From assembly GCF_963921235.1 (NCBI RefSeq), contig NC_086108.1:84012001-84076000 (forward strand): 64,000 nucleotides of DNA, in the 5' to 3' direction. A program made the position numbers and the translations under genes. The stretch is from Mobula hypostoma (taxonomy: Eukaryota). The notes under the pieces are model-generated. The model had not been told where the DNA came from. It did not search any database and worked only from the letters and a program-made list of their open reading frames with translations. This document shows positions 1-64,000 of the stretch, in pieces (within the stretch, counting starts at the first letter, position 1; each line of letters opens with the position of its first letter).

Positions 1-714
1 CATCTCAATATCAAGCAGTGAAATCTTGATTTTTATGGGTTTAGACAGGTAGCCTCTTCATGCAGCAGGTAAAACTTATTTTCCAGTTTCACACAATAAT
101 CTACTCTCAAAATATTTGAATATCTAGATGAACACTTGGATCATCAAGCCACTGAAATCAATGAACTATATCCTGGTCAATTAGTATAGAAAGATACTTG
201 ATGGTCAACGTGGACGTGAAGGGCACGCCATTGTGCTGTACGACTTTTTGAGAACATAATCATATTCAGCAGTCTGATACTACAATTAGATCTTGCTCAC
301 GAGCTGCAAACCAGGTTGAAGCTCCCACATCAGATTTGTGCATGTTATAGCAGTAAATTTTCATTTTTACTAGAAATATGATTCTTAGGTTTAACATCAT
401 TAGTAGGACCTATAAAAGGGGCCTATGTTCCTTATGAGCAAGTTTTCCTTGTGTGTGAGTGTGTCCATGTTTGCCCAGTAATGGAATCCATAGATCAAAC
501 TGATAACTTTTGTAGATGTACTGGAATTAGTTTGAAATGTATAGCATAGAATCTGAATTTTTGGACAGTTCCATCACACAACTAGTCCTGCACATGTATT
601 TCCTCCCATCTTACATTTTGTAATAATACTTGCAGATCCCTCTGACCTTTCTCCCTCATTCACTTAACTACTTTCCTCCTGTATGTATCTACATTAATTG
701 TCATAGCTATTTCT

Positions 715-1326
715 TTCTTTTTAAATCTTTTTATTGAATTAGTACACAAAAGGTAAACCATATAGGCACTAATACACTGTTGCAATATAACTTTACAAAA
801 GATATTAATACACAAAAAATAGTATAAGCAGTGCAGTTTAGATATAAAATAACAAGGTAATATAATAGTATACTAATTTTCATACATATCAATAAGGAAA
901 AGAAAAAAAAAACCCAGAAAACTCAAAAAAAAACCCCACCGTGCAACTAACCTAAAAAGCAAAGCAAAGCAATGGGCTAACTAGGAATCAAGTAGAGTTA
1001 AACAACTTAAAACAATCACGTCCTCAAACCCGACCTCCATTAAAAAGTTAAAAAGCAAGAAGGGAATGTAAATATGGACAGAGAGAAAAAAAAATTACAT
1101 TAAATGAAAATGTTGAATAAAAGATCTCCAGGTCTGTTCAACTTTAGCTGAAGAATCATAAAGATTACTTCTAATTTTCTCCAAATTTAAACATAGTATC
1201 CTCTGGGAAAACCAAAAGAACTTAGTTGGAACATTAGTCTCCTTCCAATGTTGTAAAATACATCTTTTCGCCATCAAAGTAAGAAATGCAATCATTCTAC
1301 GGGCTGAAGGAGGAAGACTACTGGAA
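715..1326 (-). mobile_element. 5'-truncated L1-clade LINE (ORF2 C-terminus, 3' UTR, AATAAA and A-rich tail)
   Basis: ORF 1095-1331 reads ..MIAFLTLMAKRCILQHWK..LNLEKIR..W..FI. 15-bp TSD gtcatagctatttct at 700-714 and 1327-1341. Confidence 0.85.
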
Positions 1327-1794
1327 GTCATAGCTATTTCTGATGGAAGTAGGTTATACTCGCAATTGCAGCCTGGCTTAGAAAGATATCACCTATCACT
1401 GTTTGACCTCCTTATTGCAGATGGATGAGGATCAGGCTTAAGTTACAAACTATCAAACAAATTTGAAAAAACTAAGCAGGTAAATAACTGTACCAACCTG
1501 CTCTGAACAGTATGCACAGGGATAGTACGTCATTCTCCTCAAAATGTTAAAATAATTAAACTTAATATTTGTCACACAGGATTGAACACCATCACAATCT
1601 CTTGGTTGGTTTCATAAACATGGTAGCCAATGTTTGATCAGAGCTCATGTTTATTACATTCAAGGTGAAGGTCCTAATTGCACTGGAGATATCTCAAAAC
1701 AGAAATGCATAAAATAGTTATTTAGGAATCTATCCTTGATTGGTTCCAATTCTTCCAGAACTTTCCTGTACAGGAGGTACAGTGGCTGTCCTTG

Positions 1795-2080
1795 GTTTGA
1801 TTTATTATTGCCACATGTATCAAGATTCAGTGAAAAGCTTGTCTTGCATATTGTTTATACAGATCAGATCATTACACAGTGTACTGAGCCAGAATAAGGA
1901 AAAACAATAACCTAGGAACACGAAGCTCTCAACCACAGCACCACTGATATCCACAGGAGCATGTACACCACCATCCTTTCTGAAGTCAATGAGCAGCTAT
2001 TTTGCTTTGTTGACATTGAGGGAAAGGTTGATGTCATGACACCATGTCACTAAGCTCTCCATTTCCATTCTGTACTCCTT
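1795..2080 (-). mobile_element. Degenerate Rex1/Babar-type LINE fragment
   Basis: Reverse complement resembles the 'WCHDINLSLNVNKAK*LLIDFRK' RT segment and the 3' tail of the other Rex-type copies in this window. Confidence 0.55.
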
Positions 2081-2114
2081 ATAACTTTTTGCCTCTATCA
2101 CCAAAACCCTCAAA

Positions 2115-2425
2115 TGTTCTTTCCAGGTGAAGACATCATTTTCCCCCCTGTTAATTCAGTACAAATTATTCACTGGTCATGATGCAATTTCCTCCAATTT
2201 GTGAGACAATTACCATGGCAAATGACCAAACTGGCTTTGTTAAGTCTGCAGATATGATCCTTACTTCCTGGCCACCTTACACAAAGTCTATGTCCTGCTT
2301 CCACATTTAAGTCCTCAACCTCCTAAACTATTGCAATGAATCTTAAATGTAAGCTTGAGAAACAACATTTCATCTTCCAAATGGCTTCTCTGGACTCAAC
2401 ATTGATTTCAACAAATTCAGAAAAC
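2115..2425 (+). mobile_element. Degenerate Penelope-like (GIY-YIG end) fragment
   Basis: aagcttgagaaacaacatttcatcttc...aacattgatttcaacaaattcaga reads KLEKQHFIF...NIDFNKFR; similar sequence at 8085-8170. Confidence 0.5.
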
Positions 2426-5379
2426 AAGTATTTCCAGAATTCAAGGTATTTTCTCTGGTAACAATAGATAGTAATTAAGTTCCTTTCATTTACACTCCTC
2501 CAAGACTATCTTATTTCTTTTTTTCCATTAACTTTCTTTTTGTGTTGTATTATCATCTCTTTTCATCTTCTAATCCCTCCTGCCCGCCACCTTTTGTTCT
2601 CTTCTCATCTTAAACATTAAAACGTCCAGTTCAAGCAGAGTTTTGGCTAAAGGTACTTTTCCAGAGGTATTTCATAAGAAGGGTAAAGTTGTTTTCGTGT
2701 TTCTTGCAAGATAGTCTTAAAACTTGTAGAGGTTAAGAGGAAATTACAGCACTACCAGTAAGAAAATTAAGAAGAGTTAACAAAGAAAACAGTCTAAACC
2801 ATGACCGAATAATTTTATTGCTTCAGTGACATACATAATCAGTTACATTTAATCTGATCTGTCAGTCCAGTACAACATTGTTGTTTCTAAAGGAAGTGTA
2901 CATAGCAGAGCATATAAACAGACAAGTTTCCATCAAATAGGACAATTGAACATTAAATTTTATATCTCTGAAATTTAAAATTTCACTTATTTATGGTTAT
3001 ATTCAAAATTAGTAAGTGAGACAACTTAATTGTTATAACTTCATTGTCTGACATAAAGTACCAGGGGTAGTTTTCATTGATCCACAATAACAGTATCCAC
3101 TTCAAGCCATTTCTTTCCCACCTGAAATCCTGGTTACACTGACCACTTGTTACTCAAGACCACATCTTTCTTTTAGAGATAAGCATATGAAAATGTTGTC
3201 CTGGAGTAACTCAAAAGGAAGAGATCTGCTAACATGTAAGTTTCTAATTTATTTTGTGTTTCATGTTGAATGTGCTAGAAATGTCAGCTTTGAAACATAC
3301 ACTACTCAAGAGTTGTACACTTTCGCACCATGCAGTAACAGGTGAGTAACTTTCTAAATTGTTTTTGATAAGAAGAATTCTACTATATTTATGGTAGTTA
3401 CCATTTTAAAAAAACTGATTTCGAGTAGTCTGCAATGCATAATTCAACATTGAAGATGCCACTGATTTTTTTTTAAAAAGCTGTTTCATCAAGAGAAAAT
3501 TATGATCTTATGCACTATTACCTTATGCAATATTTTTATAATACATGCATGTCTTAAACAAGGTCTAGTTATTTCTAGTAAAGCAGTGCAAGGTTGCCAT
3601 TCAGTTACCTACAAAAAAATATACAAAGTTAAGCTGTTTTCCAACAATAAAACTTGTTCTACCTAATAATTCTGAAATCCATTTTGGAACAATGTTTTTT
3701 TTAAATTATTACTATCACTTATTTGCAGTTTATTTATTCCAACCCAACCCACAATCCCCATCCTGCTCCCACCTAATAAAAAGCCCACATAGTATTTTTC
3801 GAAGAAGAGTACAGACAATGGGTTGGTAGTTTCCGGTCAAAATGCAACCCGTTCAATATATTAACCAACAAATTATCAAAAAAATTCTCCCTACCAGCCT
3901 TTCCCTCACATGGACGTGTGCTGAGATTCATAGCTTATTTTGTAAACTCTGCAAGGTGAAGGGATGAAGGAAAGAGACAACAAGCAATAACTAGTAGCTT
4001 ATCATTCATTATTATTCAAAATAATACCTCAAAAAAACTGCCAAACAGCACAGAAAGCTACCCTCGCACAATAATCCATTGACTGTAAAGAGGTAGAACA
4101 AAACTAGAAATTTAAATTGAGTATTACTGGCATAAAGAGACGTGCACAAACCTTCACATAAAGAGCTGTAGGTTTAACTTGGAGTATCTAGCTAGATTTT
4201 CAGATCTTTCTCTGAATATTGTTTGTTACTTAAAAATAATTATCACTAATCATCTAGGAAGTCCTTCACTGGGTAATAGAAGGGAGTCAAACAGTTAATG
4301 GTTTCCACAATGAACTCCACATCCTATCCACCAATACCATCTCCACTGTCTCAAGGCTAAGCTAGACTGGAGGGAGAATTGGTCTTGTTTGATCTTGAAA
4401 TAAGCTAATGATCACATTATTACCAACTTCAGCTGCTTCCACCAGTCTGACCCAAAGCCCTACTGTAGCTCAGCTACTGAAAGTAAGCTTCACTCTTTGT
4501 TTTTTTCTATACCTAATAGTTATAATCTTTTGGTTGTGATCACATCTTCTACCTGTCAAAACTTTCATCCAAACCTTTGTCATGTTTATCCACACTCACT
4601 TAACACACTACTTAGTGACCTTCAATGGGGAATGCACAGGTAGAATCTTGATTTCAAAGTTCTCATTCTTGTTCAAACCCTTGCACAGCAATCATCATCC
4701 TTAAGTCTCTAACCTCCTTCCATCTGTTGGGAGTTCCAATCTCTTCCAGTTCTAACCACTTTAATTATCCATAAGCTTAATTGTTCCTTTGTTCTTTCAA
4801 TAACTTTACTGAGCAGCAGTTTAGGATTGGCACTACAAAGTACAACAAAGGCTAGTTCTTAATGCTGTTTCAATTAGTTTCACAGAACTCCAAGCTGGTT
4901 GAAGACATTTAAATAGTGTTAAAACATTACTTATTTCAGATAATGACTGCCAAAACAAAATGTACAAAAGCAAATACAATTTGGCTATTGCTATATAAAA
5001 ACAACAAATTGTTCCAGTTCTCATCAGCTCAAAGGAAGTCAATAAAAACATGATTCAAAATCAAAAATATTGTTGGTTTTGTCATATTACACCAGACACT
5101 AATTCACAGCTTTCCAGGTTTTAAATATGGTCAAATCTACATCAATTAAACACCTGAAAACCATGATAGTCCTCAGCCTAGTGAGCAGGCAACTCTTATG
5201 CTGCCCATTTTACAATGTTATTATTGCAGCTTATTATGCTTCTCTTCCTTTACCAGGGACCACTGGACTCTCTCCTAGCAGTAGAAACCAGAATTACATT
5301 TAATCCAGAATTTAAAAAAAAGGATGAATGTGAAGAGATTTACTTACTAATCTTTCCAAGGACCACGATGAAACTGGAG

Positions 5380-5775
5380 CAAAAGTACAAACTGCTGGAG
5401 AAACTCAGTGGGTCTGTGGAAACGAAAGGATGGTCGATGGTTTAGTCAAAACTTTGCCTCAGATTGAGCCGAGTGGGGAGAGATAGAGGTGGGTTGGGGT
5501 GATAAATGGAACCAGATGAGGGACAGTTGATGGGCAGATGGAGCCAGCTGGCTGAGTTTAGAGACAGAGTCTGGTGGGCTCCATTTATCAATCACCTTAG
5601 CTGGTTCCACCTATAATCTACCTGACCCCATCCTCTCACATCTTCCCTCTGCCTTCAGTCCTGATGTAGGGTCTCAACTTGAAATGTTACCATTCTTTGC
5701 CTCCATTGATTATGCCTGAGTTGCTCCAGCAGTTTTTGTTTTGTTCCACATTCCAGCATCTGCAGTCTCTTATGT
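5380..5775. mobile_element. Old Penelope-derived repeat in inverted (head-to-head) arrangement
   Basis: Left arm aaactgctggagaaactcag... is complementary to right arm ...ctgagttgctccagcagttt. Decayed hammerhead-like core cctgatgtagggtctcaacttgaaatg at about 5660. Confidence 0.55.
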
Positions 5776-8399
5776 GTCCTTATTATGGAATTGCATGTTT
5801 ACCTTATTCTGAACTGCAGCCTGGAGAGTTAGAGCTTCATATAAATCAAGCATCAAATTGTATGGTGTCAGCTTGGAAATATTCAAGCTAGAAACATGGT
5901 AATGTTACACTGCTAAAAGGTAGGAGGATAAGAAATGATAAAAACCTACCACTCAGATTCAAAGTAAATTTAACTTTGCTGATGTGAGAACATGATGCTA
6001 ACTAGATAGTGTGAGATCTGCAGAGGGAAGCCTCTTGTTTCATGATACTAATAAGCCTTGAGCATATACAATACTTCAAATGGCACTTTAGAGGAATGTC
6101 ATCTCTGGTTAGAGATGATTCTTTAAGATTTCACCAGAATATTTGTCACCTGCAGCCTTGCTCTGCTTCTTCCACCCTTAACTCACTCTCACAACTTTTA
6201 TTGTGTGTGAATCTTTTTTAATAACCAGTCATGTGTTCAGAGGAAATATCTATAATGTTTTTACATGTCCCTTTTTGACTCCTCAGAGTCCAGAAGATGA
6301 ATTCCTGAAGAGTCTAGAATAACCCTGAAGGGCTGGCAGAATTACTTCAAAGTCAATCACAGCTTTACTTCTCTCTACTGCATTGCGATCTTGCAGAACT
6401 AGTTTGAGTATTGCTGATGGCTGGGATTTGAACTTGTGACCTACTGCTAGTCATAAAAGCTGGACGAAGTTTTTAGTATTCAGAACAGATAGTATGCCAG
6501 TTACAGATCTGAAAGGATCTTTAAAGAACTGCTATTTTTCAATATAAATGTAAAAAAACATATCTGTTTGTGGCACTGACATAAGCGGGTATGGTCGAAA
6601 CCTTGTACTGTTTGTTCTAAGGGAAAGTCTTATCCCTAATAAATCAAAATTCCTTAAAGATGTGGAGACTGGTAATCGATTAGTGCAGTGATAACATTCC
6701 TTGTAAATGAATGACTTCAGTTGAACTGCATCCTTTAGTGAAAACTGACCCACTTATTGATGAAGCACTAAATATACCCTTCTATTCTCCCAACCATGAG
6801 GAATTTGTCACTAATGTAATCAACAACATTACGTGAAGTAAATAATTCTGACAATATAGATGTTTGAGTAGTGAGATCTTTCCAAGTCCAAATCCGGAGA
6901 GAAAACAATGATTTATAAAGTTTTAAAACCTTTGCAAAGTACATTGGAAAAGGTTCAAACTGTGGAATCAGCAGGCTGTCTGATCACCAAGTAAAAACAA
7001 TGATATTGTCAGGTGTTACTACTGCAATAATTTAGGTCATTCACCAGCAGATAAAATGTCCAGTCAAGGTAAGCTTTCTTTTTCACTTTGTTTCTTCGGT
7101 AACAGAAATATCCCATTCCAAACTAGATTCTGAATGATATAAATATTACATTTAGATGAAATTCAAAACATTGGAATTAGATGTCTCTTATCTCTTCAAT
7201 CCTCGAGAATAATTCCAAGCAACAAGAACATTTTCTAAACCATTCCCTAGCTTACGGTAGACTCATACAGCTAAAGGTAAACTGGACAAAACTGACATGG
7301 CTGTTGAGTTAACAAGTTTAAATTCATTAAATAGCTTAACTGACATATTTGCAATTTACAAAATTGCTCAAGTCTGATTTTTTATGTTATTCAATTATGT
7401 TTAAAAAGGCACAACAATTACGATTTGTAAAATAGGTTAGAATATATTCCAGTATACACCCAATAAACACAAATCAGTTACATGGAATCACTTTTACTTA
7501 CCAAACTTTCACATAGCAAACTTTATCAGTTCAAAGCCACTGGTCATCAATATGATATGCAAATAGGCGGGAGCAGAAAATGAAGAATGATTAGCAATAT
7601 TGATCAAAGTAGTTTTATTCTTGGTAAATACAATGAGCAAGAAGACCAGAATCAATAATTCTATATCATCTGATGTGAAGCCCTGTAACTGGAGAGCAAA
7701 AAAAGGCAAACTGGAAGAAAAGCTAGGCTTACTTGTGCATAGTAACATTTATGTAGGCATGAGAAATTGAGTTTAGCTCAACTTCCCATTCCAAAAGGTT
7801 CTGATGCCAGTTATCGTCCGAATAGTGAAAATTTAAAAAAATGCAGATTCTGCAAAGGTGAAATGAAAATAAAAAATACTGCAAGTACCTGGCAGGTCAG
7901 ACCATATCTGTGGGAAGAGAAACAGTTAGTATTTTGGCTCAAAGACCATTCATTAGAACTGCAAAGGAGACAAAAAGTGCTTGTAAAGCTGCAAGAAGGC
8001 TGGGGAGGGAATGTCCCTGATAGGGTGAAGCTAGGGTGACCATGGGAATAAGCTGTAAACAAGGTTATCTAGTCAATGACTGAATGTAAGCTTGAGAAAC
8101 AGCTCCTCATCTTTCACATAGGCACATTGCAGCCTTATACACTTAATTTTGAAACCTCCCACTTTAGATGACTTGACTTTAGATGAATGACTTCAGACAA
8201 CTTTAGGTGAATGACTCATATAGACATATGAGTCATTCATCTATGACACTGGCTCTTATTGTTTGTTGTATCCCTCCTTCCCTCTCAGATAGTAGAGTAC
8301 ATACCCATCCTGACCTGCCGGGCATGTTGTCCTGTTCTGAATTTTGCAACTTGTACATTCTTTTGTCTACATACCGGTCTATATTCTCACTCTCAAGGA

Positions 8400-9195
8400 T
8401 GAAGTGGTGTACAGGAGTGCGATACGTTGGCTGGTTGAGTGGTGCTGCAACAATCTTGCACTCAATGTCAAACCAAAGAATTGATTGTGGGCTTCAGGAA
8501 GGGGAAGTCAAGGGAATATACATCAGTTCTCATCAAGAGGTCAGCAGTTGAAAAGCTGAACAGCTTCAAGTTCCCAAGTGTCAACACCTCTGAAGATCTA
8601 TCCTGGGCTCAACACTTTGATGCAATTACGAAGAAGGCATGGCAGCAGCTATATTTCACAAGGAGTTTTAGTTGACTTGGTATATCTCCAACAACTCTAT
8701 CAAATTTCTACAAATGTACTGTGCAGAACATTCTCACTGCTTGCATCACCATCTGGCATGGAAGAGCCAATGCACAGGATTGGAAAAGGCAGAAGGTTGT
8801 AAACTCAGCCAGTTCCAGCATGGTCCTCCCCAGCATTTGAAAACATCTTCAAAAGGCGATGCCGCAAAAAGGTGGCTTCCATCTTAAGGACAGCCAGGAT
8901 AAGTCTCTTCTCATCAGGGAGGAAGTACAGGAGCCTGAAGACACACACTCAATGTTTTAAGAACAGCTTCTTCCCCTGCTCCATTAGATTTAACGGCCCA
9001 TGAATACTATCGCACTATATTTGCTCCTTTTTTTTGCATGACTTATTTAGATATATTTCTTATTCTAATTATGACCATAAGCTATAGGAACAGAATGAGG
9101 CCATTAAGCTTATTACTTATAGCACTGCATTGTATTTCTGTCACAAAACAACAAATTTCACAACATCTATCGGTGAAAATAAATCTGATCTGATT
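8400..9195 (+). mobile_element. Rex1/Babar-type LINE 3' fragment
   Basis: Frameshifted RT/C-terminal motifs TKELIVGFRK, SEDLSWAQH, AWQQLYF; 3' tail aataaatctgatctgattct. Confidence 0.8.
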
Positions 9196-9692
9196 CTCCA
9201 TTTCATTCATTGACAAACATTTACTTGCATATCACCTATCCCCATGATCACTCCAGTTTTACTCTATCAGAGACACTCCCCTCCCCTAGACTCCCTAGAA
9301 TATAATAAGATTAAGGTATCTACTTCACAATTCTGATAATGGTCCCTTGGCCTGAAACATTACCTTTTTGTCTCTTCCCATGGAGGTGGTCTGACCTGTT
9401 GAATATTTCCAGCATTTGCTGTTTTAATCCTGCTGAATAGGTCAGGTACTTTCCAATGGACACATCTCCTGATATGTGAATCAAAGTAACTTGGCTGAGA
9501 GCTGAAAGAAATTTGATTAGAACTTAGCAAGGACTGCCATTTTAAACCTGGAAATAAAATGAAGCCTATTTACATAGGGAAAAAAATTGCATGAGGTTTT
9601 GGTAGACTACTTTTAACATTTAAACAAAACTGGTACACTGGTTGAATACCATTTAGTATGCAAGTCAGGAACCCATCTTTCAATTACCTTTA

Positions 9693-9852
9693 CAATAGAC
9701 AATAGACAATAGACAATAGGTGCAGGAGTAGGCCATTCGGCCCTTTGAGCCAGCACTGTGATCATGGCTGATCATCCACAATCAGTATCCAGTTCCTGCC
9801 TTATCCCCATAACCTTTGACTCCGCTATCTTCAAGAGCTCTATCTAACTCTT
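9693..9852 (-). mobile_element. CR1/HER1-type LINE 3' end
   Basis: (caatagа-type) tandem tail caatagacaatagacaatagacaatagg followed by tgcaggagtaggccattcggccc, as in other CR1 3' UTRs here. Confidence 0.7.
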
Positions 9853-10059
9853 TCTTTACCAAGAAAACAAAATTAATTCCTACTCATTCAGAGATGCTTA
9901 GATTGAAACAGTTTGAATTATCACTACCACAATAACAGCATGGTTGTTGTCATAGATAGAGTTTTCTTGCCTTGTCTAAAAAAGGTCATTTTGTAATTTT
10001 AACCATTCTTCATATTGGTAAGGCAGCTTGGGAACCCCTCACCAGATGTTATCCTGTTA

Positions 10060-12857
10060 TAAATTTTTATTCATTAAAGTTTATTTTTATTTTCTGCCAT
10101 TTTGTTGTAGAACTACAATGGATGGCTGATCAGTAAGACCATTCAGCGGCAAGGGAGTGGAACAATAGGTCAAGGTACAGTATGCTGGTCCCAATACCAG
10201 TTGTTAAATAAAGTCATTTATGATGACAATTCCCTCTGCGAAGAATTAACATAATGAGTACTCGAGAGTGAATGACAGAAGAACTGTTAAGACACTGTGT
10301 AACCAGGCACCTAGGGTTTGTCAGCACTGGAAAAGATATGCTAACTGTGCTTTTTCTCTGAAGATATGCTTGCAACCAGTCACTGGTGAAAAAGTTGGTG
10401 CCATGGGAGCAATGATAGACAGATGCATTGCTTTCCTCCTGAAGCAGTGATTTCTTACTCTGAAAATGATTTTAGTGATAACTTTAAAATACTTAAATTA
10501 TGTGAGCATGCACAGGTATTCACAGGACAGCAGTAAGAATGATATCCACATTAAGGCCATGATACTCGACAGTTTGAATCCTTGTAGCTGGATGATTTCG
10601 TAGCAGCTTCAAGCCCAGACCAACAGAAGTTTTGAATGCAAGGAAGTGTTCGGGAAATAAAAGCTAGAAATAAATATTTTTTTAAAAAATTGATGCTATA
10701 CAAGTTTCAAAATACAGAAAAAAAAGGTACAGCAGTTATGAAATAATAAAATCAGGTACTTTTGAGCTTCATTTTCAGCTGTATATGTTCTGTTTGGTTT
10801 ATATTTCGTCCAAATGATCAACAGCACATTCCCACATTCTTCCTCTATGTTTGGTCTGTTTACAGTTTATATTATCAGTCTGAGGAGCAAACTGATTACA
10901 TAAACGGAAAGCTCCAATTCTATTTTTATACACTTTCAGATTTCACGGCCTCTTCAAATTAACGTGAAACATGCTAACCGGATATCTGGATGGCATGAAC
11001 CAATGAGAAAGGTCAGTTCACACATTAAAGAATTTAATCGCAGTAAACAATATAGAGAATAATGACCTGGAAATATGATCGATATCAGTGTAACAAATAA
11101 AATGGAGAAAATGATAACAATATTATTTAGATTATACATAGTCCACAAACTGGGAGCTGCACTACTCTGCTAGTTTTGTTTGAAATTGGAAGTTTTTTTA
11201 TCAAAGAATTTGCTCCCAATTCTGGCTTTGTGTGACTCCTTTCCTAAAATGAATCATAGTTACCTAAAGTAGGTTAATTTTGTCATAGTTGTGACACAAC
11301 AGCTTACTTACTTTTAATGGATACAATAAATGTAGCCATTCTTAGTGCTTCATATGAATCAAATGACAATTCTTTAATGAAGTCATAATGGATTGCATCA
11401 GATAGGCATGTATGTCTACACTGATAGAAGAGTGGGTGTTGAGAACACTTAACACAAGATTTACCAAATAGCCTCCTTTGAAAGATCCTGGTAGTAGGAG
11501 GATGAAAGGTAAGAAAGGTATGCCAAGGACAGGTTTATACAAGTGGATTTAGTCTTCATTTCAAATAGTTATCTTATTTTCAATTTGAACAAATAAGGGG
11601 GAAAAATTAAGGAAAAATATAGTTGACAGGAGTGAAATAGGGTGCAGGTTAACTACTAAATATTTAAGAATAGTTTCTGATAGAGTGATAACCTAACAAT
11701 AATTTATCTAATGTTTCAATCACATGGCTGACAACCCTCAAGTCTAACACAGAAGATTTGATGATTTGACAACAGTATCATCCGTCAGTGTGTTCTGACC
11801 TACAATCACCGTACCGTGTTTTTTGCACAATACATAGAAAGGTGGGAGGAAGATGCAAGGCTGAAAATTACCTAGGTGGTGCATCTGTGTGCAAAAAAAA
11901 ACAAAATTAATTTTGGACAGTTGAATGTAGATTTAAGCAATAGGTGTGCCTTATGAACAGCTAGAGAGCAAGTGTTTTTTTTTCCAACTAGCTATTGTAA
12001 ACTGGGTATCCAAATTAGTTTCTGTTCTAAACCCTTCTAAAAGAGTATCAATTACATGTCAAAACTGGCAAAGCAAATCAACAAGCTGGAAACATGAACC
12101 TCTAAATGTATTGCTAAAACATTTGTCACATTAGTACTTGAACAAACAAAGATTTCTGTTCAGCATTTGCCTTGAGCCCTCCACTCTGATCATTGCACAC
12201 ACTAGTGATAGCAGCTCTCAAAAGCACTGACACAGCAAAATTTTACCAGTAATACACAATCTTCTGCTCTTGAAATCAATAAGTTGATCATACTTAAGTG
12301 CTTTCACAGCATCTTTTCTCTACTGACACACAAAAAAAAAACATTTTTAAAATATCCTCTACCCCCAAAAGGAATAGCAGCAAATAATCAACAGTCTGGG
12401 ACGGAACCACTAGTCTCATGGATTTTGGGGCAGGGAGAGGAAATATTAAATTAAAATGTTAACACAATGTAAAAGTGTTTGTCCATACAACTTCTGAAAA
12501 TCTTTACATTCAAGCTATAAAAAGAGAAATACCTCAACAATCCTGTTGCTTTTTTTTCTCCAGAGGTAATTATGGCACATTGATCAGTATCTTTCTTTTC
12601 TAATTGCACACTTAGGTGGAGCATTGAATTGTTTCTGCACAAAATTTCAGCACGTCCCACCAACCCCCTCTCCCCGCCCCCTCAATATAGTGTTGATGCA
12701 AGATGACAGGTTTTATATAGAGATGTGTAGTCTCCCCTGTAGTTTGGTAAAGCTTTATCCTCATATTCAGCTGAGTTTTTCTGAAGTCCACAGGATGTTC
12801 TTCTTCATGCTTGCTTTTTCTTCCCCAAATTTATTTTGGGATGGAAACAACGTTGCC
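10060..12857 (-). other. ST3GAL3: Probable ST3GAL3 3' UTR (end uncertain)
   Basis: Repeat-poor AT-rich stretch after the stop codon. Minus-strand AATAAA occurs at 12830-12835 and as a cluster at about 10066-10091. Confidence 0.35.
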
Positions 12858-12947
12858 TCAAATCCCAGCTGTCAAATCTGTAATCACTTGTCCTTTCACC
12901 AATTTCCTAAGGAATTCTTTCTCCTTTCCAATATTATGAGTCCAAGA
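12858..12947 (-). CDS. ST3GAL3: ST3GAL3 last coding exon (sialylmotif VS plus stop)
   Basis: Minus strand reads tttcttttcAG|TCT TGG ACT CAT AAT ATT GGA AAG GAG...GGG ATT TGA, i.e. SWTHNIGKEKEFLRKLVKGQVITDLTAGI*. Human C-terminus as recalled: SWTHNIQREKEFLRKLVKARVITDLSSGI*. It joins in phase 0 to the 44958-45104 exon. Not in the ORF track. Confidence 0.95.
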   Translation of the reverse strand, partial: SWTHNIGKEKEFLRKLVKGQVITDLTAGI

Positions 12948-13344
12948 CTGAAAAGAAATTATTCAAAGAGCATCAAAAATTAATAATCACATTTAAGGCA
13001 ACAAATATTTTCAAAATATATCTTATAGCCTGGTCAAATTCTGATAAACACGTGGATATCCTTCTAGTTGGAACCAAAGATTTTCTTTAAATACACATCT
13101 TTATCCAAAAGTCAAATATATCTTTTATTAACTAAGCACAAAATGTGAAGTTCCTGAACTGTGCATGAATAGACAGTTAGAATGAACAAACAAAGATGCT
13201 AGAAGAACTCAGTGGGTTGGGCAGCATCATTGGAGAGAAATGGGCTGTTGATGCTTAGGATTGAGACCTATTTCCAGGTAAAATTAACATAGCTTTTACT
13301 ATAATTATTAAGCATTAAAATATGAAGAATTTTGGAATATAATT

Positions 13345-14155
13345 CTCTGCACTACTCATTTTATACTTACAACTGTGTGGCTAAGCACAACTCCAATGCC
13401 ATATCCAAGTTTGCTGACATTGCTGTTATAGGCAAGACCAAAGAGCTGATTATTGACTTCAGGAGACAGAAACCAGAGGTCCATAAAGCAGACCTCATTG
13501 GAGGATCAGAGGTGGAGGGGGTCGGCCACTTTAAATACCTCAGTGTTATTATTTTGGAGGACCCATCTTGGGCCCAGCACATAAGTGCAATCACGAATAA
13601 AGCACGGCTGCACCTCTACTTCCTTAGGAGTTTGCGAAGATTTAGCATTACATCTAAAACTTTAACGAACTTCTAAAGATCTGTTGTGGAGAGTATATTG
13701 ACTGGCTGCATCACAGCCTGGTATGGAAACACCAGTGCCCTTAAATGGAAAATCCTACAAAAAATAGTAGGTACGGCCCAGTCCATCACGGGTAAAACCC
13801 TTCCTACCGTACAGCACATCAAAACAAAGCCTCAGGACTTACACCACCAAGTTCAGGAACAATTATTACCCTTCAACCATCCGGCTCTTGTAAGAAAGGG
13901 GAGAATTTCACTCAACCTCACTTCCCCGATCTTTGAAATGCTCCCACAACCTATGGACTCACTTTCAAAGACTCTTCACCTCATGTTCTTGATATTTATT
14001 GTAAATTTACTTATTATTATTTCTTTCTTTTTGTATTTGCCCTGTTTGTTGTATTTTTCACACTGGTTGAATGCCCAAGTTGGTGCAATCTTTCATTGAT
14101 TCACTTTTGGGTTGTATATAATGTACATTGATAATAAATTTACTTTGAAATTTGA
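13345..14155 (+). mobile_element. Rex1/Babar-type LINE 3' fragment
   Basis: ORFs 13332-13676 and 13686-14099 contain KFAD, KTKELIIDFRR, ARLHLYFLRSLRRF and ESILTGCITAWYGN. Closely similar to 52037-53248. Confidence 0.85.
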
Positions 14156-14444
14156 ATATTTCTAATTACTATGTATTTGTTATGAGTTTTAAAAAATTGA
14201 ACATAAATACCTGTGGAGTAATGAAACTGAATTTCCAAAACTAAACTTTGATTTTTTTTAAATTGGTTTGAATATAAGCTCCAAAACAACTTCAATTTGA
14301 AGACTAGTTACAGTATATTGCAATGAAGCATCCTAAAGTGCTTTACAGAAATATTAGGTTAGATAACACATTTTTAAGGTAGATATTAAGTTTGGAGACG
14401 TAGACCTATATAAGTGTAAATTGTTATAAGTGTTGCTATTGATA

Positions 14445-15165
14445 TAAGATAGAGTCATGGTGCACTACAGCATAGAAACAGGCCTTTCAGCCCATCTAGT
14501 TTGTACTGAACTGTTATTATGCTTCGTCCCATCGACTATCCCCGGACAATAGCTCTCCATACTTTCCTATCTATATACTTAATCAAACATCCTTTAAATG
14601 TTGTCATCGAACCCACATTCATCACTTCTACTGGCAACTCGTTCTACATTCAACCACCCTCTGAGTGAACAAGTTCCCCTCAGGTTCCCCTTATGATTTT
14701 ATCAGCTCTATCAAATCTTTTCTCATTCTCCAATGCTCCACGAAATAAAGTCCTAACATATTCAACCTTTCCCCATAACTCAAAATCCCTATACATATTC
14801 TCAGTAACCTTACAATCTTAATATCTTTCTAAGCAAGTGATCAGAACTGCACACAGTACTCACCATCAGAACTGCGCACAGTACTCACCATCAGAACTGC
14901 GCACAGTACTCACCATCAGAACTGCGCACAGTACTCACCATCAGAACTGCGCACAGTACTCACCATCAGAACTGCGCACAGTACTCACCATCAGAACTGC
15001 GCACAGTACTCACCATCAGAACTGCGCACAGTACTCACCATCAGAACTGCGCACAGTACTCACCAGCATCTTATGCAACTTTATCAGAGCTTGCCAACTC
15101 CTATACTCAATACTCTGATTTATAAAAGCCAAAAGTTCTCTTTATGGCCCTATCTACCTGTGATG
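14445..15165 (-). mobile_element. CR1/HER1-type LINE 3' fragment hosting a minisatellite
   Basis: Similar to the young copy at 36937-37454 (cactacagcatagaaacaggcc..., aaataaagtcctaac..., cagaactgcacacagtac). Confidence 0.75.
14840..15064. repeat. Minisatellite, 9 x 25 bp (atcagaactgcgcacagtactcacc)
   Basis: Units 2-9 are identical; unit 1 differs at one base (gcacac). Confidence 0.97.
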
Positions 15166-15169
15166 CTGG

Positions 15170-15735
15170 TTCCTCGAGGTTGTTACAGCCAATGGTGGTA
15201 ATGGGGACGAGCTCCCACTACCTATTAAAAGCTCCCAATGGTGTGCGCCTCAAACAGTCTCTGACAACCAAGTCCAGCTCCTGGCCTTCATGTGTGGCTT
15301 AGCTACTCAGCTTACGGGAACCATTTCCACTGACGGGAAAAGGGGCAATGGCCAGTTACTGGCGCCTTAAAGCCAGTTGCTTAGGGCAGATGGAACTCGT
15401 CAGCTGTGGTTGACAACACATCTAGGCGAAGGAAAACTCTGATCTCAAACCTCCGCTGGCTTGTGGCTATATGCGCTCATGGGGAAGGCTTCAGGAGTAA
15501 ACTCCGAGGGAAGACTCCAGAGCTGGAGTCCCTGAGGTGGTCCTACGTTCAGTTCAGTGCTGACTGGCAACTCCTGCAATGCTTCTTATACCAAACTGTA
15601 TCGGTTTCTGCCGTTCCTTTGGGTTCATCAAATGCGTGGAGACAGTGAGCTTGCTCTCCATATCGTACTGCCCGGGCTTGCATATGGATGCAATATCCAT
15701 GGTCAACTCTGATCAGCGGAGGCCCTCACCTCACT
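15170..15735 (+). mobile_element. RTE-related non-autonomous element (5' UTR-like)
   Basis: Shares ctctgacaaccaagtccagctcctggcc with the reverse complements of 26940-27075 and 33275-33712. Confidence 0.65.
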
Positions 15736-15990
15736 TGTGATGCCACTTTTTAAGGAATTATGGATCTGTATTTCTAGATCCCTTTCTTCTACCACAATCC
15801 TTAGTGCCATACCATTCACTGTGTACGTCCTACCTTGGTTTGTCCTCTTAAAGTGAAGCACCTCACACTTGTCTGCATTAAATTCCAACTCCCATTTTCC
15901 AGTCCATTTTTCCAACTGGTCCAGATCCTGCAGCTAAGCTTTGAAAGCCTTCCTTGCTGTTCACCACACCTCCAATCTTGGTGCCATCGT
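15736..15990 (-). mobile_element. CR1-type LINE RT fragment
   Basis: ORF 15703-15915 reads EKWTGKWELEFNADKCEVLHF..EERDLEIQIHNSLK. Confidence 0.8.
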
Positions 15991-18900
15991 TAAACATCAT
16001 ATTTACATGACTGCTTTTTCTCTCTTTTCTCAATCTTAATTCAAAACCTTGAAATAATTCATAGAATCACAGCACAGTCTCGGTTCAACAAAATACCTCT
16101 AGGCATGTTCAGAAAACTCTAGGTATTTCTTGCACAGAGGAATGGAATACAGGTTAATCTGCTGATTGAGCACCCTGGGATTCCCTAGATATTACTCTCA
16201 AACTAATATATATTGTAGAAAGCTAATACATCAACCATACAACAATAAAGGCTCTGGATTCCAGGTGAAAAACTCCCATAATAATTATGATATCTGTATA
16301 ACAGATTGTCATCCTCTCAATTTTAAAACCAATTCAAAATTGACAGGATGACAGTTTTAGCCCAAATGTATTCCTATGTGGTGGTACTAAATACCCTGTG
16401 TGGCAGCATCAGTTCATTGCTGCTTTACATACAGTGTAATGCGCAAACATCAGTATGACTTGGGTGGACCTTCAAGGAACTGATCTTTAAATAAGGAATT
16501 GATCTTTAAATTAGGAACTGTGTGAAACATGGAACTTCTCAAAATCTATGGTCCTCCAACCACATTTTCTCATCATCAACATTCATTTAGATTGCAAAAT
16601 AATATTGTGCCCACTTCACTTATTGCAAATCTATTGCTAAGCACAAAGGATTTGTGTTCAGAATGGAGTAGGAATTTAAAACTGTTGTGCAAAGTGTCTC
16701 ATCCAAACAGGAACTGAATGCAGAAACTGAACAACCTGCTTGTTGCCTGTTCAGTCATACTTTGAACAAGATTTTGGCTATCTGCCCTAATCTTTTATGT
16801 ATTCAACTGTTGGATTCTGTTTGAAGTGTCCCACTGCAGTAACTTGGGATGTGTTACAAAGGATCCTATAAAAATGTTCAAACTGTTCAAATACAATAGA
16901 CCACAAATATTTTCTCGGGGGAAAAAGAAAGCTTCTAGGACAACGTTTTTCTTATTACTAGGGAAGATTAAAATAGATTACCATTTAATCCTCCTACTGC
17001 ATGATCTATAGAAAACATACAGGCAATGTGACAGAAGAATTATCAAAGTTTTAATCCATGCCCTCTTACAAGAAGGTGATGAATCTTTTTTGCATAGAAA
17101 TAATCAGGTAAATTCAAATGAGTGAAGTTGAAAATCACCCCAAAACTATGAATCACATCATTTGGTTTTAGTCCTTATCTCTCTCCTCAGCCACAAATGA
17201 TACATTGACATGACATGTGCAATAACATCTACCTGACCCCTTGTCAGCCATCCGCAGCCAACATCCTCTTCTTTTCCTACCTCCCGATGGATATATCAAT
17301 GCTGTTTGCGCTGACCTCCAAAAATCCTTATTATTTGACCCAATTTCAAACTCTGCTACCGACAACATAACTAAGGCGCATTACTAAACACACTCCACAC
17401 CTTTACTCTTTTTCTTAGAAAGGCCTTTGCTTTATCAATTCTTCCTTTTAAAAATCCTACCCCTGTGCCTTTCATCCTTGCTGTCATGCAATGCTTTTGA
17501 GAATCTCCTTATTCAGAATGTGAAGTCTTTGGCTTTTGGAACACTTGTCCATTTCTGGTGTCTGATGGTCACTGTTTCAATAGGAAAAACTGGTTCCCTG
17601 GATGGTGGGAAGGGAGGAGGTGAAAGGATAGATCTTGCACCTAGAGTCAAATAAACATTCAGCCTGGAAACAGGCCACTCAGCCCACACATCCACGCTCA
17701 CCAGTGGGAGCCCATCTGCACCAAATCTGTTTCCCAACACTTGGACCACACCTCCTTGATCAAAAAGTGTTGGAAACACTTAGCAGGTTGGGCAGCATCT
17801 GTGAGAAGGGAAATTGTTAATCTATCAGATCCAGGAACCTTCATCTGACCTGGAACATGTGGTTCTCATACAATTGGAGCCTCCTGCAGTTACATGGGAA
17901 ATAGCCATAAGTTGAGAATTGATGCACGGGAATGGAAGAATCATGCTTCTCGATTTCTGCTAGCTCCAACAAAATGCCACTGCCTCTCACATATCCCCTC
18001 CCCTTTCAGCATTTTGGAGGGATGATTCCCTTCACGACTCCCTGGTCAAATCTTCCGTTCTCATTTACAAAGGACCAATTTCCCCGCCTCTGTTGGGGGA
18101 TGCCCACAATACTATTTGAAACTGAAGATACTTCATAAAGTGAGTGAAAATGTTTCAGGATTTCCCTAACTCAGTTGCCCATATCCCACTTTTCTATGGA
18201 ATCCAGGAGTAAAGCATGATCCTGATCAGATTCTCAGCCTTTACTCCATGGAATCTGTGAAATGCCCTGATTCCACACAGGTTTTACTTGGTCAACAATC
18301 TTCAAACCTATTCAGTGGAGAAAGAGAAAAGTTAGTTATTCTTTTTCAAACATTTGATTTTAAATTTCTTACTTTTATTTTTTAATTATTTCTTTTAAAA
18401 TCATTTTTGGACTAAGAAGACAGCCAGTAAAAGATGGCTCTCATGTTATAATCCTTCAAAAAGTTTTTGTGGATGGGGCTTGTTCTAACTCATCCGTGAC
18501 ACACCTTTACATAAATCTAAGGCCCCAGCATTGCTTAGGATCTCACCAATCAGCTTGAGGTCGCACAGGCTTAGAAGAATGGGCTTCCGGTAAGTCTGGG
18601 GGAATAGTGAATGTGGGTGTGAGTTCAACATTTTTCAGTGTTAAAGTATCCTCTCCTGCACAACTTACAATCAGTATAGAATTGAAAGTTGACTTGAGTA
18701 ACCAGCCACTATCTTTCAATTGAGTTGTACAGATACTCCATCAACTGAAAAAAAATTAAGTAGAATATGTAGCTTCTAGGCCAGAAGTTCCCATTAGCAT
18801 CATAAGGAATTTATCCACTTAATGTGTCAACGTGGAACAAATGGAACCCCAGTCTTGCTTTAGCTCCTCATCACTTATTCAAAGGTAAAATGTAAATACA

Positions 18901-19364
18901 GTTTATATATATGGTACAAATTAATCCCCTGGATTTAACCAGCAGAATGCAGAAATATTGTTATTCTGGCACTCCCAATTTACAATGTGGTAATTTTATG
19001 GCAAAAAGAGGTCACTAATCTTGCCCTGTTCGCGGACATAGATTAAGTGACCTGCAACACGATGGGAGTCCAGACATGATGTGAAACATATGAGAAGGTG
19101 GAAAATCTTGACCTTGAACACCAATATTTCAGAACACAATGTACTTATGACCTTAATTCTGGGGGACAAATTGGTTTTTAGCCAACTTGTAAGGAAATAA
19201 TGAAGATTGTTGGCACATTAATTAAACTAGACTACTGTGTTTAGTACTTATAAGATCTGCATTCATCTCCGATGTATTACAGTATTGCACTCTTAGCTGT
19301 GTTTATATCGTCAGTCTTTTAACACTATATGAACTAGTTAGATGTACAAGTGATGTGCTCAAGG

Positions 19365-19960
19365 GGAGATTCCCAGCATAAATCCTGGAGCTGGAGTAAA
19401 TAATTTGTCCTGGTGCAACCACTTTATGACACTATGATCAAGAAGTGAAAGCAGTTTTGGCATGCCCCCGCTGACTCTTGCCAATTTGTACAGATGCACT
19501 CTAGAAAGCATTCTATACAGAATCATCAAGCGTGGTATTTGAAGAGAGTTGTGAACACAACCCAGTCTATCTTTTAAACCAGCTTCCCCTCCATTAATTC
19601 TGGCCACAATTGCTGAGGTCTTAGGAAATTAGAAAACATTATCAACGACCACTCCCAATCCTGACATTATCTCTTCTCACTCCCTTCCATTAAACAGAAA
19701 ATACAAAAGGTTGAAAGCACACACTACCAGATTCAAGGATGGCTTCTATCTGCTGTTATAAGACTAATGAATGGACCTCTTGTCTGACAAAGATGAACTC
19801 TTTACTTCACAGAACCTTGTCATGGCCCTTGCACCTGATCTTTAATTGTAACACTATTGTATAGTCTGCATTGTTAGTGATCTATCACTTGTACCATCTC
19901 AATGCACTGGTATTTTAAAATGATCTGTGTGGATGACATACAAAATGAAGTTTTTCATAG
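19365..19960 (+). mobile_element. Highly degenerate Rex1-type LINE 3' fragment
   Basis: aatttgtacagatgcactctagaaagcattcta and accagattcaaggatggcttcta resemble the other Rex-type copies. Confidence 0.55.
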
Positions 19961-22900
19961 TAGGTGAGCACATGTGGAAAATTTGTAGGCTGGTAAACAT
20001 TCCATCCATTGATAAACTTCATGATTCAGAGACATTTGTGCTGAAGACTAGGAAATTCATTCTGGTTTTCAAATCTTCAGTCCTCTACCTCTATTGGCTC
20101 CTCCGTTTCACATCCATTCAAGATATCTGCACTATTCCAATTCTGGCCTCTCTAGCATTCTCACCTTTAATTGTTTCACTACTCAGAGTTGTGCCTTCAG
20201 TTGCTGAGTTACTAAATGTTGGAATTTATTCCTTAAATCCTCTGCGTCCCTGATTTACATTTTGCTGAAACCTACTTTTTTGACCAGATTTTTACTCAAT
20301 TGCTCAATTATTTTAATGCGTGGAGTGATAGCAATATATTTTATTTGAAATGCCTTAGTATATTTTCAGTGCATTAAAATGCTCTGTGGGGTTGTTGAGC
20401 AGATTAAAAATGGCTTGCAGAAACAGGCTTGAAAACTGTGGTTCTGAACAATTAATCTTAAACATGTTCCTTAAGTATACACACTTTTACCATAATTGTT
20501 GATCCTGGCGGGAATGCTACATTTCCTCTCCGTTAACCCACTAATTAAAACGGTTAATAGTTGTGGTTTAAAATCTCAGCAACTGTCACCTGCAGTCTTC
20601 TATAGTTCGACTAGTAAATCTCTTTTCACCTGTGGAGTTTTATGAATGCTTGCCACCAATTCTGCCAAGAAGCAACTCTTTTTGATAAATATTTCCGGAG
20701 TTAGGGCAGTTCCATTGAATTACTGCATTAGACAATTTCTAATTTTCCTAATTTATTTTCTGCGAACTTTCCTCCACTGAGGTGTTTTTTTTAGAGGTTC
20801 GACAATCTACAGCTCTATATTCAAAAAGTCAGGAAGTTAAATTAACCAGAATGATTCTTTTGCAAATAGTGTAGACTCGATAGGCTGAATAGCCCACCTA
20901 TGTCATAATCATACTCCCATATCTAACATTCATTGCATTTCATCAAAAACACAATGTATTCTGAATCTTCCCCAGATGTTCTTTCATTTACTGTTAATCC
21001 AAAAACCTCTTCCTTTTATCTCTATTACTCCCTGCTCCAATTTTCTTTGTTACACTAATACATTTGCAAGGTCTTTGTTTCCTTTCCCATCCATCAAAGA
21101 GTTCTTGATAATAAGTTCTCGAAGCAATATCTGAATGGACAAAGCAGTACAAATCTCTTTTAAATTGATGCAGTAGCAATGCACTTACTTAAAGGAGGCT
21201 TTACTGCAATGTGAGCTCCCACTCAAAGATTTCACAAAGGAACATTGCATTGTGTCACTGCAGAAAACTGATATGGAAATTTTCACTCAACAAGGTGAAT
21301 ATGCCATTAATGAGAATACGTGGCTAGATACCATTTACTTAACCTCCATTCATGTGTACATGGATCTTGTTTCCTGCCTGCAACATAATGATGTACCTGT
21401 ACAGAAAGATCAATAATGTGCAAGAGTGACATTTTAATTGGATATTTTTAACCAATCATCATTCTGCAAGGCGATATGCAATAAGAGTCACTGGAAGTTT
21501 ACTCTCCATAAGCATATATAAGTAATAAAATATAAGTATGTTAGGCTCAGCTTACCTAGCACATTAAGCAAATTTTGAATTTTACAGGATTTCAGAAACA
21601 TGACACTCAATTCACAAAAAAGGAACATTTACCCTCTGCTAATTTAATCAGTTCTACATGAGTTTAGAGATCTGTAGCCTCCATTCATGGGATTGCGCTT
21701 TTCTGGATATTTACAATAGTTTGTAATAGTAGATAATTTGAAGTTATATTAGGTCATATTGTAAACTTGGACTCATAAAATTTTCAGTGAATCATTTGTG
21801 AGTTATTGATTATTTCCACTTAAAGTGTTAGTCTGAGAATTTGCTGTATGGCACATGAGGTTCCAATTTATTAAGTTGTAAATGTATTAAGTGCATGACT
21901 TTATGGAATTATTAAACATTGTTAGCTCTCCCCTCCCCCAATTATATAGAGTGAGTTGTTGTTTTACAATAGGTAAAGTTCTTCACTATGTACAAGTTCC
22001 AAGTTTCTAAATTCAAGGTAAGGGATAAAGTGCACATAAATTAAAATGTAACTTTTTTACTGCCATCTGGGAATTTAAGATATATAATAAATATGCTAAA
22101 GGAAAAAAAAGCAGAAAAGTGGATGGTTTATTGGTTCAACCTTTTGAGGCTAAAGTTTTATTGCACCATGCTATGTGGAACCTGTAGTAATAACAAAAAC
22201 TGAAATGGCAAAACACATTTAAATATACGTTCCAAAAGTAAGTTGCTTCACACAAGGTCTTCGAACCACTCTGATGAAATTTTAAATATTATATTTTAGA
22301 CTAGTTTGAATGAGATTATGCAAAATATTTCAACCACTTGTCTGAGTTTGCATATTTTTACATGTTGTTACGGAGTCTTCACTGAAGCTTGGTGTTGTTC
22401 GTAAGGTAATAAAATTGTCAAACTTGTTAATTCTGATTGGAATATGTTGAGGATTACTAGGGAATTCTACACTCTAAGTAGGAGTAGATTACAGGTTAAT
22501 ATCTGTATGAAGAGGAATGTCACTCAGGCATGTAAGCAAACTAATTCCTGAGTGAAGGGTATTTATTGGCTACTTGACACGATGTATGGTCTTTACTGAA
22601 GAATAGGCCAAGAGGTCTTTGAGGTACAACTGGTAAGTGCTGGCTTCTTGAAGGCAGGAGTTTTCAACCATTTCCATTGAATTACAATCACAAAATGAAA
22701 TATTTTGTACTGTGGCCTTAATATCATCTGTGACAGGCATTATTTTAATTGCAAAAGCCGTAATACTGCTTCAGAGTATATTAGAGTTTCAGCTGTAGAA
22801 TCTGCCCTATCCATTACTCTATGAATAAAGACAATCATCAATATTATGTAAAAAATAAGCTTTTCAGAACTTTAGAGTGCTAAATATGGAAATGAGACAG

Positions 22901-24822
22901 GCCAGATTAGAAAAGTTATATTGAAGCAGTTGTTGTGCATCAGAGTGGTCATATAAGTTTTATAATAGGCCTTCCTGTACTGTGACTGGGGAGGAAAAAG
23001 ACCCAGCCTCTCCTCATTTCTTATCTACTAGTGAACAATTCAGCTGCAGCACAATGACCAAACTGAAGTTTGTCCTCACTGGAAAGCCTGTTGGAGCTTA
23101 AGTGCTATATTGCAATGAGAAGGATTGAGAAAAGTACTGGGACAAAACGAAGCAGGCTTTGGACCAAAGCTGAGTCTGTCGTGGACCTACCTGTCAAGAT
23201 CACAGCTTGCATTGTCTACCCATATCTTGTAAATGTCAGATGGAGATAAATTTCTGAGAGTAGTCAAACTTCAATTAAATTCTCCACCGACATTCTTGAT
23301 TCAAAGACTGAAGGTCTAAAGAGGCCATGGAAAATGATTGCTGCTGCTCTCTGCAGTTTTCTTGGAGTTGTCATTGTGATCTTTCTTCCACAGGGACAGA
23401 ATCCAGACTGTGAAGCACTTTTTTGGTCACTGAAATTCCTCTGAAATTCCTGTGGCAAGCAGCATGGACTTATATTTAATGACACTGTATGTGAACCTTC
23501 TTTTGCAGAAGGTCACAACTGTGGTATTTCTGGTGTCCTCTGACACATCCTTCTCTTGTCAAGTGTGGGCATTGGGCTTATGGATTTGTGCCTTTAGAAC
23601 TCCACCACAAGTACTGTCTGCTCCCTAGGCCTTATTATTTTTAAACTGACATTCAATCCTTTGATTTCTTTGTCATTCTGCTCTGGTGGCTAGACTAAAA
23701 TCAGCTGTGAGGCTAAATCAAATGTTGTTGGAATGGTACAATAAACCAAGTGACTCATGGGAATTCCTGTTCTACAGCTGTTAAACGTTCAGAAAGAGTA
23801 CCTAGGATGGCATTAACAATCTCAGATTCCTTCACTGAGTGCAACCAAATCCATTCACAGGTAGTGGAAGAAACCCAGCACTACCCAACCTCCCTATCTG
23901 CACCTATGATCAAGTACCTCCTGCCCCATATTCATTCCATTGTGCTAATTTCATACTGACTTCAGTAGCTACTTCAGAACTGACAGAACAGAAGTGAAAG
24001 CAAGGCATCTTTGAGCAGCAAGAAACCACCTGAAGCAGATTTTGCATTTTGTGTTGACAGGTGTGGCATTCAGGAACAGACAACACCCGAGTATGACATC
24101 CGCATACTTATTCTCCAATTCACAGATGCTGATAATTTACAGAACAAGACCTGGGGATAGAGGGGGTGGTGGAAGTGAAGGCATGTACATGGAAACACAT
24201 AAGATAGGAACAGAAAATTCTTGACAATAGGAAGATATCAATGGCGTGTGTGTATGAACACAAACCCTCCCTCCTTTTTTCCCCACTACTCAGATTTTCC
24301 AATACTTTTAAAAAATGTATGCTTACCTTTGAGTTTTTAATCCTGAAAACATTTTCAGTGTTTTCAGTTTACAGATTCAGATTATGCGGCTGTGTTATTT
24401 CCAGAATTTGCTACCTTTGTTTCAGGTTTTCAACTAAAGGTAGATCCTTATCCCAGGTTAATCTATTGTTGCATATTTCAGAACTTTATGTGAAGACAGG
24501 TCAAAGACTATGATGGCAAGTTCATTGCAAATGACACTGAAGGAAAAGCTGGGCAGCTCAGACTGTAGCAGAAGTGTTCTGCACACCACCCCAACCTCCT
24601 TCATCATTGTGCCCCCCCACACTACATTTCTTCAAAGGCTACAGATAGATCAAAATGTCTTTTGAACTTTTCCAATGGCTAAAAGATATTTTAGTTCTGT
24701 ATTCATTCTCTTGCCTTTAACTTTTACATGCATTTAAATTACAACTACACAACAGTTTTCTGATGCAATGATTTGTCACATATTAAAGCTAGCAATAGAA
24801 ATATCGCTTGCAAAGTTAATAT

Positions 24823-27075
24823 TAGTGCGACCCTCCATTGTTCAAGGACGACCTTGGATGCTGCGTCTTAGCTATCTACACAGTCGGCGCAGTGCCGTCT
24901 GTGGCTGGCGAGACCAATGCGAGAGTGGCAGTCTCTGTTGCGAAGTTTCAGAAGTTTCACAAGTTTTCTGATGACTCTGCCATAGTTGGATGCATCAGCA
25001 AGGGAGATGAGGCTGAGTACAGGGCTACGGTAGGAAACTTTGTCACATGGTGTGAGCAGAATTATCTGCAGCTTAATGTGAAAAAGACTAAGGAGCTGGT
25101 GGTAGATCTGAGGAGAGCTAAGTCACCGGTGACCCCTGTTTCCATCCAGGGAGTCAGTGTGGACATGGTGGAGGATTACAAATACCTGGAGATACAAATT
25201 GCCAATAAACTGGACTGGTCAAAGAACACTGAGGCTGTCTACAAGAAGGGTCAGAGCCGTCTCTATTTCCTGAGGAGACTGAGGTCCTTTAACGTCTGTC
25301 GGACGATGCTGAGGATGTTCTACGAGTCTGTGGTGGCCAGTGCGATCATGTTTGCTGTTGTGTGGTGGGGCAGCAGGCTGAGGGTAGCACATACCAACAG
25401 AATCAACAAACTCATTCGTAAGGCCAGTGATGTTGTGGGGATGGAACTGGACTCTCTGACGGTGGTGTCTGAAAAGAGGATGCTGTCCAAGTTGCATGCC
25501 ATCTTGGACAAGTACATAATGTACTGGTTGGGCACAGGAGTACATTCAGCCAGAGACTCATTCCACCGAGATGCAACACAGAGCATCATAGGAAGTCATT
25601 CCTGCCTGTGGCCATCAAACTTTTCAACTCCTCCCTTGGAGGGTCAGACACCCTGAGCCAATAAGCTGGTCCTGGACTTATTTCCTGGCATAATTTACAT
25701 ATTACTATTTAATTATTTATGGTTTTATTACTATTTAATTATTTATGGTGCAACTGTAATGAAAACCAATTTCCCCCGGGATCAATAAAGTATGACTATG
25801 ACTATGACAACTATACTATGAAGGTCACATCTATGAACCCATTTGCCTTCTGCTGCTTTCAAGAATTTTTCCCCATCTGACTTAAGGTGTTGTTTCAGGG
25901 TGCTTGTCCATCTGGTGTGGTTGGCTGCAAGTTCCTCCCAGAACTCAATGTTGATGTCCAGCACCCTCACGCCCCGCTTGCAGACATTCTTGTAGTGCAG
26001 TTGCAGGCTGCCAGTGATTCTCTTGCCTGAAACCAGCTCACCACAGAGGATGTCTTTTGGGATGCGGCCATCTTGCACACGGCAGACACGGCTCAGCCTA
26101 TGCTGCCCAAGCAGGGTGTATGCGCTAGGGAGGTCAGCATAGGAGAGAACATCGGCTTTGGGCACTCTGTCTCTCCAGAAGATGCCCAAGATGTGACGAA
26201 AGCACCTTAAATGGAAGGTGTAGAGTCTTACCTCCTGCTTAGCATTTGTTGTCCAGGTCTTGCCGCTGTACAGTAGTGTGCTGGTGACACAGGTGTTACA
26301 CACTGCCATTTTTGTTTTGAATGAGAGTTTGGAATTCTTGCAGACTTGCGTGGTGAGGCATGCAAAAGTTGTTGAAGCCTTCCCAATGCACTTGTCGGAT
26401 TTCTGCATCCAAGGAAAGGATGTAACTAATAATGGATCCCAGGTATGTGAACTGATGGAAAACATCCATTTTTTAGTTATCAATGGTAATGACTGGTGGT
26501 GCCTCCACATCTTGTCCCAAGACATTTGCTTCTTTCAGGCTGATAGTCAGACCAAATTCCTTGCAGGCCTGCGAGAAGAAATCCACCAGTCTCTGGAGGT
26601 GCTGCGGAGTGTTGGTTGCAACTGCTGCAACATCAGCAAACAGCATGTCTCTGATCATAGCTTCACACACTTTGGTTTGGGTCCTTCGGCAGGTGAGGTT
26701 AAAAAGCCTGCCTTCCGATCTAGTGTGGAGGTAGATCCTCTCTGTTGCTGGGCCAAATGCTTGCCTCAGGAGAAGGGAAAAGAAGATCCCGAAGAGTGTT
26801 GGGTTGAGAACACAGCCTTCCTTTATGCCGCTGATTATGTCAAAGGGCTGCCACTTTCATGTTATTGTGCTCTGTGGTCATGGCAGGCAGACTACCTTAG
26901 AGAGGATCTGAAAGAACCTGTCTCTGCTGACCAAGTCAAACGCCATTGTCCTTTCACCTACCAATAGAAGCTGTTCTGCCAGCCTTAGTAGCTAATCCAC
27001 ACATGACGGCCAGGAGCTGGACTTGGTTGTCAGAGGCTATTTGAGACGCACATCACTGGGAGCATTTAATAGGTA
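24823..27075 (-). mobile_element. RTE-clade LINE, internally deleted, interrupted by a Rex1-type insertion
   Basis: Minus-strand ORFs 26473-26670 (DMLFADVAA) and 25782-26525 (LYSGKTWT, FHLRCFRHILGIFWRDRV, DGRIPKDIL). The C-terminal C2H2 segment HRCDL|RNRDCHSRIGLASHRRHC is split across the insertion. 5' UTR-like piece at 26940-27075. Confidence 0.85.
24946..25819 (+). mobile_element. Young 5'-truncated Rex1/Babar-type LINE
   Basis: Largely open RT C-terminal frame (KFSDDSAIVGCI..WCEQNYLQLNVKKTKELVVDLRR..QSRLYFLRRLRSF), aataaag plus (tatgac)n tail, and gaag at both junctions (24942-24945, 25820-25823). Confidence 0.88.
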
Positions 27076-27986
27076 TACTCTTTCCCCCTGCGCCCCCCCC
27101 CGCACCACTTCCAGCTATGATAAGCTTAAACAATCAAAGCTAATATTAAAACCTATTATAAATATTAAACTCTAGCCTATTTTTTGAAGAGCACATTATG
27201 CTGACCAGAATATGGCCTAAGTTGCTCTCATTTTTAGTTTCACACTAGGTTTCTGAATATCATCCTACATGCATTCCTTAACGATGTAAAATAAATATTG
27301 AGAGCTACATTCAAGTATACGATTCTACTCATTTTTGAGCAAGGGACTGAAGACACTGATCTACAGAGTCGGCCAAGTCTTGATAGCCTCTTCCTATGTT
27401 GTAGCAACTCGACAATTCCATGACTTTATTCCTTCCAGTATGTGTAAGTTGATTGTTTAAACTACTGTCTTGCTATTTGGTATAATATATATACCATCCT
27501 GGTAACCAGCTTCAAGAAGTAATTGAATTGGTTGCATTCAAAGTTTGCAATATTCAGAACTACATGTCACTGATTCCTCTAAAACACATTACACCATGCA
27601 TGATATTTCTCAGAAAAAGGGTAGTGGATTGGCCACCAATGAATGAAATTGTCTTGGCTAATCCTTGCACAAGGCAAAATTTGACGAGCAGTTTGACCTA
27701 CTATCTCATCCCACCACACCCAAGAGTTTAAGGTTCTCCTAATTGCTAGTTCACAGAACATTTAATAATTTAGTGTAGTTCTATTCTCAGTAGTGGCTTA
27801 CACATTAAAGGAAGTTATTATATCTTAGTTGGGGAGATAGCAGCAAAATTACCTGTTAAACCATAAGGCAAGAATTCCCCAAAGGCTGTAATTATCCAAA
27901 TTATGTCCCAAATTACTATGTGTACAACATTTCCTAAAATGAGATGCATATCTTTCAATGATATTGTACGTTAAAAGGCGAATATA

Positions 27987-28639
27987 TTATTTCTAAGGTA
28001 TTAAATATAGATATCTCTCCTCACCTTATTACTGCTATCTTTGGACTACCTAAAATTTCTAGTAATCTTTCCCCTTCAGCCCGTAGAATGATTGCATTTC
28101 TTACTTTAATGGCGAAAAGATGTATTTTACAACATTGGAAAGAGCTTAATGCTCCAACTACCTTTTTTTGGTTCTCTCAGACGATTTTATGTTTGAATCT
28201 GGAGAAAATTAGAAGTAACCTTTATGATTCTTCATTTAAATTTGAACAGATTTGGGGACCTTTTATTCGATATTTTCATTTAATGTAACATATACCCTTC
28301 TTGTTTTTTTTTCCACTGTTTTTAATGGAGGTCGGGATTGAGGACGTGATTTTAAGTTTAACTCTGTTTGGTTTCAAGTTAGCCCATTGCTTTGCTTTGC
28401 TTTTAGTTAGTTGCACGGTGGGTTTTTTTTGGGGTTTTTTTTTCTTTTTTTCTATTGATATATATAAAATTTAGTATACTATTATGTTATCTTGGTTTCT
28501 TATGTTTAAATTACATTGTTTGTAGTATTTTTTTTGGTATTGATACCTTCTGGAATTTTATTATATTTTAACATTGTATTAATGTTTATATGGCTTACCT
28601 TTTTGTATACTTATTCAATAAAAAGATTTAAAAAGAAAG
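27987..28639 (+). mobile_element. 5'-truncated L1-clade LINE, same family as 715-1326
   Basis: ORF 28088-28288 is highly similar to ORF 1095-1331. 15-bp TSD taaaaggcgaatata at 27972-27986 and 28640-28654, at a TTAAAA site. Confidence 0.88.
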
Positions 28640-29160
28640 TAAAAGGCGAATATAAAAGGAGGAGAATCCAATGTTGACAAAGATTTGTACAGAATGACTT
28701 AAAATGACAAAAATATCAAATTATTAAAGCTTAGGATTTAATATATGCAGACATTAGGAAATAAAATACATTAGGAACAATAACTTGTTTACCAATGTAA
28801 TATCCTGTTGGATCCAACAGGTTAATTCTTAAATTAGACTGTTCAACTATTATTTTCTTTGCCGTTTAACAAATAATTGTCTAATTGTATTTTATATAAT
28901 TACTTATATACATTATGCTTCCTAGTGGCCACAGTCGGTATGCGCAGCTGTTCAATGAGTTCCCGAGTGGTTATATTGGTATAATTCTGGAAAACTCTGG
29001 AAGCTTCTTTGTACTGCATTATTTGAATAAGTGCTTTCTCATTGGTTAACTCTTATCTACATATTTGAATGGAATTTTTTCCTTACTTATGGCTATGAAA
29101 TACTTGACTACAAAGCAGCACCACCTTAGTTCTTTTGTCTCTCTTTGTTTAGCAGATCTA

Positions 29161-30794
29161 CAGTTGAAGTCAGAAGTTTACATACACCTTAGCCAAATAC
29201 ATTTAAACTCAGTTTTTCACAATTCCTGAGATTTAATCCTAGAAAACATTCCCTGCCTTAGGTCAGTTAGGATCACTACTTTATTTTAAGAATGTGAAAT
29301 GTCAGAATAATAGCAGAGAGAATGATTTATTTCAGCTTTTATTCATTTCATCACTTTCCCAGTGGGTCAGAAGTTTACATACACTTTGTTAGTATTTGGC
29401 AGCATTGCCTTTAAATTGTTTTACTTGGGTCAAACGCTTTGGATGGCCTTCCACAAGCTTCTCACAGTAAGTTGCTGGAATTTTGTTCCATTCCTCCAAA
29501 CAGAACAAGTGTAACTGAGTCAGGTTTGTAGGCCACCTTGCTTGCACACACTTTTTCAGTTCTGCCCACAAATTTTTCTATCGGACTGAGGTCAGAAAAT
29601 TATGTCAAGTCTGTTTCATCCTTGGGAGCAATTTCCAAACGCCTGAAGGTACCACGTTCATCTGTACAAACAATAATATGCAAGTATAAACACCATGGGA
29701 CCTTGCAGCTGTCACACTGCTCAGGAAGGAGACGCAGTCTGTCTCCTAGAGATGAATGTACTGTGGTACGAAAAGTGCAAATCAATCCCAGAACAACAGC
29801 AAAGGACCTTGTGAAGATGCTGGAGGAAACAGGTAGACAAGTATCTATATCCACAGTAAAATGACTATATCAACATAACCTGAACGGCTGCTCAGCAAGG
29901 AAGAAGCCACTGCTCCAAAACCACCATAAAAAAGCCAGACTGCAGTTTGCAAGTGCACATGGGGACAAAGATCTTACTTTTTGGAGAAATGTCCTCTGGT
30001 CTGATGAAACAAAAATTGAACTGTTTGGCCATAATGACCATTGTTATGTTTGGACGAAAAAGGGTGAGGCTTGCAAGCTGAAGAACACCATCCCAACCGT
30101 GAAGCGTGGGGGTGGCAGCATCATGTTGTGGGGGCTTTGCTGCAGAAGGGACTGGGTGCACTACACAAAATAGATGGCATCATGAGGAAGGAAAATTATG
30201 TGGAATATATTGAAGCAACATTTCAAGACATCAGCCAGGAAGTTAAAGCTCGGTCGCAAATGGGTCTTCCAAATGGACAATGGACAAGCATACCTCTAAA
30301 ATTGTGGCAAAATTGCTTAAAGACAACAAAGTAAAGGTATTGGAGTGGCCATCAGAAAGCCCTGACCTCAATCTGATAGAAAATTTGTGGGCATAACTGA
30401 AAAAGCATGTGCGAGCAAGGAGGCCTACAAACCTGACCCAGTTACACCAGTCTGTCTGGAGGAATGGAACAAAATTTCAGCAACTTACTGTGAGAAGCTT
30501 GTGGAAGGCCATCCAAAACATTTGACCCAAGTTAAACAATTTAAAGGCAATGCTACCAAATACTAACAAAGTGTATGTAAACTTCTGACCCACTGGGAAA
30601 GTGATGAAAGGAATAAAAGCTGAAATAAATCATTCTCTCTGCTATTATTCTGACATTTCACATTCTTAAAATAAAGTAGTGATCCTAACTGACCTAAGAC
30701 AGGGAATGTTTTCTAGGATTAAATCTCAGGAATTGTGAAAAACTGAGTTTAAATGTATTTGGCTAAGGTGTATGTAAACTTCTGACTTCAACTG
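29161..30794 (+). mobile_element. Tc1/mariner DNA transposon, Sleeping Beauty (salmonid Tc1)-like, defective transposase
   Basis: TA|cagttgaagtcagaagtttacatacacctta ... acttctgacttcaactg|TA, with an inner direct repeat at about 29358-29388. Transposase remnants at 29606-30566: SSLGAISKRLKVPRSSVQTI, VLWSDETKIELFGHND, WPS.SPDLN.IENLW, ..KQFKGNATKY*, with stops and frameshifts. Confidence 0.95.
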
Positions 30795-32159
30795 TATATC
30801 ACTGTTTTTATTTCAATTTTTCTTTGCTTAATAAAACAATCAATTAATTTTACAATTAATCAATGCTTAATAGAACAACCATGAAAAGCTCTGTGCCTTT
30901 TTCCTGACTTCTGAAAGAACTTTGGCATAAAATATCTGAATCCAACAATCAACAGTAATATATGCATTAATGCAAATGAAGTCATTTAAACTGAGAGAAA
31001 CACAGATCAGCCTTAAAGGGCACTGAAGATATGGATCTCAGTTTAATTCAAAAGGGTTATGGTTTGTTGAGATGCGGGTCTTGTACAATTTTTAATTCTT
31101 ATTAAATTTCATCCCTTGTATGCATTCTCGAGCCACAGATGTCAGAGAGATGAGAGATTTCATTCATGGCACTGGTCATATGACACTGGTGCAAAAGGCA
31201 AAACTCAGATTACCAGATTCCGTAGTTCCATTAGTTCTCATTTCTAATTTTTTTCAATATTTAGAGTAATAAAGGAAGCAGATAATTAAAGTAAAATTGA
31301 TCTCTGTTTAACATAATTATAAGAGGGTGTCTAAATAACTTTTCAAATAACATCTGGGACTCCAAACTGGAACACATCTGACCAGCTATATTATTATAGA
31401 GAAAGAAAGCAAGCAAGAAGAGAAATAAAAAGAAACAACACACACTTATTAGTGACTTGTATGACCTCAGGATATCCTGAAATGCTTGCTGGTCAGTAAG
31501 GGATTATTTAAATATGGTTACTGTTTTCACAGCCGGTGTACCCACCAATAGCAACAATATAATTTTTATGTATGCTCCTCTGGAATATTTCTTTACCTAA
31601 GTGACAGATGTGTCTTCCACTACAATAGTTATTCAACTGCTAAAATAATTTATCCTGGACATAATACAAGGTGCATTACAAACATTGTTTTTTCCCTGTC
31701 TACCCGGAAGAAAAGAAAGTCAAAGGAATTAAGTTCTAAGTTTCTAAGATAGTGGTGCTCATTATCGACTTGAAGGAAGATCAGCAGAAACTTCTGCTCC
31801 TCAGATATTATCCATGCTGATAACAACTAGACCTTAAATTTAGCATGTCATTCAAAAGGTGATATATCCAATCTTCCAACACTCCCCTTTACTACACTAA
31901 AGTAAGAATCGTGCAATTGAAGCAAAACTAACACCAGATTTTCAGTGGGAAAGGATAGGGTCAAAAATGTATTTTTGATACTAATACTTACGTTGAACTG
32001 TACGGTTACAGTTTTTCAAAAAGGATGCTAAAATAGTTTCAATTGATTTATAACTTCATTTATATTTTCTTCCTCTCCTTTTGGAAGTCTGTACAAGCCC
32101 GTTCTATGCGTAGGTTAAATAGGAGTGCATTTCTCTCTTTGCTACTTCTATCAAAGCTG

Positions 32160-33783
32160 AACACAGTGGTGTTTCCAACATCGCTGCCTCTCTCCCAGAT
32201 GAGCTAAATCTTTTTTACTCTCGTTTCGATATCGCCAACATTGAGCCCCTGAGTAGAGCCACCCAAGTGACCTGCGCCATGGTCATCTCGGAGGCTGAAG
32301 TACGCAGGTGTTGTTTCCGACAAGTGGACAGTCGCAAGGTTGTGGGACCAGTCGGCATCCCAGGGTGGCAAAACTGGCAGCTGTGTTTACAGACATTTTT
32401 AATCTCTCCCTCTCCCAGTGTAGAGTGCCCACCTGCTTCAAAACATCCACCATTGTTCCTGTACCTAAAAAGACCAAGGTAACATGTCTGAACGACTGGC
32501 ATCCTGTCACACTCACCTCAATAATAAGCAAATGCTTTGAGAGAGTGTATCTGCAGCATGCTGCTACCCACACTGGAGCCCCTATAATTCACCTACCGAC
32601 ACAACCAATTGACAGATGATGCAACAGCTATAGCTCTACACACCATCATCACACATCTGGAGAAGAAGGATGCTTTTGTGAGAATGATGTTCTTGGACTA
32701 CAGTTCAGTATTCAATACCATAACTCCCTCCAGGCTCGACAAGAAGCTCAGGACTTCAGCCTTCACCCTGCCTTGTGTAGCTGGATCCTGGACTTCCCGA
32801 CAGATCGCCAGCAGGTGGTAAGAGTGGGATCCCTCACCTCTGCTCCTCTGATCCTCAACACAGGTGCCCCTCAGGGCTGTGTGCTAAGCCCCCTCCTTTA
32901 ATCTCTGTATACCCATAACTGTGTTGCCGCCCACAGCTCCAATCTGCTACTTAAATTCACTGATGATACTACATTGATTGGCCTAATCGCAAATTATAAT
33001 GAGGCAACCTACAGAGAAGAAGTCATCACCCTGACACAGTGGTGTCAAGAAAACAATGTCTCCCTCAATGTGGCAAAAACAAAGGAGCTGATTGTGGACT
33101 ACAGGAGGAATGGATCATGGGTTGAGAGGGTGAACAACTTCTAGTTCCTCGGCATACACATCACCGAGGATCTCACATGGTCTGTACATAATGCTGTGTG
33201 GTGAAAAAAGCACAACAGTGCCTCTTTCACCTCAGACGGTTGTAGAAGTTTGGTATGGGCCCCAATCTGGGCAGGATTGTATGGAAGACTGGCAGTGCCC
33301 ATGCAGCGTCTCCCTTCTCCGCGACACCGATGTTGTTCAAGGGAAGGGCAAGGGCCGATACAGCTTGGCACCAGTGTCGTCTCAGGAGTTGCTGGAACGA
33401 GGTTGAAGGCAATGTCGGACTGCCTTAGGGACTCCAGCTCCAGATTTATCCTCAGGGTTTACTCCTGAAGCCTTTCCCATGAAAGTGGGTATGGCTGCAA
33501 GGCAGCGGAGGTTTGAAATCAGAGTTTTCCCTCTCTTAGATAGACTGCCTTCCCAGGTTGACGAGCTCCATCTACCCAAAGCACTGGTTTTAAGGCGCCA
33601 AGACCCGCCTTCACCCCTTTGCCTGTCAGTAGAAACAGTTCTGCTGGGCTTAGAGGCTAAGACACACGAGAAGGCCAGGAGTTGAACTTGGTTGTCAGAG
33701 GCCATCTGAGGAGCCTCAAAAGATCTTAACTCCTCATGTATATGATGGATGTAAGTAATAAAGTCAATCTAATTCAATTCAAT
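32160..33783 (+). mobile_element. Rex1/Babar-type LINE (RT region), interrupted near its 3' end
   Basis: [66 protein letters not shown]; tail aataaagtcaatctaattcaattcaat. Confidence 0.88.
33275..33712 (-). mobile_element. RTE-related non-autonomous element nested in the Rex1-type LINE
   Basis: Reverse complement is homologous to 15170-15735 (for example aaaactctgatttcaaacctccgctg). Confidence 0.7.
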
Positions 33784-34779
33784 AATGCACCTCATTTGAG
33801 TGCTGATGAATTCATAAAATGGAATGGAGTGCTATGAGGAAACCTAATTCCAATTCATCATACCAGGAAATTACAATTATATGCCTACAAAAAAATTACC
33901 TATGGAAAATCACTCATTCAAAAATGCTGCAGTTCCAGGTAGCATTTAATTCCCTTTAAACTTATCCAAGTGTGGTTAAAATATGGACATCACTATCCAA
34001 GAGTCCCAAACTTGTAAAGAGATTCCAGTGGATAAGGCTATAAGCAGATCCCTTCACTGGACTATACTGGCAATCTGCCACGGAACTCTATGCCAGGGCA
34101 GAACCAGTATGGAACCCATGAGCCCATTTATTTTGGCAGAGGTGAAAAGGGTACAAAGAAATTAACCTACTTTTTAAAATTATCTAATCTGTGGTAATGC
34201 TTTCATTTAAATGTGCTTGTACAATTTTTCAAATTAGTTTTAAAATTATCTTATATTTCATAGTTTTTGATTTTTAATGAAAACCTGTTCAGACATGTGA
34301 CAGATAGCGGAGCTGGTTGAGGGTTCTTGTGGTCTAAGGCTTTCTCAGCAGTTTGGGAGAGGTTTATTTTTGCCTTCCCCATAACTCAATTAAATGCCAT
34401 ATAGGGTCTCGCTAACTCAGTCCAGAATACTTCTATCCAGCAAATTTGGTCTCACAAATTTGAACCAGGCAAGTAGTGGGTAGTGAAGAATTTGAGCCCC
34501 AAACTCCAGGCCAATACTTCTTTGTGCAGCTTATGATATTTGGTTTCATGGTCGGAAACCTTGAGAACTTTGGATGGAGGACAAAACATCACCTTTTTGT
34601 ATTGATTATCCTTGTTTGGATTCAGAGACTCTACACATAAGCTGAAATATGTATCATTTGACATTCAATGCAGGACCCTCAGTGATCACTAGGAGGTCAC
34701 TGGCATGGCCGAGATCTTTTCATTTACAAGTTAGAATGGAGGGATTCTATCATGATTAGAAATTATTGCTAAGCCACAG

Positions 34780-35030
34780 CAGATGTCGTGGTGCAGCAGT
34801 TAGCACTACCACTGCAAAACTGGTTCTGACTCTGACTCATGGAATTTGTTCTCCATGGGTGCTTTGGTTTTGTCCTACATCCCAAGGATGTTCCTGTAGA
34901 TTAACTGGTCATAGTAAATTATCCCGGGGTTTCCTTGGGGTAAGAGAGAGAATGACTGCACAGGGAGTGGGAGCAGATTGCGGGCACGTAAGAAGTTACA
35001 AGGCAATAGCCTAATCACACCCTTCCTATA
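34780..35030 (+). mobile_element. Degenerate tRNA-derived HE1/V-SINE-like element
   Basis: gtggtgcagcagttagc head plus gggtgctttggttttgtcctacatcccaaggatg V-domain-like core; similar copy at 40495-40810. Confidence 0.5.
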
Positions 35031-35164
35031 GCATGGCAAGCAAAACCACACTTAATACTTCAAGCCAGTCTAACCAAAATTTTATTTAACTGTAATATGA
35101 CTTTCTAGCATGGACAGAAGTGGGCATAAAGGGACCCAACTGTAATATAACTCCTAGCATGAAT

Positions 35165-36465
35165 AGAGAATTGAGGAGTATCCTTTTAGAATGGAGATGA
35201 GGAGGAACTTCTAGAGAATGGTGTATCTGTGAAATTGATTGTTGCAGGCAGCTGTGGAGGGCCAGTCTGTATATATATTTAAGGCAGAAGTTGATAGATT
35301 CTTGATTGGTCAGGGCACGAAGGGATATGGGGAGCAGGCTCAATGGGCCAAAGAGCCTAATTCTGCTCCTACGGCTAATTGTCTTAATGATTTTATAAAG
35401 GGGCCCAACTGTAATATGACTTTCTAGCATGGATAGTCATAGACTAGGCATAAAGAAGCCCTTGTCAGCATGACTGCCAGTGACCAGTACAGTTCTTTCT
35501 GCAAGGGTCAGTGTTTGGACCACAGTTTTTCACTTTATACATTCATGATCTGGATGAAGGAACTGATGGCTTTATGGCCAAGTCTGCAGACAATACCAAG
35601 TAGGTGGAGCAATATGCAGAGTTGCAGAAGCAGACAGTCTGCAGAGGGACTGGAACAGGTTGGGAGACTGGGTAAACAAGCGGTAAATGGAATGCAACAT
35701 AGGGAAGTGTGTGATTCTGCATTTTGATATAGAATAAAGATGTAGGCTATTTTCTAACGGGAGCGAATACTCAGAAATCAGAAGTGCAAAGGGACTTGGG
35801 AATCCATGATTTCAACTTGCAGGATGAGTTAGTCACATTGAAGGCAAATACACTATCAGCATTAATTTAAGAGGCCTAGAAAGTAAAAAGCATATGTGGT
35901 CTGGTGAGGCTTTATAAGGCACTGGTCAGGCACAGTATTTGGAATACTGTGAGCAATTTTGGGCCCCCTATCTAAGGACAGATGTGCTGGCCCTGTAAAG
36001 ATCAAGAGGAGGTGAACAAGAATGATCCTAGGAATTAAAGACATAATGAGTGAGGAGCATTTAATGGCTTTGGTCTTGTAGTCAATAAAGGATGAGAGGA
36101 GATCTCCTTGAGACCTAACAGTTACTGAAAGTCCTGGATAGAGTGTACATGGAGACAATGTCTCCATTCATAGGAATGTTTAAGATTCAAGAGCACAGAC
36201 TCGGAATTAAGGGACCTCCCTTTAAAACTGAAATGAAGAGGAACTTCTCCAGACAGAGGTGGGGGAATCTGGAATTCACTGTCACAGAGAGCTGTGGATG
36301 CTGAAACTCTGGGTGCATTTAAGGCAGAAGTTGATAGATGCTTGATTGGAAAGGGTTACTGGGAGAAACTGGGAGAATGGGGTTGGAAAGAATACCAGCC
36401 GTAATTGAATGGGAGGGCAAACCGGACGTGGCAAATGGCCTAATTCTGCACCTACATCTGATGGT
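35165..36465 (+). mobile_element. Degenerate CR1-type LINE fragments (35165-35380 and 35480-36465)
   Basis: RT-like segments and the 3' UTR motif ttaaggcagaagttgatagat, present twice. Confidence 0.7.
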
Positions 36466-36936
36466 TTCAATTCTTGTACCAATGATGTGGCATTTTAATA
36501 CCAGATTGAAATTCTGCTACAGATGGAAAGCTATGCATTTTTAATATTTCCTTACTGGGTATAATCACTACTATCCATAAGTTAACAGAAACATAGGAGT
36601 ACTATCGTCAGGAGTGTGGTGACTCAAGGATAAAGATATATAGAAGGGATACATAATAAAGGTGACTTTGGACATGCTACTCACATCCTAAAAATAGTTA
36701 AGAAATTAGCTCCTTTGCTCTTGTTTTTTTTTTCATTCTTCAACCCCCCTTCACAGTGCCTTTAGCTCTTACAAATAAATATCAAGACCCAAATTAAACT
36801 GAAATATTCTTGTCAAATTATACGTGGAGTGCTACCAGTTGTATATAAAGTAAAGCCTACAATTAGCTGAGCATTCTTAGATTATTTTGGGCACATTTGT
36901 TCTGGGAATACAAATGATTGATCAAATGGACAAACC

Positions 36937-37454
36937 ATAGAACACTACAGCACAGAAAACAGGCCATTCGGCCCTTCTAGTCTGTGCCGAAACTTTATTC
37001 TGCTAGTCCCATTGACCTGCATCCAGTCCATAACCCTCTAGACCTCTCCCATCCATGTATCTATCCAATTTATTCTTAAAACTTAAGAGTGAGCCCGCAT
37101 TTTCCACGTCAGATGGCAGCTCGTTCCACACTCCCAACACTCTCTGAGTGAAGAAGTTCCCCCTAAACCGTTCCCCTTTCACCCTAAAGCCACGACCTCT
37201 CATATGTATCTCTCCAAATCTAAGTGGAAAGAGCCTACTCGCATTTACTTTGTCTATACCCCTTATAATTTTGTAAACCTCTATCAAATCTCCCCTCATT
37301 CTTCTACGCTCCAAGGAATAAAGTCCTAATCTGTTCAATCTTTCCCTGTAACTCAACTCCTGAAGACCTGGCAACATCCTAGTAAATCTTCTCTGCACTC
37401 TTTCAATCTTACTGATATCCTTCCTATAGTTAGGTGACCAGAACTGCACACAAT
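36937..37454 (-). mobile_element. Young 5'-truncated CR1/HER1-type LINE
   Basis: Uninterrupted 148-aa ORF2 C-terminus (QFWSPNYRKDISKIERVQRRFTRML..YSLERRRMRGDLIEVYKI..FFTQRV..WNELP) plus 3' UTR. Confidence 0.92.
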
Positions 37455-37521
37455 AAGGGAGGAGGGAGAAACAGGGAGAAGGGTTCTGAAGTAGCAGGAA
37501 GAAGCAATGGTGAGTTCATGT

Positions 37522-37706
37522 AAAAGAGACCTAACACACGAACGAACATGCAATATCAAAAGAGAGCTAACAAACGAACAAACATGCAATATCAAAAGAG
37601 AGCTAACACATGAACAAATATGCAATATCAAAAGACAGCTAACACACGAACGAACATGCAATATCAAAAGAGAGCTAACACACGAACAAACATGCAATAT
37701 CAAAAG
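37522..37706. repeat. Minisatellite, about 5 x 36 bp (aaaagagagctaacacacgaacgaacatgcaatatc)
   Basis: Five slightly diverged units; these account for the 12-aa periodic ORFs on both strands. Confidence 0.95.
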
Positions 37707-40494
37707 CGGCTATAATTCACACAGGAGTAATGGATGGAATGTTGTAATAAAGAAGCTTCAGACACAGAGATAATTCCCACAGAGCTATAAATGTAACAGG
37801 AGACAGCTATCTTAAAACTGTGGCAAAATCTCAGAATAGGCAATGTAAAATTAAATGCACACTGAGGAGGTAATATTTTATGCAGTCACTAAAGAGGAAA
37901 ACCTATGCCAAGTTGGTTGCATAACAGTCCACAGAGAGTGCCATGGTTATACAAAAATGTGTAATGGCTTGGGAATGAAACTATTTTCCTGCAAGCATAA
38001 GTTTTTAATTAGTTCATTTGTGTTAAATAAACAATCTATTTACTGAATCCTTCAACCAATTGATGCTTTACATTGCTAAAAGTTTTATCGAACCAGGGTT
38101 TCTGATAATCGGAACAATCTATATACCTATTGTGAAAATTAACTTACATTTTAGTTGACATTTGTCTAGAAAATTGTGATTCCAGTCATTTAAATCAAAT
38201 AAGAAATGTGTTTTTGATGAGTTCCACAGCTGCAAGTATGTATTGATTTGGAGATTTTCATAATATAGCATGTTTAGCTATATTTTGAATGTGATATTAT
38301 GTTCATCTGGAAAAGAGATTTCAAAGAAAAATCTAGGAGTTAAATGAAGATCTTCAAATGGTACTGGAATTTTTGCCACTCTAGTGCTTGATCAGAGGGA
38401 TCGTTTTTAACTCTCTGCTTGAGGGAGAACATATAATACACTGATGCCAAACCTGACACCAAAAGGCAGCAGCAACAAAATTTGCTCTGTCAGTAACAAA
38501 CACTTTGTCTTTCAAAATTAAAAAGATTATATTTCTTTAGAATAAGTTTCTCCAAGTTGCAACTGACAGATATTTCATTGTGTATTTTTATGGACTGTAT
38601 GTTCTATCTACCAAGCCTTTGTACCTTTTACCTTAAATCTACTTGTTTAAAAATAGAATTAATTTCTCTTAACTGTCTTACTGATTTATTAGATTTATAG
38701 AATGACTGATTTTCTCATTTCTAATTTATTACTTTTGGCACTCCAAATAATTATCTCACTACCCACATTTTACATATGAACAATAGCAAGGTACTTTAAA
38801 AATAATCGACAATCACCTTCTATAACTAAATTACTAAAAATGTAGCCAATTGCATTCTATAAGACTGACCAATCACATTCCACAAATAAAAATAATATAG
38901 CCAACATGCCATTTTGTGGATGACTGAAGCTTTAACGCAGCATTCCTTCCAATGCCTGATGGAGTACTGGATCAACCTTGCACTCAAGAAAAAGAAAAAT
39001 GTACTGGTAGCAGTACACTGTGAACCTTGTCTTAATTTTAATCTTCAGCATAGCATGAAACTACATTAGAACTATTTCTGGGAACCATGGGATAAATTAC
39101 CTAGATATGATTATTATAAAAAAAATCACTCCAAAGAGTCTCATGAGAACTACTTAATTTTTAACCCAGAAAATGACCAATATTTTGGGAACTTCTGAAT
39201 AATTCACTTCGCAAACTAACTTTAAAAATGATCACCATTTAATAAATAAAATTGTATTTATTTTCTTTGATGTGGTCTCAAGTGATTGACTAAATGAGGA
39301 TTGGTAAAACCACAGCTCACAGTGTACAGTTACAGCCTTGCAGTTTCTGACCTTCAGGGAGCCTAAGAGTGATAGTCGCAGTAACTGTAATATACTCTCT
39401 GAATGAGGTACATCAAAGGATTTCAAAGGTAGAGTTGAAACTAAAAAGAATGACAATTTAGCATTCTCTAAGCACCTGTACGCTCTATTGGGTTAGAGAG
39501 GTTCATCATACAAGTCTGTTTTGTTTTTATGTTACTGTCTTTGATTTAAGATTACAGTCATGTAAGCCGTTCAAAGAAAGAATACTATGAAACTTCTAAA
39601 CCCTTTCAAGTGGTTGTAGCCCCCTTTTCTGGATCTTTTAGACATTGGTATTCAACTCATCAACAACAGTAGGTTTTTAAAATTTTTTTTAAATCCTGAA
39701 TTCTATAGAACTAACGAGTACTTTTTCTTTAGAGATATTGGATATTAGATTTAGAGGAAAGCAGACTTTTTCTCTTCTAAGATACTGCATTTATAAATAG
39801 CCAAGCTAACAGCTACATTATTTGTTTGTATTATAAATACCTTACAATTTCCCTGGTTTGAGACGGTGAGAAAATAGGTTTATGCATCCATCAACCTCTC
39901 TGTCACAATTGAGGGAAGAACATAATATTGTGCATATATCACTATATAAGGTAACTTGAGAAATCACACCAACTAAAATAGAGTATAAAGTATGCAGCAT
40001 AAATTGATCCGACAAGGATTTTTTTATTGCACGAATTCAAGTATTCACTGTTTAGTTTCTTATACTGGAAAAAGGAGTCACTTGCTAATGCAAGCTATTC
40101 TCCATAGAAATCTGAAAATGTGTATGGGCTATCTTATGCACTTTTATTTTTTGTGTGTGTTTATTATTATTATTATCATTTTTTACTTTATCTTTTGTGT
40201 TTTTTTGTACTGCAATGGATCCACAGTAACAAGTGTTTCATTCTCCTTACACTGTGTACAGGAAATGACATTAAACAATCTTGAAAAACTGATGTAATAG
40301 CTCTTCATTCTGCTTTTGCACATACATTTTTGGGGGTGGCTGTTGCCTACTAAGAGCGTATCTGCTTCCCTTTGTAATTAAGGGCAGCTTTTATTTGCCG
40401 AAGAGATTACCTAAAAATATTGGTAAAAATTAGTCATGGACAATAATGGGAAGCCACTAATTATTTTGTGTAAATGATAAAATAAATTAGGACA

Positions 40495-40810
40495 GAATAA
40501 TTGCACAGTAATTAGAGCTGGTGCCTCCAGTGACCATGTTCCATTGTTACATCAGGAACTGTCCGTAGAGAGTTTGTGCATTCTGATGTGGATTTGCTCT
40601 GGTGCTCCAATTTTCTCCCATACCTCAAAGTTGTGCAGGTTGGTAAGCCTACTCTAAATTTCCCCCTTTTTTTATAGGTAAATGGTAGAATCCAGGGTTA
40701 GTTTTTGGGAATGTAGGGGCCAGAGGTTACAAAAAAAAGTGGAGGAATGGCATTGTTCTGTGAGCTAACAAAGACTTGCTGAACTGTATGCCTTCCTCCT
40801 AAGTAATAAG
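40495..40810 (+). mobile_element. Degenerate HE1/V-SINE-like element
   Basis: gagtttgtgcattct..tggatttgctctggtgctccaattttctcccatacctcaaag core. Confidence 0.55.
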
Positions 40811-42849
40811 GACATATGGAGATTCTTGCTGTACGTGAAGAAGAGTCTCCGCCCAAAACATCAACAATCAATTCACTTTCATAGACTGGCTTAGTTCCTC
40901 AAGCATTTTGTGTGTGTTGCTTTGAATTTCCACCAGCTGCAGACTTTTTTGTGTTTATGATAGTGAGATGACTCAGTTAGTTGTATGCTATTGGTACCTT
41001 CCAATCTTAAGTATGATATTTGGGCTGAAACTATGGCGCATTTTGAGTGAATAGTGTTGAATGATTAAATGATGAGCCAAGTAGCAAACTCCTAAACCTA
41101 CTTTCCATTTATTTTCAGTTGTATTTCAAGCAATTAAAAGCAAACCATTTTAATTTCCAGTCAGCTGCCACATACTTACAAATACTTCTAACACTATTAA
41201 TCATTTTAGCCAATAATTTTAACAATAATGCTGAATTGCTCAAAGTACCTCATATGAAATCTTTTTGCTATTTTAAGAGCAATTATCCCATGATGTTGAT
41301 TGTTGGTTTTCCTAAATTTCTATTTTCATAAAGGAAGGGGAACTAAGTTTCTATGTATTTATGCTATTGGGAATGAAATGTCATGATGTGGCAGTAAAAT
41401 GCCATGATATTCATTCACATGATGCAAATTATGATTCATGGTTGAAAACAAAATGAATCTACATGTGATTTACCTGCATGTTATATGTCATGTCTAGATC
41501 AGGCACGTCCATTTTTAAGCTCAACAGAGATCACAGCTCCCCCTTGTGCTGCCTAACAAAACAATCTGACTTCATAAATGATGTCAGATTCAGCTTTTTC
41601 AAGATGATTTTCCCTCCTATATGTACATGTGTATATGTATATATATGCCCCTATTCATTACAAAATATCCTCAATCAATTGAAGTTTCAATTTATTTACA
41701 AAAGAAGCTGGTTGTTTGCCTGAAAAGAAACACACTTCTACTAATGGATCTATGCTGATGTGCCTTCCAAATGAACAGAAGCCCAAGTCACATGAAGCAA
41801 CATAACTTTGTTTAGCAATGTTTTCCCCTTTTTTGTTCCTACCTGAAGTTCCCACCAAGTATATTCATAACAAGGAATCAGATTCATCTCAGCAAAGTAA
41901 TTTTTACATTTATAAATAGAGCCAATCACCTCTACAGCACCATTCCTCCATAGTGCTGCAGATAATGCGATTCCAATCAAATTCTGGGTATTCTCAATGG
42001 AGATATTGGAGGTAGACAGGTTTATTAAAGCAGAAGGAAAGTGAAAAGTATGCTCCTAATAGGAAGGCCAATGTAAGTGAATTAAAAATAAATCCTATAA
42101 TTGCAATAATTTTCTATTAAATTAGTATAAATTGCTTTTGGAGATCAATGCAAATTAACTTCTTCACAAAAGGAATGTATGCAAAAGATGTTTACGAAGA
42201 GAACCATGTCCAAGTACAATCTCATAGAATTGACTAGTTATCACTCTGCATTTATGTTAACAGTTGGGAAACTATATCCTTCTTGCTATCAATGGAGCAA
42301 CTTGCAAACTCAAGACAAAAAACAATTAAAATTCTATGAATAATTAATTTCAGCTGCCAGGTGGTTTTGTGCCATCAAATTGACAAAACAACTAGAACAC
42401 GTGTTTCAGAGAAGGGGTTAGATATGACCTGAAGTATCAGGTAACATTATTCATTGAACAGACAGGTAACTTGGATTCCTTCCAGCTCTTACTGCACAAT
42501 AGTGCGCCGTGTGTGTGAGCATTCGGTTCATGGTTTACTATGAAAACAAGATTCCAAGTCAGTCTGGAATAATTCCAGCTTTATGGATTAGTAAGAGTCA
42601 CATCAGCTGATAGGATTTTGTCACGTTACTTTAGGATAATCTAGATAATCCCAGAATCTTGGCAATACATTGAACCATTTATGGTGAAAGGCTTGATTCT
42701 GGGTTATCACAACCACAGTGTCCTTTCTGTTTCTCAAGAAACCAAAACCTTGGATGGCTCAAGAAGCAGAAAAGTAACATGAAGCACTTCAAATGAATGA
42801 GAAATATTTCACTTACACATGCAAGTTAACATATACAGTGGTGATTCTA

Positions 42850-43115
42850 ACATAGAAACAGAAAACCTACAGCACAATACAGGTCCTTCGGCCTACAAAG
42901 CTGTGCTGAACATGTCCTTACCTTAGCAATTACCTAGGGTTACCCATAGCCCTCTATTTTTCTGAACTCCATGCACCTGTCCAGGAGTCTCTTAAAAGAC
43001 CCTATTGTATCTGCCTCCACCACTGTTACCGGCAACCCATTCCAAGCACTCACCACTGTCTGTGTAAAAAACTTACCCCTGACATCTCCTCTGTACCTAC
43101 TTCCAAACACCTTAA
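42850..43115 (-). mobile_element. CR1-type LINE 3' end
   Basis: ORF 42940-43125 reads GSRYRGDVRGKFFTQTVVSAWNGLP..SFKRLLDR; catagaaa tail. Confidence 0.85.
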
Positions 43116-44957
43116 ATACATACAAATGCTAGACTTGTACTCTGATCTATGTCAAAATAGCATTTATTTGAAAAAGGACCTAGTGCTTTCCCAGTATTTA
43201 TTTGGTTGCATACAGTTATCCTTTCTTTGTTCCAAGTTCATTTGAAGGATACACAAGGAATTTACTTTGCAGTTGTGTGCAAGCCAGGCAATTTAGTTGG
43301 TAATGGCTAAAACAGTCCCATACTCTCAATACACATTTTTATCAAGTCTTAGTTGATTAGATGAAAAACATAATTTTAAAGAATTTGAAGGAATATTTTT
43401 ATGGTCTGATAAGTTACGGATGGATTCAAATCAACAATGGTGAAGCACTGGAAGCTGAGCAAGAAAACAAGAAAAGCAATATGGTTGTCTTTGGATTCAA
43501 GTGGAGGAAGAAAAATATTTTGGTGCTATAATTATTTCATAATTTTATTTCATCAATGAACATTAAAAAAGTATCTAAAATGTAAATGCAATCAGATTTG
43601 TTAAGATCTATCATCATATATAGCTATTTAGAATGGAATCTCATCAAAAACTTTTAAAGTTGCTTTGATTAACCCTATTGAACAGGGTGTAGATAAATAT
43701 TTAAGAATGAAACTTAAAAGAATAGGCATCACAGACCAAAATTCAATGGATGTCAGCAGCTGGAGGATTCTTATATCTAAACAGACATAAGCTCAATAAT
43801 GTGGGGTAAGATTTACATCTTAATTTAATTGTCTCTGTTGGTTAGGTAGTCAGGGAAGAATTGCAGGATTTTATAAAGATTTATATACTCATCAGCATAC
43901 TAAAGAAATGTGGAAGAATCCATAACTAAAATGAATTATGCAATGCCCAGAGAAAGGAGTGGGGCTCAATCTGAAAACTGACCCCTTTTCATATTTTAAC
44001 ACTGTTAAAACCTATATCTTTTCCTGATAAAGGTGTCATACAAGACTTCTGCTAATGGAGGATTCTAATAATGAATGAAGGATGAAGTAGCTTTATGCAT
44101 TTTGTGATATTAAATCTTGGATTTGTTTGTCAGGATTTTATTGGGTTTTTATCAGAAGTCTCCGTTAATGGTACCAGCAGTATCTCTACAAGATTCATGC
44201 TATCTCCCCACGTACTAAAATGCTTTCTGATGTTTATAGAAACAAAATATAAAGGATACTTCAAATTCAATGTTAATATACTTTAACATGTCTCTTCTCC
44301 AAGACTAGAAAAAGATGCAAAAGTACTTAAAAAGCTGACAACTGGGAAAAGAACAAACTCAACATTTTCTCAGGTGACTATTGTTTTTTGCCAGCAAAAA
44401 AAAGCTAGAGAGATATGTTTTTAAAAAAAACAAGAGATAACTGTGTAAGACATTCCTCAGTGCAGGACACCGAGGAATGAGAGTAACATCACCTACACTC
44501 TGTTGTTTCCCCCCCAACCCCCAAATCACCATCAGTAAAATATGCACATTATACTGCTCAAAATACCTTGCTACACATAAGCTTGCTGCCACACTTACTG
44601 ACAAAGCAACAGTAATTGAACTTCAAAAGAAATTTACAGGCGTGGTGTACTTCTAAGGAAGTTATAAGCTGCTTTATAATGTTATATTATTTTCCCATTA
44701 AGTATAAAATCTCCCGTAATAACTCATACACAATGATCTCAGTTTTTAATTATATAATCTGATCATATCCAAAATTTTTTGAACATATTTTATTGAAGGA
44801 CCGACTATCACCTTGAGACCACCAATAATCTTTCTTGCTGATATGGCCAAGCAAAACATCTCTCAAGGGTTAAATTGCCATCAGATTCATTAATAACGTC
44901 AAACATAGTTAAAAAAAAAGGAATCCCCAATTTCATAAAATGACAAAAGTATCATAC

Positions 44958-45104
44958 CTCTTTAATGGCTGACATCTTAACATTCTCATAGTAATGTAGA
45001 GGTGCATTTGGAGCATTCATATCATAGCCAAACCCCGCAACAGCCACTTCATCACAGTTGTGTAAAGCCATTGTTATTGCGACTGTGCCTAGTGTTGGTA
45101 TATT
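44958..45104 (-). CDS. ST3GAL3: ST3GAL3 (beta-galactoside alpha-2,3-sialyltransferase 3), penultimate coding exon
   Basis: 147-nt exon encoding NIPTLGTVAITMALHNCDEVAVAGFGYDMNAPNAPLHYYENVKMSAIKE. It contains sialylmotif S (PTLG..A...AL..CDEV..AGF) and motif III (HYYE) and closely matches the recalled human ST3GAL3 sequence. Minus-strand acceptor tttgcAG at 45106-45105; donor GTATGA starting at 44957. Confidence 0.96.
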
Positions 45105-45432
45105 CTGCAAAGGAAAACAAGCATAATTAACTACAAACAAAATGAGCAAATCTTTGGGAGGCCATATCCAACTCTATTTTTGGAAGTAAATTATTGTGAA
45201 ACTCTATGAAGCTAAGGGGCTGGATGGTGAGGTGGGGGGGGGGGAACAGAGAAAAGTTTTCAAATGACTTTTATTCTCAAAGGTGACATCTGCCGTATAT
45301 TAAGAGAATATTTAGAGTATTTTAGAGTACAAAAGAGTGCAAATCTTCCAAATTTAACAAAGTTGGCTTCATATTTAGTACACAGAACACTATGTATGAA
45401 GTCAGAGAAAACAATGTATAGAGAACACAATG

Positions 45433-45870
45433 AGGTGTATGGGATGTCCAGGGAGGGGTGGCACGTCTGGTGAAGGGGACTGTGGTGACCATTCTAGGGT
45501 AGCTCACTCACCTTTGCTCTCCACTGGACACTCAGCTCTCACCTGCGGCTCCAAGTAGCTGTTTGCATGTGACAGCGGCCACACCCCAGTACACCGCTTC
45601 GCCAGGCGGGCTAAACCAGGTGAAGGTAGCCGGCGGCCTTGCATCCCAGTGAGGAAGGTACATGCCTGCTCTAGCATGCAAAGTCAGCTCTGGATATGAG
45701 CTACAGTGAGATCCAACGGCTAGAAAGGTGGTACTGCAACACGCTGTGAAGAGCGAAGGGCACGACAAGGCACAGAAGGCGTTGTGGTCATCCATCCAAC
45801 GCAACCAAGCAAGACCTCAGTTTTGCCATGTTTGTTTGTACCACTGGACCCGGACTTCTGGGTTCCAATG
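45433..45870 (+). mobile_element. GC-rich interspersed repeat, probably RTE 5'-derived
   Basis: Sharp GC/CpG-rich block with no coherent ORF; family assignment by resemblance only. Confidence 0.4.
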
Positions 45871-45949
45871 CAATGGCCTTTCCACTTTAAAACCTGTCCC
45901 GCACAGATTCCCCGTAAACATTAGACGCAGTGGACAACCACATAGAGAA

Positions 45950-46560
45950 CACTGCTCTGTTAACAAGGATGTTGACATGGTCCCACATGCTAAGTTAGTC
46001 CAGAACTACGTGTCAGATCACATAGGATCAAGGGTGAGCTTGCCAGTTGGATATACAATTGGCTTAGGTGGTAGTGCAGGGTTGTCTTTCCAGTTGCAGG
46101 TATTTTCTAGATTGTAATCAGTGGAGTGCCTCAGAGATCGGTGCTGGGTCCACTGTGGTTCATCATCTACATTAATATGGCCTTATAGATGGCCTCTTAC
46201 AGAGAGATGACCTGATAGCTAGATAGATAGATAGAAAATAATAAGGAGCAGAAATAAGGAGAGAATACAGAATCTTTTTTTTTCCCAGAATAAGGCAGTC
46301 AAGGTTCCCCTACAGATTTAAGGTGAGAGGGAAAAGATTTGTAGGGGTCCTCAGCAGATAGTGGGTATATGGAATGAGCTGCCAAAGGAAGTGGTAGTAG
46401 TAGATAAAAAATACAATGTTTAAAAGAGATTTGGACAGGTACATGGATAAGAAAGGCTTGGAGGAATAAGGGCCAAAAACAGGCAAAAGCTCAGATAAGC
46501 AACGTGGTCAGCAAGGACGGGCTGGACCAAAGTGCTAGTTTCCATGCTGCATAACTATGA
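45950..46560 (+). mobile_element. Degenerate CR1-type LINE fragments
   Basis: agtggagtgcctcagagatcggtgctgggtccactg (SGVPQ.SVLGPL) and a CR1 3' UTR ending ctgcataactatgac. Confidence 0.7.
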
Positions 46561-47591
46561 CACAAGCTGAAAAACTGAGACGAGAAGCTGCAGTAAATCT
46601 CATATTGCCTTTATTGTTGCCTCCCAGTCAAGTCCCTTGCTACAGAGTGAATAATCCAGGGTTCCATATAGGAGTAGCACTGAGAAAGTGCTACATTGTT
46701 GGAGGTGCCCGTTTTCAGAAGAAGATGACAGTTTGTTCTAGAATATAAAAAAAATACTATTTTATTATTGAAACAAAATCTGTGTGGGTGGGGGTGGGGA
46801 TAGTATCTTTCTCATATATTAGCTATCATGAATCAATTGACCAACTTCTTTCAGATAGATTAACTGGTCATATGTGCAAGGATGGACTGTTTCAAAGAGC
46901 AGCATGGTAGTTATTGTTGCGTATTTAATAATATTTGAGCAATATTGTAAATATATTGTTTGATAAATTATTCTTTGTTGTTTACATAATGCATTGTGAG
47001 TTATGTGAATTGAATACATCATGACACTACTGCGTGATAGGTGTGCGCCTCACTTAAAGTAAACACGAAGTTAGACTCAATTTCGGGCTCCAGTGTCCTC
47101 CTTTTAATTAGGTTAATGTTCTGAAGTTACAAAACTTAACAGTGGTGACAGGGTATTTTTAAAACAAACCAGAGATGGTTAACGACCCGCTGAAGTGCAG
47201 CGCGGAATGGTCAAGTTAAATGAAAAGGAAACGCAGCATGTGCTCTTCGGAAGGAAAACACGATCGAGTTTTAAAAAATGCAGAAAATGGAAGAATTCAC
47301 AGGTTCATAAACAGTGAGTACCAGATCATAATAATCATAAAAAAAAGCAGAAATGGATGCCTACTTTGGAAAGATTGATGCATTTGATTCCACAACAGAT
47401 AACTGGATATTATATAAAGAGCAAATTGAGCACTATTTTAAAGCAAATGGAATAGCCAATGAAAAATGAGTACCTGTTTTGCTGAGTGTATCTGATTTAG
47501 AGCATACAGTTTGCTTTGAAGTTTGACTGCTCCAACCAAACTAGCAGAAATTAACTTTACTGATATCGTGAAAGTAATTTAGTAATATTTA

Positions 47592-48397
47592 CGAGAGATC
47601 ATCCACTTTGGAAAAAAAGTGAAAAAGCAGATTTTTTTAATATGGTAAAAATTGCAAAATGCTGCAGTGCAGAGGACTTGGGAGTGCTTGTGCACGAATC
47701 ACAAAAGGTTAGTTTGCAGGTGCAGCAGGCTGTCAAGAAGGCAAATGGAATATTGGCCTTCATTGCTTCGAGGGATTGAATTTAGGAGCAGGGAGGTTAT
47801 GCTGCATCTCTACAGGGTACTGGTGACACCGCACCTGGAGTACTGTATACAGTTCTGGTCTCCTTACTTGAAGATGGATGTACTGGCTTTGGAGGTGTTA
47901 CAGAGGAGGTTCACCAGGTTGATTCCAGAGATGAGGGGGTTAGACTATGAGGAGAGATTGAGTCGCCTGGGACTGTACTCAGTGGAATTCAGAAGAATAA
48001 GAGGTGATCCTATAGAAACACCTAAAATTATGAAAGGGATAGATAAGATCGAGGCAGGAAAGTTGTTTCCACTGATAGGTGAGACTAGAATTAGGGGACA
48101 TAGCCTCAAGATTTGGGGGAGTAGATTTAGGACAGAAATGAGGAGGAACTAGTTTTCCCAGAGTGGTGAATCTGTGGAATTCTATGCCCAATGAAGCAGT
48201 AGAGGCTAACTCAGTAAATATACTTAAGACAAGGTTGGATAGATTTTTTGCATAGTAGGGGAAATTAAGGGCTATGGGGAAAAGGCAGGTAGGTGGAGAT
48301 GAGTCCATGGCCAGATCAGCCATGATCTTACTGAACAGTGGAGCAGGCTCGACAGGCCAAATGGCCGACTTCTGCTCCTATTTCTTACGTTCTTATG
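47592..48397 (+). mobile_element. CR1-type LINE nested in Gypsy gag
   Basis: ORF 47652-48152 reads LYRVLVTPHLEYCIQFWSPYL..QRRFTRLIP; 3' tail tttcttacgttcttatg; gag sequence resumes afterwards. Confidence 0.9.
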
Positions 48398-49386
48398 AAC
48401 ATTTAGATTGTAGAATGTTTTAGGAATCAAAAGGAAGGAGAGCCTATTTCAGTGTGTGTAGATGAATTGAAGAGATTTTCTGAGCATTATCAGTTCAATG
48501 ATGCACTGACAGATTGTTTAGTTGTGGAACCTTACAAAGAAGCATTCAAAAACAGCTCCCAACTGAAGCACAACTTACATTTAAAACAGCAGTTGAAATA
48601 GCTATATCAATGGAAGCAGCAGGGTTGCATTCAGGAATGAAAGTGAGCATGAACAAAATTGCAATGTTTAAACAGAAACCAGCCTGGCCAAACAAACTGT
48701 ATTACCATTGTGGCAGAGGCTCACATACACCAGACCAATGCAGATTTAAAGGGGAAACTTGCAGAAAATGCAACATAGTCAGTCATGTACAAAGACTATG
48801 TCGAGCAGACAAAAATAAATGGACTGCATAGGGAAGAGAAAAAGCTAAAAAGTTAAGTTGCAAATAATCTGCAAAAATCTAATAAGGATGAGAGTGACAC
48901 AGGACTGAGTACTCTTGAGATTGACAATGTGAAAACTAACAATAGACAAGCAATATGGTTTATACCAGAAGTGAATGGCAAATTAATTGAAAGGAAATTG
49001 GACACTGACTTGGCTGTTTCAGTCATTCCACAAAATGAGTTTGAATGGCATTTCAAAGACACTAAACTGAAAACTGCAGATATCCAGCTAAGAACATATA
49101 CTGGAGAAAAGATAACTCCTGTGGGAATGACATTTGTAACAGAGAAATATGACAACCAACAAGCCACATTGGGCTTGTGTGTGGTAAAAAAACAGGAGGG
49201 CCAGTATTGTGGGGATGTGAGTGGCTGAGACAACAACAACTTGATTGGCGATCTATTCACAATTTGCATGCCACTTCCCCCATAATACAGTCAACTGGAA
49301 GTGAATTAAGAAAGGTACTGGATGGTGCCACAACTGTCTCCATGCTATACACCGTTAACCGTTGCAAAACAGAGGGCAAAGAGGAA

Positions 49387-49772
49387 TTGGTGCCAACCTC
49401 TGTGCCTCTGGTTGGAAAGCGTATCGGACCAAGGAAGAGGAAGCGTGAAAGTGACAAAAGCAGTGATCCGATCACTACAGTCTTTGTAGGTAACATATCC
49501 GAGAAAGTCAGTGATGTGTTAATTAAGCAGTTACTTGCAAAATGTGGCTTGGTTTTAAGCTAAAGGAGAGTTCAAGGAGCTTCATGAAAGTTCCAAGCAT
49601 TCAGCTTGTGTTAGTGTGTACATGTTCATCTGAAGATGTTGTGGATGAGGAAACCAAGGGAGAAATCAGATCGTAAACGGAACAACAGAGGGATTAATAA
49701 GAGAATACTCCAGTGAACTCCCAAAATCAAGATGCACAAACTAGAAGAAGAAAAAGGAAGGAGAAAAAAGAT
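49387..49772 (+). pseudogene. RBM25: Processed RBM25 (RNA-binding motif protein 25) fragment inside the Gypsy element
   Basis: Reads LVPTSVPLVGKRIGPRK..DPITTVFVGNISEKVSDVLIKQLLAKCGLVLS*RRVQGAS*KFQAFSLC*. After a gap it continues EDVVDEETK/RNQIVNGTTEGLIREYSSEL/QNQDAQTRRRKRKEKKD. Recalled human RBM25: VLVPTVSMVGKHLGARK..GPTTTVFVGNISEKASDMLIRQLLAKCGLVLSWKRVQGASGKLQAFGFCE...ALDEETKRRDQMIKGAIEVLIREYSSEL..HPRKKKKEKKED. Confidence 0.92.
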
Positions 49773-50393
49773 ACGCACAGCTGTCAAAACCACTTCCTGC
49801 ATTCCCAGATTCAACTCCTACAACCACCATGGAGGAGGCCGCAGAATCTGAGATTGTTTTCACAGCCACAAGTCTCACCTGCCACCCAGAGTGACCTCTC
49901 TTGTCAGCAAAGACGTTATTCCACAACAGTAAGAAGGTCTCCGCAGCAATTAAATCTTTAGGTCTGAATGAGATAATTAAAAAATTTACTATAATTTACT
50001 ATACTGTGGATATCTGTATAGTAGTTGTATTATATAGTAGACCGTGTATATAGTTGAGATGCATTCTATTTTGAGTTGGAGTTTATAAATATGCAAGGAG
50101 GAGTGCTCATAGATTTAATATTTCAACAATATTTACTGAAATTGTAAATATATTGTTTGATTAAGCATTCTTTGTTGTGTACATAATGCATTGCAGGTTA
50201 TATATAAGAGTACATGAGTTGTATATGTCATGCTCTTACCATGTGATACATGGACGTCTGCGTAAGTAATCACAAAGTTAGACTCACATTTTGGACGCCT
50301 ATGTCTTTCTTTTAAATAGTTACAAAACATTACAGTTATCCTCAAGTGAATGATGTGGCCAATATTTATTGCACAATCAACAGCACAAAGATA

Positions 50394-50815
50394 CCAAATA
50401 AACTCTTCTCGGGCTTCTAGCTAGGTACAGGTATCGATTTTAACCAACGTTTCAATGACAAACTCTGCCATCTTCATCAGGGATGATGCCTAGGCATGTC
50501 TAGTCCAGTGGTATATATACCCCCGTCGTCCATCCCTGCTGTTTGGTTAGTCCTTAACCATCAGGTTTCTGCTGTCCCACCTTGTTTACAATTCAATTCC
50601 AGTTCTTTCTTAGAGCAAGACCTTCAGCTTTGTTAAAATTCTTTCCCTCTAGTTTTATTTCAATGGCTTCCTTCACCAAGTGGTCCCAAAACCATCGTCC
50701 CTCATGAAGATGGCAGTTTGTCATCGAAACATTGGTTAAAATTGATACAAGTACCCGACTGGAATAAAGAAAAGAGTTTATTTGTCATATATGCCGGGAA
50801 AGCACGAGATCCTTT
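50394..50815. mobile_element. Penelope-like element remnant with inverted pseudo-LTRs
   Basis: About 95-bp inverted repeats (50395-50488 vs 50693-50784). Minus-strand GIY-YIG C-terminus FWDHLVKEAIEIKLEGKNFNKAEGLALRKNW at about 50598-50690. Flanking 12-bp direct repeat agcacaaagata at 50382-50393 and 50816-50827. Confidence 0.85.
50443..50484 (-). ncRNA. Minimal type I hammerhead ribozyme motif
   Basis: Minus strand reads aucc-CUGAUGA-a-gauggca-gagtt-ugucauu-GAAA-c-GUU-gg: intact CUGANGA and GAAA boxes, a 7-bp stem II, and a short palindromic stem III region (AACGUU). Confidence 0.7.
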
Positions 50816-52036
50816 AGCACAAAGATAGATCAGTTACTTTCATATGGCTATTCGCAGGAGCTAGAACTTGTTCATGGAATCGGAAACACTTTGGGATGAA
50901 TGGAAGCTGTAGAAAATTTTTATTATTTTGTTATTAAGTTCTGTTTTTGGGGCCAAGTTCTATGTTAATGCATTGTAGTTCTAATGTATTACGTGCAATA
51001 ACTGCTACTCAATAAAAACTATATTATCTCAAGGGAACTGCCCATATTCAGCTGTTCTCAGGCAAATAAATTGCATGTATACACAGAACACTGTAAGTCT
51101 AATACAGTATACTAGCAAATCGGCCTTTGCAATCCTACCTTACATATACTTGGTTTTGGAACAGAGTCCACATTTATTTTACTGGAGATTCCCAAAATGG
51201 AGATGAGGAAGAAAAATTTAATTCTGATGAATGCTTTCAGTATTTTGTGTGCTAGTAATTATTTTTTTAATTTTAGTTTTAGTGGATTAATGAGTTTTTA
51301 TTTATTATTTTTGTCACTTCAGAGACATAAAAAGATAAGTTGGAAGTCAAAAATCACGTCATATATGGTCCAATTTAATCTCTTCCATGCCTGGTACACA
51401 GCCACAACCCCCGATGCATTATTCCAATTTTTATTGTACTACTATATCCTATCTCGGGACCAATATATCTTTCTTCTCAGTTGATTAAAAAGAAATAACT
51501 GAGTACAGAGAAAAGTGCTTCAAGTTATTTAATTAACAGAATACTCTCTTCATACTGACAATATCCTTTATCCTTGGGCTGTGGCTAGAAGAACAAACTA
51601 ATCCTACCGGAGAATAGCAAGCCTATTAACTATGAACAAGATTAATTTATAATTAGTATTCTATGCAGTTCTAGAAGTTCAATGTGATGTGCAGAATTAA
51701 TTGTTATCTGAAACCTTTGTAGCTGCATATGATTAACAGGTTTGATATCTTTTTGTAATCACACTCTATTGGTGTCTTATCACTTCTTTCCAAACAGCAA
51801 TACACATATTGATGTGTCTGACAATCCACTGATAACATATACCCAAGGTTCCTGTCATCAATTCTCCAGGATTCTTAAGGATTTGTAGGACTTTTGAATC
51901 TGAAGATATCATCAAATGTAGAGTTACCAAAGAAACATGATTGGAAATAAGTGGCTTAGCTAATTTATCTTTTACTGAAAATCTAAATTATTCCTGGTCT
52001 AAACAGGCTTGGCAGCTAACCTTCAATCTCCTCAAA

Positions 52037-53248
52037 ACTAATCAATAGGCTTCAAGACCTTGGTCTCAATACCTCCTTGTGCAATTGGATCCTCGATTCC
52101 CTCACTTGCAGAGCCTAGTCACTTCAGATCGGCAGCAACATCTCCTCCACAATCACCATCAGCACAGGTGCACCACAAGGCTGGGTGCTTAGCCCCTGCT
52201 CTACTTGCTGTACACATAAAGGCAGTGGAGCTAAATACAACTCTCATGCTGTATTCAAGTGTGCTGATGACACCACTGTTGTAAGCCAAATAAAAGGTGG
52301 TGATAAATCAACATATAGGAGGGAGATTGAAGATCTAGCTGAATGGTGTCGCAACAACAATCTCTTACTCAAGGTCAGCAAGACCAAGGAGCTGATTATT
52401 AACTTCAGGAGGAGGAAACTGGAAGTCCATGTGCCAGTCCTCAACAGAGGATCAGAGGTGCAGAGGGTCAGTGACTTTAAATTGCTGTGTTATCATTTTG
52501 GAGGACCTGTCCTGGGACCAGCACATACATGTATTTACGAAGAAAGCACGGCAGCACCTCTACTTCCTTAGGAGTTTACGAAGATTCAGCATGATAATCT
52601 AAAACTTTGACAAACTTCTTTAGATGTATGGTGGAGAGTATATTGACTGGCTGTATCACAGCCTGGTATGGAAACATTAAAGCTCTTGAACAGAAGTGCA
52701 TATGGCCCAGTCCATCATGGGTGAAGCATCCCATGCCATTGAGCACATCTATACGGAGTGCAGTCGCAGGATAGCAGCATCCATCATCGGGGGCCCTCAC
52801 CACGTAGCTTATGCTCTCTTCTTGCTGCTGCCATCAGGAAAAGGCTATGGGAACTTTAGACCCACAGACCCACATCAGGAAGTTCAGGAACAGTTATTAC
52901 CCCTCAACCATCAGGTTCTTGAACCAAAAGGGATAACTTCACAACTTCACTTGCCCCATCACCGATATGTTCCCATAACCCATAGACTCACTTTCGAGGA
53001 CTCCTCATCGCATATTCTCGATACTGATTGCTTATTTATTATTATTCTTTCGTTCTTTTTGTATTTGCACATTTTGATGTCTTTTGAACAATGGTTGAAT
53101 GTCCAAGTTGGAGCGGTCTTACAGTGATTCCATCATGGTTATTATTTTATTATGGATTTACTGAGTATGCCCACAAGAAAATAAATCTCAGGGTTGTATA
53201 TACTGGCCTATATGAAATTTGATAATAAATTCACTCTGAACTCTGAAT
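52037..53248 (+). mobile_element. Rex1/Babar-type LINE 3' half
   Basis: FKCADDTTVV..WCRNNNLLLKVSKTKELIINFRRR; tail aataaattcactctgaactctgaa. Confidence 0.88.
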
Positions 53249-53569
53249 TAAAGCAAGAGACATTCTCAGAAGGTCTGCAACAAGGATTATTTGATTGGAT
53301 TGGAATATGCACAATGAACAGAATTCTAGATAAACTTCAAGACTTGTTTGCCTTTTGCAGCGCTTAAGGCAGAACACTCACCATATTGACTTCTGCATCA
53401 ATGTTGATACCAAGTCAGCCTGAACTACAAGGCCACAACTCTATATGAACAATGATCTCCATCAACCTGCGAGAGTGGATTCTCGGAGAAAGGAGGTATT
53501 ACAATAACATTTTTCCTGTTAAAATGCCTCAGCTGGACCAGTTTAGCACGGCTGTTGCCTTCATTATAT

Positions 53570-53945
53570 ATTCCCCACTTCCTCTATTCCTCATTCCAAC
53601 CTTTCACTTCTTCTCACCTGTCTATTACTTCTCCATAGGCCCCCTCCTTCTTCCCATTCTCCTATCGTCCACTCTCCTCTCCTATCAGATTCTTTCTTCT
53701 CCAGCCCTCGACCTTTCCCACCCATCCGGCTTCACCTATCACCTTCCATTTAGTCTCTTTCCCCTCCCTCCACTTTTTATTCTAGCATCCTCCCCCTTCC
53801 TTCTCAGTCCTGAAAAAGGATCTTGGCCCGAAATGTCTACAGTTTACACATTTCCATAGATGCTGCCTGACCCGCTGAGTTCCTCCTGCATTTTTTGTGT
53901 GTATTGCTTTGGATTTCCAGCATCTGCAGACTTTTTCATGTTTAC
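53570..53945 (+). mobile_element. Penelope-derived 3' repeat (pyrimidine-rich tract plus decayed hammerhead region)
   Basis: tcctgaaaaaggatcttggcccgaaatgtc...gatgctgcctgacccgctgagttcctcc...ttccagcatctgcagac; related to 5640-5775, 9330-9420 and 40830-40955. Confidence 0.65.
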
Positions 53946-54809
53946 ATCTTTTTTACCTGTTTGAATTCCTCTCAACACTTACAATATCCACTCTCTCCAG
54001 CCTCCACTAGAGCTCTGGAGTGCCTTTGTGACACCCTATCTTACCAATCACAGAATATTACAATTTGACAAAAACACCCATTATTCATCTACTTTTCTCT
54101 AAGAACATTAGAGATTTAGTTTAACCATGTATTGTTAAATCCAATCTGTTAATCTTCCACAAGATAATAGTGGCCTCCTCAAGAACGGGTTCAAAGGAAT
54201 AGTGTAAAATGATCCATCATGGCTCAGACAATTCCAAGCCTTCTGATCAGCTTAAAGATAACACTGTCTGAAATGTCCTTCTTTGTTTCATTAACTGGTG
54301 TTGACTAACCTGAGACCAGGAAGCTCTGTGCAGTAGCTACCCCATTAAGATGAACTAATATCTAAAACAAGATTTTTATTTCTCAAAGGTCAGTTATTAA
54401 GAAGAAAAAATATAGTTTGATTTGTCCTCTCAAAATATGAAATCAATATTAGGTGATTTAACTTATATTTTACAAAGTGTAGTGGTAGCAGCACTGTAGG
54501 CAGGTATCTGCAGCAAGATACGTATTTAACTCCTGACTGACCAACCCAGCAAACTGTTTAAAAATTATTTTTTAAAAATCTAAGGTGTAAGATAAAGTCT
54601 GCAAGAGAAGCTATTTTCTTACCCCGAGACTAACCTGGGTTTATATCATTTACCTCTCCATAGAGATTCTATAGTCTGATTGTCCACATAAATTCTAAAA
54701 ACTTCTCCAGGAGCTGATGAACTCAGAGTTTTTCCACATCACAGCCACTTAGCAATGAAACCTGATTACAGGGAGAGGAGTAAATGGGTCCACTAGATTC
54801 GGGAATGGA

Positions 54810-56745
54810 TTCTGACAATAAGAATAGAATGAGGTGGCAGATTAATATGTGGCTGAAGAATTGGAGCAGTGGACAGGGATTCAGATTTCGGGATAATTGG
54901 GACCTCTTCTGTGGCAGTGTGACCTGTACTAAAAAGATGGGTTACACTTGAATCCAAGGGGGACCAATATTCTTGAGGGCAGGTTTACTAGAGCTATTAA
55001 GAATGGTTTAAACTAATATGGCAGGGGGGTGGGAACTAGTATGGGATAGAGCTGAGGATGAGCCAGCAGGTTTACAAGTAGGTGATGGATGTAACATGAA
55101 TGTAAGGAAGGATAAGTCAATGGTTCGGTACAATGGCAGACAGGGCAAAGAGTTAACTTGTACCACAGAGGCAAAATTCAAAAGGGCAAAGAATGCAGGA
55201 CTGAAGGTGCTGTTTTTAAATGCGCGTAGCATTTGGAAAAAGGTGGATGAAATTGTGGTGCAGTTACAGATTGGTCTGTATGACGCTATGGGCTGACAGA
55301 AGGCCATTGTTGGGAGCTTAACATGAAAGGACATACTTTGTATCCAAAGGACCGGCAGGAAGGCAAAGATGGTGGTGTGGCTCTGTTGGTAAGAAATGGA
55401 ATTACATCTTTTGAAGGAGGTGATATCGGGTCAGAGAATGCTTAATCTTTTTGGGAGGAGTTTAGAAATTGCAAGGGTATATAAGTACTTGGATATACAG
55501 GAACTGACAACATGGCTTGACTATTGTAGTAGGTTGTGTTTAACCAACCTTATAGAGTTTTTCGAGGAAGTTACCAGGGAAGTTGACGAAGGCAAGGCAG
55601 TGGATGTTGTCTACAAGGCATTTGACAAGGTCCCGCATGGAAGGTTGGTCAAGAAGGTCAAGTCACTTGGTAATCAGGACTGGGTAGTAAATTGGATTAG
55701 GCATTGGCTTTGTGAGAGAAGCCAGAAAGTGTTAGTAGATGGTTACATTCTGACTAGAGGTCTGTGACTAGTGTATTTGGAGAGATTGGTGCTGGGTCTG
55801 TTGCTGTTCATCACCAATCTCAATGATCTGGATGATAACGTAGTAAACTGAATCAGCAAACTTGCAGACGAGTCCAAGTTTAGGGGTACAGTGGACAGTA
55901 AGAAAGGTTATCAAAGCTTGCAGTGGGATTTGGACCCAATGGAAAAATGGGCTGAAAAATGGCAGATGGGATTTAATATAGACAAGTGTGAGATGTTGCA
56001 CTTTGGAGGACAAGCCTGGGAAGAACTTACAGCATGAGCAATAACACTCGGAGGAGTGCCGCAGAACAGAGGGATCTGGGAATACAGATCCATAATTCTT
56101 TGAACGTGGTGTCACAGGTAGATAGGATCATAATGAGCTTTTGCCATATTGGTCCTCATAAATCCAAGTATTGAGTACAGGAGTTGGAATGTTATGCTGA
56201 TGTTGTATAAGTCATTGACAAGGCCTGATTTGTACTATTGTGTGCCTATATACGGGAAAGATATCAATGTTTGAAAGACTGCAGAAAAATTTACAAAGAT
56301 GTTGCCTGTACCTGAGTTATAGGGATATGTTGAATAGTTTAAGATGTTATTCCCTGGAGCATAGGAGAATGAGTGGAGATTTGATAAAGGTATACAAAAT
56401 TATAAGGGGTATAGATAGGGTAAATCTAAGCAATCTTTTTGCGCTGAGGTTGGGGTGAGACTAGAACCATAGGTGGCAGGTTAAGGGCGAGAGGTGACAT
56501 CTCTAAGGGGAACATGAGAGAGAACTTCTTCACTCAAAGGGTGGTGAGAGGGTAGAACGAGCTCCCAATGGAAATGGTGGAATTAGTGGTTCAATTTCAA
56601 CATTTACGATAAAGCTGGATCGATACATGGATGGGAGGGTTATCGAGGACTTTTGTCCAGGTGCAGGTTGATGGGACTAAGTAAATTAATAATTCGGCAA
56701 GGACAGTGGGTTGATGGGGCTATTTCAGTGTTGTAATGTTCTACC
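54810..56745 (+). mobile_element. Internally deleted CR1-type LINE (ORF1 esterase end, endonuclease start, RT, 3' UTR)
   Basis: DGLHLNPRGTNIL (ORF1), LFLNARSI (endonuclease), CLTNLIEFFEEVT..VDVVY/KAFDKVPH (RT), YSLEHRRMSGDLIKVYKI. Confidence 0.88.
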
Positions 56746-57625
56746 ACTTCACGAATCAGTTAGGGCATGTAGGCTGCAGCAGAAGTACATGGTTCTTTAT
56801 TTAGTTTGAAGTAATTCTCATCATGCAATCCTATGTCACGTGATACCTTTATAGTTTCATCTTGTATTATTTGCAGTATTTTACATTATACTAGTTGCAG
56901 TGCTACTTGGTTTAAAAAACATCTTAAGAAGAGTTCTGTGCTATGATGTCCAGCAAGTTGCAGCAAGCTTTATCCTACCAGTATATTGAACACAAATAAT
57001 AGGTATTAAAGAGAACAACCTACAGCACAGAGAGATGGAAAGCAAGCAGCTGTCATATTCAATACTAAGACTATTTAATCTCAGCTGTGGCATCCAAACA
57101 TACTACCACCAACGTCCACTTAAAATCTCCTAAGATGGTTCACATGACCTTTACCAAACTTAAAACTGATTCAGAACCACATGAGGAGATATTAGGCCAG
57201 ATGAACAAAATCTTTGTCAAAGAGTTGTTTTATTTTTTAAAAGTGAAAGGAGAGGAGGAAGCAAAGAAATTCAAGGAGATAGTTCAAAACCTTTGCATCC
57301 TGCCAGTTAAAGCAGGAATGTCAATGGGGCAACAGGTAAATGGGGGAATGCAATGTTTGAGGAACAGGGATAGTTTGGCATGTTTCAACACTGGAGGAAA
57401 TTACAGAAACAACGAGGGAAAAGATATAAAAGGTTTTTGAAATTTCAAACTTCACCCATTACTTTACCAAAAACCAGGATGATGGGGGAACTGGACTTTG
57501 TGTAATTTCGGATGCACACAGCACTGTTCTGGAAGATAACAAATTACAAAAACAGAATAAGGAGGGCCTCAGAGTGCACTATAACAGTTGAGTATTGAGG
57601 AAAAAAAGGTATGTATGGATGAGGG

Positions 57626-59538
57626 TGTAAGGCTTCTTTGTAATGTTCTACTGCTGAGGTACGGGTTGCCTGTTTTCCGAACGTTTGCTTTACGACAATT
57701 CGCTGTTACAAAAGACCTACATTAGTTACCTGTTTTCGCTAACAGAAGGTGTTTTCACTGTTACGAAAAAAGGCAGCATGTGGAAAAAAAGCAGCGTGTG
57801 CCCCGAGCAGCCAAGCTCCTGCCCCGGAGCTGCATTCTAGCCAGCGTTGCTTAATCACGTGCTTTATCTCAATTTATTTTGTGCATCCGTTAGCAAGATG
57901 AGTTCTAAGGTATTGGAAAAGCCTAAAAGAGCTCATAAGGGTGTTACATTTAGCGTAAAACTAGACATAATTAAGCGTTTGGATCGTGGTGAACGAAGTA
58001 AGGATATTGTCCGCGCGTTGAACTTGCCTGCATCCACCATTCGCACTATTTAAACGCAGAGAGAGAGAATTTTGAAAGCTGCCGATGTTACTGTTAGTTC
58101 TGCTCATAGCAAAGTGGTCTCTCTTAGTCGGCATCCAATAATGGATAAAATGGAAAGTCTATTGCTTGAGTGGATTGATGGGTGTACAAAGCATGGTGTT
58201 CCGTTAAGTTTTCTTATGCTTAAGGAGAAATCAGTCAGTCTTTTTAATAAGCTGAAACAGAAAGCACTGGATGATGGTGATGAAAGTGGAATTTAAAGGT
58301 ATTCATAAGTGGTTTGATCGGTTTCTGAGGCGAGGACAGCTTTATAGTTTAAGCAGTGGTCCCCAACCTCCGGGCCGCCGACCAATACATTGCCGCGAAG
58401 AATGCAGTGGTGCAGTAGTAGTCGGAACGCACCCAGCACATCTTTAAGAAAAAAGCCAAAATAAACAAGCTAATTAATTAGGTGCCGCCCGGCACATAAA
58501 TGTCGGCCCAGATCAGAGGCAATTGCCGATTGCATCAGGTGGTTATTCGTATAAGCAAGTGTTTAACTGTGATGAAACTGCAATTTATTGGAGTCTTCCC
58601 AATTCCGGTAAGTGCAACTACACTGTACATACATTATTTCTACTTTATATAGGCTGTGTATTTTTATGTGTTATTTGGTATGATTCGGCAGCTTCATAGC
58701 TTAAAGGTTACTAGAGAGAGTGTTTCTGCCGAGAGCGCTTGCGCCGTGTTTTTGCCGAGAGCACTTCCGCGAGATTTTCGCTGCGCTAGACAGTGCTGCA
58801 GAAAAGTATTTCTACTTTAATATAGGCTGTGTATTTATCATATCGTTCCTGCTTTTACTATATGTTACTGTTATTTCAGGTTTTATGTGTTATTTGGCAT
58901 GATTTTGTAGGTTATTTTTTGGGTCTGGGAACGCTCAAAAATTTTTCCCATATAAATAAATGGTAATTGCTTATTCACTTTACGACATTCCGGCTCATGA
59001 ACCGTTTCATAGGAACACTCTACCTTCAGATAGCGGGGGAAACCTGTAATGGTTTCTCTGTAGCAGCAATGTTTGGGTTATGATAACGGGGCATGCTAAC
59101 CAATGAGCAGGATGTTGTTCTTTCTTGTGTGTCCGGGAGCTGGGAATTCGCAAGGTTTTTTTTTGGCCGGGGAGAGATGAGGAGAGAAGACGGGAATGGA
59201 GAGAGCTGGTAGACCCCCGGCCAGAGTGGACCTGGTCTGAAGGTCAGCGACACTTGGAGGAGGTTGATGGTGGACAAAAGACCTTCTCAGTGATCTCCAA
59301 CCTTGCGCAATAGACTTGTTTCATGAGAATGGGCCCTTTTTCTTTTCTGTTTTCTTTATTAACCATGTAGTCAAATTCAGAATTATAAAGTTCAATCGTT
59401 TAATCGCGTATTGTGTACTGTTTCTTATTTCGTGGTACTGATTTGTAACACGCAGCATCCCCAAACGAGATTTCTTAATCTTGGCTGGGCCAGGGGCTAT
59501 CATCCCCTGTATTAAGCCACTAGCCAAAGTGAGTTACA
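57626..59538. mobile_element. Solo LTR (about 526 bp after removing the nested transposon)
   Basis: TGTAA...TTACA termini and a 4-bp TSD AGGG at 57622-57625 and 59539-59542. Confidence 0.75.
57662..59046 (+). mobile_element. Tigger/pogo-family DNA transposon, deleted derivative
   Basis: TA at both ends with imperfect terminal inverted repeats (TIRs: cgggttgcc.. / ..gggaaacctg). Transposase N-terminus with CENP-B-type HTH: KLDIIKRLDRGERSKDIVRALNLPASTIRTI*..MESLLLEWI..LKEKSVSLF..WFDRF. Confidence 0.88.
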
Positions 59539-61315
59539 AGGGTTTCAGCAGTAGGTGAGCTGACACAGGTTGGAGTCAGACATGTGTACAGAGGAGAGAT
59601 GAAGAGCCTTGCTATTGCAATGTGATCTGAAGTTCAATTTGTTAAGTGAAATATGACACACAGTTGCAAATAATCTGGTTCAGCATCAGACAGCTGCCAG
59701 AAAGGAGGACAGAATCAATGATAGGGAACAATATTCAGGATGGGGACCAGTGAGAATCTCCTAGTGTTCCCAAAAGGAATTCCTGCCCCTCCAGTACTGA
59801 TAATCAAACAGTAGCTAGTTAATTTAGGGATGGTGGCAAGGTAAAACTGGATCTTATCAGTAAATATGTAAAAACTGACACTGTTTTGAATGATATTACT
59901 GAAGGCTAATAGAAGGGAGCTGGGGAAAGATCTCTTGGCTATTTAGGGTGAAGTTGGTGGGGGAACAGAGGTAATAGTATGAGCACAGGAAGAGAAATCT
60001 TTCAAGTTTATCTATGGCAAATAAGAAAACGGCAGAACAAAGTCAAACATATCCCCATGGCCTCTCTATGTTTGCAGCATTCCAAATGAGGGGATGAATA
60101 AACACATTGTGGACATTTGATTAAGCCTGAAGTAAACAGCTTGCAAGTAATTTTAATAGTCTATCAAATATGATTATTAACCACTAAGTTATCCTAGTTT
60201 GCAGTTTCTTTTGATCTGCAATTTTATGACAGGAAAACTTAATTGAACAGAAGTTTCAAGTTCATATTATTGTAGGTTTACTCTATGATTCTAGAAATGT
60301 AAGACTCATTAATCATTCCTGAGAAAATAACGCAATAATGAAATTGTGCCCTGAAAGTCTTTACCAAGAGTGGGAAAAAAAATAAGAAGGATCTAAAAGC
60401 AATCTAAATACTGCATTAAGTTCAGAGGGTTAATCTTAACCTCTTCAGAATCTTAATTAAACATATGGAAGCAATGGAGGCACTTGAGTTTCAGTGGACA
60501 AAAACATTGGGCTTTTGATTTACTGAGTGCCAAAATGCGAAGGTATTCAAATATCTGACGGTAGAGTTTCCTGAAAATAGGTTGATTTGATTACTTGCTG
60601 ATCAAAGACCTAGGTGGCATAAGCCACAACTGTAGTTTTAACAACATTGATACAAAGAGGCCATTTTTACTCAACTGGTATATTTAACAAATGTGTATAC
60701 TTTTGTTTGGACAGAACTGCTGGTTATAATTGACAGAAAGAGATTCTCAATCCAGTTTTAAACTGCTTTAAAAAAAAGCGCCCCTTATTTTTCTTTTCAC
60801 AAAAGGAGAGATATTTGATTTCTGCTTCAAGTGGAGAAAATGTGACCAATTGTTGATTTTAACATCCATCATTCTGTTTCAGGTGTACCGATTCCAAACA
60901 GATTTATAAATACACAAGTGAACTTGTTACTTCTGTGTAGTGAGGTCGATTATTCTTACTCTATGATTGAGGCTTTAAAATATGTAATCCCTACAAAACT
61001 TCATGTTAAAACTTTACCTAATTCAACCAGCCAATTGATTTAAGCTCTTCCTTTTGTGTTTTAAAAAGTAATTTTACATTTTAATCATTTGTCAATGTGT
61101 TCTAATCTAAAAGTTTTTATTTCCTTATCCAATTTTTCAAACCCTTTCAAAATGCTTAAACTCACAAACTTCCACTGATTTCTGATCTTTGCTGTCTCCT
61201 GTAAAATAATTCCGATAACTAATATTTAATCTCAAAACTATATTTTCCTGCTCTTATGCTGATTAGTTTCTTCAACAAGGTATAGGTGTTGACCTAACTG
61301 CAAAATCTGTGCAAA

Positions 61316-62000
61316 ATCAGAATCAGAAGAATCTGATTTATTATCAAACATCCAGTATGACACGAAATTTGTTGTTTCGTGATAGCAGCACAGTGCAAAA
61401 GAAAAAAGGAATAACGAGGTAAGGTTCATGGACCTTTCGGAAATCAGATGGTGGAGGGGAAGAAGTTGTTCCTAAATTGTTGAGTGTGGGTTTTCAGGCT
61501 CCTCTACCTCCCCCCAGATAGCTGTAACAAGAAGAGGGCATGCCCTGGATGGTGAGGGCCCCTTAAATGATGGACGCCACCTTCCAGAGGCATTGCCTCT
61601 TGCAGATGTCCCCGATGTTGTGGAGGCTTGCGCCCAACTGGCTCAGTCTGCAACCTCTTACAATCCCATGCACTAAGGCTCCAAACCAGGATCGTGAAAG
61701 AACTTCACCATCCAGGAAATGTCCTCTTCTCATTGCTACCATCAGTGAAGACATGCAGGAGCCTGAAGATGCACACTTAACATTTTAGGAACAGCTTCTT
61801 TCTCTCCACCATCAGATTTCTGAACTGTCCATGAACATTACATCACTATTCCACTCTTTTATCCCCTGCACTATTTATTTATCTATCTATCTAATTAATA
61901 CTCCTATTGTAATTTATAGTAATTTTTATGTATTGCCACAAAATAACAAATTTCATGTCATATGTCAATGATAATAAACCTAATTTTGACTCTGATTCTG
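61316..62000. mobile_element. Two Rex1-type LINE 3' fragments in head-to-head orientation
   Basis: 61316-61690 on minus (aatcagaatcaga tail) and 61709-62000 on plus (aataaacc..tctgattctga tail); the arms are mutually complementary. Confidence 0.75.
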
Positions 62001-62007
62001 AACACTA

Positions 62008-62207
62008 CCGGTCCTCCCCAGCATTCTGTTCCTGTGAACTGTTCATAAGCCGGACAGTTCGCATGTCATAAATGACGCTGTCATCCCAGGTGGAAGCGGA
62101 TGCCTGCACCCCTGCAGCAGCTGGCAAATCTATCCCACCAGTCTCCCAAACACTCGGCCATATGTACAGGCTTACATGTCGGGCTTTCGTAAGCTGAGGA
62201 GGAACTG
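62008..62207. mobile_element. 200-bp MITE, Tc1/pogo-type
   Basis: TA on both flanks; TIR ccggtcctccccagc vs reverse complement cagttcctcctcagc (12 of 15 match). Confidence 0.6.
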
Positions 62208-62477
62208 TAGGGACCAGAGAACACAGGCAAACTGGAAGAGATACTACTTTAGATAATAAATTACATCATATTCATATAATACTTTGAAAATAAATAAAAT
62301 GATTTAGAGATTAAGGTAGAATTAGTTAGGGTAACATGCTTCAGTGCATTATGTGTTTGATATTAAACTAATTGTAACTCAGTGGAACAATGTAATTAGA
62401 GGTAACAGCAGCACACACAGGTTGTTGATTGACAGCAGATATACTTTAAATGATACAAGTATATCCAGTGAAGCAGG

Positions 62478-63152
62478 AGAAAATGGCAGCGCGACGCACT
62501 GCGCAGCGGCCACTCCGGTGAATGGTCTCTGTACTCTGTCAAGTAGGGTGCCGTGCACAATCCTGATCTGATGAAGACAGACATGAGAGCATAGAGGAAC
62601 ATCTGGAGAAACTTCTGAAATACCTTCTTCGCTGCCGCTGCTACTGTGTGATCCAGAACCTCTGAAGGAGAAGGCCCCGAGTCCTCGGCTTTGCTTGTTG
62701 CTCAGCGGCCGGGGCAGGGTCGAAGCGCTCGGCAGAGGATGGTGCTCGGGAGGCTGTATCGGAGGGGCTGGTCGGAGGCTGGAAGTTTTCGGACAGACTC
62801 AAGAGTCGGCTGTGGTCGGGTGCTTCCAATGCATTGGCAGTTGTTGGCGCCTGGAGGTTTATGGCAGGGAAAGTTTCTCCCTTCTGCCGCCTGCTATCGG
62901 GACTATTGGGAGTCGATTGGAACTTTGAGACATTTTTTACCGTGGCCATGTTCTGCTCTTTATCAAATTATGGTATTGCTTTGCACTGCTGTAACTATAT
63001 GTTATAATTATGTGGTCTTGTCAGTGTTAGTCTTTGGTTTGTCCTTTTTTTTGTGATATCACTCTGGAGGAACATTGTATCATTTCCTAATGCATGCATT
63101 TCTAAATGACAATAAACGAGGACTGAGTGTCCTCATAATCTAATCTAATCTA
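62478..63152 (+). mobile_element. Non-autonomous LINE-derived/SINE-like retroelement
   Basis: CpG-rich head (aaaatggcagcgcgacgc) and a 3' aataaa followed by a (taatc)n tail; no coherent ORF. Confidence 0.6.
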
Positions 63153-63399
63153 TAGGTTTAATAAATGAGTCTTCTAGCAACACTTTTCTCCTTTTTTCTT
63201 TTTAATTTGTGCTTTAACTATTAACTGTTATCCACATTTTTAGGGAAATTAATTACCTTCCCAGCATTTTCCATTTGGGAAATTATTATTACAGAATTAT
63301 GAGGCTTTTATGGGATTTTGAGGCTTCTATTTCAGCCTGTTCAGAAACAGATTGATGAATTTTGATGACCAGGTCAGTAAATGTGCACCAGCTTACCCA

Positions 63400-63592
63400 C
63401 CATCAAGGACATAAATACAGAGAGGTGCCGGAAAAAGACCAGCAATATCATGAAGGATCCCACCCATCATGCTCATGGACTGTTTGTCCACTCCCATCAG
63501 GGAAGAAGGTACAGCAGCCACAGTAGGACCATTAGACTCAAAAACAGTTACTTTCCCCGAGCCATCAGGTTGATCAATACCTCCACTCAATA
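63400..63592 (+). mobile_element. Rex1-type LINE C-terminal fragment
   Basis: LPTIKDINTERCRKKTSNIMKDPTHHAHGLF..RLKNSYFPRAIRLIN. Confidence 0.8.
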
Positions 63593-63874
63593 ACCCACCT
63601 ACCATCCCTCACCACCATTACATCCACATCAGCCACTCTACTCCACTCCACAGCCCCTCAGGATCCTTCATCTCACCATCCCCTGCCACTCTAGTGTCAC
63701 GGCCACACAGTCACTGTCCTACTGTGTTTCCACATGCTACTGTCATTGAGAAGAGTTCCTCTTGCCAAGAGTCACTTTGTCACTTTATCATTTCCTGTCA
63801 TTCACCTTACATTCAGATACTCCTGCACCTAGTGTTACTTATGTACATACAATGAGTATAACTGTTGCTAACTG

Positions 63875-64000
63875 TTGCTTGCCAGTCATGGTCAGCAACA
63901 GTAGCCGTGAGTCTTTTCAGGTTAGATCAGGAGTAAAACAGGGATGCGTGATTGCCCCAACATTGTTCATCATCTTCATTGGGACAATCATCCACATTAT
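63875..64000 (+). mobile_element. RTE-clade LINE RT fragment (runs off the window)
   Basis: SFQVRSGVKQGCVIAPTLFIIFI. Confidence 0.75.

What the first reader, a model, noticed from the sequence alone, without database searches (positions are those of the whole stretch)
46915..50334. Gypsy LTR retrotransposon whose pol core is replaced by a captured RBM25 mRNA fragment
Seen: a complete element with two TG..CA LTRs, a GTTAT TSD, PBS and PPT. Gag and protease run to 49338 and the post-integrase tail resumes at about 49773, but no RT, RNase H or integrase lies between them. The gap holds 386 bp of sense-oriented, intron-less RBM25 coding sequence: the N-half of the RRM plus the DEETK..IREYSSEL..KEKKD segment, with an internal deletion, no poly(A) and no TSD of its own. 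Known: LTR elements can transduce host mRNA by template switching during reverse transcription. Inference: this is a non-autonomous, host-gene-carrying LTR element that may have amplified as a family. Here it sits antisense to ST3GAL3, upstream of the 44958-45104 exon.
Basis: partly seen in the sequence, partly recalled or inferred. Interest (0 to 1): 0.85.

Follow-up and report, generated by a model that had tools for sequence, protein, structure and literature searches.

The report
Retrotransposon family carrying spliced RBM25 piece
This is an old, broken jumping gene whose copying enzymes are replaced by an intron-free piece of the host splicing-factor gene RBM25, joined in reading frame; the hybrid likely arose by a copying error and then likely spread to hundreds of places in the genome, a known kind of gene capture on an unusually large scale.

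Summary
Confirmed, with corrections. 46915-50334 is a decayed Gypsy-type element with two LTRs (78% alike), a GTTAT target-site duplication, gag, protease and the integrase tail, but no RT, RNase H or integrase. In their place lies intron-free RBM25 coding sequence. It starts at about 49327, not 49387, includes a 16-codon segment seen only in shark-type RBM25 records, and continues the pol reading frame.

In three related organisms, summed contig depth on the RBM25 piece is about 140-620 times the single-copy level. Contigs carrying other alleles cross the 5' junction, so the chimera multiplied (at least about ten copies, probably hundreds). The large deletion in the RNA-binding domain has single-copy depth and looks private to this copy. 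This insertion is shared with two other organisms.

The mechanism, template-switch capture followed by trans-mobilisation, is published for animals (Tan 2016). New are the scale, the cartilaginous-fish host and the in-frame joint. Whether the captured domain ever worked is untested. The scan has reported this family ten times before at other places in this genome.

The parts
46910..46914 (.). 5' copy of target-site duplication GTTAT
46915..47141 (+). 5' LTR (TG..CA)
   Evidence: bridged to unique flank in runs X1, X5, X11 (table 8)
47143..47154 (+). degenerate primer-binding site (begins TGG, one base after the LTR); tRNA partner not identified
   Evidence: identity as PBS from position and general knowledge
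47353..47579 (+). gag, 5' part (broken by stops and a frameshift)
   Evidence: tblastn with P0123 residues 1-76
47583..48400 (+). later insertion: 3' fragment of a very high-copy LINE (CR1/L2-like; label recalled) inside gag; boundaries approximate
   Evidence: gap in P0123 match; depth 330,000-520,000 in X1; 53% identical to ORF 37003-37515
48407..48852 (+). gag, 3' part with zinc-knuckle region (broken)
   Evidence: P0123 residues 87-247, P0124
48872..49338 (+). aspartic protease region and pol linker up to the capture point (broken by a frameshift near 49189)
   Evidence: P0123 residues 263-416, 46-54% identity
49327..49338 (+). 5' switch zone: codons A-T-T-V fit RBM25 (P0122 ATTV) and overlap the end of the Gypsy match (P0123 AADV), same frame
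49336..49383 (+). 16-codon RBM25 alternative segment found in 3 of 124 RBM25 hits (two Heptranchias isoforms, one unnamed record)
49384..49611 (+). spliced RBM25 coding sequence with the first 44 of 69 RRM positions; 15-nt deletion near 49437, two stops
49612..49625 (+). join of a 55-codon deletion in RBM25 (P0001 residues 100-154); single-copy depth, so apparently private to this locus
   Evidence: table 3 rows 49621 and 49625
49626..49772 (+). RBM25 segment after the RRM (SSEDVVDEETK to KEKKD), two frameshifts, ending just before an inferred exon end
49773..49961 (+). post-integrase tail of the Gypsy polyprotein
   Evidence: weak match to 3 of 5 polyprotein C-termini
50095..50103 (+). polypurine tract
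50104..50334 (+). 3' LTR (TG..CA)
50335..50339 (.). 3' copy of target-site duplication GTTAT
44958..45104 (-). context: internal exon of a GT29 sialyltransferase gene; the element lies antisense and upstream of it, probably in its intron
   Evidence: no further GT29 exon among 97 minus-strand ORFs above 45150

Best explanation
This is a dead Gypsy-type element in which spliced RBM25 coding sequence stands, in frame, where RT, RNase H and integrase should be; it likely formed when reverse transcriptase switched onto a co-packaged RBM25 mRNA and back, and the hybrid then likely spread as a non-autonomous family. Shown: the anatomy, the missing pol core, the intron-free sense fragment, the in-frame 5' joint, other copies with the same 5' joint, and this insertion shared by three organisms. 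Inferred: two template switches at short similar sequences (one just upstream of the alternative segment, one just before an exon end); retention of LTRs, PBS and PPT let intact relatives supply the enzymes in trans; the founder carried the whole RRM; copy number is in the hundreds. After insertion this copy decayed neutrally, gained a LINE in gag and lost the second half of the RRM. The RBM25 piece is most likely a passenger.
For: The host piece replaces about 2.5 kb of pol instead of interrupting it. It runs without intron across at least two points where RBM25 isoforms vary or read into an intron: GKE|xLVP (P0001 versus P0121, P0273) and KxQ|AF (18 of 119 hits carry an insert there, P0273 diverges there). 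Both Gypsy (A-A-D-V) and RBM25 (A-T-T-V) fit the 5' zone in the same frame. Depth on bins 49420-49721 is 420-617 times the flank bins in X1, X5 and X11; point ratios at 49385 and 49658 are 140-448; dividing by the worst-case contig-overlap factor of 31 leaves 8-18. At 49385, 108-111 contigs per DNA run carry a letter other than the window's. Pieces with non-window letters at 49275 or 49282 are laid through 49354 (X1), 49363 (X5) and 49364 (X11), past the joint. 10 of 47 codons of the conserved RRM stretch are changed, against 9.6-12.1 expected from neutral decay at half the LTR distance. Published cases show the same structure and re-transposition (PMC5131818).
Against: The tool warns that summed depth is not a copy number. 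No paralogous piece across the 3' joint appears in the rows shown (nearest starts at 49780), and most rows were cut from the output. RBM25-bin depth is only about 10-25% of protease-bin depth, so many family members may lack the piece. DNA-level microsimilarity was not measured. A 9-of-10 repeat flanks the piece, with a chance of about 0.8-3%. Both ends lie close to inferred exon edges, which splicing could also explain.
Confidence: 0.75

Rival explanations
1. Read-through and splice capture, as in oncogene transduction by retroviruses: an element sat in sense inside RBM25, a cryptic donor in pol was spliced to the acceptor of the alternative exon, and only the 3' joint was made by a template switch. 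The product then amplified in the same way.
For: The 5' joint lies within 9 nt of the point where the alternative segment begins, and the first clearly RBM25-only codons are those of that segment. The mechanism is recalled from retrovirology, not from a call.
Against: The three codons before the segment (A-T-T) match RBM25 record P0122 exactly but Gypsy P0123 at only one of three, which puts the switch inside the preceding exon. P0123 is a distant relative (about 53% identity), so this is not decisive.
Confidence: 0.13
2. A LINE-made RBM25 retrocopy, primed on an internal A-rich tract, landed in an already deleted Gypsy element and duplicated a 10-nt target; the composite then amplified or stayed single.
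For: A 9-of-10 direct repeat at 49329-49338 and 49776-49785 (similar matches in 47 of 5801 to 45 of 1557 random zones). The 3' end of the piece is A-rich.
Against: The 5' repeat copy encodes T-T-V and continues the RBM25 match, so it reads as host gene sequence and not as target DNA. There is no poly(A), the repeat is not A-rich, and the insertion would have had to hit the exact site of a 2.5-kb pol deletion and land in frame. A single-copy version is excluded by depth and junction-crossing variants.
Confidence: 0.06
3. The captured RRM was functional cargo: it was translated as Gag-protease-RRM and helped the defective RNA to be packaged, exported or protected from splicing, which drove the large amplification.
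For: ORF 49153-49563 runs from the pol linker into RBM25 without a frame change. The RRM-destroying deletion has single-copy depth. Amino-acid decay in this copy needs no changes before insertion.
Against: An in-frame joint arises one time in three by chance. The 3' joint is out of frame with the tail in this copy. No fused protein was among the hits. A short time between capture and insertion explains the decay equally well.
Confidence: 0.15

Closest known systems
LTR-mediated retrocopies of animals (Tan et al. 2016, Genome Res, PMC5131818; parts 1-3 of 8 of the text and passages read; tables and supplements not seen)
   Same: [quoted passage not shown]
   Different: [quoted passage not shown] Here one capture appears to have reached tens to hundreds of copies, in a cartilaginous fish, before the split of three organisms. 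Their 'in frame' refers to the parent protein; here the piece also continues the element's own pol frame.
Gene-fragment-carrying LTR elements of maize, including Bs1 (Baucom et al. 2009, PMC2774510; passages read; Bs1 described in PMC5131818)
   Same: LTR retrotransposons acquire host gene fragments and amplify them.
   Different: 425 elements from at least 189 captures, about two per capture; plant host.
Acutely transforming retroviruses with gag-onc fusions (recalled, no call)
   Same: A replication-defective genome with a spliced host coding sequence fused in frame in place of pol, dependent on a helper.
   Different: No env and no evidence of infection or of selection on the cargo here; the element is fixed and decayed.
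Ty3/Gypsy polyproteins of the K02A2.6-like type (P0123 Metynnis, P0141 Xenopus, P0185)
   Same: Single gag-protease-pol frame, related gag and protease, similar C-terminal tail.
   Different: RT, RNase H and integrase are absent from this element.

Membership tests
Ty3/Gypsy LTR retrotransposon (derivative) | Two TG..CA LTRs with a 4-6 bp TSD | tested here: met
Ty3/Gypsy LTR retrotransposon (derivative) | PBS after the 5' LTR and PPT before the 3' LTR | tested here: inconclusive
   TGG at 47143 and a 9-nt purine tract are in place; both are degenerate and no tRNA match was tested
Ty3/Gypsy LTR retrotransposon (derivative) | Gag and protease homologous to elements with the order PR-RT-RH-IN | tested here: met
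   (P0185, P0231, P0141 show that order)
Autonomous Ty3/Gypsy element | Own RT, RNase H and integrase | tested here: not met
   no tblastn hit for those domains at E<1; filed as a non-autonomous derivative
LTR-mediated retrocopy (Tan 2016) | Host sequence is spliced mRNA | tested here: met
LTR-mediated retrocopy (Tan 2016) | Internal ORFs replaced, not merely interrupted | tested here: met
LTR-mediated retrocopy (Tan 2016) | Microsimilarity at both switch points | tested here: inconclusive
   codon-level overlap at the 5' joint only; no DNA of the uncaptured partner found
LTR-mediated retrocopy (Tan 2016) | No L1 hallmarks (poly(A), own TSD) | tested here: inconclusive
   no poly(A); a 9-of-10 repeat flanks the piece but its 5' copy reads as RBM25
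LTR-mediated retrocopy (Tan 2016) | Re-transposition with shared junctions | tested here: met
   5' joint crossed by variant pieces and high depth in three organisms; 3' joint not shown; flanks of individual chimeric copies not seen
LTR-mediated retrocopy (Tan 2016) | Co-transcription from the LTR | not testable with these tools
   only contigs, no run on record as RNA
LINE-mediated processed pseudogene | 3' poly(A), A-rich TSD, intact 3' end, inserted into a continuous target | tested here: not met
   3'-truncated, no poly(A), flanks are two distant parts of pol

The most novel reading that the evidence does not exclude
A retrotransposon domesticated a host gene: the founder kept the whole RBM25 RRM in frame behind its protease, made a Gag-protease-RRM protein, and the stolen RNA-binding domain helped the enzyme-less element spread to hundreds of copies. 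That would be a retrotransposon counterpart of a transducing retrovirus, with selection on the cargo readable from the many fossil copies.
Probability: 0.15. Interest if true: 0.8.

Novelty: new variant of a known kind. Interest (0 to 1): 0.47.

Why it matters
Known animal cases of LTR capture are mostly young loci with one or a few copies. A family of tens to hundreds of old copies from one capture, shared by several species, lets one test on a tree whether captured host sequence is a passenger or was selected. It also preserves a dated snapshot of an RBM25 splice isoform. In practice such copies will appear as false RBM25 paralogues in cartilaginous-fish annotation, and any transcripts or small RNAs from them could act on the essential parent gene (untested).

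Tried and rejected
No own genome is held, so copies could not be counted or aligned. No RNA holder is listed; X8 is only guessed to be RNA, so nothing is claimed on expression.

A shared-frameshift argument was dropped. At 49658 only 14-19% of DNA depth shows the extra base against 89% in X8, which first looked like a derived family trait. But indels at 47501, 48780 and 49186 also show in only about 3-9% of depth in X1, X5 and X11, so short contigs probably under-call indels.

A search for the uncaptured partner failed: nothing in viral contigs; 25 metagenome loci matched only the 22-nt pattern (1 of 25 gave a blastn hit, limited to the pattern). The word-based search with the protease ORF gave 0 of 94 candidates. 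No fused Gypsy-RBM25 protein was among the 120 listed of 219 hits or the 10 hits; these searches have length limits. Pfam did not recognise the decayed ORFs. The Atlas gave only unnamed clusters for the LINE ORF. No upstream GT29 exon was found among 97 ORFs of 38 aa or more.

Literature: no report of this family seen in listings (15 of 29 listed; 0 papers; 10 of 172 listed). The library lacks most subscription journals, and repeat databases were not searchable, so the family may already be catalogued there. Look-ups of earlier findings by sequence or neighbourhood gave nothing.

Full report
Anatomy. The element spans 46915-50334 on the + strand between two GTTAT copies (chance 0.0017 for a given 5-mer). 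The LTRs (46915-47141 and 50104-50334) both read TG..CA and agree at 162 of 208 aligned positions (K2P 0.265, or 0.209 without the 10 of 25 transitions that fit CpG decay). Their local score is 201 against a maximum of 68 in 300 shuffles. A TGG-starting PBS-like site at 47143 and a purine tract at 50095-50103 are in the expected places but degenerate. A profile search with the protease ORF found 509 relatives at E<=0.001. The best, P0123 (Metynnis), matches gag at 47353-47579 and 48407-48852 and protease plus pol linker at 48872-49338. Full-length relatives carry protease, RT, RNase H and integrase in Gypsy order, and none of the last three domains hits the window. The tail ending at 49961 resembles the C-terminus of 3 of 5 such polyproteins, weakly. 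About 2.5 kb of pol is therefore missing.

Gag is split by about 820 bp (about 47583-48400). This stretch has contig depth of 330,000-520,000 in run X1, and its ORF is 53% identical to another ORF in the window at 37003-37515. It is the 3' end of a high-copy LINE; the CR1/L2 label is recalled, and the Atlas gave only unnamed clusters.

The captured piece. The best database match is an RBM25-like protein of the shark Heptranchias (98 bits; next best 69), which points to a cartilaginous-fish host; 'batoid' was not tested. The match starts earlier than reported. 49327-49611 aligns with P0122 residues 12-115 (69%, E 4e-37), including a segment found in only 3 of 124 RBM25 hits: P0001, P0121 and P0122. 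The window has the short form without the four extra residues, like P0121. Exon edges were inferred from isoform variation. One lies before 'LVP' (P0001 versus P0121; P0273 has another start there). One lies after 'KLQ' (18 of 119 hits carry an insert, and P0273 diverges there). One lies after 'KEKKEE' (P0001 and P0121 end in an unrelated tail, while P0122 and the full-length proteins continue). The window runs through the first two without intron and stops a few bases before the third. P0001 residues 100-154 are deleted, which removes the last 25 of the 69 RRM positions. The piece resumes at 49626 and ends at about 49772, with no poly(A).

The joints. The Gypsy match ends and the RBM25 match begins in the same 12 nt (49327-49338) and the same frame: the window reads A-T-T-V, P0122 A-T-T-V and P0123 A-A-D-V. 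ORF 49153-49563 runs across this joint. That fits a template switch at a short similarity, but DNA-level microsimilarity could not be measured, because no uncaptured partner was found. At the 3' joint the RBM25 frame and the apparent tail frame differ in this copy. Against my reading, a 10-nt repeat with one mismatch sits at 49329-49338 and 49776-49785; random zones give such a match in 0.8-2.9% of cases. Its 5' copy encodes residues that continue the RBM25 match, so I do not take it as a target-site duplication, but it remains unexplained.

Did the chimera multiply? Contigs of 4 of the 24 listed runs were laid on 46400-50900 at 80% likeness. X1 has a 534-nt piece identical to the window flank. 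Single-copy flank bins have depth 26-36 (X1), 49-78 (X5) and 15-20 (X11). The two bins inside RBM25 (49420-49721) have about 13,000, 36,000-39,000 and 9,400-10,000, that is 420-617 times the flank; point ratios at 49385 and 49658 are 140-448. The tool warns that summed depth is no copy number. Overlap of short contigs can inflate it, by my estimate at most 31-fold, which leaves a floor of 8-18 copies; hundreds is the likely range. At 49385, 110, 108 and 111 contigs carry a letter other than the window's. The 'from_end' column measures to the end of the laid piece (checked on record 9). By it, pieces with non-window letters at 49275 or 49282 extend to 49354 (X1), 49363 (X5) and 49364 (X11), 16-26 nt beyond the 5' switch zone. 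In X1, whose flank piece is identical to the window, these are most simply paralogues. No such row was shown for the 3' joint, and most rows were cut from the output. RBM25 depth is about 10-25% of protease-bin depth but within the range of the lowest Gypsy bins (5,900-15,800 in X1), so the chimera is a sizeable part of the family, not necessarily all of it. At 49621 and 49625 depth falls to 23, 46 and 15, the single-copy level, so the RRM deletion looks private to this locus; that other copies keep the whole RRM is inferred.

Age and decay. Pieces in X5 (9 differences in about 524 nt) and X11 (39 differences and 18 gap letters in about 550 nt) bridge flank and 5' LTR by 40-43 nt, so the insertion predates the split of organisms A, B and C. 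The LTR distance is about three times the A-C flank distance. In a 47-residue RRM stretch that is identical in 36 of 124 hits, this copy has 10 changes including two stops. Neutral decay at half the LTR distance predicts 9.6-12.1. This copy is a fossil.

Context. The minus-strand exon at 44958-45104 is a GT29 sialyltransferase exon with splice signals at both ends.

Mechanism and rivals. Best (0.75): template-switch capture of a spliced RBM25 isoform, then trans-mobilisation, with the cargo as passenger. Rivals: a splice-made 5' joint after read-through (0.13); a LINE retrocopy into a pre-deleted element (0.06); and, compatible with either capture route, functional cargo (0.15).

Comparison with what is known. 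Tan et al. [quoted passage not shown] In maize, 425 elements derive from at least 189 captures (PMC2774510, passages). The mechanism is thus known; the scale, the host lineage and the in-frame joint to pol are the differences. No paper on this family appeared in the listings. Ten earlier reports of this scan describe the same chimera at other places in this genome. They agree with my reading, which I had stated before seeing them. They are unchecked notes: I could not examine their loci and did not adopt their copy estimates.

Verdict.

Noticed in passing
window 47583-48400: 3' fragment of a very high-copy LINE inserted in gag in the same orientation; a 6-nt repeat at 47577 and 48401 may mark its edges. 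A piece identical to the window across its 5' edge (47502-47742) is in run X8.
   Followed up: partly
window 49336-49383: A 16-codon RBM25 alternative segment conserved with the shark Heptranchias and absent from 121 of 124 RBM25 hits: apparently a cartilaginous-fish alternative exon or exon extension, preserved in the captured copy.
   Followed up: partly
window 49329-49338 and 49776-49785: 10-nt direct repeat with one mismatch at the two capture joints; chance about 1-3%; unexplained.
   Followed up: partly
window 49437-49512: A joint skipping 74 nt of the RBM25 piece appears in 1-4 contigs in each of the four runs, possibly a deletion subfamily shared across organisms.
   Followed up: no
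window 50386-50793: Repeat with inverted arms (79 nt, 77% complementary) just 3' of the element, high depth and about 500 loose ends at 50397 per DNA run: probably a MITE-like DNA element.
   Followed up: no
window 29155-30800: 441-nt inverted repeats at 95% identity around a transposase-like ORF at 29532-29864: probably a young Tc1-like element (label recalled).
   Followed up: no
window 14840-15068 and 37522-37706: Two short tandem arrays (periods about 50 and 72 nt) seen in the self-comparison.
   Followed up: no
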